Source: Cyanophora paradoxa CCMP329
Lineage: Eukaryota > Plantae > Glaucophyta
Assembly: GCA_004431415.1 (NCBI GenBank)
Contig: QPMI01000099.1
Location: 1 to 64,000, forward strand
DNA: 64,000 bases
Direction: 5' to 3'
Part shown: piece by piece, positions 1 to 64,000 of the stretch
Layout: every line of letters starts with the position of its first letter
Position numbering within the stretch: position 1 is the stretch's first letter
Position numbers and translations under genes: made by a program
Notes under the pieces: model-generated
What the model saw: only the letters and a program-made list of their open reading frames with translations
Told to the model about the DNA's origin: nothing
Databases searched by the model: none

Positions 1-31
1 CGCAACCCCCTGCGTCAGCGAGTCACATCAG

Positions 32-3000
32 CTGGTCGCCGTTCTTCGCATAGACGGAACCCAGAGCGGAGGCAGCTTCAAATTCGCGATCACGTACCAA
101 AGCGTTCCCGCCTCGAGTGAGTCTCCAGTCACAAATGATCAATATTGCTTGCAACGGCCAGATCACGGTTGACCTCGAGCTCGCGATTGACTTGCGCAGA
201 CACGTCGTCCCCTCGCATGAGGCAACTGTATCCTTATTATGAAGACACGTACCGCGGGTATCAGGCGTACGTAAACAGCAATTACTACACACTAACGGTG
301 ATGACGATGAGTTCGTCAAACGACAATTTCATTTCTAATTTTGACTTCGTAGGACGACGACGATGAGTTCCGAAAGTGCATTCTGAAGATGGGCTACAAC
401 CTTCCCACTTACTTCGGAACTTATGATGGGACGACGGATTCGCCGCCTACTGCAGCTCAACACACAACAAACCCTCATTATTGGAGGTCAGGCGACACAT
501 ATCCGCACGAACGCGCAACGTAGTGCGTCAGCTGTCAATTTCGGTGTAATGTAAATCACAACCTCAAGCTTAAGCATAAGCGTGGCCGCAGCATCATAAA
601 GAGCTGCGATCAGATGAGCCGCCTGGAAATCATCTTAGACGGCCTGGCTGGGGAAAAGTACCATGGTAAGATTATCCAGCCTATAGGCCTAATCATCAGA
701 TCATGAGCTTGCGTGTGTCGCGCGCCTCGTTCAACGCCTAATCATTTGCATCTTTCTCAACATGCAGACACGCTTGCGGTGAGTACACGGACGCGCTTCG
801 AATTCAATGAATATTAATGCTTCATGATCATGATCGCCCGTTCCTCAGTTCTACGAGGTTTTCATCAACGGATCCGTCCGGGCGATCTCGATCTCATCGG
901 GAGTTTACAAACCCACCAACGACGTTCAGGATTACCCCGCTAACGAGCTCATCAACCCCCCGGTGACAGCGTTCAACACCTCCGAGGGAGTCTCGACCGT
1001 CTGGGTGCTCATGGGAGGCGACCTCACGCGGTTCTACAAGGGTTTCACAATTCGCGCGAGGGCTCTGGGCGCGGGTGCGGAGATTCGAAGCTATCGCGAT
1101 GAGAGCGACGCGCAGTCCTGAAGATTGTCGCTGATCTTCTGTTAACACAGATTGTCCTACGATTCCGAGGGAGCCGTACTTCAACTGCAACGCTTCACTG
1201 GCACGCACGGGAAAGCAGGCGGCGCCAATTTTCGGATGGTTACCCGGCACTAAACCACGTGCGCCCTACAGATTTTAAAACGCTCGATTCTGCTCGTCTT
1301 ACTTTTTTCCCGCGTAGCTCCGAAGCTCGCAATTACCGCGGTCGGAGCAACGTCCCTCACTGAGGTCGTTCAACTGCCTTTTTAGTCGTTTACGCTCAAG
1401 TCCAGTTATGGTGATTGACGTCCGGTCCCGCACGGTTGTCGCATGCGCAGCCTCAGAAGACCACGTACGCCGCGAGCCCGGACAACAAGATTGCGCTCAC
1501 CACTCCGGCGTTTATTTCTGTGAAGGTGATCCTAATTATGTCGAAGCTCAATCACGGCATTGTGGCTGACTAAACAATTCGTAGTCGGGCGGTGAGGTCT
1601 TCACAATCAGCGGGACCGGTTTCCCCGCTGGCAAGCCGATCAAGATCCAAATCGTTAATCAGACGGGGTCGGTGGACGCTATCAACCCGCAGATCGTCTC
1701 GACTACCTCTATTACCTTCAGTGCGCCATCCGACTTTTACGTATATATACCTTTCGCTCGGCGCTTCCCTCCGTAATTAATGCTCGCGATTTTCTTCGGC
1801 AAACAGCTGCCCCGGCGTTTCCCGATGCACAAAGCCCGCCCTTCCGTTTGAACTTCTGGAACGATCTGGTCGGCACAGTTTCGAATCTCGCTTACATCAC
1901 ATTTCGAATATCGATATCGTATCCTTCGCGCAGAACATCACCTCTCCCCAACGCGATTTTCAGTTTGCACACCTCGCGAACGTGCGCATTTCTAGCTACA
2001 GAGTTAAGCTTCCGCTTACTACACTGACTTTGGATCCGGTGATACGCTGATGTACGCAGGCGCACATGTGGGTCGCCAACGGCCCCGACATCACTGTGGT
2101 AGGAGCGACTCCCGTCCCAGAGGGAATCAAGTCTCCGGGGCTGGTCGCTTTCCCGGCTTCATCGCCTCCCAATCCGGCACTCGTCTCAGTAAAGGTGATA
2201 ACATCGAACTTTATGTCCAATTGCAATGTCCGATCGTCCTCGTGATCATCCATGATTAGGCGGGAGGCGAGCTTTTCACTATACAAGGGCTGAGGTTCCC
2301 TGTCGGCAAGCCCATCAAGATCTGGCTCGTGAAGGACACCGGCAAGCTCGCGACAATCGATCCCAAGGTCGTCGACGATAAGACCATTACGTTCTGTGCG
2401 TGAATCTGTCGAGACCGCATCGCAAGCGTACGTGTCCGCGGCAGCTGACGCCGTCCTGCGTCCTTGCAGCGGCGCCGGAGTTCCCGGCGACGACCCAGAG
2501 CCCTCCGTTCCTGCTGGACATCCTCAACGACCTGCTCCTGGAGAGCGCGGACTCGCCCGCAGCCTTCGACCCGATCACGATCAAGAACGTGAGAAACTTG
2601 AGCGGCTGTTTCCCAATTCTTGAACATGAGTTCAGCATTCAAGACTTCTCTATGAATTATTGCGCTGTGGCTCGATGAATATCAATTCATCAAAGAAACC
2701 ACGCGAAACCGTTTAATTTGCTTCGCAGGCGCACATCTGGACTGGCAAGTTCACCATTAGCACCGTCGGCTCAACGACCGTGCCAGATACCGTCAAGTCT
2801 CCGGGGCTAATTAATTTCCCGGCAACCACGCCTCCCAAGCCGGCTCTCGTCTCGGCCAAGGTCAGCATCATTCAAATACCGCCCGGGAAACTCTCGCAGA
2901 AGCTTCCGATGTCTGATTCGCCTCTAGCCCGGCGGCGAAGTGTTCTCCATCGCGGGTGTCAACTTCCCTGCCGGCAAGCCTATCAGGATCTGGCTCGTGA

Positions 3001-6000
3001 AGGACACCGGGAAGCTCGCGACTATCAACCCGAAGGTGGTGGACGCCAAGACAATTACGTTCAGTGCGTGAATGCGGCGAAGTCGCCTTCTCAAGCGCAC
3101 GTGCCCCCGGCAGCTGACGCCGTCCTGCGTCCTTGCAGCGGCGCCGGAGTTCCCGGCGACGACCCAGAGCCCGCCGTTCCTGCTGGACATCCTGAATGAC
3201 CTGCTCTTGGAGAGCGCGAGCTCCCCCGCAGACTTCGAACCCACCACGATCAAGAACGTGAGATACTCGAAAATTATTTCCTTCTCCATCAACCTTCAGT
3301 TAGAATAATTCCTCTCTAAACTAATGAACTGCATGTTTAGTAATCAGAATTCATGAGACAATGTTGTGAAACGGTCTGTGTCGCAGGCGCACATCTGGAC
3401 TAGCAAGGTCATCATTAGCAGCGTCGGCTCTACAACCGTGCCAGATAACATCAAGACTCCCGGGCTAATTGATTTCCCGGTAACTTCTCCTCCCAGTCCG
3501 GCTCTCGTCTCGGCCAAGGTCAGAATCATTCATATACTGTCCTGTCGCCGAAACTTACAATATCTGATCCGCGTTTAGCCTGGCGGTGAACTGTTCTCGA
3601 TCGCGGGTGTCAACTTCCCTGCCGGCAAGCCCATCAAGATTTGGCTCGTGAAGGACACGGGCAAGGTGGAGACCATTGATCCCAAGGTCGTCGATGACAA
3701 GACCATTACATTTAGTGCGCTCTATGTGTTTTGAACGCCTCTATTATGCGAAATGTGCTGTCAGTGATTGATTCGCACGCGCACGTGGATGTACGTTCGG
3801 CTGACACTTTCCGCGATCCCGTGCTTTTGCAGAGGCGCCGCCGTTCCCGGATGCGCAAAGCCCTCCGTTCCTGCTGGACATCCTCAACGACCTGCTCCTG
3901 GAGAGCGCGAGCTCTCCCGCAGACTTCGAGCCGACTACGATCAAGAACGTGCGAAACTCGAAAACCATTTATAATGTGGACACCACACACGCATTCATGC
4001 CTTCTTTCTAGTCAACGTTCTGAAGCTTAATGGATTATACTTATAATTACAGTTCATTAAGCAGACCATGTGAAACGGTTTGTGTCGCAGGCACACATCT
4101 GGACCAGCAAGCTCGGCATCATCGCCGTCGGCCCTACGATCGTGCCAGATGCCATCAAGTCTCCGGGACTGATCGATTTTCCGGCGACCTCGCCTCCCAA
4201 TCCGGCGCTCGTCTCGGCCAAGGTCTGCATCATTCAAATACCCTCCTTGTGTTGAAGCTTCCGATCTCTGATTATCCTATAGCCTGGCGGTGAACTGTTC
4301 TCTATCACGGGTGCCAACTTCCCTGCCGGCAAGCCCATCAAGATCTGGCTCGTGAAGGACACCGGCAAGCTCGCGACAATCGATCCTAAGATCTTCAACG
4401 ATAAGACCATCACGTTCAGTGCGTGAATCTTCCGTGTTCGGCATCGCGAGCGCGCGTGTCCGCGGCAGCTGACGCCGTCCTGCGTCCTTGCAGCGGCGCC
4501 GGAGTTCCCGGCGACGACCCAGAGCCCTCCGTTCCTGCTGGACATCCTCAACGACCTGCTCCTGGAGAGCGCGGACTTCCCCGCAGCCTTCGACCCCTTC
4601 ACGATCAAGAACGTGAGAACCTCGAACTCTTAAGAGCTGTTTCCCAGTTTATAAACATAAGTTCAGCGTTTATGACTTCTCGAGCTCCATAAATGATTGC
4701 GCTGTGCCTCGATGAATATCAAGTCATCAAAGAATCCACGCGAAACCGTTAGCTTCGCAGGCGCATATGTGGACTAGCAAGGAGAGGCTGGGGGGGGTAC
4801 GGAAAATTTACGGTAGCGCGACGATTACGGCGGCGCAGCGGGCCAGGTTTCCCACCCGTGGGTTCCTGATAACGCTGCGTGTCAAGCTGCTCGGAAAGTC
4901 GCGCGCCAGCTCCACCCGACCCCCGTAGCCAGAACGCGCTAGATAGACCAGCCGGGCGTGCACGGACAGCCGACACGAGCACATCATCACCAATCGCAAC
5001 CGCCGAAGTCGGTAGCCCGCCCCCGGAGCGCCAGGCAGCCCCGCCAACCTCGCCGCGTCATCTTTTTTGAATTCCACGGACCCCCGGACCCCACCTGCGC
5101 CCTGCGCGGAGCGCAAAGCAATCGCCCTGCCTCTCCCGATAGACGATAAGAGCTCTTAAGCAACTGAACTGCCGCCCAGTCCCCGCGCATTGCGCCCCGA
5201 TGCTGACACTCACTCACTGCCTGTCACACCGCAGACATGAGCCGATCATCCACGGACGACACACCGGATGTCGCCGCCATGCCCGGCGAACGACGTAGAC
5301 CGTGCTTGCGCGACGCTCGCCGGCGCCCAGGCCCCGCGGGCCCACGCCCCCCCCCCCTTTCCCCGGACTGGGCCCAAAGGGCGCCCACCTGGACTCCTCC
5401 CCCCCGAGGCCGGTACAGAAGCGTGTACGCTCGGACCCCCTGCCCCCCGTCCGCAGTCCGAGCCAGACGAGGCCCGCCCGGACCCGGCCTTCAAGCCGGC
5501 CCCTGCCCTCCCGCTTCAGCGCCCCGCCCCGCCCTCCGGCTCCAGCGCCCCGCCCCCGCCCTCCGGCTCCAGCGCCCCGCCCCGCCCTCCGGCTCCAGCG
5601 CCCCGCCCCCGCCCCCCAGCTCCAGCGCCCCGCCCCGCCCCCCAGCTCCAGCGCCCGCCCCCGCCCCCAGCTCCAGCGCCCCGCCCCGCCCTCCGGCTCC
5701 AGCGCCCCGCCCCCGCCCCCAGCTCCAGCGCCCCGCCCCGCCCCCCAGCTCCAGCGCCCCGCCCCGCCCTCCGGCTCCAGCGCCCGCCCCGCCCTCCGGC
5801 TCCAGCGCCCGCCCCCGCCCTCCGGCTCCAGCGCCCCGCCCCGCCCTCCGGCTCCAGCGCCCCGCCCCGCCCTCCGGCTCCAGCGCCCCGCCCCGCCCCC
5901 AGCTCCAGCGCCCCGCCCCCGCCCCCAGCTCCAGCGCCCCGCCCCGCCCTCCGGCTCCAGCGCCCCGCCCCGCCTCCGCTCCAGCGCCCCGCCCCCGCCC

Positions 6001-9000
6001 CCAGCTCCAGCGCCCCGCCCCCGCCCCCCAGCTCCAGCGCCCCGCCCCGCCCTCCGGCTCCAGCGCCCCGCCCCGCCCCCCAGCTCCAGCACCCCGCCCC
6101 CGCCCCCAGCTCCAGCGCCCCGCCCCGCCCTCCGGCTCCAGCGCCCCGCCCCCGCCCCCCAGCTCCAGCGCCCCGCCCCCGCCCTCCGGCTCCAGCGCCC
6201 CGCCCCCGCCACCCCTCTAAGTGCCCCGCCGCCCTAGCGCCCCGCCGCTCCCTCGCGCCCTTCCCCCGTCGCCCCCAGCGCCCCGCCGCCCCCCAGTGCC
6301 CTTCCACGTCACCCCTCTCAGCGCCCCGCCGCCCTAGTGCCCGCTGCTCCCCGTGCCCTTCCCCGTCGCCCCGGCGCCCCTCCGCCCCCAGCGCCCTTCC
6401 GCCGCCGCTTCCCCAGGGCCCCGCCCCAGTGCTCCTCCACCCCTTAGCCCCCGCCCTTTGCCCCGGCCCCCAGCGCCCCGCCCCCGCCGCCCCCAGCGCC
6501 CCGCCCCCGCCGCCCTCTAGCGCCCTGCCCCGACCCTCGGCGCCCCGCCCCGCTCCCGGCCCGTCACCCTCCCGCCCGCCCCGCCCCGCCCGCCCCCAGC
6601 TCCCCGACCCCAGCGCCTCACCCCGCCACCCTCCAGCGCTCCGTGTACCCCACTCCCTGCCCTTCTCCCCCTCCCTACGCCTCGCCCCCCGCCGACCCCC
6701 AGCACCCCGTGCGCCTCGCCTCCCCCCTCCCCCCCTCTCTTCCACAGGGCCAAGGACACCAACGCATCAGGCCCTCCTAAAGCTGTAGATCGATAGCTCA
6801 CAGCTAGGATAAGATAGCAGGACGTCTTCCTTCTATGCCGCAGAGCATTTGCGCTAGCCTAGGCGCCCCCCCGGTCGACGTCACCGACGGGGCGGCGGTT
6901 GTTGTCCTTAATACGAACATTGCCCGGTTGGGCTTTTGCAAAAAAAAATGTGGACTAGCAAGATCGCAATCACCGCCGTCGGCTCGACGGGCGTGCCGGC
7001 TCCCACAAGATCTCCGGGGATAGTCGATTTCCCGGCAACCTTGCCTCCCAGTCCGGCTCTCGTCTCGGCCAAGGTCAGAATCATTCATAAACTTTCCTTT
7101 CATCGAAACATTCAATCTCTGATCCCCGTTTAGCCCGGCGGGGAACTGTTCTCTATCACGGGTGTCAACTTCCCTGTCGGCAAGCCCATCAAACTCTGGC
7201 TCGTGAAGGACACCGGCAAGCTCGAGACCATCAACCCTAAGATCTTCAACGATAAGACCATCACGTTCAGTGCGTGATTCTTTCGTGTTCGGCATCTTGA
7301 GCGTACGTGTCCGTGGCAGCTGACGCCGTCCTGTGTGCTTGCAGCGGCACCGGAATTCCCGGCGACGACCCAGAGCCCGCCGTTCCTGCTGGACATCCTC
7401 AACGACCTGCTCCTGGAGAGCGCGGACTCGCCCGCAGCCTTCGATCCGATCACGATCAAGAACGTGAGAAACTTAAAGAGCTGTTTCCCAGTTTATAAAC
7501 ATGTTTCAGCATTCAAGACTTCAAAGAATTTCGATTAATTACAAACCCCACGCAAACCGTTTGTCTCGCAGGCGCATATCTGGACAAGCAAGGTTGCCAT
7601 CACCGCCGTCGGCCCGACGGGCGTGCCAGATACCATCAAGTCGCCCGGGCGCATTACATTCCCGGCAACCGCGCCTCCTAATCCGGCGCTCGTCTCGGCC
7701 AAGGTCTGCTTCATTCCAATACTGTCGTTTTCATTTTCATGAAGCTTCCGATCTCTGATTATCCTATAGCCTGGCGGTGAATTGTTCTCTATCACGGGTG
7801 TCAACTTCCCTGCCGGCAAGCCCATCAAACTCTGGCTCGTGAAGGACACCGGCAAGCTTGAGACTATCAATCCTAAGATCTTCAACGATAAGACCATCAC
7901 GTTCAGTGCGTGAATCTGTCAAGTATCTCCAGCATGCGTGTCCGTGGCATCTGACGCCGTCATGTGTCCTTGCAGCGGCACCGGAGTTCCCGGAGAAGAC
8001 CCAGAGCCCTCCGTTCAAGCTGGACATCCTCAACGACCTGCTCCTGGAGAGCGCGGACTCGCCCGCAGCCTTCGACCCGATCACGATCAAGAACGTGAGA
8101 AATTCTAAACCCGCTTCCCGATTCATAAACATAACTTTAGCATTCGAGACGGGTGTATAGATTTATGCATTGTAGCTTGAGAAGTAGGAATCGTGGAAGA
8201 AAGTACGCGAACCCGTTTGTTTCGCAGGCGCACATCTGGACTAGCAAGGTCGCCATCACCGCCGTCGGCTCGACGGGCGTGCCAGCGACCATCAAGTCGC
8301 CCGAGCGCATTACGTTCCCGGCAACCTCGCCTCCCAATCCGGCGCTCGTCTCGGCCAAGGTCAGCACCATTTGAATACCGTCCGGGGTCCTTTAGGTGGA
8401 GCTTCTGAGTCTGATTCGCCTCTAGCCCGGCGGTGAACTGTTCTCTATCACGGGTGTCAACTTCCCTGTCGGCAAGCCCATCAAACTCTGGCTCGTGAAG
8501 GACACCGGCAAGCTCGAGACCATCGATCCTAAGATCTTCAACGATAAGACCATCACGTTCAGTGCGCGAATCTGTCAAGTTCTGCATCTCGAGCGTACGT
8601 GTCCGTGGCAGCTGACGCCGTCCTGTGTCCTTGCAGCGGCGCCGGAGTTCCCGGAGAAGACCCAGAGCCCTCCGTTCCTGCTGGACATCCTCAACGACCT
8701 GCTCCTGGAGAGCGCGGACTCCCCCGCAGCCTTCGAGCCGATCACGATCAAGAACGTGAGAAATTCTAGATCCGCGAATCTAGCATTCAAGATGGGTTTA
8801 AAGATGAATGCACTGTTGCTTGATTAAGAAGGAATCGGAAACGAGCCCACGCGAACCCGTTCTTTTGCAGGCGCACATCTGGACTAGCAAGGTCGCCATC
8901 ACCGCCGTCGGCTCGACGGGCGTGCCAGCGACCGTCAAGTCTCCCGAGCGCATTACGTTCCCGGCAACCGCGCCTCCCAATCCGGCGCTCGTCTCGGCCA

Positions 9001-12000
9001 AGGTCAGCATCATTCAAATACCTCCCGGGAAACTCTCGCAGAAACTTCCGATGTCTGATTCGAATTCGCCTCTAGCCCGGCGGCGAATTGTTCTCTATCA
9101 CGGGTGTCAACTTCCCTGTCGGCAAGCCCATCAAACTCTGGCTCGTGAAGGACACCGGCAAGCTCGAGACCATCAACCCTAAGATCTTCAACGATAAGAC
9201 CATCACGTTCAGTGCGTGAATCTGTCAAGTATCTCCAGCGTACGTGTCCGCGGCAGCTGACGCCGTCCTGTGTCCTTGCAGCGGCCCCGGATTTCCCGGC
9301 GACGACCCAGAGCCCGCCGTTCCTGCTGGACATCCTCAACGACCTGCTCCTGGAGAGCGCGGACTCCCCCGCAGCCTTCGACCCGATCACGATCAAGAAT
9401 GTGAGAAATTCTAGATCCGCGAATCTAGCATTCAAGACGGGTTTAAAGATAAATGCACTGTAGCTGGATCGATGAGGAATCTTGATCGAAACAACGCGAA
9501 CCCGTTTCCTTCGCAGGCGCACATCTGGACTAGCAAGGTCGCCATCACCGCCGTCGGCTCGACGGGCGTGCCGGCTTCGATCAAGTCGCCCGAGCGCATT
9601 ACGTTCCCGGCAACCGCGCCTCCCAATCCGGCGCTCGTCTCGGCCAAGGTCAGCACCATTCAAATACCGTCCGGGGTCCTTTCGCTGGAGCTTCTGAGTC
9701 TGATTCGCCTCTAGCCCGGCGGTGAACTGTTCTCTATCACGGGTGTCAACTTCCCTGTCGGCAAGCCCATCAAACTCTGGCTCGTGAAGGACACCGGCAA
9801 GCTCGAGACCATCAATCCTATAATCTTCAACGATAAGACCATCACGTTCAGTGCGTGAATCTGTCAAGTATCTCCAGCGTACGTGTCCGCGGCAGCTGAC
9901 GCCGTCCTGCGTCCTTGCAGCGGCGCCGGAGTTCCCGGCAACGACCCAGAGCCCGCCGTTCCTGCTGGACATCCTCAACGACCTGCTCCTGGAGAGCGCG
10001 GACTCCCCCGCAGCCTTCGAGCCGATCACGATCAAGAACGTGAGAAATTCTAGATCCGCGAATTTAGCATTCAAGACGGGTTTAAAGATTTATGCACTGT
10101 AGCTTGATCAAGAAGGATTCGGAAACGAACCCACGCGAACCCTTTCTTTCGCAGGCGCATGTGTGGACAAGCAAGATCGCCATCACCGCCGTCGGCTCGA
10201 CGGGCGTGCCGGCTTCGATCAAGTCGCCCGAGCGTATTACGTTCCCGGCAACCGCGCCTCCCAATCCGGCGCTCGTCTCGGCCAAGGTCTGCATCGCTCC
10301 AAAGCCCGTCCTTTCGTTGAAGTTGTTGATCACTGTTTCGCTTTTAGCCCGGCGGTGAAGTGTTTTCCATCGCGGGTGTCAACTTCCCTGTCGGCAAGCC
10401 CATCAAGGTCTGGATCGTGAAGGACACGGGCAAGGTGGAAGCGATCGAGCCGAAGGTCGTGGACGCAAAGACCATCACGTTCAGTGCGTTCTATGCTTTC
10501 GATAGCCGCTCATGTGCACCATGCACTATCAGTGATTGTTCGCACGTGGATGCGTTTGCGCGGCTGACGCTTTTCGGGATTTGGTGTGTTCACAGAGGCG
10601 CCGCCGTTCCCGGATGCGCAAAGCCCTCCGTTCCTGCTGGACATCCTCAACGACCTGCTTCTGGAGAGCGCGGACTCCCCCGCAGCCTTCGAGCCGATCA
10701 CGATCAAGAACGTGAGAAATTCTAGATCCGCGAATCTAGCATTCAAGACGGGTTTAAAGATTAATGCACTGTATATATATACGTAGCCTGATCAAGAAGG
10801 AATCGGAAACGAGCCCACGCGAACCCTTTCTTTCGCAGGCGCATGTGTGGACAAGCAAGATCGCCATCACCGCCGTCGGCTCGACGGGCGTGCCAGCGAC
10901 CATCAAGTCGCCCGAGCGCATCACGTTCCCGGCAACCGCGCCTCCCAATCCGGCGCTCGTCTCGGCCAAGGTCTGCATCATTCAAATACCGTCTTGGCTC
11001 CTTTCGCTGAAGCCTCCTTTCTCTGATTCGCTTTTAGGCTGGCGGTGAATTGTTCTCTATCACGGGTGTCAACTTCCCTGTCGGCAAGCCCATCAAGGTC
11101 TGGATCGTGAAGGACACGGGCAAGGTGGAAGCGATCGAGCCGAAGGTCGTGGACGCAAAGACCATCACGTTCAGTGCGTTCTATGCTTTCGATAGCCGCT
11201 CATGTGCACCATGCACTATCAGTGATTGTTCGCACGTGGATGCGTTTGCGCGGCTGACACTTGTTGGGATTTGGTGCGTTCACAGAGGCGCCGCCGTTCC
11301 CGGATGCGCAAAGCCCTCCGTTCCTGCTGGACATCCTCAACGACCTGCTCCTGGAGAGCGCGGACTCCCCCGCAGCCTTCGAACCTATCACGATCAAGAA
11401 CGTGCGCAATTGAGAACTCGGGTCAATTCAAACTCTTCGCCAATCTGACCGAAACGCGGCACATGTTCTGCAGGCGCATGTGTGGCAGAGCAAGCTGCCT
11501 CTGAATCTCGTGCAAGTAGGAGAGGAAGGCGTTCCGGACTCGCTCAAGTCGGGACCGTACGTTAATCTGCCGGAGGCCTCTCTCTATTCCCTCAAGGTGC
11601 GCACCGCGCTTTCAAATACTGAGAAAATCCGTTGCGTTTCATTCTCTGACAATCTGCAACAGGCCGGTGGCGAGTCTTTCACCATCAAAGGTGTCGGCTT
11701 CCCGGTTGGAGAGCCCATCAGGATCTGGATCGTGAAGGAGGCCGGAAAAGTCGAGACCATCAACCCGAAGATTGTCGACGCCAAGACGATTACGTTCAGT
11801 GCGTCGCTCGCGGCTGCATTAATTTCGGTCGCACCGCCGAAAACTGATATTCGACCCGTCGTGCCTTGTTAGCTGCGCCGCCGTTCCCGGATGCGCAGAG
11901 CCCTCCGTTCCAGCTGGATATCCTCAACGACCTGATCCTCGAGAGCGCGAACACGCCCGCGAATTTCCTCCCTACGACGATCAAGAATGTGAGAAATCAT

Positions 12001-15000
12001 TCCTCGTCGTATCGTCATCACGTCCTCGACGAGGCCCAAATCGCTCACAAATAATTGCATTAAACGAGTGCAGGCTCACGTCTGGTTTACGCCGAAGCCC
12101 CTCAACATCGTGAAGGTACGTTTGAAATTTCCAATAAATCGCACTTGAACTTCGCTCACGAGATTTCGCTGTCGTCGCGCAGGTCGGTCCCAAGGACGTG
12201 CTGGAGTCGCAGAAGGACTTGCCCGCGGGCAAGATCACGCTGCCCGACACTGCTCCTGACGCGGCGCTCATCTCGGGTCGGGTGCGTCGAAATGCCATAA
12301 GGCTCCGAGGTTGTCTTTTGATTATGCGGATGTTAGGCCGGCGGAGAGACTTTCCAGCTGGAGGGCAAGAGCTTCCCTACCGGCGTCCCGATCACCGTCA
12401 CGATTGTGAAGGACACGGGCAAGGTGGCCGCCATCGACCCGAAGATAGTGTCGTCTCGAGTCATCACGTTCCGTGCGCGCGCGCTTTGGTTGCGATCGTC
12501 CCCAGGCTCTAGCTGGAGGCCATTTGTTCACACTCGTTTTCCCGATCGCGTCGTTCAGGGGCGCCGCCGTTCCCCTCGGACAAGAGCCCGCCCTTCCAGA
12601 TCAATGTCCTGAACGACCTTCTCCTCGAGTCGACCTCGGGAGGCTTCGTGACGACGACGATCTTCAAGGTTCGTCGGATTCGACCCCGCGATCAATCTCT
12701 CTGTCGTATCCGCCACACGATGTAAACGCCATGCATGTGGTACGCAGGCGCACGTGTGGAAGGCTCTGCCTCGGCTCAACATTACGCGCGCTGCGAACAT
12801 GACCTACACTCGTGACGCGGAGCCGAGCGCTGACAAGATGACCGGATCGGTCGTCGCCAACGGGAAGAGGCAGATCGCACCGCACATGAGGACCGAGGCC
12901 ACCGACGACAAGATCACCGTTCAGCCCGCCTTCCTTTCCCGTCGCGTGAGCATCAAATTTGCACCCTTTTGTGTTCAGATGTTTGTGGTTCATCTTACGC
13001 TGTCTTTGCCAGGACGGCGGCGAGAGCTTCACGGTGTTCGGGTCAGACCTACCCGCGGGCAAGAACGTTCGCGTCACCCTCATCAAGGAGACGGACGGGA
13101 AAACTGGGCGTCTCGACGTCTTGGACCCGAAGATCAGCAGCAGCACGCAGATCACTTTCCGTGCGTTCTGTCAATGCGATCGACTCCGTTTTGGTCTGTC
13201 GTGATCATATGCGACGCGCGCATATACTTGTGCAGGCGCTCCTGCCTTCCCGGATGTCCAGAGCCCTCCTTTCTTGATGGACAAGTGGAATGATCTCCTC
13301 ATGTGCACTCTTTCTGTTAAAAGTTTCCTGCATGTGCTCGCTGACTCGGTCTTGGATCAGCTGGTCTGCTGATGGCGAGTTCGAAGCTTCCACACTGAAG
13401 AACGTGCGTCCTTGCTTAAATTTAGCTAATTCGCCGTATACTCAAATGGTCGCACGCGTGCAGGCGCACATGTGGAAGACCGACGTGCGCTCTAAGCTTT
13501 CTCGCAACACAGCGTTCTAAACGCACCTTAATTGTGGGTGTTCAGAAAATCACGAAGGGCATGAAATTCACGAGGATTGTTGGAAACAACGGTTCGGAAG
13601 TCATCAACGATACGGCCTCGGGCTCCACTCCGGTGCGTGCACTTATTTGAAGGCTTTAGCAAGTGAATATTGCAATGTGCCTCTTTTTACTTTTACTAAC
13701 ACGCGTACGGCACGCAGGTTTACAGGATCGTGTACAACCCTGACGGCTCGGCTGTAAGCGTCATCCCCCCCCCCCCCCCCCCCCCCCTCTTTCGTCCGCT
13801 CCGCGCCTCATTCTTATCTTTTCTTATCTTCCCCCCGCCCCCCCTTCGTCCTCCTCCCGCAGGATCTGTTCTTCCCGCGGCCGTTCCTCATCTCGCCCTT
13901 CGTCCGCCCTGCATCCGCGCTCGTCGCACAAATGTCTTCGTGTGTTATCTGACAGTGATTGTGATCGTAACTTGCAGGGCGGAGGCGACGTCTACACGAT
14001 CAACGGCGAGAACTTCCCCGTCGGCGAGCCCATCAACGTTGTGCGTAATTATTCGCAAACGTCGCTGTGGCCCACCCCTTTGATTCACGATGACGTGGGA
14101 CCGCAGAAAATCATCCGGGACGGACAGGAGATCGATGCGCTGAAGGCGGACTTTGTGACCAGTACCACGCTCGTCTTCAGTGAGTATCTTTGCGTCGTGT
14201 ATAATTTGTATCTTCGTGCGCCTTCCGTAACGGACGCTGATTGTGATGCAATAAACAGCGGCACCCACATTCCCCGGGCGCCGTCCCTTCCGCGGGCGGA
14301 AGCTTGTCCAGCAACTGCTGACCAACTTCGAGTGCGCGCCTTTACGAGAATCGTTCTGCTCGCTTTCGCGAGCCCTCTCGCGCAGGCTGAACAAGCCCAA
14401 CGACGTCCGCGTGACCTCCACCGCCGACCCGCCCGCGTTCGACCCTGTCACCTTCAAGGACGTGCGTGATATAAACACTGCGCATTAGCGTGATGCTCTT
14501 TCTCTTCTTATTGTTTGTTGTTCTTGCGCGTAGACTTTCGTGTGGCTCCCGATCAACCCGTCCTTCGTGAGCCCCAACATCCCCGTTTCCGGCCTCGACC
14601 CCAACAACGGCGGCTCGGGCGACCCCGACTCTGGGAAGCCGCGGAACGTGCGCTCTTTTCTCTAGATTTGCTCTTCTATGCTCGTCGTGTCTAGAATCCG
14701 GGTCTGACTTCGAATTCTCGCATTTTCGTCTCCAGCTTGGTGTTATCCTCGGCACCGTCATCCCCATCGGACTCGTGGCCCTCGCCGCTGCGGGCCTCGC
14801 GGTCGCCAAGGCGAACGGGGCGCTCTCCGGCCTCGGCGCCGGCCTCTTCGGCCCGTCGGCGGGGACGGCGTACACAACCACTGCCGCCCCCGCGGCCGGC
14901 GCGGGCGCCGGCGCCCAAGGCTACGCGGGCGCGCAGGGCGGCTACGGCGCCGCTACGGGCTACCCCGGCGCTGGCGCCGGAGCTGGGCCTGGGTACGGCG

Positions 15001-16838
15001 GCCCCGGGGCTGGTGCGGGCGGCGCAGGAGGCGCGGGCGGCGCGGGCGCTGGAGCTGGCGCCCCGGCCCCGAGCCCCCTCGCTCCCTCGAGCCTGCAGCT
15101 CAGCAGCGTGTCTGCCGCCGGCAGCGGCTCCGCGACCCTTTCCTGGAGCCCGCCCGCCGCCGGCGCCCCGGCGAGCTACCAGATCATGCAGAACGGCGTG
15201 GCCGTGGGATCCGTCCCTGGCTTCCAGGCATCGGCGCCCATCTCGGGCCTCGCGGCGAACAGCCCCGCCGTCCTGCAGGTCGTCCCCGTCGACGCCTCCG
15301 GCGTGGCCGGCCCGCCGTCGTACCCGATGTCCGCCGTTGTCGGCTCGCCCTCCGGTTTCGGCGGCGGCGCCCCCGTGCTCACTGCCGCTCCGGCGGCGGC
15401 CAACGGCTCGAGCGCCGTTCTGAACTGGACCGCCGCTTCTGCCGCCGCCGCTGCCGCTGGCTCTGGGTGCGCACAACGTCTTTCTCGGCACACCGCGACA
15501 GACAACAGTCTAGATATGCAGAGTATTTTCACGCTCTGACCTTCGCCCGCAGGTTCGCCGTCCTCGCGAACGGGCGCCAGATTGGCACGGCGCCGGCCTC
15601 GCCTTCGGGCGCCGGCTCGTTCGTGGCGAAGGGCCTCCCGACCAGCGGGCCGGTCGCCCTTTCCGTCGGGCCGCTCTCGCCCTCCGCTGCGGCTGCCGGC
15701 GCCGCGCCGTCGGTCGCCGCGCCTCTCGCGGTGTACGGCGCTTCTTCGGGCGCGGCCGGCGCCTCGGCGGCCGCCCTCGCCCCTAGCGGTCTCCAGCTGA
15801 CCAACGTCTCCTCGGGCATGTTCGGCGGCACGTCGGGCACGCTCTCGTGGAGCCGCCCGCAGGCGGGCGCCCCCGCCGCCTTCCAGGTCCTCAGGAACGG
15901 CCAGGTCTCGGCGTCGGTGCCGGGCGGCCAGACCTCCATCGACGTCTCCAGCCTGCCCAAGGACGGCACTGCCGTCTTCCAAGTGGCGCCCGTCGACGAG
16001 AACGGCGCCGTCGGCCCGGCCTCGCCGCCGCTTGCCGCCGGCATCCCGTCCTCCAGCGGCGGCGTCAACCTCGCCGTCACTTCGTCCGCCTCCGGCACCG
16101 AGGCCGCGCTCGCGTGGACCGCGGCCGCTTCGGCGTCCGTCGCCGGGTCCGCGATATATTCTCAGAATCTAATCTCCAGAAACTCGCCTTCTCGCCTGCT
16201 CGCCTCTCACCGAGAGCAACGCAGGTTCGCCGTGCTGGTCAACGGCAACAAGACCGCCACCGTGCCGGCCGGCTACGGCGGCTCGAACTACACCTTCGCC
16301 GCCCGCGGCCTCAACCCGAACGCCGCCTCCTACTTCAAGGTCGTCCCCGTCTCCGCCGACGGCGCGGTGGCCGGCGAGGCGAGCAAGGACGTCCCGGCCC
16401 TCCGCTACGGCGGCGGCGCCGGCGCGCGCGGCGACAGCGGCGCGCCCCGCAACCTGCGCGTGCGGGAGGGCCGCTCCGGCGAGCTCGCCCTGTCGTGGGA
16501 CCACCCCGAGACCTACAGGCGGACGCCCGTCGCCCAGTACGAGGCGAGCCGCCGTCTCCCGCCTCCTTCGCTGGAGTCTTTCGAATCGAGCGGCCGCTGA
16601 TTATAACGGTTCGCAGGTGTGGGCTGCTGTCGGGGCGTACTCGGCGCCCTCGGTCCTCCTCGCGACAGTCCCCGGGGACGCGCACTCGTACGCGCTGCCC
16701 GCGGGCGCGGTGGCCTCGGCCAGCGGCCTCATCGTCCGCGCCGTCTCGCGCGGCTCCGGCCTCTCCGCCGACAGCGCCCCGTTCCCGATCGGCCCGGCTC
16801 TCTCCGAAGCCTCTCTTGTGCACTCGGTGCAACTCTAA
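32..16838 (+). CDS. Giant multi-exon single-pass membrane protein, paralog 1 (5' partial): ~16 IPT/TIG-like repeats, TM helix, Gly-rich linker, ~5 FN3-like repeats; one exon interrupted by a retroposon
   Basis: Phase-consistent exons run from the window start (LVAVLRIDGTQSGGSFKFAITY...) through repeated cassettes: A (AHIWTSKVAITAVG...PALVSAK), B (PGGELFSITGVNFPVGKPIK...KTITF), C (TAAPEFP...QSPPFLLDILNDLLLES...TIKN). GG..F.I.G.NF ... IT...P resembles the IPT/TIG signature. The TM segment LGVILGTVIPIGLVALAAAGLAVA starts at 14736. FN3-like motifs include AP..L.....ATLSW.PP...Y.I..NG...GL....V.PV. The stop is TAA at 16836-16838 after ...HSVQL. Confidence 0.85.
4782..6948 (+). mobile_element. Non-autonomous non-LTR retroposon (SINE/SVA-like composite), ~2.17 kb, with poly(A) tail and 14-15 bp TSD
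   Basis: The direct repeat (a)tgtggactagcaag occurs at 4767/8-4781 and 6948/9-6962, with an A9 tail at 6940-6948 immediately before the second copy. Removing the insert restores the exon AHMWTSK|IAITAVG seen in sibling repeats. No RT or endonuclease ORF is present. Confidence 0.9.
5515..6210 (+). repeat. GC-rich minisatellite (VNTR) inside the retroposon, ~22-27 bp unit containing GCTCCAGCGCCCCGCCCCGCCC; degenerate C-rich tail to ~6740
   Basis: The ctccagcgcccc core recurs about 25-30 times, alternating ccggctcc and ccagctcc variants. Confidence 0.92.
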
Positions 16839-17240
16839 TTTAGCAGACTGTCCAACTCGCATACGGATACGTATACAGCGTAGTATTACATCTAGATCAC
16901 AATTTGTTATTGCGCGCATGCGCTTAAAACATGTCGCCTTCGAGGTTCCACTCGGTTAGGCTAGCGCAAGTATACGTTCACTCTGCTTTTACACTGTGAC
17001 TCTAGGGGAGATCCAGACGTCGACACTATTACTAGTACTGTCCCTCCTTTTTCGATACTTTTCGTATTCTATCAGGAGAAAATCTACGACCGCGAATGCT
17101 CGCATATTCGGCACTACATGTACAATTTGTCGGCGTTCATGACTCTCAGTGAGAGAACGCTCGAGCTGGCACATGTATGCAAATGTGTTGAATAAATGGC
17201 ATATCCTTAGACTGCAGTATTAGATGCACTTCTCTTAGGT
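11474..17240 (+). repeat. Unique portion of the left arm of a large inverted duplication (homologous to ~51980-57515, reverse complement)
   Basis: The divergent repeat units, TM exon, FN3 exons and 3' flank (ctgcagtattagatgcacttc at ~17212 vs reverse complement at ~51990) are collinear and highly similar in exons, more diverged in introns. Confidence 0.9.
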
Positions 17241-19219
17241 TGCGATCGATGACGCATACGTAACATACTGTATATCGTTTCTGTGCACTGATGTCGTCTG
17301 CGTGTGCAATTTCGATCCGTGTGCATGTCAGAGCGTGCGATTTAATGTCGATCCGCGACAATGAGTGTGCACGTGCATGTGCAATGCATTTCAAAAGTTT
17401 TAATTTGGAGTCCGCAACAACTCTTACATTTGCACCAGCTGCAGGTTACGTTATGTACGTATACCTTTCAAATTTGGTTGTTTGCAATTGCTAACTTAGT
17501 AAGCTGATCATGATCATGAAGTTCGCTTGCATGCCCCGCAACGAGAAAACCCCCCCTGACAGACGCTCGTTGAAACCTACGTAATACTCCGGGCGCCTGG
17601 GCAAGAATGAATATTAAACGTACGTACATAATATTCTGTGATCTTCGAAGGCTTGCGGAACATTACTAGTACTAATTATAAGTACTAGTTAATATTGAGA
17701 CAGGCCTATAGCTAGCTAGCTATAGGTGGCTTGCCCGGCTTGCACACATGCATTGAGACTAGCCACTGCATGGTAAGGTTTCCTTTTTTTTTTGCAAAAG
17801 TGGACGTCGCATTGATACACCACGGCACATGTAGCAATGTTCTACGTGACGCGCCCTTCCGACCGGTCATCTATCTAGCCGAAGATGCTAGCAATGTGCC
17901 GGCCATGGGTCGCTCAATATGGGAGGTTCGCCTGAGTGGGGGAGCCATGGTTTTCGGTGATAGCCGTAACCAGACCCGCGCGCCCACCCCTTGATCAACT
18001 CCTCCATCCCTCATGAGCCCTGGTGCATGGTAAGGTTTCCGGAATGCAAGGATAGATCTAGGATAGGATATATCTAGAAGCTTAAGGTCCAGCCAGATCG
18101 GATTGGATCGCTGAGTCGGGGTGGACCGTCGGACAGATCGAATCGAAGAGGGCGCGGCAAGGTGTGAATTCGAATCCCCCACGCATCGGGATCGCTCCGG
18201 CCCACGATCGCGAGCTCGAGCACCCCGCTCCTAGGCCTTGCCTGCATACGCTACAGTTCCTAGCCTAGTAGGCGCGCTCCTAGGCGCGGCAGTTCGTCTG
18301 CATACGCTATATCCGAAGTTCGCTGCCATGCGGCTCCCTCTTTCCCATCGCTCGCTCAATGCTCTAATTATAATACTATATAAACTACCGTACGGGATCC
18401 CCCGCTCTCGGAGAGGGGTCCCCTGGACCCCTCGAAGGTCCTGCGGCAGCGCCCCGAAGCTTAAGCTTCTTTGTATAATTGATTGTCTTAGGCTTCCTGC
18501 TGCCGGCGGGGCTGCCGTCCGCGCCCTTGCAATTGCTTTTAATTTGCCCCATTCTAGTTACACACTTCGAAAACGCACCATCAAAGAGTATCCAAAGACA
18601 TTAAGGAGAGCTCAACGAACGGCATGGTAACGAGCAATCGCAAGGACGTATGAAAGCGGAGTACACGATTACTTCTACTATGTATACGAAAATGACACGC
18701 ATGCATCGCTGAATGAAAAGCAAGCTTGGTATCAAGCGGCGTACTACGGTAGAGTCACGTAAGGAGCATCACGCGCGAATGAAGAAGAAACCCATACAAA
18801 CAGAGCAGCAATGCAGGAAACCCCCCCAAGCAAGTATATCGATATCAGTAAAATAGTGTACTAGCTACGGGTATGGATATCGATGCACGCAATGATCATG
18901 AGCATGCTGTCATAATAAGGAGGGAATGCAAGCCTAAGGGCCTCACGGTTGCGATCGGGCCGCGGCCAAGGCCCCCCGAATGAATGAAAAGTATCATACC
19001 ATACTAGCTATATATAGATATATGGGTACGGGTGCACGCAATGAACATGCTGTTTTGACAGGGCGGCGCCGTCGCGATCGCGATCGCGATCGCGGGCCGC
19101 AGGGGTAGGGGACACGAATGAAAAGTATCATGATCATAGTATGTGAGCTATGGGTATGGATGCACGCAATGAACATGTTGTTATATATGCATGATGTTAT
19201 CAGTGTGTGTATCAGCCCA

Positions 19220-21730
19220 TCAGCCCAGGGCGGCCCCGTCGCGGGCCGCAGGGGTAGGAGACCCTAAGCCCGAGCCCGACGCCTGCGCCAGGGCGTGTGC
19301 CCTCGCGTCGATGATGGGCACGCGGATGGAACCAGAGCCGGAGCGCGAGACCGGCGCCCGGCCGGCGGGGCTGCTGCCGTCCCCCGCAGAGACCGGGCCC
19401 GAGCCGGAGCGGGGCAGGACGAAGGGCGCGGCGGGGCTGCCGAGGCCGCTGCCGCCCGAGCCCTGCCGTGGGAGGCCGCCAAGGGGTACGGGCCGGCGGC
19501 CGGGGCCCCCGGCAAGGGGGCTGGACGGCTCGTACGCCGAGGAAGACGAGGGGGATACCGGGCCCACCGAGCCGGGGGATACCGGGCCTTCCAGGGCGAT
19601 CCCGCTGATGTCCAGGAGGCCGGGGCGCGAGGCGCCGGAACCCGTACCCGGACCGTTCCCGTGCGAGGACTGCGCTCTGTTTAGGGGGGCAGAGGAAGGG
19701 GGGGTACGTGCTCGGACCTGGCGGGGTAGGGGAATCTTCGGTGCGGTGCGGTTCAGGGGCTCCGAGCCGCGGCGGCCGCCGCCGGTGGGCGGGTGGGCGC
19801 CCTCGCCGCCCTTCGCGCCGATCAGCAGCAGAAATAGAGAGGCGCGGGGGGGGGGGGGGGGGGGGGGAGGAGGAGGAGGAGGGGGGGGGGGGGAAGCGGG
19901 TTAGAAGCATCCGGGCCCGTATTTAGATCCGGTTGAAAGCGCTAGACCAAAGATAGCTTCTAGCTTTGGGAGGTAAGATCCAGAGCCCCTAGTTTTCAGC
20001 AAGCTTCGACGAGGGCCACACCCATGGCTTCTAGCTATAGATTTGAGCCCCTAGGTCTCGGAAAGCGCTAGATCTAGATCAAATCTAGCTTCTTGCTTTG
20101 GGAGGTACGATCCAGATCCAGAGCCCCTAGTTTAATTTTCAGCCGGCACTGAAAGAGTACCCCCCGGACCTGGCCGTGACCCTCGTCGTCTTCGTCGTCG
20201 TCGTCGTCCCCGCCGCCGTTGTCCTCGTCGGAGGAGGGGAAGAAGTGGCGCCGCCCCGAGTCCCGCGACGACCGCCGGCTGCGTTGGAGTGCGCGCGCGA
20301 GAGAGCTTATAATTAGAAACCCCGAAACTTAAAGAGGGATAGCAGCTAGGCTGCGTGCCGCGCGGGGCCGGCAGTGATCGATGAAGTGGGCGAGATCTGC
20401 TATCTGCTATCTGCTATCTATCTGCTATCTGCCCTAGAGGCTTAGGAGCTCCATTTTCTTATCTTATTTCCTCGAATAGACTTCTAAGATCTCGAAGTTT
20501 AGGAGCGTGGAATTCGAAGCTACAAATCCAGAAGCTCAGAAGCTTCATCTTCTTAATACGCTTCCCAGCACCTGGAGGGCGAGGCGGCGGCCAGCTCCTC
20601 GCGCGCCGCCGCGATCTGATCCTGCAGCTTGCTGCCCCGCGCCGAGAGCTGCCGACCCCGCCCCGCCGCCCCGGCGTCAGGATCAGCGCTTCCTCTAGAT
20701 CTTGCGTGGTCTCCGGCTAAAGCAGTAAAGCAGCTCTCGTCTCTCGTGGGAGGAGTGAGGGAGGGAGGGGGAGGGGGGAGGGGGGGGAGGGAGGAGGGGG
20801 GGAGGAGGAAGGGGGAGAAGGCGGGAGAGGATGGAGGGGGGGAGCGGAGGCGGATCTCAAGCCGGACCCCTCCCCCGCCTCACCTCTTCCTACCCCCTCC
20901 CCCCCTTCCCCCCTCCTCCCCGCCCCGCGCCCCTCCCGTCAAGCCTCACCTGGACGCAGATGTTGGCGGTGAGGTCGCCCCAGTCCTTCACGTACTTCAC
21001 CTGAGCGCGGGCGGGCGTGTAAGCAAATGCATCTCACGCGGTTATATATAATGCCTCGAGCCGAGCTGTCTATCTATCTTTTTAAGCTCGAGCATCGTCT
21101 TCAGCTAAGCTAAGCTAAAGCCACGCTAAAGCTATCTTAAGCTCAAGCAACGGACCTTTGTAAGCATCTTGCGGGTCTCCTTGAGGCGGAGGCCGTCCTT
21201 CCAGAGGCGAGCGGCGAAGTCCGCGTCCGCCTCCCCGGGCGCCCCTTTGCCCCTGCGCGGTCGCCCCGGCCCGCCCGTCGGCCAACTGGAAACTAGAACT
21301 TAGATATAGACTAGATCTAAAGCGAGAGGACCGAACTGGGTCTAGCTTTAAATCAGCGCCTTTAGTTTGTCCTCTCGGGTCTAGCTAAACCCCCCCGAAA
21401 AGGCCTTATGATCAGGCGCCCCTTTGCCCCTGCGCAGTCGGCCCCACCCGTCGGCCCGTCGGCCGTCTGAAGCGAGGGGGCCAACTAGACACTAGGTCTA
21501 GAGCAAGCGGACCAATTAGACACTACGCGGTCGGCCTCGGCCCCCTTATGATCAGGCGGATCGAATTCGGATCTATCGGCCGCCGGTCTAAGCTAGATAT
21601 CTAGGGCGGCGGAAGGGGCCGCCAAGGCGGGGGTGCGTGTGAGTGATGTCAGCCGCGGTTCGGCCTCGGCCCAAACTTAAGGGGCCTAGCTATATATATA
21701 GAGGAGCGGCGAGCGGGGCGGAAGCGGACG

Positions 21731-21804
<74 letters not shown>

Positions 21805-23841
21805 GGGGGCTGGCCTCCTCGGCCTAAGGGACCTATAAAGCTAGAGCTAGATTCAGATCTAGCGCGGCGAAAGCTTCGGGGGCCGCCGGGGCCGGGGTAC
21901 GTGGTCGTTTGCGCACGGGGCGGCGAAGGCGGCGGCGGCGGCGGCGGCGCGGGGGCTGGCCTCCTCGGCCTGAGGGACCTATAAAGCTAGAGCTAGATTC
22001 AGATCTAGCGCGGCGAAAGCTTCGGGGGCCGCCGGGGCCGGGGTACGTGGTCGTTCGCGCACGGGGCGGCGAAGGCGGCGGCGGCGGCGGCGCGGCGCAG
22101 TGCTTGGCCTAAGCTTAAGGGGCCTAACGGGGTACGGCCTTAATAAGGGGAAAGCTCAACGGCCCTAAATCAACTATGACCGTCCCGGGCGGCTCAGGGG
22201 CTGGCGCACGCGGAGGAGGGGGGCTAAACTCTAAGCCCAAGGAACCTAAGAGCGGCAGCGCACGGGGCGGCGGCGGCAGCGGCGCGGGCGCAGGCGTCGT
22301 GTACGGCGGCCAGGAACTTGTCCGGGGCGATGTCCGTCGCCCCCTGCGGCTTCCCCACGTTCTGCGGGGCGAGGGCGGGCGGGCGGCTCTGGTTAGCTTT
22401 TTGACGGGGGCCGGCTGGGGCGTCGGCGGGGGGCGGGGGCGGGGCGGGGTAGAAAGGAGGCCGAAGGAGAAGAGGGGGGGAGGGGAGGAGGGGGGGGGCG
22501 GGAGAGGAGGGGGGGGGAAGCGGCGAAGGGGCGGGGGGCGGGGGAGGGGGTACGGACCTTGAAGAAAACCCAGTGGAACGGTGCGCCTGCACGCGGACGG
22601 GTCCGCAGAGCGGTGAGCGGAGCAGCGAGCTTCTGGGGGCGGGGGCGGGGCGCTGGAGGGGGGCGGGGGCCGGTTCGGGGGCCGGGTCCGAGCGAGCCTC
22701 GTCCGGGCAGGAGGGGGGAAGGGAGGGGAGGAGTCCGGGCAGGGCGGGGCGGAGCGGTGCGGAGCGGTGGGCTCGGGAGGCGCGGGCGGGCCGCCCCGAC
22801 CGCCGTGCCAGGGCGGGGCGGGGCGGGGCGGGGCGAGGAGAGTCTAGGTACCCCCCGGCTTCGAACTCGCACCTGGGAAGCGGCGGAGCTCCTTTTCGAA
22901 GACCTGCCCGTCCGAAGTTAGAAAGAGAACAGTTTAAAGAAGACGAAGAAGCAGAGCCTTGACAGCTTAAAAGATCCTTTAGAGTGAGCTTAAGATCCTT
23001 GAAACATTCATTCGGCACCTGCTCGTGGATGGAGCCGTCGGCGCTCGACGCGGCGATGAACACCGGTTTCCCGCCGCACGACTGATTCATGTGTGCGCGG
23101 TCGAGTCGTAAGGGATGGATCGGAGAGGCGGCGGCGCGAGGGGCGGGGCGGGGCGGGGCGGGGCGGGCGGGCCGGGCGCGCCTCGATGCGGAAGCAGAGG
23201 CGGTGGTAAAGCGCGCCCCACCCGCTGACCACATTCGCCGTGTACACAATGGCCCTGTGCAGGTGCTTTGCGCTGTACGCGTCCAGCTGGCGCCTGCGGA
23301 TCCCCGACCGGACCGGATCAATTCGGAGGAACACACGGCCGTCGGCGTCGGCGAGGCCGCGGCCGCGGCTCCGATCCGGCCGGACGCACCCGACCATTCG
23401 AATGCGATGTCCCTCGAACGCTCTGCGTGCAGGGGCGGTCAGATCGGTCGCGGGGCGCGGCGACTGCAACCGGATCGGAGCCTCCAGCGCCGGCGCCGAT
23501 CGAGGCCGGCCGCGAACACTCTGGCCGTACGCGCGTCCTATGCAGCGTGCGATCATACTGTGAGTACACGCACTTTCCTTCGTCCTTTAGCTTCTTGACG
23601 AGCTCTTGCTGCGGCCGTCGAAGCAAGGTCATAGGGGACAAGTGTATGGGCGCGGAGCTCTTCGAAACCTCTTGATTGCGGGCGGGCGCCCGACTCTCGG
23701 CGCAGCAAAGAGCGAAGAAGCGTACAAACGATCGAAGATCATCGAACGCACCGCCTTCGCGACTTCGTCCGCGGGCCGCGAGGGGTCGCTCTCGGTGCGC
23801 CGGAGCCTCCTGCAGCTGTTCGAAAAGTCGAGGGCGCTCAT
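19220..23841 (-). CDS. Multi-exon hypothetical protein (globular N-terminal part, then acidic and Ser/Pro/Gly-rich low-complexity C-terminus)
   Basis: Phase-compatible exons: MSALDFSNSC...EVAKA | QELVKKLKDEGK | AFEGHRIRMVG | RQLDAYSAKHLHRAIVYTANVVSGWGALYHRLCFRIE | SCGGKPVFIAASSADGSIHEQ | VFEKELRRFPG | APFHWVFFK | NVGKPQGATDIAPDKFLAAVHDAC... | GKGAPGEADADFAARLWKDGLRLKETRKMLTK | VKYVKDWGDLTANICVQ | DQIAAAREELAAASPS | ...SDEDNGGGDDDDDEDDEGHGQ | ... | SSHGNGPG...ARDGAALG*. Linkage across 21.3-22.3 kb is uncertain. Confidence 0.65.
21731..21802 (+). repeat. (GGC)~24 trinucleotide microsatellite
   Basis: Uninterrupted GGC run of about 72 nt. Confidence 0.95.
21801..22092 (+). repeat. Two-copy tandem duplication, 146 bp period
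   Basis: gcgcgggggctggcctcctcggcct...gcacggggcggcgaaggcggcggc starts at 21801 and at 21947. Confidence 0.9.
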
Positions 23842-24704
23842 CGCGGGTCGCCGAGTCGGACCAGCACGATCGAAGCCGTGCAGCTGCAGCGGGTCCCGAG
23901 GTTTGCGTGCCTCGGAGGGGCTTGCCCGCCCGCTCAGCCGATCGACGCCGCCCTTACCGACGTACCCCTATTGCGGGAGCTCAATTCCTCAATTTCCGGA
24001 TCCGCCGCCGGGCCGCTCAGTGCGGCGGCCGCCCGCGTGCGGCCGACCTGGTCCGCCCACTGGCCCGGCGGCACCCAGTTGCGGCTACTAGGCTAGCACT
24101 CTCTAGATCTGAGGTTAGGACTCCTCAGGGCCTCTTTCGATCGGCCCTCTACAAGAACTAGTACTCCTATCGTGATCATGATCATAAGATTCATAAATAA
24201 CTCTTTGACATCGACGTCTAGATCTGGCGCGCCCGCCCGGGAGAGGCCTCGAGCTCGGCCGCGGGCGAGCTCTCGCTCTCGAGGCCCGTCCCATGCAGGG
24301 ACCGAATTCTCAACGAGCGAAACCGTGATTTTAATATGTATGATATGACCATGAAGCCTGAGTGTACACTAAGAAGACGCCGGCAAGAAATACGAACGCG
24401 CCGCTGTACCCTAAAATAACACCGACAAGCTAAGCTGCAAGCAAGCCCGGGGGCGGCGCCCAGGAAAAGCGGGCGACGCCCTAAGACGCGGCTGGAGCAA
24501 TAAGAAACACTACGAAGAAAGGAAACTCGAAATGCATGGCAAGATATACGTATACAGGCGCCCGCCCGGGGTCGGGACGCAGGAGAAAGCCCGGCTCTCT
24601 ATCTGACTCCGCCGGGGCGGGCCTCTACGGGGCGAGGCAGCCGAGGAAGCCGAAGCACCCGAGGAGGCCGCCGCCCAGGCCGCCCAGGCCGCTCAGGTGA
24701 GGGC

Positions 24705-26372
24705 TCAGATGGTGAGGGAGTCGTCGAGGCGGGCGAGGCCGAGGGCGCGGTTCGCGGCGTCGAGGGGGGCCCCGGCCGCCACCCCAAAATCCACCCCCCC
24801 GCCCCCCGCCGAGCACCTGCGGGGGGGGCGCAGGCGAGTCAGACGGGTCAGATGAGTCGCGCCCGGAACAGCGTGATGCTATGATCTCGGCTTGTTGGAT
24901 CTCTTCTACGCCTTCGAAGCGAATCAAAGGCCGCGCACCACGCGTCAGCCAAAGCGGCGTCGAAGGCGGCGGCGGGCGGCGGGGGCGCCTTGCCCCCCGC
25001 GGCGCCCTTGCCCCCCGCGCCCTCCTCGTCGCGGGCGAGGGGCGCGGGGACGAAGAGGGAGCGGTCCGAGTGGCCGTGCTCCGAGGGCGAGAGGCCCCGC
25101 AGGCCCCGCATGCACAGCACCTGCGGGGGGCGAGGCGGGCGGTCAGATCCAGAGAGGAGGCTAGAGCTGGAGGGGAGGGGAGGGGGAGGGGCGGGGGAGA
25201 GGCCGGGCCAGAGCTAGCACCCCGAGGCCTAGACTAGGGCGCGGGATGGAGAGCAGTCAGAGAGGCGGGGAGGAAAAGGCAGGCGGCGCCGTCATGGGCA
25301 CTAGAGCCCGGGCCCGAGCTAGATGAGAGGAGGCGAGGAGGCCGGGCGCTCAAGGCTCGGCGAAACGCGAAGGCTCGACTACCAGGGTACTTGTTAGCCC
25401 CTTCTCAGCTCGCTTCGTTCGCACCTGTGACACGTTCGGCCGCCGCTTCGGCTCCGGCTCCAGGCACGCCCGCACGACTGCGCAGGGGGGTACGTGAGCT
25501 CGGGGGGGGGGGTACCGGGGGGAAGGAGGCAGGGGTACGCACTCGCGCGGGCGTCCGGGCTGACGCCCTGCGGCCAGGCGCCGACGTCGCCCTTGGACAG
25601 CCGAACCTGCGGGGCGCGTCGGGGGGACGAGGGTTACACGGTGGCGGGTGGGGCGGGGGGGGGGGGGGGGTACGGCCGCACGAGGTTCAGGGTACCGTCC
25701 GCGTCGATGAACGGGTGCCTCCCCGTGAGGAGCCTGCGGGGGTACGGCGCGGTGGTCGGGACGGGAGGGGGCGGAGGGCGGGCGGGGCGGGGGTTACGCC
25801 GCTGCGCACATGTACAGGATGAGCCCGCAGGCCCAGACGTCGGCCCCGGGGCCGTATGCGTGCCCGATCATCAGCTCGGGCGAGAAGAACGCCGGCTGGT
25901 CGGGTACGTGAATAGAGGATCGGGGGGTACGGGAGGGGAAGGGGAGGGGGTTACCGCGATGGAGGATCCGGCGCCTGTGCAGGTGCTCCACGGACACGCA
26001 GATCTGGGAAGGCGGGGGTATCGGAAAGGGGGAGCGCGGGGGGTAGAGTGACGTGTGTGTGTGTGGGGGGGGGGGGACCTGGCTCATGTACCCCAGGGCC
26101 GTCGCCTCGGGTACGGGCCCCTTGTCAACCAGCGACTGCAGGTCCCCCCCGCTGCACCGGGTAGTCAGGGGAAGGGGGGGAGGAAGCCCGAAGGGGGTAC
26201 GCGCCTGCAGAGCTCCATGAGAATCGAGTACGTGCTCCCGTTCCGCTCCACTGCGGCGAAAGGCGGTCGGGAGCCGTTCCTTCGAGACGAGGGGGGTACG
26301 CGAGCGAGCAGGGGGGTACCGTGGTAGACGCCGCCGACGCCCTTGTGGCTGACGCTGCCCAGGATCGCGCAT
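24705..26372 (-). pseudogene. Truncated NEK-like kinase pseudogene, copy 1
   Basis: Homologous to the kinase exons at 36610-38382. It lacks the Gly-loop and ALK exons, and the whole DLKPAN...DFG...CGT exon is deleted: the HR exon (phase 1) is followed directly by the PAFFSPE exon (phase 0). Confidence 0.85.
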
Positions 26373-26935
26373 CTGCCCAGCCCGGCGATCAGAACAGAAC
26401 AGATCAAAGACGCCGGCGAGCGGGACGCCGGGCGGGAGCTCGAGGCTGTGGGCTCTAAGCTGTCAGCGGTTAGAAGCTGCAAGCTCTGCGAGCAGTCAGA
26501 ACAGAATAAGCCGAGGAGCCAACGGGCAGGCTTATGTTCAAGAGTCTCCAAGCTCCGGTCGACTGGCTGACGCAACGAGCCAGCTTGGCCAAGGCCGACG
26601 AGCAAGGCCGAGATCACGATTAGCGCCAACACCCACCACGGCCGCCGCTCAACCGCTGCAATCGCCCGCGACCGCAATGGCACGACCGCGGCCTGCAGCG
26701 CAGGCGCGCCAGCTGCGCCGCTCATCGAGCGGGGCGGAGGACTGCAGTAGCGGACGGAGAACTGCAGTATGCGCGCGCGAACTGCCATTTCCAGCCAGCA
26801 TTTGCGGCCTAGAGGCGAGTGGCGATTTGACAGCGTACCCGGTGAGCGAAGCAGCCCTTCGCAGGGCAAGATTGCCAAGCGAACGTGCCGCGAGCGCCGC
26901 TGCCCGAGTCGAAGCTTCAGCGATTGCCCGCGTCG

Positions 26936-29900
26936 ATGGCAGCCGCTTCAGCACCCTGTGCCCGAGCCTTCGCGGACCACGAGAGCGTTCTTTTGAGGAC
27001 CGACGCCGGCCGCGGAGCAGAGGCGCTCCAAAAAAGCCTGTACGATTCGCAAAATGCTCTCGTGTTCGTCAAGGCCGCCCCCGCTTCCCCCAGCGCATCT
27101 ATTGATCACGATCAATTTAATACGATCCGCACGCGCGCTCCGCAGGACGAAACGATCGTCATCTGCGGCGGAGAGGACTGCTTCCTTTACGTTTACGAAA
27201 GGCAAACCCGCCACGGCGCCAACGTGTACGACCTGCTGTGGAGGGACGAGTACCACGCCAAGGAAGACGCGGACAACTCAGATACGCGACTTTTCGGCTC
27301 CAGCCTCTACTGTGCTGCGATGACCAGGGTCCGTTGAGCGAACGCTGACACGAGACGGCCGACGCTGACACGCGGCCACGCGTACGCGTACGGCTGCGCG
27401 CTGTGCACGCAGGACACAATGCGCCGCCACAAGATGCAGAACGGCCAGGCTGGCTTTCTTGTCGTCACAGGGGGCGGCGATGCGATGGTCGCCATCTGGC
27501 TCGTCGTGCCGGGCCGGACAGAAGGCGTGCGGCTTCAGACATACTGCCACGGCAAGTCCGTGCACGGCGTCGACATCACCCTTGTGAGCGTCTTAATGGA
27601 AGCTTTTTCCACCTTTCGCTCATGCCGCGCCCAGGACGGACGGACGATCGCTTCGGGCAGCGATGACGGGACGATCCGCATCTACCTCCTTGGCCAGGAC
27701 AGGGAGTATCAGCCGCACATCTGCCTTGGCGAGCGTCCGCCGCAGCCTGACGTTCTCTGGAAGTCGGCTTCGACCGATATCGATAAATTCCCGTTCAAGC
27801 CTGGGCACAACATCGGGTCCGTCAAGGCAACCGCGCTGTCTTCGGTGCGCATTCGAGATCGAGTTTTGCATTGCCAGTGCTAGCTATAGTGCACGTGGCC
27901 GCGACGCCGCGACAAATCTCAGCTTACATACGCCGTCTGCAGCGCGGCTCGGTTCTGGTGTCTTCCCACTACTCGGAGAGCAAGCCGGGGAGCTTCACCT
28001 TCACGAGCTGCGTGCGCCTCTGGCGTCTACATCAGGGCAGCGCGTTCAAGATCTGTGAGATCTCCGACCGAGACCCACTTCAAACAAGTGGGGACCCCTA
28101 CAATTGGGGCGACGTCCTCCCTGTCGCGATAGCAGAGGTGCCCATTTGCTCTTAACAATATCTAATTATCCTCGTATCCTCTTAATCTATCGATGCAGTT
28201 GGGGGGGGAGCCCCAATACTTCGCGTTCGGCGACTCCAGCGGAGTCGTTCGCATCTACCGCATTCCGAATGTTCAGCTCGTCGGTCCCGTCCATTTGCAG
28301 CCAGTAGCGACGTATAATATTAATTGCAACGACGAAGTCCCAACGCATTCGACCCGCCACGACGTGCACAGCTCCACAAGCCCTTCCCCATCCACTCGCT
28401 CGCTTTCTTCAATGTGCGAGCGTGCTTTTCCGGGATATCGATATCGATCCGCTTATGTCGATCATGGCTTATTTTCCCACAGGGAAGTCTAGACTTCATG
28501 GCCGGCAGCGACGTAGCAACGTTGGAGGATTTGGACGAGAGCGGAATCGACGGGAAGAAAGGAAGACGTCGCTACGACGAGCAGCTCAACGTCGGTCTCA
28601 ACGGCTTCTTCGACGTCTGCAGCTTGCGGCTGCAGGGCGACGCACAACCCCAGCTGCGACGGGAGGCTCGGATTCTCTTCAAGTTCGCCAGTGGAGTCTA
28701 CTGCCTCGACCCCTCCTCCGTGCGGCCTTGTGCATCTCTGCTATCTATCTGCCTTGCTCTCTAAGCATCCTCCAGGACAACAGGAAGATCTTCGGGGGCT
28801 GCGAGGACTGCACCGTCCGCATCGTCTCCCCCAAATTAAAATCAGGGGTTCGTGTTCTTCTTCTGATTTTTTCACTGCATTTGTGATCACGAGTTTTCTG
28901 ATGCATATGGATTGGATCACAGAGCTCGAGCTCGTCTTCAAGCTCTCAGCCTCCTGTACCTCAGCAGAAGCACGATGGCGCCAAGCCTCAAGCTAGTCCA
29001 TCCTCCCAACGAGGCGGCCCGTCGGCGTCCCGGAAGCGGGCCGCCGCGGACGACGGCCTAAGCGATGAAGACCGCGAGGAGGAATCGGAGGAGCTTCGGA
29101 CCCAGCGCCGCCGGAAAGCGCCTGCAGCTGAACATGTGCCTCGGGGGCCGCGACAGCCTTCGGCCGCTGCCTCTCCTCCGGCGATTGCGCCCCCTCTGCC
29201 AGCTGCGGCGGGCCCCGCAGCAGCGGCCGAGCCAGTGGCGCCAGCGGAGGCCGCCGGTGCAGAATCGGCCATGGGCGACGGGCAGCTGCAGCAGGTGGCG
29301 GCCGCAGGCGAGGCAGCAGCGGACCCCGAGCCCACGGTGGATGGAGCCGTGCAAGCGCTGCAGCGCGCCTTGACGCACCAGCTCGAGCGGCGACTGCGCG
29401 AGGAGCAGCAGCGCCAGCTCGAGGAGCAGGAGCGGCGACTGCGCGAGCAGCACAAGCGCCAGCTCGAGGAGCAGCAACGGCGGCTGCGCGAGGAGCACGG
29501 GCGGGAGGCGGAGGCGGCACTCGCAGAGGCGGCTTCGGTGCAGGCTCGGCTCACGGCGGCCGAGGCGGCGGCGGAGGAGCGGGCGGCGGCGGCGGGGGCA
29601 GCCGAGGCGCGGGCCGCCCAGCTTCATACCGCCCTCGACGAGGTGCATCCCCGGACCCGTCGCTTCTTTCCGCACCCGTTTTGAGCCTCACCGTCTTTGC
29701 GACTGCAGGTGCGCCCGGAGGCTGCTCTGGTGGAGCCCCTGCGGGGGGGGCTCGAGGTGGCGGCGCTGCGGGCGCGGGTGGCGGAGCTGGAGGGGCGACT
29801 GGCGGGGAGCGTGCCAGTGGCGCCGGCGGACCTCGCGGGGCTCACAGTGGAGCAGCTTCTCGACGTGCAGCGGCGGCTCGCCCAGGGCTCGGCCGCCCTC

Positions 29901-30167
29901 TCGAGCGCCCTCAACGCTGCGCTGCAGCGGCGGGGGTCCGGCCACCTGGACACGCAGTGCATGAAATGCACGGAGCGCCCGCGGTCAGTCCTGCTGCAGC
30001 CCTGCCGCCACATCGTACTCTGCGAGGGCTGCTACGACGCGGTGCTCGCGGCGGCCCACCCCCAGCCGCAGCAGGCGGGCCCCTCCGAGCCGCGTCCCGC
30101 CCTTTGCCCCAAATGCCGCCTGCCTTTCGACGAGGGCGCCACCGTCCGCGGGGTGTTCCTCCCCTAG
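26936..30167 (+). CDS. WD40-repeat / coiled-coil / C-terminal RING-HC protein (putative E3 ligase), copy 1
   Basis: WD-type blades: IVICGGEDCFLYVY, LVVTGGGDAMVAIW, HGKSVHGVDITLDGRTIASGSDDGTIRIY, FAFGDSSGVVRIY, DNRKIFGGCEDCTVRI. A basic RKR...RRRK segment and an (LREEQQRQLEEQ)n coiled coil follow, then C..C..RPRSVLLQPCRH..LC..C...CP.CR. There is an apparent 1-bp frameshift at ~28340 relative to copy 2. Confidence 0.82.
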
Positions 30168-30655
30168 ACGTCGACAGTATATATAGCTAGCTATAGCTGC
30201 TTCACTCTAGGCTTGTGTACATGTAATTTTAATTTTGATTCATGTACCATGTTCGATTCATGATCATAAATCATCACCGGTACCTTAAGTGTACACTAAG
30301 ACGACGCCTACAAGAAATACGAACGCCGTGAGGCGCGCTGTAACCTGAAATAATACCAACCGTTGAACAAGCAGATAAGCAGGGGGCGGCGCCCAGGAAA
30401 AGCGGGAGACGCCCTAAGATGCGGCCGAAACAACGAGAAGCACTACGGAAAGGAAACACGAAATGTATACGGGTCTTTGAGGTACAATCGCAAACTAAAG
30501 ATATACAGGCGCCCGCCCGGGGTCGGGACGCGCTAGAGGGGGCCCGGCCCTCTCTCACACTCAAGAAGCGGGCCTCTACGGGGCGAGGCACCCGAGGAAG
30601 CCGAAGCACCCGAGGAGGCCGCCGCCCAGGCCGCCCAGGCCGCTCAGGTGAGGGC

Positions 30656-32321
30656 TCAGATGGTGAGGGAGTCGTCGAGGCGGGCGAGGCCGAGGGCGCG
30701 GTTCGCGGCGTCGAGGGGGGCCCCGGCCGCCACCCCAAAATCCACCCCCCCGCCCCCCGCCGAGCACCTGCGGGGGGGGCGCAGGCGAGTCAGACGGGTC
30801 AGATGAGTCGCGCCCGGAACAGCGTGATGCTATGATCTCGGCTTGTTGGATCTCTTCTACGCCTTCGAAGCGAATCAAAGGCCGCGCACCACGCGTCAGC
30901 CAAAGCGGCGTCGAAGGCGGCGGCGGGCGGCGGGGGCGCCTTGCCCCCCGCGGCGCCCTTGCCCCCCGCGCCCTCCTCGTCGCGGGCGAGGGGCGCGGGG
31001 ACGAAGAGGGAGCGGTCCGAGTGGCCGTGCTCCGAGGGCGAGAGGCCCCGCAGGCCCCGCATGCACAGCACCTGCGGGGGGCGAGGCGGGCGGTCAGATC
31101 CAGAGAGGAGGCTAGAGCTGGAGGGGAGGGGAGGGGGAGGGGCGGGGGAGAGGCCGGGCCAGAGCTAGCACCCCGAGGCCTAGACTAGGGCGCGGGATGG
31201 AGAGCAGTCAGAGAGGCGGGGAGGAAAAGGCAGGCGGCGCCGTCATGGGCACTAGAGCCCGGGCCCGAGCTAGATGAGAGGAGGCGAGGAGGCCGGGCGC
31301 TCAAGGCTCGGCGAAACGCGAAGGCTCGACTACCAGGGTACTTGTTAGCCCCTTCTCAGCTCGCTTCGTTCGCACCTGTGACACGTTCGGCCGCCGCTTC
31401 GGCTCCGGCTCCAGGCACGCCCGCACGACTGCGCAGGGGGGTACGTGAGCTCGGGGGGGGGGGTACCGGGGGGAAGGAGGCAGGGGTACGCACTCGCGCG
31501 GGCGTCCGGGCTGACGCCCTGCGGCCAGGCGCCGACGTCGCCCTTGGACAGCCGAACCTGCGGGGCGCGTCGGGGGACGAGGGTTACACGGTGGCGGGTG
31601 GGGCGGGGGGGGGGGGGGGGTACGGCCGCACGAGGTTCAGGGTACCGTCCGCGTCGATGAACGGGTGCCTCCCCGTGAGGAGCCTGCGGGGGTACGGCGC
31701 GGTGGTCGGGACGGGGGGGGGCGGAGGGCGGGCGGGGCGGGGGTTACGCCGCTGCGCACATGTACAGGATGAGCCCGCAGGCCCAGACGTCGGCCCCGGG
31801 GCCGTATGCGTGCCCGATCATCAGCTCGGGCGAGAAGAACGCCGGCTGGTCGGGTACGTGAATAGAGGATCGGGGGGTACGGGAGGGGAAGGGGAGGGGG
31901 TTACCGCGATGGAGGATCCGGCGCCTGTGCAGGTGCTCCACGGACACGCAGATCTGGGAAGGCGGGGGTATCGGAAAGGGGGAGCGCGGGGGGTAGAGTG
32001 ACGTGTGTGTGTGGGGGGGGGGGGGGACCTGGCTCATGTACCCCAGGGCCGTCGCCTCGGGTACGGGCCCCTTGTCAACCAGCGACTGCAGGTCCCCCCC
32101 GCTGCACCGGGTAGTCAGGGGAAGGGGGGGAGGAAGCCCGAAGGGGGTACGCGCCTGCAGAGCTCCATGAGAATCGAGTACGTGCTCCCGTTCCGCTCCA
32201 CTGCGGCGAAAGGCGGTCGGGAGCCGTTCCTTCGAGACGAGGGGGTACGCGAGCGAGCAGGGGGGTACCGTGGTAGACGCCGCCGACGCCCTTGTGGCTG
32301 ACGCTGCCCAGGATCGCGCAT
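30656..32321 (-). pseudogene. Truncated NEK-like kinase pseudogene, copy 2
   Basis: Same structure as copy 1, including loss of the catalytic exon. Confidence 0.85.
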
Positions 32322-32884
32322 CTGCCCAGCCCGGCGATCAGAACAGAACAGATCAAAGACGCCGGCGAGCGGGACGCCGGGCGGGAGCTCGAGGCTGTGG
32401 GCTCTAAGCTGTCAGCGGTTAGAAGCTGCAAGCTCTGCGAGCAGTCAGAACAGAATAAGCCGAGGAGCCAACGGGCAGGCTTATGTTCAAGAGTCTCCAA
32501 GCTCCGGTCGACTGGCTGACGCAACGAGCCAGCTTGGCCAAGGCCGACGAGCAAGGCCGAGATCACGATTAGCGCCAACACCCACCACGGCCGCCGCTCA
32601 ACCGCTGCAATCGCCCGCGACCGCAATGGCACGACCGCGGCCTGCAGCGCAGGCGCGCCAGCTGCGCCGCTCATCGAGCGGGGCGGAGGACTGCAGTAGC
32701 GGACGGAGAACTGCAGTATGCGCGCGCGAACTGCCATTTCCAGCCAGCATTTGCGGCCTAGAGGCGAGTGGCGATTTGACAGCGTACCCGGTGAGCGAAG
32801 CAGCCCTTCGCAGGGCAAGATTGCCAAGCGAACGTGCCGCGAGCGCCGCTGCCCGAGTCGAAGCTTCAGCGATTGCCCGCGTCG

Positions 32885-35800
32885 ATGGCAGCCGCTTCAG
32901 CACCCTGTGCCCGAGCCTTCGCGGACCACGAGAGCGTTCTTTTGAGGACCGACGCCGGCCGCGGGAGCAGAGGCGCTCCAAAAAAGCCTGTACGATTCGC
33001 AAAATGCTCTCGTGTTCGTCAAGGCCGCCCCCCGCTTCCCCCAGCGCATCTATTGATCACGATCAATTTAATACGATCCGCACGCGCGCTCCGCAGGACG
33101 AAACGATCGTCATCTGCGGCGGAGAGGACTGCTTCCTTTACGTTTACGAAAGGCAAACCCGCCACGGCGCCAACGTGTACGACCTGCTGTGGAGGGACGA
33201 GTACCACGCCAAGGAAGACGCGGACAACTCAGATACGCGACTTTTCGGCTCCAGCCTCTACTGTGCTGCGATGACCAGGGTCCGTTGAGCGAACGCTGAC
33301 ACGAGACGGCCGACGCTGACACGCGGCCACGCGTACGCGTACGGCTGCGCGCTGTGCACGCAGGACACAATGCGCCGCCACAAGATGCAGAACGGCCAGG
33401 CTGGCTTTCTTGTCGTCACAGGGGGCGGCGATGCGATGGTCGCCATCTGGCTCGTCGTGCCGGGCCGGACAGAAGGCGTGCGGCTTCAGACATACTGCCA
33501 CGGCAAGTCCGTGCACGGCGTCGACATCACCCTTGTGAGCGTCTTAATGGAAGCTTTTTCCACCTTTCGCTCATGCCGCGCCCAGGACGGACGGACGATC
33601 GCTTCGGGCAGCGATGACGGGACGATCCGCATCTACCTCCTTGGCCAGGACAGGGAGTATCAGCCGCACATCTGCCTTGGCGAGCGTCCGCCGCAGCCTG
33701 ACGTTCTCTGGAAGTCGGCTTCGACCGATATCGATAAATTCCCGTTCAAGCCTGGGCACAACATCGGGTCCGTCAAGGCAACCGCGCTGTCTTCGGTGCG
33801 CATTCGAGATCGAGTTTTGCATTGCCAGTGCTAGCTATAGTGCACGTGGCCGCGACGCCGCGACAAATCTCAGCTTACATACGCCGTCTGCAGCGCGGCT
33901 CGGTTCTGGTGTCTTCCCACTACTCGGAGAGCAAGCCGGGGAGCTTCACCTTCACGAGCTGCGTGCGCCTCTGGCGTCTACATCAGGGCAGCGCGTTCAA
34001 GATCTGTGAGATCTCCGACCGAGACCCACTTCAAACAAGTGGGGACCCCTACAATTGGGGCGACGTCCTCCCTGTCGCGATAGCAGAGGTGCCCATTTGC
34101 TCTTAACAATATCTAATTATCCTCGTATCCTCTTAATCTATCGATGCAGTTGGGGGGGGAGCCCCAATACTTCGCGTTCGGCGACTCCAGCGGAGTCGTT
34201 CGCATCTACCGCATTCCGAATGTTCAGCTCGTCGGTCCCGTCCATTTGCAGCCAGTAGCGACGTATAATATTAATTGCAACGACGAAGTCCCCAACGCAT
34301 TCGACCCGCCACGACGTGCACAGCTCCACAAGCCCTTCCCCATCCACTCGCTCGCTTTCTTCAATGTGCGAGCGTGCTTTTCCGGGATATCGATATCGAT
34401 CCGCTTATGTCGATCATGGCTTATTTTCCCACAGGGAAGTCTAGACTTCATGGCCGGCAGCGACGTAGCAACGTTGGAGGATTTGGACGAGAGCGGAATC
34501 GACGGGAAGAAAGGAAGACGTCGCTACGACGAGCAGCTCAACGTCGGTCTCAACGGCTTCTTCGACGTCTGCAGCTTGCGGCTGCAGGGCGACGCACAAC
34601 CCCAGCTGCGACGGGAGGCTCGGATTCTCTTCAAGTTCGCCAGTGGAGTCTACTGCCTCGACCCCTCCTCCGTGCGGCCTTGTGCATCTCTGCTATCTAT
34701 CTGCCTTGCTCTCTAAGCATCCTCCAGGACAACAGGAAGATCTTCGGGGGCTGCGAGGACTGCACCGTCCGCATCGTCTCCCCAAATTAAAATCAGGGGT
34801 TCGTGTTCTTCTTCTGATTTTTTCACTGCATTTGTGATCACGAGTTTTCTGATGCATATGGATTGGATCACAGAGCTCGAGCTCGTCTTCAAGCTCTCAG
34901 CCTCCTGTACCTCAGCAGAAGCACGATGGCGCCAAGCCTCAAGCTAGTCCATCCTCCCAACGAGGCGGCCCGTCGGCGTCCCGGAAGCGGGCCGCCGCGG
35001 ACGACGGCCTAAGCGATGAAGACCGCGAGGAGGAATCGGAGGAGCTTCGGACCCAGCGCCGCCGGAAAGCGCCTGCAGCTGAACATGTGCCTCGGGGGCC
35101 GCGACAGCCTTCGGCCGCTGCCTCTCCTCCGGCGATTGCGCCCCCTCTGCCAGCTGCGGCGGGCCCCGCAGCAGCGGCCGAGCCAGTGGCGCCAGCGGAG
35201 GCCGCCGGTGCAGAATCGGCCATTGGCGACGGGCAGCTGCAGCAGGTGGCGGCCGCAGGCGAGGCAGCAGCGGACCCCGAGCCCACGGTGGATGGAGCCG
35301 TGCAAGCGCTGCAGCGCGCCTTGACGCACCAGCTCGAGCGGCGACTGCGCGAGGAGCAGCAGCGCCAGCTCGAGGAGCAGGAGCGGCGACTGCGCGAGCA
35401 GCACAAGCGCCAGCTCGAGGAGCAGCAACGGCGGCTGCGCGAGGAGCACGGGCGGGAGGCGGAGGCGGCACTCGCAGAGGCGGCTTCGGTGCAGGCTCGG
35501 CTCACGGCGGCCGAGGCGGCGGCGGAGGAGCGGGCGGCGGCGGCGGGGGCAGCCGAGGCGCGGGCCGCCCAGCTTCATACCGCCCTCGACGAGGTGCATC
35601 CCCGGACCCGTCGCTTCTTTCCGCACCCGTTTTGAGCCTCACCGTCTTTGCGACTGCAGGTGCGCCCGGAGGCTGCTCTGGTGGAGCCCCTGCGGGGGGG
35701 GCTCGAGGTGGCGGCGCTGCGGGCGCGGGTGGCGGAGCTGGAGGGGCGACTGGCGGGGAGCGTGCCAGTGGCGCCGGCGGACCTCGCGGGGCTCACAGTG

Positions 35801-36118
35801 GAGCAGCTTCTCGACGTGCAGCGGCGGCTCGCCCAGGGCTCGGCCGCCCTCTCGAGCGCCCTCAACGCTGCGCTGCAGCGGCGGGGGTCCGGCCACCTGG
35901 ACACGCAGTGCATGAAATGCACGGAGCGCCCGCGGTCAGTCCTGCTGCAGCCCTGCCGCCACATCGTACTCTGCGAGGGCTGCTACGACGCGGTGCTCGC
36001 GGCGGCCCACCCCCAGCCGCAGCAGGCGGGCCCCTCCGAGCCGCGTCCCGCCCTTTGCCCCAAATGCCGCCTGCCTTTCGACGAGGGCGCCACCGTCCGC
36101 GGGGTGTTCCTCCCCTAG
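32885..36118 (+). CDS. WD40-repeat / coiled-coil / C-terminal RING-HC protein, copy 2
   Basis: Duplicate of 26936-30167. It is intact at ~34290 where copy 1 is shifted, but has 1-bp homopolymer shifts at ~32963 and ~34783. Confidence 0.8.
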
Positions 36119-36609
36119 ACGTCGACAGTATATATAGCTAGCTATAGCTGCTTCACTCTAGGCTTGTGTACATGTAATTTTAATTTTGATTCATGTACCA
36201 TGTTCGATTCATGATCATAAATCATCACCGGTACCTTAAGTGTACACTAAGACGACGCCTACAAGAAATACGAACGCCGTGAGGCGCGCTGTAACCTGAA
36301 ATAATACCAACCGTTGAACAAGCAGATAAGCAGGGGGCGGCGCCCAGGAAAAGCGGGAGACGCCCTAAGATGCGGCCGAAACAACGAGAAGCACTACGGA
36401 AAGGAAACACGAAATGTATACGGGTCTTTGAGGTACAATCGCAAACTAAAGATATACAGGCGCCCGCCCGGGGTCGGGACGCGCTAGAGGGGGCCCGGCC
36501 CTCTCTCACACTCAAGAAGCGGGCCTCTACGGGGCGAGGCACCCGAGGAAGCCGAAGCACCCGAGGAGGCCGCCGCCCAGGCCGCTCAGGCCGCCGCTCA
36601 GGTGAGGGC

Positions 36610-38719
36610 TCAGATGGTGAGGGAGTCGTCGAGGCGGGCGAGGCCGAGGGCGCGGTTCGCGGCGTCGAGGGCGGCCCCGGCCGCCCCCCCAAAATCCACC
36701 TCCCCGCCCGCCGCCGAGCACCTGCGGGGGGGCGCAGACGAGTCAGACGGGTCAGACGAGTCGCGCCCGGACCAGCGTGATGCTATGATCTCGGCATGTT
36801 GGATCTCTTCTACGCCTTAGAAGCGAATCAAAGGCCGCGCGCGCACCACGCGTCAGCCAAAGCGGCGTCGAAGGCGGCGGCGGGCGGCGGGGGCGCGCCC
36901 TTGCCCCCCGCGGCGCCCTTGCCCCCGGCGCCCTCCTCGTCGCGGGCGAGGGGCGCGGGGACGAAGAGGGAGCGGTCCGAGTGGCCGTGCTCCGAGGGCG
37001 AGAGGCCCCGCAGGCCCCGCATGCACAGCACCTGCGGGGGGCGGTCAGAGAGGCGGGGAGGCCAAGGCAGGCGGCGCTGTCATGGGCGCTACAGCCCGGG
37101 CCAGAGCTAGATGGGAGGGGACGCTTAAGGCTCGGCGAAACGCGAACTCGGTCGCTTGGCGTAAGGAGGCCGATCGACTACCAGGGTACTTGTTAGCCCC
37201 TTCTCAGCTCGCTTCGTTCGCACCTGTGACACGTTCGGCCGCCGCTTTGGCTCCGGCTCCAGGCACGCCCGCACGACTGCGCAGGGGGGTACGTGAGCTC
37301 GGAGGGGGGGTACCGGGGGGAAGGAGGCAGGGGTACGCACTCGCGCGGGCGTCCGGGCTGACGCCCTGCGGCCAGGCGCCGACGTCGCCCTTGGACAGCC
37401 GGACCTGCGGGGCGCGTCGGGGGGCGGGGGGTACACAGTGGCGGGAGGGGGGTACGGCCGCACGAGGTTCAGGGTACCGTCCGCGTTGATGAACGGGTGC
37501 TTCCCCGTGAGGAGCCTGCGGGGGTAGGGCGCGGTCGGGAAGAGAGGGGGCGGGGGCCGGCGGGGCGGGGGGTACGCATTCACGCACATGTACAGGATGA
37601 GCCCGCAGGCCCAGACGTCGGCCCCGGGGCCGTACGCGTGCCCTATCATCAGCTCCGGCGAGAAGAACGCCGGCTGGTAGAAGGAGAGAAAGACGCGTAA
37701 GAGAGAGTACGAGATCGCTTAATCTAAGCTTCGCACGTGAAACCAGAGCGCGCACCGTGCCGCACTGCGTCTTCGCCATCTCGAGGGTGTGCGCCAGCTG
37801 CTTGGACAGGCCGAAGTCCCCCAGCCTCAGCTCCGTGGAGCCTTTGGCCTTCAAAAAGATGTTTGCGGGCTTGAGGTCTGGGGAGGGGAGGGAAGGGGTA
37901 CGTGAGTTGAGGATCGGGGGTACGGGAGGGGAGGGCAGGGAAGGGAGGTACCCCGGTGGAGGATCCGGCGCCTGTGCAGGTGCTCCACGGCCACGCAGAT
38001 CTAAAGGGGAGGGGGGTATCGGAATGGGAAGGGCGGGGGGTAGAGTGACGTGGGGGGAGAGGGGGGTAGGGCGGACCTGGCTCATGTACCCCAGGGCGGT
38101 CGCCTCGGGTACAGGCCCCTTGTCGACCAGCGATTGCAGGTCCCCCCCGCTGCGCCGGGGAGTCAGAGGTGGGGGGGAGGAAGCCGGGAGGGGGGAAGCC
38201 GGGAGGGGTACGCGCCTGCAGAGCTCCATGAGGATCGAGTACGTGCTCCCGTTCCGCTCCACTGCGGCGAAAGAGAGTTGGGAGCCGTCCCTCGCGCCGA
38301 GGTGGGTACGTGAGCGAGCAGGGGGGTACCGTGGTAGACGCCGACGACGCCCTTGTGGCTGACGCTGCCCAGGATCGCGCATCTGCCCAGCCCGGCGATC
38401 AGATTAGAACAGGTCAAGAAGCCGGCGAGCTAATCAACAGATAGTTGAGGACTCGGCTCGAGGCTCTAAGTTCTCTAGGTAATTAAGCTGCCCCTGGCCA
38501 CGCACTCCTGGTCGACGAAGTCGGGGTCCTCGGCGCCGGCGTCGATGTCTGGGCGGTTGGAGACCCATATCTCCTTCAGCGCGAACAGCCGCCCGTCGAC
38601 CTTAGAAGGGGGGCGGTTAGATTGGGGGAGGAGGGGAGGAGGGGGGGGGGTACCTTGTGGCGGGCGAGGTACGTCGTCCCGAAGTTGCCGGCCCCGAGCT
38701 TCTTCATCCGCTCCACGTC
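36610..38719 (-). CDS. NEK (NIMA-related)-like Ser/Thr kinase domain, ~13 exons; probably the C-terminal half of a gene starting at 40532
   Basis: LGAGNFGTTYL, LFALKEI, ECAILGSVSHKGVV, ILMELCSGGDL, HLHRRRILHRDLKPANIFL, LRLGDFGLSKQLAHTLEMAKTQCGTPAFFSPE, DVWACG, CLEPEPKRRP. The last exon reads ...LARLDDSLTI* with TGA at 36610-36612. Confidence 0.9.
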
Positions 38720-38970
38720 CTGGGGGGCGGGGAAGAGGGCGAAGGTCAGAGCGGGGGAGGAGGGGCGCTAGATGGCACGTTCTAGTCGGCTCGGCTCGGC
38801 TCGGCTCGGCTCGGTTCGGTTCGGCCGCACTTGACTGTCTTTTGCTCAAGCGAGCAGAGACCTTGCGCCCTCTAAGAGTTCTCTAGTCCTCTGTGGTCCT
38901 GAGTTACTACTGCGCCCTGTTCTTCTGCTCTTCTCCCCCCCCTTCCCCCCCCCCCCCCCCCCCTTCGGAC

Positions 38971-40532
38971 CTGGAGGAGGACGAAGCGGTCGGCGATGGC
39001 GGGGAGGTGGAGGGCGGCGTCCACGGTGCAGCCCTTCCCCAGCAGCCCGTCCCGCAGCTGCGCGCGGGGGCGGGGATCAGATCCGGAAGGAGGGGAGGGG
39101 GGGGAGGAGGGGGGGGGAGGGGGGGTCGGTCTGGGCCCCCGCAGTCTAGTCTAGTCTAGTCCCGCAGCTGCTCGGGACTACAGGCGGGACTCTAAGCAGG
39201 GACTCTCTGGGATGTATGGGACTCTAAGCAGACGGCAAGGACCTCAATCTTACTACGGAACTGGACTCTAGACTCTTGAAGGAGGCTCGGGCCCAGGATC
39301 TAGTCCCGCAGCTGCGCGGTGCGACAGGCTCGCGGCGAGGCGCGGGCGACTCGTCCCTCCTCGCCGAGGAGGTGCGGAGGGGGGGGGGGGGGGGGTTCTG
39401 GGCCCCGGCAGTCTAGTCTAGTCTAGAAGGAGGCTCGGGCCCAGGATCAGATCTGAGCCGATCCTCACCCCCCGCAGGCGCGCGCCCGTTCTCCCAGCCC
39501 AGCTCGCCCGCCCGCCCGCCTCACCTGGGCGAGGAGGATGGAGAACTTGCCGGTGCGCGTGCACGGCTCCAGCTGGTTCAGGATGCTCCCCAGGTGCCTG
39601 CCGGGCGGGGCGGCGGTGGGGGCGGGGGGCAGAGGTCAGCGGGCGTGGCAGGGCGCGCCGGGTTGCCCCACAAGAGGCCGGTTAGAGATCCCCGGGCAGG
39701 CCCAACCGCCCGCCCCGCCCCGCCCCGCGCCCCGAGCCAGCCCCCTGCGCACCACAGGTCGAGGCTGCCGTCCTCAGTCGAATCCAGCTTCCGCACGACG
39801 CGCTCCACCGGGAAGATCCGCGCGCGCAGGCCTGCGCGGAGAGAGAGGAAAGAGGTAAGAGATTCGATCCGCGCGCGATCGGGCAGGGCGCGTTAAGAGG
39901 TTAGAGATTTGATCTCTGCGCGATCTCGTGCGTGCGCGTGCGCATGGTCGAATCAGGGCGCGCGCCTTTCCCGAGGAGAATGCTGTGCGGGGTGAGGCGG
40001 AGGCCGACGCGGCGCCGCTCGTGGCTGTACTTCAGGCCCAGGAGCAGGTCGACGGTCAGGCGGAGAACGTCGATCTCGGCGAGCGGCGCGGCCGAGCCGG
40101 CCTTGATCCGATCCAGGAGCCCGCCCAGCGTCCCGAGCTCGTGGTAGCCCGTGAGGACGTGCACGCCGCCCACGTCCTTCTCCGAAGCGTAGATGCGGGC
40201 GAACGACGAGTGCTGCGGGCTCCAATTTGAATTCTACGCGAACCTGAGCGGGGCGCTCGACCGGGCGCGTGCACCTCAAAGAAGCGGAGCGTCTCAATTT
40301 CGCCCTCGAGGGCGCTCCGCAGCCCCGGGTGCCCTCCGGGCGCGGCGGCGTATTTGATGTGCGAGTAGTAGCGCCCGTCATTCGGGGACTGCGGGCGGGC
40401 GTCGGCGGGCGCGGTGGCGGCGGCGCGGCGGCGGCGAACCTTGACGAGGTAGATGCGGGCGGCCGGCGACGCGTCGATGAGCGCGATCCGGGTCAGATCC
40501 ACGATCCTCGTGGGCGCTGCAACGTGGACCAT
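38971..40532 (-). CDS. Degenerate (pseudo)kinase domain, 6 exons, no stop before the last donor
   Basis: MVHV...RIYLVK | SPNDGRYYSHIK...EGEIETLRFFE | HSSFARIY...VLTGYHELGTLGGLL...LTVDLLLGLKYSHERRRVGLRLTPHSILLGK | GLRARIFP...SLDLW | HLGSILNQL...LLAQ | LRDGLLGKGCTVDAALHLPAIADRFVLLQ. Kinase subdomain order is retained, but HRD, DFG and APE are absent. Confidence 0.75.
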
Positions 40533-41099
40533 CGTGGACCAACGTAGACCACCGCTTGCTCTCTCGGCGAGCCGATGGCCGTGCGGGCTCGTGGAGGCTG
40601 GTGAGGGCGAGCGCTGGCGCGAGTGGGGGTGCTGCCCAGCTCGCCGCCAACTTCAACTCCGGCGGCCGCGTCGAACCGGTGCATCGCGCGGGCAGACGCG
40701 AAGCGGCGAGATGTCTGGCGGGGGTACTCTCAACCTCCAGGTTCACCCCCCCTCCGCTCATTCCCCCCCACCCTCGGGACCAGTTCGCGGCAAGCACCGC
40801 CAGCGCTAGCACAGTTGCGTGCTCGCTAGATATCCGGCAGGACAACGGAGGGATCCCTCCCCCTCCAGACACAGGCCGCGGGCGCCGCGCTGCGACCGAG
40901 ATTTCTGGTGCAGTGGCTGCGCTCGAAGCTCGGCAAAATGCACGATAAGAAAAGCGGTGCGCCTTTCGTCGCTCGTCGGTCGCCTACCGGCGCGCCAGAG
41001 CCCGCCCGCGCTGTTTAAACCCTCGCCGCCCAACCGCTCGCCGACGCCCGCGCCGCAGACGACATCGAAGTGCCGCTCGTCGAGCACTTCCATCGCAGC
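40533..41099. promoter_or_regulatory. Probable bidirectional promoter / 5' UTR region between divergent genes
   Basis: Only ~570 bp separates the inferred ATGs at 40532 (-) and 41100 (+). AT-rich patches lie at ~40945 and ~41013. Positional inference only. Confidence 0.4.
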
Positions 41100-44000
41100 A
41101 TGGATACCGAGCCGCCGCCGCCGCCGCAGGTGGTTCGTCAACAGCTAGCGGCGAAGATGCACCCGGCCGCTGAGCTGCGCGACGCAGGACCCGTCCACGC
41201 TGATCGGCGAGAAGGGCGCTTTCAACACGTTCGCATACACGTTCGCACCCCCGCGCAGCGCTCCCCGCATTTCGTCTGAAGCGCCGTTCCGGTAGAATTG
41301 TCATCTTGAATGTCAGCGCAATCGTCATTTCGGTGCGGGCCGCCCGACGCGCCGCGGCCGCGAATGCGGGCGAGGCTTACGGTTCGCGGCAGGGCCTGTT
41401 CGTCCCGGGGGCGGGCAAGTTCGTCTGCCTCGTGCTCCTCGTCGTCCTTGGCGCGCTGTACTACGCGGCCCGCATGCTTAAGGAGTGCCTCATGATGGAT
41501 GCCGGCTCCGCTGAAATGCGGCGCATCTCCGACGCCATCCGTGAGGGCGCTGAGGGTGCGCCGCCCGCCCGCCCGCCCCGCCGCCGACCCGCGCCGCCCC
41601 TTTCTGACCGCACCGCGCGCCGCCGCCAGGCTTCCTGCGCATCCAGTACGGAACGATCTCGCGCCTGGCGATGGTGACAGCCGGCGGGCTCTTCCTGATC
41701 TACTTCATGCGCGCGGAGATGCCGGGGCAGGGCGTCGGCAAGACGACGCTGGCGCTCCTCACATCGATGTCATTCCTCCTCGGAGCCTTCTGCTCGGCCC
41801 TGGCCGGGTACACCGGCGTCTGGGTCTCCGTCCGCGTCAACGTGCGCGTCGCGGCGGCGGCGGCGCGCGGCTCGTACTACGGCGCCATGGTCGTCGCGTT
41901 CCGGGGCGGAGCGATCCCCGCCATCGTCTCTGGGGCACTCTGCATCCTCGGAATCTCGACGCTCTACACGATCTACTACGTCATCTTCGTCTCGATGTAC
42001 AATATGAACGTGCGCAGCTTCTTCTCCTCTCCTTTCCTTGTTCGCCTCGTCGCCGTCGTCCGAGTCCGCCCGCAGCCGAACGTCATCCCCGTGCTGCTGG
42101 CGGGGTACGGCTTCGGCTGCTCCCTCGTCGCGCTCTTCATGCAGCTCGGCGGCGGCACGTACACTAAGGCGCCCCCCCCTCCTTTCCTTTCCTTTGCTCT
42201 CCTTTCCTTTCAATTCCTTCTGACGCCTTCCCTCCTAGGGCGCGGACGTCGGCGCCGATCTCATCGGCAAGGTCGAGGTGCGCCTAAAGAAAGAGCGCAG
42301 AGAGAGGGCAGAGAGAGAGAGCCTCCAAAACAGAAAGAGCCCAGCCCGCCCGCCCCGCCCCGCCCCGCCCCGCCCCGCCCCGCCCCGGCCTGGGCGCAGA
42401 GAAAGATTCCTAGCGCCCCCGCCCCGCCCCGCATGGAACGGAACGGAACCGAGCGGAACCGAACCCGCGTCTCAGGTCGGGATCCCCGAGGACGACCCGA
42501 GGAACCCGGCCGTCATCGCCGACCTGGTGGGGGGTACGCCGCCTCCCCTCCCCCCCCCCTCCTCCCCCCTCCGGCCTGGGCTCAGCTCTCCGGTGCCTTT
42601 TAAGCTTAAGCGTCGCCCGCTCGCCTCTGCGTTGGAGCCGGCCGGCCGGTCCCCTCCGCCACCCCTCCCCTTCCCCCCCTCCCTTCCCCCCTCTTACCCC
42701 CCCCTCCCCTCCCCACTCACCCTCCCCCTTCCCCCTCAGACAACGTGGGCGACTGCGCCGGCTCGATGGCGGACCTCTTCGAGTCGATCGCCGTCGAGAT
42801 CATCGGCACCATGATCCTCGGCGGTGCGCGTACCCGTTTACCCGCTCTGCTGAGTGGGTCTTGGCTGGCTGGCTCCGCTGGGCCCCGCCCCGCTCCCTCC
42901 CGCCCTTGCCCGGGCTTCGCTAGAGCGGCTAGCTTAGGTCTGGCCGCGCGCCCTAAGTTAGGCCGCTCATCTAGTTTGTGGGCTTGGCTTGGCTAGCCCG
43001 CGCAACCCAGACCAGCCCCGCATCGCTCCGGTTCGGCTCGGCGCGGCTCGACGCCCTCGAGCATCTTGTTCGTGTGCTTGGTTTGGCCAGACCTAGACCC
43101 TAGAGACCTGGTGGGCGCAGCCTCGGCTCGCCTCCGCTGGATCGCCTTCCCTCCCTTACCTGGGCTCTCCATAGAACTGCCCGCGCGCCCTTAGTTGGGC
43201 CGTTTGAGCATAGGTCGGCTAGCCTTCGAGCCCCAGGCCAGCTCCGGCTGGCTCGGGCTCGGCTCGGCTCGGCGCGGCTCGGCGCGGCGCTGAGTCTGAG
43301 GCCTCCCGGCAGGCTCGCTGGCGGCCGAGTCGCAGCTGGCGAACCCCGAGCGCTTCATCTTCTTCCCCCTGGTGCCGTACCCCCCCCCACCCACCCCTCC
43401 CCCCGCCCCTCCGACTCCGCCCCTGGCAGGTCGTGCACGCGTGCGACCTGATCGTTTCCTCCACCGCCGTCATGTTCGTGCGCGGGTGCGCCTCATACCC
43501 CCCCCCTTCCCCCCCCCTCCCCCCAGCTGAGTGTCCGAGCCTTCCGCCGACCTCTTATGTAAACTCTCAAACTCGTATACAAACGCGCCGCCGTCCCGTT
43601 CCATTTTGAAAGCTCTCGAACGCCACCGATTCCACTCGCGCCGCCGCCGACGCCGCCGCCGCCCTTGCGCAGGGATCCCTCGTCAAAGGAGTGGGAGAGC
43701 CCGCTGGCGATCATGAAGCGTGCCTACTTCGTTGCCGTGGTGCGCCATAGCTAAGATATTTGATCGGGACGCCCGCCCGCCCCGGCCCCTTCCATAGTTC
43801 TAGTTCTAGTTTCTTGTCAAGAGTCTAGAGTCCAGTTCCGTAGTAAGATTAAGATCCTTGCCGTCTGTTTAGAGTCCCATCCATCCCAGAGAGTCCCTGC
43901 TTAGAGTCCCGCCTGTAGGATGAGAGAGGATCCGAAGATTAGTTCTGTAAGACTAGTGCTATGCATAGGATTCTATACGAATAGTTCCGATAGGATCATG

Positions 44001-47000
44001 AAGCGCGCCTACTTCGTCGCCGTGGTCCGTGGCCACAGGATAGGACCCGAAGATCAAAAGTAGCCGGCATCCCCCTTCTCGGCCGGTATCCCCCCGCTCC
44101 CCCTCGTTCCCCCGCTCTCCCCCGACGTTTCCCGCACCCCGCCTGGCCCCAACTGAACGCCCCCCCCCCCCCCCCCCCCCCCCCTCTCTCTCTCCTTGCC
44201 TGGTCTGTACCTGACCCGCGCTCTATTCCATCCCACCGCCTACTCGGTCGACTCAGAGCGCCGACCCCATAGGATTCGGTCCCCGCCTGACACGCCGCCC
44301 CCCCTCCCCCCCTCCCCCCCTCCCCCCCCCTCCTCCTCCTCCCCCACCGCTTCCCGTTCCACCCCGCCTGATTCGGTCCCCGCCTGACGAACCGTCCCCC
44401 CGCACCCCCGCAGTTCATGTCGGTGGTGCTCTTCACGGGCATCACGCGCTACTTCCTCTACTCCGAGGCACACCCCCAGGCGAGCCCGCCCGCCCCGCCC
44501 GCCCGCTTGTGAGCCGGCCGAGCCGTAACCTGCGCAAACTACCGAACAAACTAAACTACGAATGAGGCCATCTGAACCCTGAACTAGACTGAACTCGACT
44601 GCTTAAAACAGGCTTCCATCTGCTTTGAGCAAATGCCTGAACGTATACCCGCAGGCGTGGTGGCACTTCACGCTGGCGGGCATGCTGGGGATGGTCTGCG
44701 CCTACATGCTCATCCTCATCACCCAGGTCCGCGCCGGGCGGGGGCGGGGCGGGGCGGGGCGGGGCGGGCTAGTGCTGGAGCAGAGCAGGGCGTGCCGGGG
44801 CGGGGTGGGCTGCTCTAGGCTAAGAGAAGCGAGGCGGGTGTCCCGGGGCGAGAGAGACGCTCTTCCGAGCGAGCGAGCCTGAGCCCACTAGATCAATCCG
44901 ACCCATCATACGAACTCCTTTGAACCAAACGAACTCGACGAGCGATGCTAACTGAACTAACTGGACTCTCGGCAGTACTTCACGGAGAGACTAATCTTAG
45001 CAAACTAACTAATAGCAAACTAATCTTAGCAAACTAACTAATAGCAAACTAATCTTAGCAAGACGGCAGTACTAACTTTAATAGCAAACTAATCTTAAAG
45101 AGATGGAAGGATATATGTGTAAGAACTGACCTCTTCGCGGCAGTACTTCACGGACTACGCGCACGGGCCCGTGCAGTCCATCGCCCTCGCCTCGACCACC
45201 GGCCACGGCACCAACGTCATCCAGGTCGGCCCGGCCCGGCCCGGCCCCTCTGCTTCGCCCTGCTTGCTTCCTCGGCCTAGCCCGGCTTCCCTTGCACCGT
45301 GTGACGGGGCGGCCCCTCTGTTCAGCCCCGCCCTGCTTCCCTAACGGGACGGGGCGGGGTGGGGTGGCCCTGCTCCCTTCCTTCCCAGCCCTGCTTCCTC
45401 GGCCTAGCCCTGCTTCCTTCCCCTCTAGATCTGCCCCGCCCCGCTTGCTTCCCTAACGGTGGGGCGCAGGGCATGTCGGTGGGCCTCGGCAGCTGCGGCC
45501 CGCCCGTGATCCTCATCACCGTCGTCCTCCTCTCGGCCTACTACCTCGGCGCCAACTCGGGCCTGCCCGCGCACGCCGGTGCGCCTAGATTAAGAGCACG
45601 GCGCCACTAGGACTAAGACTCCATAACGGCGTTGCTTGGCTTTGTTTGACTTGACTTCGCGGGCGCGCAGCCGGGCTCTTCGCCACCTCCGTCGCCACGA
45701 TGGGCATGCTCTGCACCGCCGTCTTCGTGCTCGCCATGGTGCCCCCTGCCGCCGCCGTCGTCTTCGACATTCCCGTCGAGATTTGGGCTGACGGGCTCGT
45801 TCCATGGGTCAGAACAACTTCGGCCCGATCGCGGACAACGCCGGCGGCATCGTCGAGATGTCGGAGCAGCCCGAGTCGGTGCGCTCCGATCCAGATCCAG
45901 GTCTAGATCTAGGTCTAGATCAGCTTTGATGTCTGTGTTCCCTGTTTATCATTTCACCTCTTTACTTCTTAGGTCCTTTTATCTTTTGACCTCTTTGCAT
46001 TTCTTAGGTTCGGGCGATCACGGACCGGCTGGACGCCATCGGCAACGTGACCAAGGCGGCCACGAAGGGCTACGCCGTGGGCGGCTCGGCCCTGGCCTGC
46101 TTCGTCATGTTCCGCGCCTACCTCGACGAGATGAGGTGCGGCGGGCTTGAGCTCTAGATCGTACCCCCGCCCGCCCGCCCGCCAAGGAGAGCCTCTGCAT
46201 AGAGCGCGGAGGCGTGCCCTGCCCTTCGCCCCGCTCCGCTCACCGGCGGCCCTGCCCTGCCCGGCCCGGCGCAGCGTCTACGCAAACCACAACTTCCACA
46301 AGGTCGACATCGCCAAGGTCCGCCCTCTTAGCTTCTCTCTTATATATAATGGAGCTTCGCGCATATTAGAACGCTCTCCTAAAGCATAAATCAGTCCGGA
46401 GAGCGTCAATAATCGAAACGCATAAATCAAAGGTCATAAATCACGCTCTCCTATATAATACAATATGGAGCTTCGCGCTTCTCTTATATAATATGGAGCT
46501 TATAATATATAGGTCCGCCGCTTCTCTTATAGAATATGGAGCTTCGCGCACAAGGATAGGCATAGGAGCTCTATCTTAGTCCCGACCCTCTCTGTTCCCC
46601 CCAGGTCGAGGTGCTCATCGGGGGGCTCCTCGGAATCGCCATGGTTTTCGTCTTCTCGGGCTGGTTCGCTCTCTGTCTTCGTCCTCCTCTCGTCTTCTCT
46701 CAAGCTGAAGCTTCTTCCTGCCTCGCAGGGCGATGTCGGGCGTCGGGAAGACCGCCCAGATGGTCGTTCGCGAGGTGCGGCGGCTGTCCGCGTCCGCGTC
46801 CGCCGCCGCCGCCGCCGCCGCGCACCAGAGAGCCGTTCCGTCATTCCGTTCGGACGGGATCGAACGAACGTTTCTAGCATTCCGGCGGCTGCGGCGGCTG
46901 TCCGCGTCCGCGTCCGCCCGCTGCGTCCTGACGCGGCGCGATCGCTTCTTTCCTTTCAGGTACGGCGCCAGTTCAGGGAGAAGCCGGGCATCATGGAGGG

Positions 47001-49043
47001 CACCGAGCGCCCCGGTGCGCCCCGCCGCGCCCGCTTCAGCGGGGCGCTGGCAGCGCCATCTTACGTCGGCCGGGCCGCGACCGCAGAGTACGACACGTGC
47101 GTCGCGATCGTGACGAAGGCGGCGCTGCTGGAGATGACCAAGCCGGCCGCGCTCGCCCTCGGCACCCCCGTCGCCATCGGCTTCGGCGCAAAGGTAAAGG
47201 AGCTCACATAAACAACGGGAACATATAACAGGATCGATCACATGAGAGACGTAAGATGCAATAAAATACGCGGTCTCCTCCTAGGCGCTCCCGTGCCATG
47301 GCCATCATCGCTAGCTGGCTTCCACTGGAATCCACCGGCATCCGCTGGGCTGGCCTCCTTCTGCCTATCCGTCAGACGGGTTTCTGACCGCGGTACGCGT
47401 CCGCCCGCCCGTCAGATGCTCGGCGTCTACACCGGGCAGCCGAAGCTCGCCCCCGAGGTGCGCCCCGCCACCTGCGCTCTGCCGTGGGTCGCTCCCAATC
47501 CATTAGGGGCAATAGACTTCCGTGTGATATACTCCAATAGACTTCCTAGCGCTAATTATATGAAGCTTCCTCGCCCCCGAGGTGCGCCGGCCGGCGCCTG
47601 TCTTCTTCCCGCCGCCGTCCTCCGCTCGCAATCCATTCTATGTAACAAAGAAGAGATAGCCAAATTTAGCGGGGCCGCTTAGACGCCGTTGCGCTAACTA
47701 TGAGAGGCCGCCCACTTGGGTCCGCCCCGCCCCGCCCCGCTCACTTCCGTCGATTAGCCTCAAAGACGATCGATAGCAAAACCCCATCCTCCGCTAATGC
47801 GATCCGAATCCGAATGCGATCGGAATCTGGCTGACGCCGCCGCCGCCGCCGCCGGGCCGCCGCCGCCGCCGCAGGTCCTCGCCGCGTTCCTCATGTTCGC
47901 GACCCTCACGGCCCTCCTCATGGCCATCTTCATGGACAACGCGTGCGCACTCGAGCCCTTTGGCACACTAAGATTTTAAATAATAAGCGAGAGCTAGATT
48001 CTCATAAGCGAAAGCTAGATTCTGAGCTAGATTAGATTTTTTGGCACATTGGGCCTGCCCTCCTGGCGGTCTAGACTCTGAGAGTCTCGCTCGGGCGGTC
48101 CCGAGTCGGGCGCCGCCCGGCGCCGCCCGGCCGCCCGGGGCGGGGCGGTGTAGAGTTGATAAGAAGACCGAGGGCGGGCAAAGCGACGCGCGCGCGCCTG
48201 CGCGTCCCGCCCGGCCGGCCGCCCGGCCGCCCGCAGTCGGGGCCCTTGAGCCCTCTACCTGGCAAAGCGGGGCCCTCTATCTAGGGGTTTCTAGCTAGAT
48301 AGAGATAGATAGCTAGATAGAGGGGCGGGCCCGCTTTGCTGTATAGAAACCCGCAAAGCGATCCCGCCCTCCTGGCGTCGCCCCGCGTCTCGCTCGGGTT
48401 TCTAGCCGCGCCGGGCCGGGCGACTGCACTAGCTGCGGCTGTACGTACTAGCTACTAGATGCACTACCGCGTCACCGTCGACGTGACGCTCCCTTCGCGC
48501 TCCCCTGCGACTTTACAAGTTCTAGCTGCTAGCGGACGCTAGTGTACTTCATAAGTTATAAGTACCAAGTACTAGTATAAGACTCCATAAGTGACGCACG
48601 CATGCTTCCTTCGCTCCCTATATAAGTTGCTAGCTCCCTGCTTGCGAACGCTGGTACACTTTGCTTGACGCACGCGTGCTTCCTTCGCCCCCTTCGCAGC
48701 GGCGGGGCGTGGGACAACGCGAAGAAGTACATCGAGGCGGGCGCGCACGGCGGCAAGGGCTCCGACGTGCGCCGCCGCCCCCGCCACCGCTTTGTTCGAC
48801 TTTGTCTTAACGAACCTAAATTTAAACGCGATCGCAGGCGCACAAGGCTGCCGTGACGGGCGACACCGTCGGCGACCCGTGCAAGGACACCGCCGGTGCG
48901 CGCGCGCGGATTCGACCCCGTAGCGCCGCACGCGTCGCTGACGCCACCGGCGCGGCCGGCCGGCCGGCGCAGGCCCCGCCCTGCACATGATCATCACGAC
49001 GATGTCGACGACCGTCCTGGTCCTGGGGCCCCTCTTCTGTTAG
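41100..49043 (+). CDS. Membrane-bound H+-translocating inorganic pyrophosphatase, K+-independent (type II / AVP2-like), >20 exons
   Basis: [20 protein letters not shown]; GGGTYTK|[13 protein letters not shown]|[19 protein letters not shown]|[16 protein letters not shown]; YFTDY; [17 protein letters not shown]; [23 protein letters not shown]; [12 protein letters not shown]; [20 protein letters not shown]. The stop is TAG at 49041-49043. Lys in GNxTKA marks the K+-independent family. Confidence 0.95.
44990..45098 (+). repeat. Intronic AT-rich 29-bp tandem repeat (actaatcttagcaaactaactaatagcaa), ~2.5 exact copies plus a degenerate one
   Basis: Directly visible repetition within an H+-PPase intron. 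Confidence 0.85.
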
Positions 49044-49069
49044 TGCCGCCGTCTCGAGCGCCGACCGGC

Positions 49070-50470
49070 CGTCGACACCGACGTCCGCCCGGACGCGTAG
49101 CACTCGAATTCGTTCTCCTCCTTCCATATTTATCGAGTTCAGCCATAAACCCTTCGCACCTCGCCGCGCCGTGTGCGATCCACTCCCGTCCTGTGTCCGA
49201 CGCTAATTGTAACGCTACCTGTAACGCTCAGCGCGGTTATTGTTTTCGCATTTTTTTGCAATGCAATTCTTTCAAAATCGCGGTGAGCCGCGGAAAGAAT
49301 ATCTAAACCAGATCACATGGAAAGGATATCTATACCAAGAATATCTAAACCAGATCACATGGAAAGGATATCTATACCACGCATTCACATACTCTATCTT
49401 TAACGGGCTGCGCTTTGCTTGCCGCGTTCGCTCCGATCCATCCACTCCGACCACGAGCCCTTGACCGTCGACGTCGGACGATCGGGGACGCTATATATGT
49501 ATTCTATATATACTAGGGGCCCGGCCGCGATTCTCGCGCCGGGGGTGCAAGGGGGGAACCGGGATCTAATGAAAGAGTCGTAGTGGCACGCACATGCGCG
49601 CGGCAGAACGACCCCGGCCCAGTGCCGAGCGCAACAAGAGCGCCCGGCCCGGCCGGCGTGCTCGGCTGCGGGCAGCGGCGCACGCGGTTCTGTGGTATAA
49701 GCTCGATTTCGGAGACGTGCTGAGCGCAGCAAGAGAGCACGGTCTAGATCTGCACGGCCGGGCGTGCTCGGCTGCAATCAGCGGCGCAGCTAGGATCCGG
49801 TCTTCCTCAATAGGGAGAACTGGTTCCATGCATAACCGCGCAAGAAATTCGAAGACCGGAGTGAGGAGAAGTTCGTTTTCCCCTCGAAAACCACTTTTTC
49901 CCCTCGACTTTGACGCTCGAAAGTCGAAAGCTGACCGGTCCACCGAGCCAATCGGATCGCGAATAAAGCATCATTTTTTTCTGGTGTTGCATACTGGACC
50001 TCGAAAACGGCCTCATAGAAAACTTTTGGCTGAAGCGAGGGAACGGGAAGCCAGGGGCGAAATCGGCGCGGCTATTCGCACTTCGAATTCTTTCCCACTA
50101 ATATTGTTTTCGCACCGGGCCGGAACCCTTGCATATATACTATGATATATATACTTGCTGTGGTGTCCACACCGCTTCTGTTGGTGTCGACGTCGACGTC
50201 CGGACGCGTAGCTTAGCATTCGAAATCGTTCTCCTCCTTCGAATTCCATATTTATCGAGTTCAGCCATAAACCCTCCCTTTGCACCTCGCCGCGCCCTTC
50301 GCGATCCACTCCCTTTGCGATCCACTCCGTCCTGTGTCCGACGCTAATTGTAACGCTGCCTGTAACGCTCAGCGCGGTTATTGTTTTCGCAATTTTTCGC
50401 AATGCAATTCGTGGATAACATTTGGAAAGAATATCGATATCTAGATCATATCATACGGAAAGGATATCTA
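49070..50470 (+). repeat. Diverged direct repeat of the H+-PPase 3' flank (~49070-49335 vs ~50186-50470), with an internal exact 42-bp tandem (49295-49378)
   Basis: Shared blocks ttccatatttatcgagttcagccataaaccct, gtcctgtgtccgacgctaattgtaacgct and cagcgcggttattgttttcgca occur in both copies. aagaatatctaaaccagatcacatggaaaggatatctatacc is present twice in tandem. Confidence 0.85.
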
Positions 50471-52343
50471 CACCCGCATTCCCCATCCTTTTTCGCATCA
50501 ATTTCGGTCACTATAGCTAAGCCTTCAGATTCAAGCGCTTCGCACATTGCCGCGCCCAACTGGCTATTCGGACTTCTTTTCAATTAATATTAATGCTGTT
50601 ATTGCACCGGTCCGGGTGCCTCGCGCCTTGCATGTGCAGTGCACGTTGCGCAGGCTGACTGCAAGTCACTTTTGTCAATGTTCCGCAATTGCAAAACAGA
50701 GATAGTTGTACGTTTAATTCAAAGAATCAATGCGCGTCTATCATGATCAGGCCCTAGCTATATATAGGCGAGTGAGAGTTTTCTCTCTGCGGATCATATC
50801 GGATGCAGCGAACTTAACTTAGCAAACAGCCAGATTCGTAAGGCCAACAACTTTTACTTTGTAGGAATTTCGAAGCGTTTTTGGATTCCTAAGATCTGGA
50901 GCCAATCTGAGTGGCAATCTCGTGCAATCTGCGACTTTCCTCCGCGGGTTATCTCCCCCCCCCCCCCCCCTCCCGCCCAGCCAAATAGAGTTAACGTTGT
51001 AGGGACCTGTCTGTTGCGAGCCTCGGAGCTGGCTGTTGGCACCTTGCGTACTCGTTGTTTCGGATCGGCATTATATAACAAGCGAGTCCCTGCGGAGCAG
51101 GAGTGGCCTTGGGTCTTGGGGCTTCAAGGCGTGAGGGTGGCAGCTCTTTGTTTTTAAATTGGGGCCCGCAACCGCGCGCGGTTACGGGGGAGGCCTAGGG
51201 GGGAGGAGAAATAGGGGGTCCACTCGGCAAGGGTACCCACTCAAGTGAGAGGGTACAGAATGTGCTGCAAGGGTACAGATATCAATGCGGGGCCCAATCG
51301 GCCGCAGTTGTACCGAGTACAGGCCCCGAGAGGCCCATTGGTCGTTTCAGCCGAATGAAAACGACTTTCGGGCAAGTTTCGAATTTCGGCGCTTTTTAAA
51401 ACTTTGGAGGTGGTTAATAATTATCTATGAATCATTCGAATGTAATTCGCAGTAATAAGGCTCTGTCTAAATTGTTTATTTTGATAATCTTTAAACTAAC
51501 GCATCAAGTATATTCAAAACCCACCTCGTGGCACACAACGACTCTGTCTCATACAAATTTGCTGGCCGGCCACGTGGCGCTACGTTAATTTGGAAACTAT
51601 TTCCTAGCGAATGAGGTACGGTCTCTTGAAAATAATAATTTTCAAATTTCGACTTGGAAGGCCAATGTGATTTGCGATTTCTATTTTTTTCCGGGAAAAT
51701 GCTTTTCTGTGCTTTTCGACGTGCTGTTACTGCCCATTAGAGGCCTCTCATAGGAAAACGGGCCGGACCATCGTGCTCCCCAGGGTCTAAAATGGGGTAG
51801 TAGGTGTCTTCAAATATACGAATTTCGCTTTCTAAAATTTTGTGACAAGTGACCAACAGACCTAAGGGCCTCTCCTTTCCCCAAGGCCGATTCGGAATCG
51901 CACACGCAGACGATCGCGACGGCATTGCTCAGAGACACGTGCACACAATGTAGCATCAGAACAATTTACACACAGCCTTCTAGGCTAAGTGAAGTGCAAC
52001 TAATACTGCAGAGTGAAAAGGATGCCATGACGCATGTCGCGCGGATGAGCGTCTGTAGCTTCTTTCCTGACAGATCTAAATTGCGAAAAGTATCGAAAGG
52101 TGACAGTTGTCTTGATTTCCCTAGTACTAGTGTTGCAGTGTAAAAGCAGACTCAGTACTAGTGACTCTGAGAGTAAACGTATACTTGCGCTAGCCTACCC
52201 GCGACGGCCGAGTGGAGCCTCGGAGCCTAACCTCGAAGTCGACGCCGAAATGTTTTAAGCGCGTGCGCGCAATAACACATTGCGATATAGATGTAATACT
52301 ACGCTGTATACGTGTGCGTATGCGGATTGGACAGTCTGCAAAA

Positions 52344-55300
52344 TTAGAGTTGCACCGAGTGCACAAGAGAGGCTTCGGAGAGGGCCGGGCCGATCGGGAA
52401 CGGAGCGCTGTCGGCGGAGAGGCCGGAGCCGCGCGAAATGGCGCGGACGATGAGGCCGCTGGCCGAGGCCACCGCGCCCGCGGGCAGCGCGTACGAGCGC
52501 GCGTCCCCGGGGACTGTCGCGAGGAGGACAGAGGGCGCCGCATACGCCCCGACAGCAGCCCACACCTGCGAATCGTTATAATTAGCGGCCGCTCGATTCG
52601 AACGACTTCAGCAAAGGAGGCGCCGCGGGAGACGGCGGCTCGCCTCGTACTGGGCAACGGGCGTCCGCCTGTAGGTCTCGGGGTGGTCCCACGACAGGGC
52701 GAGCTCGCCGGAGCGGCCCTCCCGCACGCGGAGGTTGCGGGGCGCGCCGCTGTCGCCGCGCGCGCCGGCGCCGCCGCCGTAGCGGAGGGCCGGGACGTCC
52801 TTGCTCGCCTCGCCGGCCACCGCGCCGTCGGCGGAGACGGGGACGACCCTGAAGTAGGAGGCGGCGTTCGGGTTGAGGCCGCGGGCGGCGAAGGTGTAGT
52901 TCGAGCCGCCGTAGCCGGCCGGTACGGTGGCGGTCTTGTTGCCGTTGACCAGCACGGCGAACCTGCGTTGCTCTCGGTGAGAGGCGAGCAGGCGAGTTTC
53001 CGGAGACGAGAATATTTCGCGGACCCGGCGACGGACGCCGAAGCGGCCGCGGTCCACGCGAGCGCGGCCTCGGTGCCGGACGCGGACGAAGTGACGGCGA
53101 GGTTGACGCCGCCGCTGGAGGACGGGATGCCGGCGGCGAGCGGCGGCGAGGCCGGGCCGACGGCGCCGTTCTCGTCGACGGGCGCCACTTGGAAGACGGC
53201 CGTGCCGTCCTTGGGCAGGCTGGAGACGTCGATGGAGGTCTGGCCGCCCGGCACCGAAGCCGCGACCTGGCCGTTCCTGAGGACCTGGAAGGCGGCCGGG
53301 GCGCCCGCCTGCGGGCGGCTCCACGAGAGCGTGCCCGACGTGCCGCCGAACATGCCCAAGGAGACGTTGGTCAGCTGGAGGCCGCTCGGGGCGAGGGCGG
53401 CCGCCGAGGCGCCGGCCGTGCCCGAAGAAGCGCCGTACACCGCGAGAGGGGCGGCGACCGACGGCGCGGCGCCGGCGGCCGCAGCGGAGGGCGAGAGCGG
53501 CCCCACGGAAAGGGCGACCGGCCCGCCGGTTGGGAGGCCCTTCGCCACGAACGAGCCGGCGCCCGCAGGCGAGGCCGGCGCCGTGCCGATCTGGCGCCCG
53601 TTCGCGAGGACGGCGAACCTGCAGGCGAAGATCAGAGCCCAAATAATCCGCGAAGTACGCTTCGCGCACCCAGAGCCAGCGGCGGCGGCGGCGGCTGACG
53701 CCGCGGTCCAGTTGAGGACGGCGCTCGAGCCGTTGGCCGCCGCCGGAGCGGCGGTGAGCACGGGGGCGCCGCCGCCGAAACCGGAGGGCGAGCCGACGAC
53801 GGCAGACATCGGGTACGACGGCGGGCCGGCCACGCCGGAGGCGTCAACGGGGACGACCTGCAGGACGGCGGGGCTGTTCGCCGCGAGGCCCGAGATGGGC
53901 GCCGATGCCTGGAAGCCAGGGACGGATCCCACGGCCGCGCCGTTTTGCATGATCTGGTAGCTCGCCGGGGCGCCAGCGGCGGGCGGGCTCCAGGAAAGGG
54001 TCGCGGAGCCGCTGCCAGCAGCAGACGCGCTGCTGAGCTGCAGGCTCGAGGGAGCGAGAGGGCTCGGGGCCGGGGCGCCAGGTCCAGCGCCCACGCCGCC
54101 GGCGCCGCCCGCACCAGCACCGGGGCCGCCGTACCCAGGCCCAGCTCCGGCGCCCGAGCCGGGGTAGCCCGTAGCGGCGCCATAGCCGCCCTGCGCGCCG
54201 GCGCCCGCGCCGGCCGCGGGCGCGGCAGTGGTTGTGTACGCAGAGCCCGCCGACGGGCCGAAGAGGCCGGCGCCGAGGCCGGAGAGCGCCCCGTTCGCCT
54301 TCGCGGCGGCGAGGCCGGCAGCGGCGAGGGCCACGAGTCCGATGGGGATGACGGTGCCGAGGATAACACCAAGCTGCAAACGAAAGTGCGAAAATTCGAC
54401 GTCAGACCCGGATTCTAGATCTAGACAAAACAAGCATAAGAGATCGGAGAATAGAGCGCACGTTCCGCGGCTTCCCGGAGTCAGGGTCGCCCGAGCCGCC
54501 GTTGTTGGGGTCGAGGTTGGAGACGGGGATGTTGGGGCTCACGAAGGACGGATTGATCGGGAGCCACACGAAAGTCTGCCCGCGAGAACAACAAACAATA
54601 AGAAGAGAAAGAGCATTGATGTTAATGCGCAGTGTTTAAATCACGCACGTCCTTGAAGGTGACGGGGTCGAACGCGGGCGGGTCGGCGGTAGAGGTCACG
54701 CGGACGTCGTTGGGCTTGTTCAGCCTGCGCGAGAGCGCTCGCGAGAGCGAGCAGAACGATGCTCGTGAAAGCGCGCACTCGAAGTTGGTCAGTAGTTGGA
54801 CAAGCTTCCGCCCGCGGAAGGGACGGCGCCCGGGGAATTGGGGAGCCGCTGTTTATCGCATCACGATCAGCGTCCGCTACGGAAGGCGCACGAAGATACA
54901 AATTAAACACGACGCAAAGATACTCACTGAAGACGAGAGTCGTACTGCTCACAAAGTCCGCCTTCAGCGCGTCGATCTCCTGTCCGTCGCGGATGATTTT
55001 CTGCGGTTCCACGTAATTAAAGAGGTGGGCCACAGCAATGTCCGCAAATTATCGCGTACAACGTTGATGGGCTCGCCGACGGGGAAGTTCTCGCCGTTGA
55101 TCGTGTAGACGTCGCCTCCGCCCTGCGCGGTCGCCATCGCTGTCAGATCACACGCGACGACGTTCGTGCAACGACCGCGGGCGCGGGGCGGACGAAGGGC
55201 GAGACGAGGAAGGGTCTTGGGAAGAAAAGGTCTGCCGAGCCGTCCGGGTTGTACACGATCCTGTAAACCTGCGTGCCGTGCGCGTGTTAGTCAAAGCAGA

Positions 55301-58300
55301 AAGGGACACATTGCAATATTCACTTGCTAAAGCCTTCAAATAAGTGCACGCACCGGAGTGGAGCCCGGAGCCGTATCGTTGATGACTTCCGAACCGTTGT
55401 TCCCGACAATCCTCGTGAATTTCATGCCCTTCGTGATTTTCTGAACACCCACAATTAAATTGCGTTTACAAAGCTATGTTGCGAGAAAGCTCGGAGCGCA
55501 CGTCGGTCTTCCACATGTGAGCCTGCACACGTGCGCCCATTTAAGTAGACGGCGATTTGGAATAAGCAATTCATGCAAGTGCGCACGTTCTTCAACGTAG
55601 AAGCTTCGAACTCGCCGTCAGCAGACCAGCTGTTTCCAGACCGAGTCAGCGAGTATGTGCGGGGTGCTTAAACACAAATGGAGTGCACATGAGGAGATCA
55701 TTCCACTTGTCCATCAAGAAAGGAGGGCTCTGGGCATCCGGGAAGGCAGGAGCGCCTGTACATGTGCGCGCGGCGCATCTGACCACGACAGACCAAAACG
55801 GAGTCGACAGCATTGATAGAACGCACGGAAAGTGATCTGCGTGCTGCTGCTGATCTTCGGGTCCAAGACGTCGAGACGCCCAGTTTTCCCGTCCGTCTCC
55901 TTGATGAGGGTGATGCGAACGTTCTTGCCCGCGGGCAGGTCGGACCCAAACACCGCGAAGTTCTCGCCGCCGTCCTGGCGAAGGCAGCATGAGATGAAGA
56001 ACAAACATTTAAAAACAAAAGATATAAAATTCGACGCTCACGCGACGGGAAAGGAAAGCGGGCTGAACGGTGACCTTGTCGTCGTCGGCGGCGGTCTTGA
56101 TGTGCGGTGCAATCTGCCTCTTCCCGTTGGCGACGACCGACCCGGTCATCTTGTCAGCGCTAGGCTCCGCGTCACGAGTGAAGGTCGTATTCGCGGCGCG
56201 CGTAATGTTGAGCCGAGGCAGAGCCTTCCACACGTGCGCCTGCGGACCAAATCCAAGGCATTTATATCGCATGGAGGACACGAGAGAAGAGTTGCCCACG
56301 GGCTCGAATTCGACGAACCTTGAAGATGGTCGTCGTCACGAAGCCACCCGAGGTCGACTCCAGGAGGAGGTCGTTCAGGACATTGATCTGGAAGGGCGGG
56401 CTCTTGTCCGAGGGGAACGGCGGCGCCCCTGAACGACGCGATCGGGAAACCAAGTGTGAATAAATGGCCTCCAGCCAGAGTCTCGGGACGATCGCGACCC
56501 AAGCGTGCGCGCACGGAAAGTGATGACCCGAGACGAGATTATCTTCGGGTCGATGGCGGCCACCTTGCCCGTGTCCTTCACAATCGTGACGGTGATCGGG
56601 AAGCCGGTAGGGAAGCTCATGCCCTCCAGCTGGAACGTCTCCCCGCCGGCCTAGCATCCGCATAAGAAAACTCGAAGCCTTATGAACTACGTAAAGACGT
56701 TTCGACGCACCCGACCCGAGATGAGCGCCGCGTCAGGAGCAGTGTCGGGCAGCGTGATCTTGCCCGCGGGCAAGTCCTTCTGCGACTCCAGCACGTCCTT
56801 GGGACCGACCTGTGCAACGTCAGCAAATTCGAAGTCTCGAGTCAGTCAAAAGTTCTTGTCAGTCTCGAGAAGTTTTATATATTCGAAACGAACCTTTCCA
56901 ACGTTGAGGGGCTTTGGCGTAAACCAGACGTGAGCCTACACGTATTCATCTCTTTGTGAGCGACGTGATTCTCACGTCGAGAATCATTTAATTTCGCACA
57001 TTCTTGATCACGGTGGGAACGAAATTCGGGGGCATGTTCGCGCTCTCGAGGATCAGGTCGTTGAGGATGTCCAGCTGGAACGGAGGGCTCTGCGCATCCG
57101 GGAACGGCGGCGCAGCTAACAAGGCACGACGGGCCGAATGTCAGTTTTCGGCGGTGCGACCGGAATACCTGCAGCCGCGAGCGACGCACTGAACGTGATC
57201 GTCTTGGCGTCGACGATCTTCGGGTTGATGGCCTCGACTTTTCCGGCCTCCTTCACGATCCAGATTCTAATGGGCTCTCCAACCGGGAAGCCGACACCTT
57301 TGACGGTGAAAGGCTCGCCACCGGCCTGTTGAAGATTGTCAGAGTGAAGTAGCGCATTTTCTAACTTCAGAAACCGCGTTGCACACCTTGAGGGAATAGA
57401 GAGAGGCCTCCGGCAGATTAACGTACGATCCTCCGGCAGACTTGAGCGAGTCCGGAACGTCTGTCTCTCCTACTTTCACGAGATTCAGAGGCGACTTGCT
57501 CTGCCACACATGCGCCTGCAGAACGGATAGCGCGCGTATCGGTCAGATTATCCAATAGTGTGAACTGCCTGGAACTTGCACTTGCGCACGTTCTTGATCG
57601 TAATAGGATCGAAAGCTGCGGGGGAGTCTGCGCTCTCTAAGAGCAGGTCGTTGAGGATGTCCATCAGGAATGGAGGGCTCTGCGCATCCGGGAACGGCGG
57701 CGCCTCTGCGAACGCAGCAAGTCCCGGAACGTGTCAGCCGCGCAAACACGTCCGCGTGCAAACAATCGCTGATAGTGCATGGCGCATATGATAGGCAGAT
57801 GAACGCATATATACAGAACGCACTGAACGTGATGGTCTTGGCGTCCACTACCTTCGGCTCAATGGCCTCCACCTTGCCCGTGTCCTTGACGATCCAGACC
57901 TTGATGGGCTTGCCGGCAGGGAAGTTGACGCCCGTGATAGAGAACAATTCACCGCCGGGCTGGATGCGAATCAGGCATCCGAAGCTTCGGCAAAAGGTTC
58001 CCGGACGGTATTTGAATGGTGCTGACCTTGGCCGAGACGAGCGCCGGATTGGGAGGCGAGGTTGCCGGGAACGTAATGCGCTCGGGCGACTTGATGGGAG
58101 CCGGCACGCCCGTCGAGCCGACGGCGGTGATGGCGACCTTGCTAGTCCAGATGTGCGCCTGCGAAAGAACGGGTTCCGCGTGGGTTGTTACCCGATTCCT
58201 ACTCGATCAAGGTACAGCACATTCATCTATAAACCGTCTTTAATGCTAGAATTACGGATCTAGAATTTCTCACGTTCTTGATCGTGATCGGCTCGAAGGC

Positions 58301-61300
58301 TGCGGGAGAGTCCGCGCTCTCCAGGAGCAGGTCGTTCAGGACGTCCAGCAGGAACGGAGGGCTTTGCGCATCCGGGAACGCCGGCGCCTCTGCGAACGCA
58401 GCAAGTCCCGGAACGTGTCAGCCGCGCAAACACGTCCGCGTGCAATTGCAAACAATCGCTGAGAGTGCATGGCGCATATGATAGGCAGATGAACGCATAT
58501 ATACAGAACGCACTGAACGTGATGGTCTTGGCGTCCACTACCTTCGGCTCAATGGCCTCCACCTTGCCCGTGTCCTTGACGATCCAGACCTTGATGGGCT
58601 TGCCGGCAGGGAAGTTGACACCCGTGATAGAGAACAATTCACCGCCGGGCTGGATGCGAATCAGGCATCCGAAGCTTCGGCAAAAGGTTCCCGGACGGTA
58701 TTTGAATGATGCTGACCTTGGACGAGACGAGCGCCGGATTGGGAGGCGAGGTTGCCGGGAACGTAATGCGCTCGGGCGACTTGATGGGAGCCGGCACGCC
58801 CGTCGAGCCGACGGCGGTGATGGCGACCTTGCTAGTCCAGATGTGCGCCTGCGAAAGAACGGGTTCCGCGTGGGTTGTTACCCGATTCCTACTCGATCAA
58901 GGTACAGCACATTCATCTATAAACCGTCTTTAATGCTAGAATTACGGATCTAGAGTTTCTCACGTTCTTGATCGTGATCGGCTCGAAGGCTGCGGGGGAG
59001 TCCGCGCTCTCCAGGAGCAGGTCGTTCAGGACGTCCAGCAGGAACGGAGGGCTCTGGGTCTTCTCCGGGAACTCCGGTGCCGCTGCAAGGACGCAGGACG
59101 GCGTCAGCTGCCACAGACACGTGCGCTCGAGATGCAGAACTTGACAGATTCGCGCACTGAACGTGATGGTCTTATCGTTGAAGATCTTAGGATTGATAGT
59201 CTCGAGCTTGCCGGTGTCCTTCACGAGCCAGAGTTTGATGGGCTTGCCGACAGGGAAGTTGACACCCGTGATAGAGAACAATTCACCGCCGGGCTGGATG
59301 CGAATCAGGCATCCGAAGTTTCGGCAAAAGGTTCCCGGGCGGTATTTGAATGGTGCTGACCTTGGCCGAGACGAGCGCCGGATTGGGAGGCGAGGTTGCC
59401 GGGAACGTGATGCGCTCGGGCGACTTGATGGGAGCCGGCACGCCCGTCGAGCCGACGGTGGTGATGGCGACCTTGCTAGTCCAGATGTGCGCCTGCGAAA
59501 CAAACGTTAACGCTATCTCGTGATTTCTTTCACGATTCCTACTCAGTCACGCTACAGTGCATTTATCTATAACCCGTCTTGAACGATACACTCGTGTCTA
59601 AGAATCGGAAACGGGTTTAGAGTTTCTCACGTTCTTGATCGTGATCGGCTCGAAGGCTGCGGGGGATTCCGCGCTCTCCAGGAGCAGGTCGTTGAGGATG
59701 TCCAGCAGGAACGGAGGGCTCTGGGTCTTCTCCGGGAACTCCGGTGCCGCTGCAAGGACGCAGGACGGCGTCAGCTGCCACAGACACGTACGCTCGAGAT
59801 GTGTAACGCGACAAATCCACGCACTGAACGTGATGCTCTTATCGTTGAAGATCTTAGGATCGATGGTCTCGAGCTTGCCGGTGTCCTTCACGAGCCAGAC
59901 CTTGATGGGCTTGCCGACAGGGAAGTTGACACCCGTGATAGAGAACAATTCACCGCCGGCTGGATGCGAATCAGAGATCCGGAGCTTCAGCAAAAGGGTC
60001 CCGGACGGTATTCGAATGCTACTGACCTTGGCCGAGACGAGCGCCGGATTGGGAGGCGAGGTTGCCGGGAACGTGATGCGCTCGGGCGACTTGATGGGAG
60101 CCGGCACGCCCGTTGAGCCGACGGCGGTGATGGCGACCTTGCTAGTCCAGATGTGCGCCTGCGAAACAAACGTTAACGCTATCTCGTGATTTCTTTCACG
60201 ATTCCTACTCGAGCTCAGTCACGCTACAGTGCATTTATCTATAAACCGTCTTGAACGATACACTCGTGTCTAAGAATCGGAAACGGGTTTAGAGTGTCTC
60301 ACATTCTTGATCGTGATCGGCTCGAAGGCTGCGGGGGAGTCCGCGCTCTCCAGGAGCAGGTCGTTGAGGATGTCCAGCAGGAACGGAGGGCTCTGGGTCT
60401 TCTCCGGGAACTCCGGTGCCGCTGCAAGGACGCAGGACGGCGTCAGCTGCCACGCGTACGGACACGTACGCTCGAGATGTGTAACGCGACAACTCCACGT
60501 ACTGAACGTGATGGTCTTATCGTTGAAGATCTTAGGATCGATGGTCTCGAGCTTGCCGGTGTCCTTCACGAGCCAGAGCTTGATGGGCTTGCCGACAGGG
60601 AAGTTGACACCCGTGATTGAGAACAATTCACCGCCGGGCTGGATGCGAATCAGACATCCGAAGCTTCGGCAAAAGAGTCCCGGGCGGTATTCGAATGCTA
60701 CTGACCTTGGCCGAGACGAGCGCCGGATTGGGAGGCAAGGTTGCCGGGAACGTGATGCGCTCGGGCGACTTGATGGGAGCCGGCACGCCCGTTGAGCCGA
60801 CGGCGGTGATGGCGACCTTGCTAGTCCAGATGTGCGCCTGCGAAACAAACGTTAACGCTATCGCGTGATTTCGTTCTCGATTCCTACTCAATCACGCTAC
60901 AGTGCAGTTATTGATAACCCGTCTTGAACGATACACTCGTGTCTAAGAATCGGAAACAGGTTGAGAGTGTCTCACATTCTTGATCGGGATCGGCTCGAAG
61001 GCTGCGGGGGAGTCCGCGCTCTCCAGGAGCAGGTCGTTGAGGATGTCCAGCAGGAACGGAGGGCTCTGGGTCTTCTCCGGGAACTCCGGTGCCGCTGCAA
61101 GGACGCAGGACGGCGTCAGCTGCCACGGACACGTACGCTCGAGATGCGGAACTGGACAGATTCGCGCACTGAACGTGATGGTCTTATCGTTGAAGATCTT
61201 AGGATTGATAGTCTCGAGCTTGCCCGTGTCCTTCACGAGCCAGAGCTTGATGGGCTTGCCGACAGGGAAGTTGACACCCGTGATAGAGAACAATTCACCG

Positions 61301-64000
61301 CCGGGCTGGTGGCGAATCAGACATCCGAAGCTTCGGCAAAACGTTTCCGGACGGTATTTGAATGGTGCTGACCTTGGCCGAGACGAGCGCCGGATTGGGA
61401 GGCGAGGTTGCCGGGAACGTGATGCGCTCGGGCGACTTGATGGGAGCCGGCACGCCCGTCGAGCCGACGGCGGTGATGGCGACCTTGCTAGTCCAGATGT
61501 GCGCCTGCGAAAGAACGGGTTCCGCGTGGGTTGTTACCCGATTCCTAATCGATCAAGGTACAGCACATTCATCTATAAACTGTCTTTAATGCTAGAATTA
61601 CGGATCTAGAGTTTCTCACGTTCTTGATCGTGATCGGCTCGAAGGCTGCGGGGGAGTCCGCGCTCTCCAGGAGCAGGTCGTTCAGGACGTCCAGCAGGAA
61701 CGGAGGGCTCTGGGTCTTCTCCGGGAACTCCGGTGCCGCTGCAAGGACGCAGGACGGCGTCAGCTGCCACAGACACGTGCGCTCGAGATGCAGAACTTGA
61801 CAGATTCGCGCACTGAACGTGATGGTCTTATCGTTGAAGATCTTAGGATCGATGGTCTCGAGCTTGCCGGTGTCCTTCACGAGCCAGACCTTGATGGGCT
61901 TGCCGACAGGGAAGTTGACACCCGTGATAGAGAACAATTCTCCGCCGGGCTGGTGGCGAATCAGACATCCGAAGCTTCGGCAAAAGGTTTCCGGACGGTA
62001 TTTGAATGGTGCTGACCTTGGCCGAGACGAGCGCCGGATTGGGAGGCGAGGTTGCCGGGAACGTAATGCGCTCGGGCGACTTGATGGGAGCCGGCACGCC
62101 CGTCGAGCCGACGGCGGTGATGGCGACCTTGCTAGTCCAGATGTGCGCCTGCGAAAGAACGGGTTCCGCGTGGGTTGTTACCCGATTCCTACTCGATCAA
62201 GGTACAGCACATTCATCTATAAACTGTCTTTAATGCTAGAATTACGGATCTAGAGTTTCTCACGTTCTTGATCGTGATCGGCTCGAAGGCTGCGGGGAGT
62301 CCGCGCTCTCCAGGAGCAGGTCGTTGAGGACGTCCAGCAGGAACGGAGGGCTCTGGGTCTTCTCCGGGAACTCCGGTGCCGCTGCAAGGACGCAGGACGG
62401 CGTCAGCTGCCACAGACACGTGCGCTCGAGATGCGTAACGCGACAAATCCACGCACTGAACGTGATGGTCTTATCGTTGAAGATCTTAGGATTGATAGTC
62501 TCGAGCTTGCCGGTGTCCTTCACGAGCCAGATCTTGATGGGCTTGCCGACAGGGAAGTTGACACCCGTGATAGAGAACAATTCACCGCCGGGCTGGTGGC
62601 GAATCAGACATCCGAAGCTTCGGCAAAGGGTTTCCGGACGGTATTTGAATGGTGCTGACCTTGGCCGAGAAGAGCGCCGGATTGGGAGGCGAGGTTGCCG
62701 GGAACGTAATGCGCTCGGGCGACTTGATGGGAGCCGGCACGCCCGTCGAGCCGACGGCGGTGATGGCGACCTTGCTAGTCCAGATGTGCGCCTGCGAAAG
62801 AACGGGTTCCGCGTGGGTTGTTACCCGATTCCTACTCGTTCAAGACAGCATATTAATCTATAAACTGTCTTTAATGCTAGAATTACGGATCTAAGATTTT
62901 CTCACATTCTTGATCGTGATCGGCTCGAAGGCTGCGGGGGAGTCCGCGCTCTCCAGGAGCAGGTCGTTGAGGATGTCCAGCAGGAACGGAGGGCTCTGGG
63001 TCTTCTCCGGGAACTCCGGTGCCGCTGCAAGGACGCAGGACGGCGTCAGCTGCCACGGACACGTACGCTCGAGATGCGGAACTGGACAGATTCGCGCACT
63101 GAACGTGATGGTCTTATCGTTGAAGATCTTAGGATCGATGGTCTCGAGCTTGCCGGTGTCCTTCACGAGCCAGAGTTTGATGGGCTTGCCGACAGGGAAG
63201 TTGACACCCGTGATTGAGAACAATTCACCGCCGGGCTGGATGCGAATCAGAGATCGGAATTTTCAGCAGAACGACGCCATTTTAGCCATGCTGACCTTGG
63301 CCGAGACGAGCGCCGGATTGGAAGGCGAGGTTGCCGGGAAGTCAATAAGCCCTGGAGACCTAATGGGAGCTGGCACGCCCGTCGAGCCGACGGCGGTGAT
63401 GGCGACCTTGCTAGTCCAGATATGCGCCTGCGAAGGAAACGGGTTCGCGTAGTTTCTTTCACACATTTCCGAACACTAAAACCCAGGGCATGCATCTATA
63501 AACCCATCTTGGGAGGTAAATTTGCGGATCTAGAGTTTCTCACGTTCTTGATCGTGATCGGGTCGAAGGCTGCGGGGGAGTCTGCGCTCTCCAGAAGCAG
63601 GTCGTTCAGGACTTCCAGCAGGAACGGAGGGCTCTGGGTCGTCGCCGGGAACTCCGGTGCCGCTGCAAGGACGCAGGACGGCGTCAGCTGCCACGGACAC
63701 GCGCGCTAGAGATGCGTAACGCGACAAATCCACGCACTGAACGTGATGGTCTTATCGTTGAAGATCTTAGGATCGATGGTTGCGAGCTTGCCGGTGTCCT
63801 TCACGAGCCAGACCTTGATGGGCTTGCCGACAGGGAAGTCAACACCCGTGATAGAGAACAATTCACCGCCGGGCTGGATGCGAATCAGGCATCCGAAGTT
63901 TCGGCAAAAGGTTCCCGGGCGGTATTTGAATGCTACTGACCTTGGCCGAGACGAGCGCCGGATTGGGAGGCGAGGTTGCCGGGAAATTAATTAGCCCAGG
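52344..64000 (-). CDS. Giant IPT/TIG-repeat - TM - FN3 membrane protein, paralog 2 (5' partial; at least 14 repeats in window)
   Basis: Same exon cassettes on the minus strand, TM LGVILGTVIPIGLVALAAAGLAAA (~54300-54373), FN3-like exons and an identical C-terminus ...LVHSVQL* at 52344. There are two 1-bp homopolymer shifts (~59958, ~62295). Confidence 0.87.
57590..64000 (-). repeat. Tandem array of at least 10 homogenised 3-exon cassettes (~640-690 bp period), running off the window edge
   Basis: Exon A starts near 63427, 62790, 62147, 61503, 60836, 60157, 59491, 58847 and 58157, with a partial unit at the edge. Introns are near-identical between units. Confidence 0.93.

Follow-up and report, generated by a model that had tools for sequence, protein, structure and literature searches.

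Two tail-to-tail genes of Cyanophora paradoxa predicted to encode long IPT/TIG arrays under concerted evolution

Arthropod Dscam1, whose Ig-fold ectodomain lies on repeated exons, possesses clusters of mutually exclusive exons and many isoforms, and in integrin beta-4 a single helix leads to several FN3 domains on the cytoplasmic side, a possible cytoskeleton anchor. In plexins, MET/RON and fibrocystin-like proteins (PF01833), a tandem IPT stalk stands above one transmembrane helix. Dictyostelium Tgr proteins are likewise transmembrane proteins with IPT/TIG repeats, which mediate allorecognition; the family is large and polymorphic between strains, its locus undergoes duplication and recombination, and a ligand-receptor pair has been shown (PMC12745789). 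[quoted passage not shown] Finally, homogenised mosaic units, block duplication and copy-number change are features of fungal adhesins, Podospora hnwd (PMC2873952) and spidroins (PMC9779670).

The window, i.e. the whole stretch of 64,000 nucleotides of C. paradoxa DNA analysed here, holds two paralogous genes arranged tail-to-tail (gene 1, 1-16838, forward strand; gene 2, reverse strand; table 1). Both follow the same plan, in which a tandem array of units of approximately 129 amino acids leads to one predicted transmembrane helix and then to five FN3-like modules. A preliminary description had delimited gene 1 as 32-16838: a TAA stop codon stands at 16836-16838, but position 32 does not stand as a start, no start codon or signal peptide being placeable within the window, and the gene may begin before position 1. 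Exons of the 5' region were without match in Pfam and Atlas, exon 849-1073 yielding no usable Atlas match. The public model tig00000396_g24870.t1 covers units 1-4 of gene 1 and then enters an insertion. At the other end, tail exon 16225-16543 would use a GC donor, and the module order and last exon were set by homology to P0012. The gene 2 model (tig00000396_g24884.t1, hereafter P0001) comprises 3,779 amino acids with 24 B-exon matches, and its A-B-C units were traced one by one from 63873 to 57000 on the reverse strand.

Table 1. Position of the features recognized in the two genes.
Feature	Position	Strand	Basis
Gene 1 5' region, unassigned N-terminal head into unit 0	32-1525	+	AG-to-GT open frames; inferred exon chain
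Gene 1 head, candidate exons (examples)	32-116, 353-486, 614-665, 849-1074, 1318-1364, 1451-1525	+	
Gene 1 diverged unit 0 (exon B at 1585-1720; additional intron within exon C)	1585-1981	+	
Gene 1 units 1-4, each A-B-C	2060-4612	+	
Gene 1 unit 5 (exon A in two parts, 4761-4781 and 6963-7073)	4761-7463	+	
Non-LTR retroposon-like insertion, 2,181 bp, splitting exon A of unit 5	4782-6962	+	
Gene 1 units 6-12, each A-B-C	7572-11988	+	Units 10-12 seen in RNA pieces and joints
Gene 1 diverged units 13-15 (extra introns) and juxtamembrane segment	12074-14647	+	RNA-contig joints
Gene 1 single predicted transmembrane helix	14736-14810	+	
Gene 1 Gly/Ala/Tyr-rich linker and five FN3-like modules	14811-16838	+	Weak Pfam fn3; homology to P0012; RNA pieces
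Gene 1 tail exons	14736-15466, 15553-16146, 16225-16543, 16617-16838	+	
Gene 2, paralog, running past the window end	52343-64000	-	Public model tig00000396_g24884.t1

The 3' unique parts of the two genes share 90.3% DNA identity over 3.1 kb, and the central units number 10 in gene 1 versus 19 in gene 2, as counted in a single long-read assembly. Alleles or an assembly duplicate can be ruled out, because the alga is reported to be haploid (PMC6704402), the copies are inverted, 10% apart and different in one intron, and a DNA-type run of 2012 holds both gene versions (its variant letters agreeing with gene 2 at 29/30).

Within the arrays, exons strictly follow the order (A-B-C)n, with A of 132 nt (phase 0-0), B of 136 nt (0-1) and C of 119 or 116 nt (1-0), and all unit introns are GT..AG (gene 1, 2060 to 11988; gene 2, 63873 to 57000). 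The three-exon phase plan, previously attributed to every unit, applies to the central units, but not to the end units, which have extra introns and in some cases other phases (in gene 1, those with B exons at 1585, 12337, 13013 and 13978). Similarly, the motif variants quoted earlier are present, except that ‘EAPPFPDAQ’ reads KAPPFPDAQ when the split codon is translated, whereas the alternative exon types that they were taken to define are not discrete: each exon exists in 28-29 copies with 15-17 slightly differing peptides, and switches occur inside exons. Each exon A closes one domain and opens the following one, domain borders lying inside it, and one domain is spread over four exon pieces. 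Exchange of whole units preserves the reading frame, as would the skipping of A, of B+C or of a whole unit, whereas the loss of B alone or C alone shifts it. Phase matching had been read as a design for diversity; however, equal phases arise automatically when one unit is duplicated in tandem.

Structural modelling identifies the folded unit as an IPT/TIG domain, i.e. an E-set Ig-like beta-sandwich, in agreement with the call first made from motif resemblance. Whole-domain searches and folding were performed on the public models P0001 and P0002. Pfam TIG matched P0001 at 1.5e-36 (124.6 bits summed; cut-off 20.9), a single stretch alone being above cut-off, and TIG clusters were among the Atlas matches. 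The modelled unit has a confident core at residues 7-104 (pLDDT about 80), with top structural matches to plexin A1 IPT (Z 8.8), NF-kB p52/p65 (Z 8.2-8.3) and MET (Z 8.1), and further ones to the TIG domains of EBF and CAMTA (Z 7.4-7.8). A Z near 8 is moderate by itself; what carries the assignment is how consistent the matches are, since IPT/TIG and related E-set domains make up most of the top 25 (Z 6.7-8.8, rmsd 2.1-4.0). Pfam searches with single exons and with the B-exon alignment gave no useful match, PDB sequence searches with two profiles gave no real match, Foldseek returned weak Ig/IPT rows only, and AlphaFold from a single sequence reached a pLDDT of 32. Pfam matches to MRP-S28 and Ydr279_N were rejected as noise summed across repeats.

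The units are recombinant mosaics, and past shuffling at the DNA level is real. A PHI-like test was significant over all sites (p<=0.001), over exon sites alone, within exon A and within exon B (each p=0.0005), and within exon C (p=0.024). Clean type switches were found inside exons A and C, and gene 2 underwent a block duplication (units 2=11, 3=12, 8=16), the unit at its junction changing type within exon B. Together with the unequal numbers of central units, these results bear out the reshuffling and copy-number change proposed earlier, but not the exchange of exons as cassettes, since breakpoints fall inside A, B and C and domain borders inside A; located switches lay in exons in 22/41 and 10/20 cases versus 60% expected (p about 0.4). 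Exon A copies of gene 2 are on average 96% identical to one another, against 89% between the genes; for introns the values are 75-87% and 65-74%. Greater likeness within than between genes is clear for gene 2 and partial for gene 1. Pairwise dN/dS is 0.44, 0.23 and 0.40 for A, B and C (0.22-0.44 in every exon class and gene, roughly 0.2-0.45), a measure that is blunt on recombining repeats and can mask a few selected sites; the ratios of Dictyostelium tgrB1/C1 are likewise below 1 (PMC12745789). Substitutions are mostly conservative, with at most three residue types in each column of B and C, and variation is richest in the linker (19/31 variable columns versus 37/92 in the domain).

Among 1.84 billion representatives, the family amounts to these two genes and one distant model of 95 amino acids, a count in which close copies within 50% clusters could go unseen. 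Sequence searches detected no relatives outside C. paradoxa, and word searches with the transmembrane exon and P0001:1900-3779 found no match within their length window. Bacterial profile matches (HYR and other repeat proteins) were discarded as relatives, their weak scores being summed. These genes are not described in the literature searched.

Gene 1 is transcribed, the splice pattern described earlier is borne out, and its 3' half is spliced colinearly: gene-1-specific RNA contigs of low depth, in which rare variants are dropped, display 12 canonical colinear joints among those listed (13 further joints lie beyond these), most of them in all three RNA-type runs and none in the DNA-type run. 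Eleven GT..AG joints are located between 12472 and 14386. Upstream, the insertion comes with a target-site duplication of 15 bp (copies at 4767-4781 and 6948-6962), an A9 tail and an internal 26-bp GC-rich tandem array (5499-6206). It was absent from the preliminary description.

Concerning the nature of the products, we consider a concertedly evolving stalk or tether at the cell surface to be the probable explanation. Both are most likely, as judged from sequence, single-pass membrane proteins of type I topology, with the IPT array outside. The helix is the sole strong hydrophobic peak of the gene 2 paralog (KD 2.37) and aligns with the helices of P0011 and P0012, and helix and FN3 tail are common to other Cyanophora giant proteins; Pfam fn3 is weak per exon, the modules being singly below cut-off, and reaches 3.8e-11 on P0001 (43.5 bits summed; cut-off 25). 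The reverse, type II orientation, in which the array would form a filamin-like scaffold inside the cell, with the FN3 modules facing outward, is quite unlikely. FN3 domains are usually extracellular, the array is cysteine-free and sequon-poor versus five sequons in the tail, and two basic residues precede the helix (flanking charges not being decisive); however, the diverged units near the membrane have a similar sequon density, tandem IPT arrays of membrane proteins (plexin, MET, Tgr) are normally ectodomains, and in P0012 the homologous helix and tail come after a GPS-like CxHLTxF motif, located approximately 35 residues before the helix and without Pfam match. In the favoured stalk or tether, a head would sit on a bead-like chain of IPT domains, 16 in the part of gene 1 within the window and about 24-25 in gene 2, joined by Pro-rich linkers of roughly 30 residues and reaching about 65-100 nm or beyond when stretched out. 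The five FN3-like modules inside would probably engage the cell cortex or partners in signalling. Such a protein would most likely serve as a spacer or tether keeping the head off the membrane. The array would have arisen when a single unit with three introns was duplicated in tandem. Unequal crossing-over and gene conversion, acting wherever there is homology, would then maintain it, altering stalk length and homogenizing and mixing the units while purifying selection preserves the fold.

The same recombination could instead be exploited by a variable recognition receptor or adhesin, whose ectodomains would differ in sequence and length by strain or cell, an idea modelled on Dictyostelium Tgr proteins or brown-algal LRR-ROCO genes. 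Mosaic units, fast copy-number change, the frame kept by whole-unit exchange and allorecognition through Tgr IPT domains (PMC12745789) would all suit it, but the purifying dN/dS, the conservative variation concentrated in linkers, the units of gene 2 becoming more alike rather than less, and the family of two genes argue against a diversifying ectodomain, and we judge it unlikely. To the same degree we doubt that one lineage-specific anchor bears interchangeable ectodomains and an IPT stalk varying in living populations, through unequal crossing-over or unit skipping, for tunable recognition or evasion. Very improbable is the Dscam-style use suggested earlier, in which splicing that jumps from a unit to the corresponding exon further along would generate many isoforms. 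Skipping of A, B+C or entire units would stay in frame, gene 1 transcripts downstream of the insertion would need some skipping if the sampled strain has it, and one RNA contig combines segments from different units; yet this contig ends in a gene-2 exon and switches only where the sequences are identical over 32-56 nt, which in an assembly from k-mers explains its hybrid look. Moreover, the (ABC)n arrangement is not one of mutually exclusive clusters, B and C are not skippable alone, exon A bridges two domains, the listed joints are all colinear, and the RNA contigs, in which unit skipping at low frequency could escape notice, contain no transcript that is convincingly skipped or hybrid. There is no sign, on present evidence, of a Dscam-like or other new diversity-generating system. 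Another reading, possible though short of our preference, regards gene 1 as a decaying duplicate truncated by the retroposon after unit 4, the full protein coming from gene 2 only. Translation continued into the insertion would reach a stop after approximately 55 codons, and no GT donor is present at the junction, but the remaining exons are all intact and under purifying selection, and spliced gene-1-specific RNA spans the 3' half. Damage to both genes is less likely: gene 2 has 1-nt shortfalls at 62302 and 59966, but all are within C runs and absent from the block-duplicated counterpart units, as expected of long-read errors. Decay would bear on the state of gene 1 and can be compatible with the stalk.

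A long IPT array followed by one helix and a probably cytoplasmic FN3-like tail is an architecture not found in the literature searched. The pair would enlarge the animal-like repertoire of giant surface proteins of this glaucophyte, makes its products candidates for undescribed surface or flagellar fibres, and is a clean example of intron-containing repeats in concerted evolution. Compared with plexins and MET/RON, the units are 16-25 in number, near-identical and separated by a Pro-rich linker, FN3-like modules come after the helix, and no Sema, PSI, kinase or GAP was among the Pfam matches; the likeness to integrin beta-4 is an analogy only, without integrin ectodomain, and the exon clusters of Dscam1 have no counterpart. 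Tgr proteins, a large family, differ from this pair of genes with homogenized units, to which no sequence similarity was found. [quoted passage not shown] What is observed is the likeness within genes, the recombinant units and the copy-number difference of concerted intragenic repeats, as in fungal adhesins, hnwd and spidroins, from which the locus differs in that its repeat unit contains three introns.

Two related multi-exon genes run convergently in the window; at the 3′ end, their unique parts share 90.3% identity across 3.1 kb. In both, a unit of about 129 aa recurs in strict A-B-C exon order with GT..AG introns, confirming the three-exon plan and phases of the preliminary description. 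Gene 1 displays 16 B exons in the window and the gene 2 model 24 B matches, the outer units being diverged, with additional introns. Two exonic C runs of gene 2 are 1 nt short in the window; these shortfalls are probably long-read assembly errors, and they distort the public model of this gene. One intron of gene 1, rich in pyrimidines and including a long run of C, is missing at the equivalent site of gene 2, a recent gain or loss given that the paralogs are 90% identical.

Features of the two genes and of the surrounding sequence
Feature	Position	Strand	Length	Remarks
Gene 1	before or near 1 to stop TAA 16836-16838	+
Gene 2	beyond 64000 to about 52343	-
Exon A			132 nt	phase 0-0
Exon B			136 nt	phase 0-1
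Exon C			119 or 116 nt	phase 1-0
Retroposon-like insertion	4782-6962		2,181 bp	interrupts coding exon A of gene-1 unit 5
Pyrimidine-rich intron, gene 1	13753-13862
Helix and FN3-like tail	14736-16838			common to gene 1 and giant models P0010-P0013
Probable GC-AG intron, gene 1	16544-16616
C-run shortfalls, gene 2	62302; 59966	-	1 nt each
Tandem duplication	24361-37043		about 5.9 kb	98.3% identity; partial third copy; weak WD40 and coiled-coil matches
Inorganic H+ pyrophosphatase fragment	41671-42600			Pfam 5e-24

The repeat unit is an IPT/TIG domain according to its predicted fold, as had been proposed from motif resemblance. Indeed, residues 2545-2690 of the gene 2 model (P0001), folded with an alignment of their sister units, give a beta-sandwich (pLDDT about 80 over residues 7-104, the rest at low confidence) whose best structural match is the plexin A1 IPT domain (Z 8.8), alongside the IPT/TIG domains of NF-kB, MET, EBF, NFAT and CAMTA; its Atlas matches are TIG clusters. 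In this fold, the first strand lies at the end of exon A, after a Pro-rich linker formed by the middle 30 residues of that exon, B and C form the core, and the last strand spans the junction between C and the next A. Thus, no single exon corresponds to a domain, and domain borders are not exon borders.

The paralog search suggested earlier was run with a B-exon profile against 1.84 billion representative proteins. It returned P0001 (tig00000396_g24884.t1, 3,779 aa) and P0002 (g24870.t1, part of gene 1), both from Cyanophora paradoxa, and the Cyanophora model P0007 (tig00000139_g8316.t1, 95 aa), in which this IPT subtype occurs once, as a distant version with 31% identity; the remaining matches were rejected as unrelated repeat proteins. 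Neither IPT nor fibronectin proteins are mentioned in the paper on the Cyanophora paradoxa genome (PMC6704402), and our literature search found no paper describing either gene.

The units are mosaics, and DNA-level shuffling and length change, both anticipated earlier, are borne out. After removal of the insertion from unit 5 of gene 1, the nearest-neighbour unit differs from segment to segment, and one common tree fails the incompatibility tests, within single exons too. In gene 1, unit 10 switches clearly within exons A and C, and one gene-2 unit does so within exon C. The gene 2 model also carries a duplicated block of some nine units (seen at protein level, beyond the window, in one assembly), whose junction unit changes parent in mid-exon B. 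The stretch bounded by one shared pair of anchor units holds 10 units in gene 1 against 19 in gene 2, and gene 2 units are closer to each other than to those of gene 1. Exchange of exon cassettes is not supported by these data, as breakpoints occur inside exons A, B and C, the located switches are not enriched in introns, and the domain border lies within exon A. Nor do matching phases point to a shuffling system: they are copied with the unit and are thus expected of any tandem array, whatever its purpose. The claim that any crossover or matching-exon splice stays in frame holds for homologous crossovers, which preserve frame wherever placed, in agreement with the breakpoints, and for skipping of a whole unit. 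Skipping of A or of B+C likewise keeps the frame, and skipping of B, C, A+B or C+A breaks it.

Transcription, on which the preliminary description depended, was found in three RNA-type runs from two studies, compared with one DNA-type run (low-depth contigs). Among the joints listed, beyond which there are 13 more, 12 GT..AG joints from the RNA-type runs fall exactly at predicted introns, all colinear, and these are absent from the DNA-type run. Downstream of the insertion site, gene 1 is transcribed, since RNA pieces match it without differences over exons in which the gene 2 sequence departs by 4-15 bases. This insertion is flanked by a 15-bp target-site duplication, contains a GC-rich 26-bp tandem array and has an A9 tail, with no second copy in the window. 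Translation running into it ends at a stop after about 55 codons; gene 1 may possibly be crippled in the sequenced line, a matter separate from the nature of the encoded protein.

After a single strong hydrophobic helix come a linker rich in Gly, Ala and Tyr and then five FN3-like modules. The last exon of gene 1 sits after a probable GC donor and is supported by homology to P0012, a giant Cyanophora model; the public gene 2 model lacks it and has its fifth module truncated. In four giant Cyanophora models besides the present genes, P0012 among them and the longest reaching 6,432 aa, FN3-like arrays match the tail at 39-45% identity; a similar helix precedes the array in two of the four. As IPT units of the present type are absent from all four, helix and tail appear, from sequence comparison, to be a common anchor paired with different ectodomains.

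Both proteins probably act as a stalk or tether at the cell surface, which would present a candidate head some tens of nanometres off the membrane, while the FN3-like modules would anchor or couple it inside the cell; stalk length and unit sequence would drift through unequal crossing-over and conversion. A variable recognition role could likewise draw on mosaic units; dN/dS is 0.22-0.44 throughout, with mostly conservative changes, and we regard this role as unlikely. The reversed topology, with the tail outside, seems more doubtful still: P0012 has, about 35 residues ahead of its helix, a CxHLTxF motif which we take to resemble a GPS cleavage site (Pfam does not confirm a GPS there), and this favours an N-terminal ectodomain with the FN3 tail inside.

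Diversity generated by splicing, finally, is very improbable. One RNA contig does join a C9-like exon, A11 and a B exon unique to gene 2, implying that gene 2 units are also transcribed. Every switch in it falls where the sequences agree over 32-56 nt, long enough for an assembly at k=31 to jump, and the contig was thus rejected as proof of cassette splicing. With all 12 listed joints colinear in these low-depth contigs, the unit skipping and hybrid joins envisaged earlier are not upheld; rare skipping may occur.

Compared with known systems, neither gene has the clusters of mutually exclusive exons that define Dscam, and the analogy once drawn with it is not supported. Nor does either display the defining properties of the exon-shuffled receptors of Ectocarpus (PMC3341825, PMC11378527), which they resemble only loosely, as they do the Tgr proteins (PMC12745789). 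With IPT-stalk receptors, the two proteins have both fold and plan in common.
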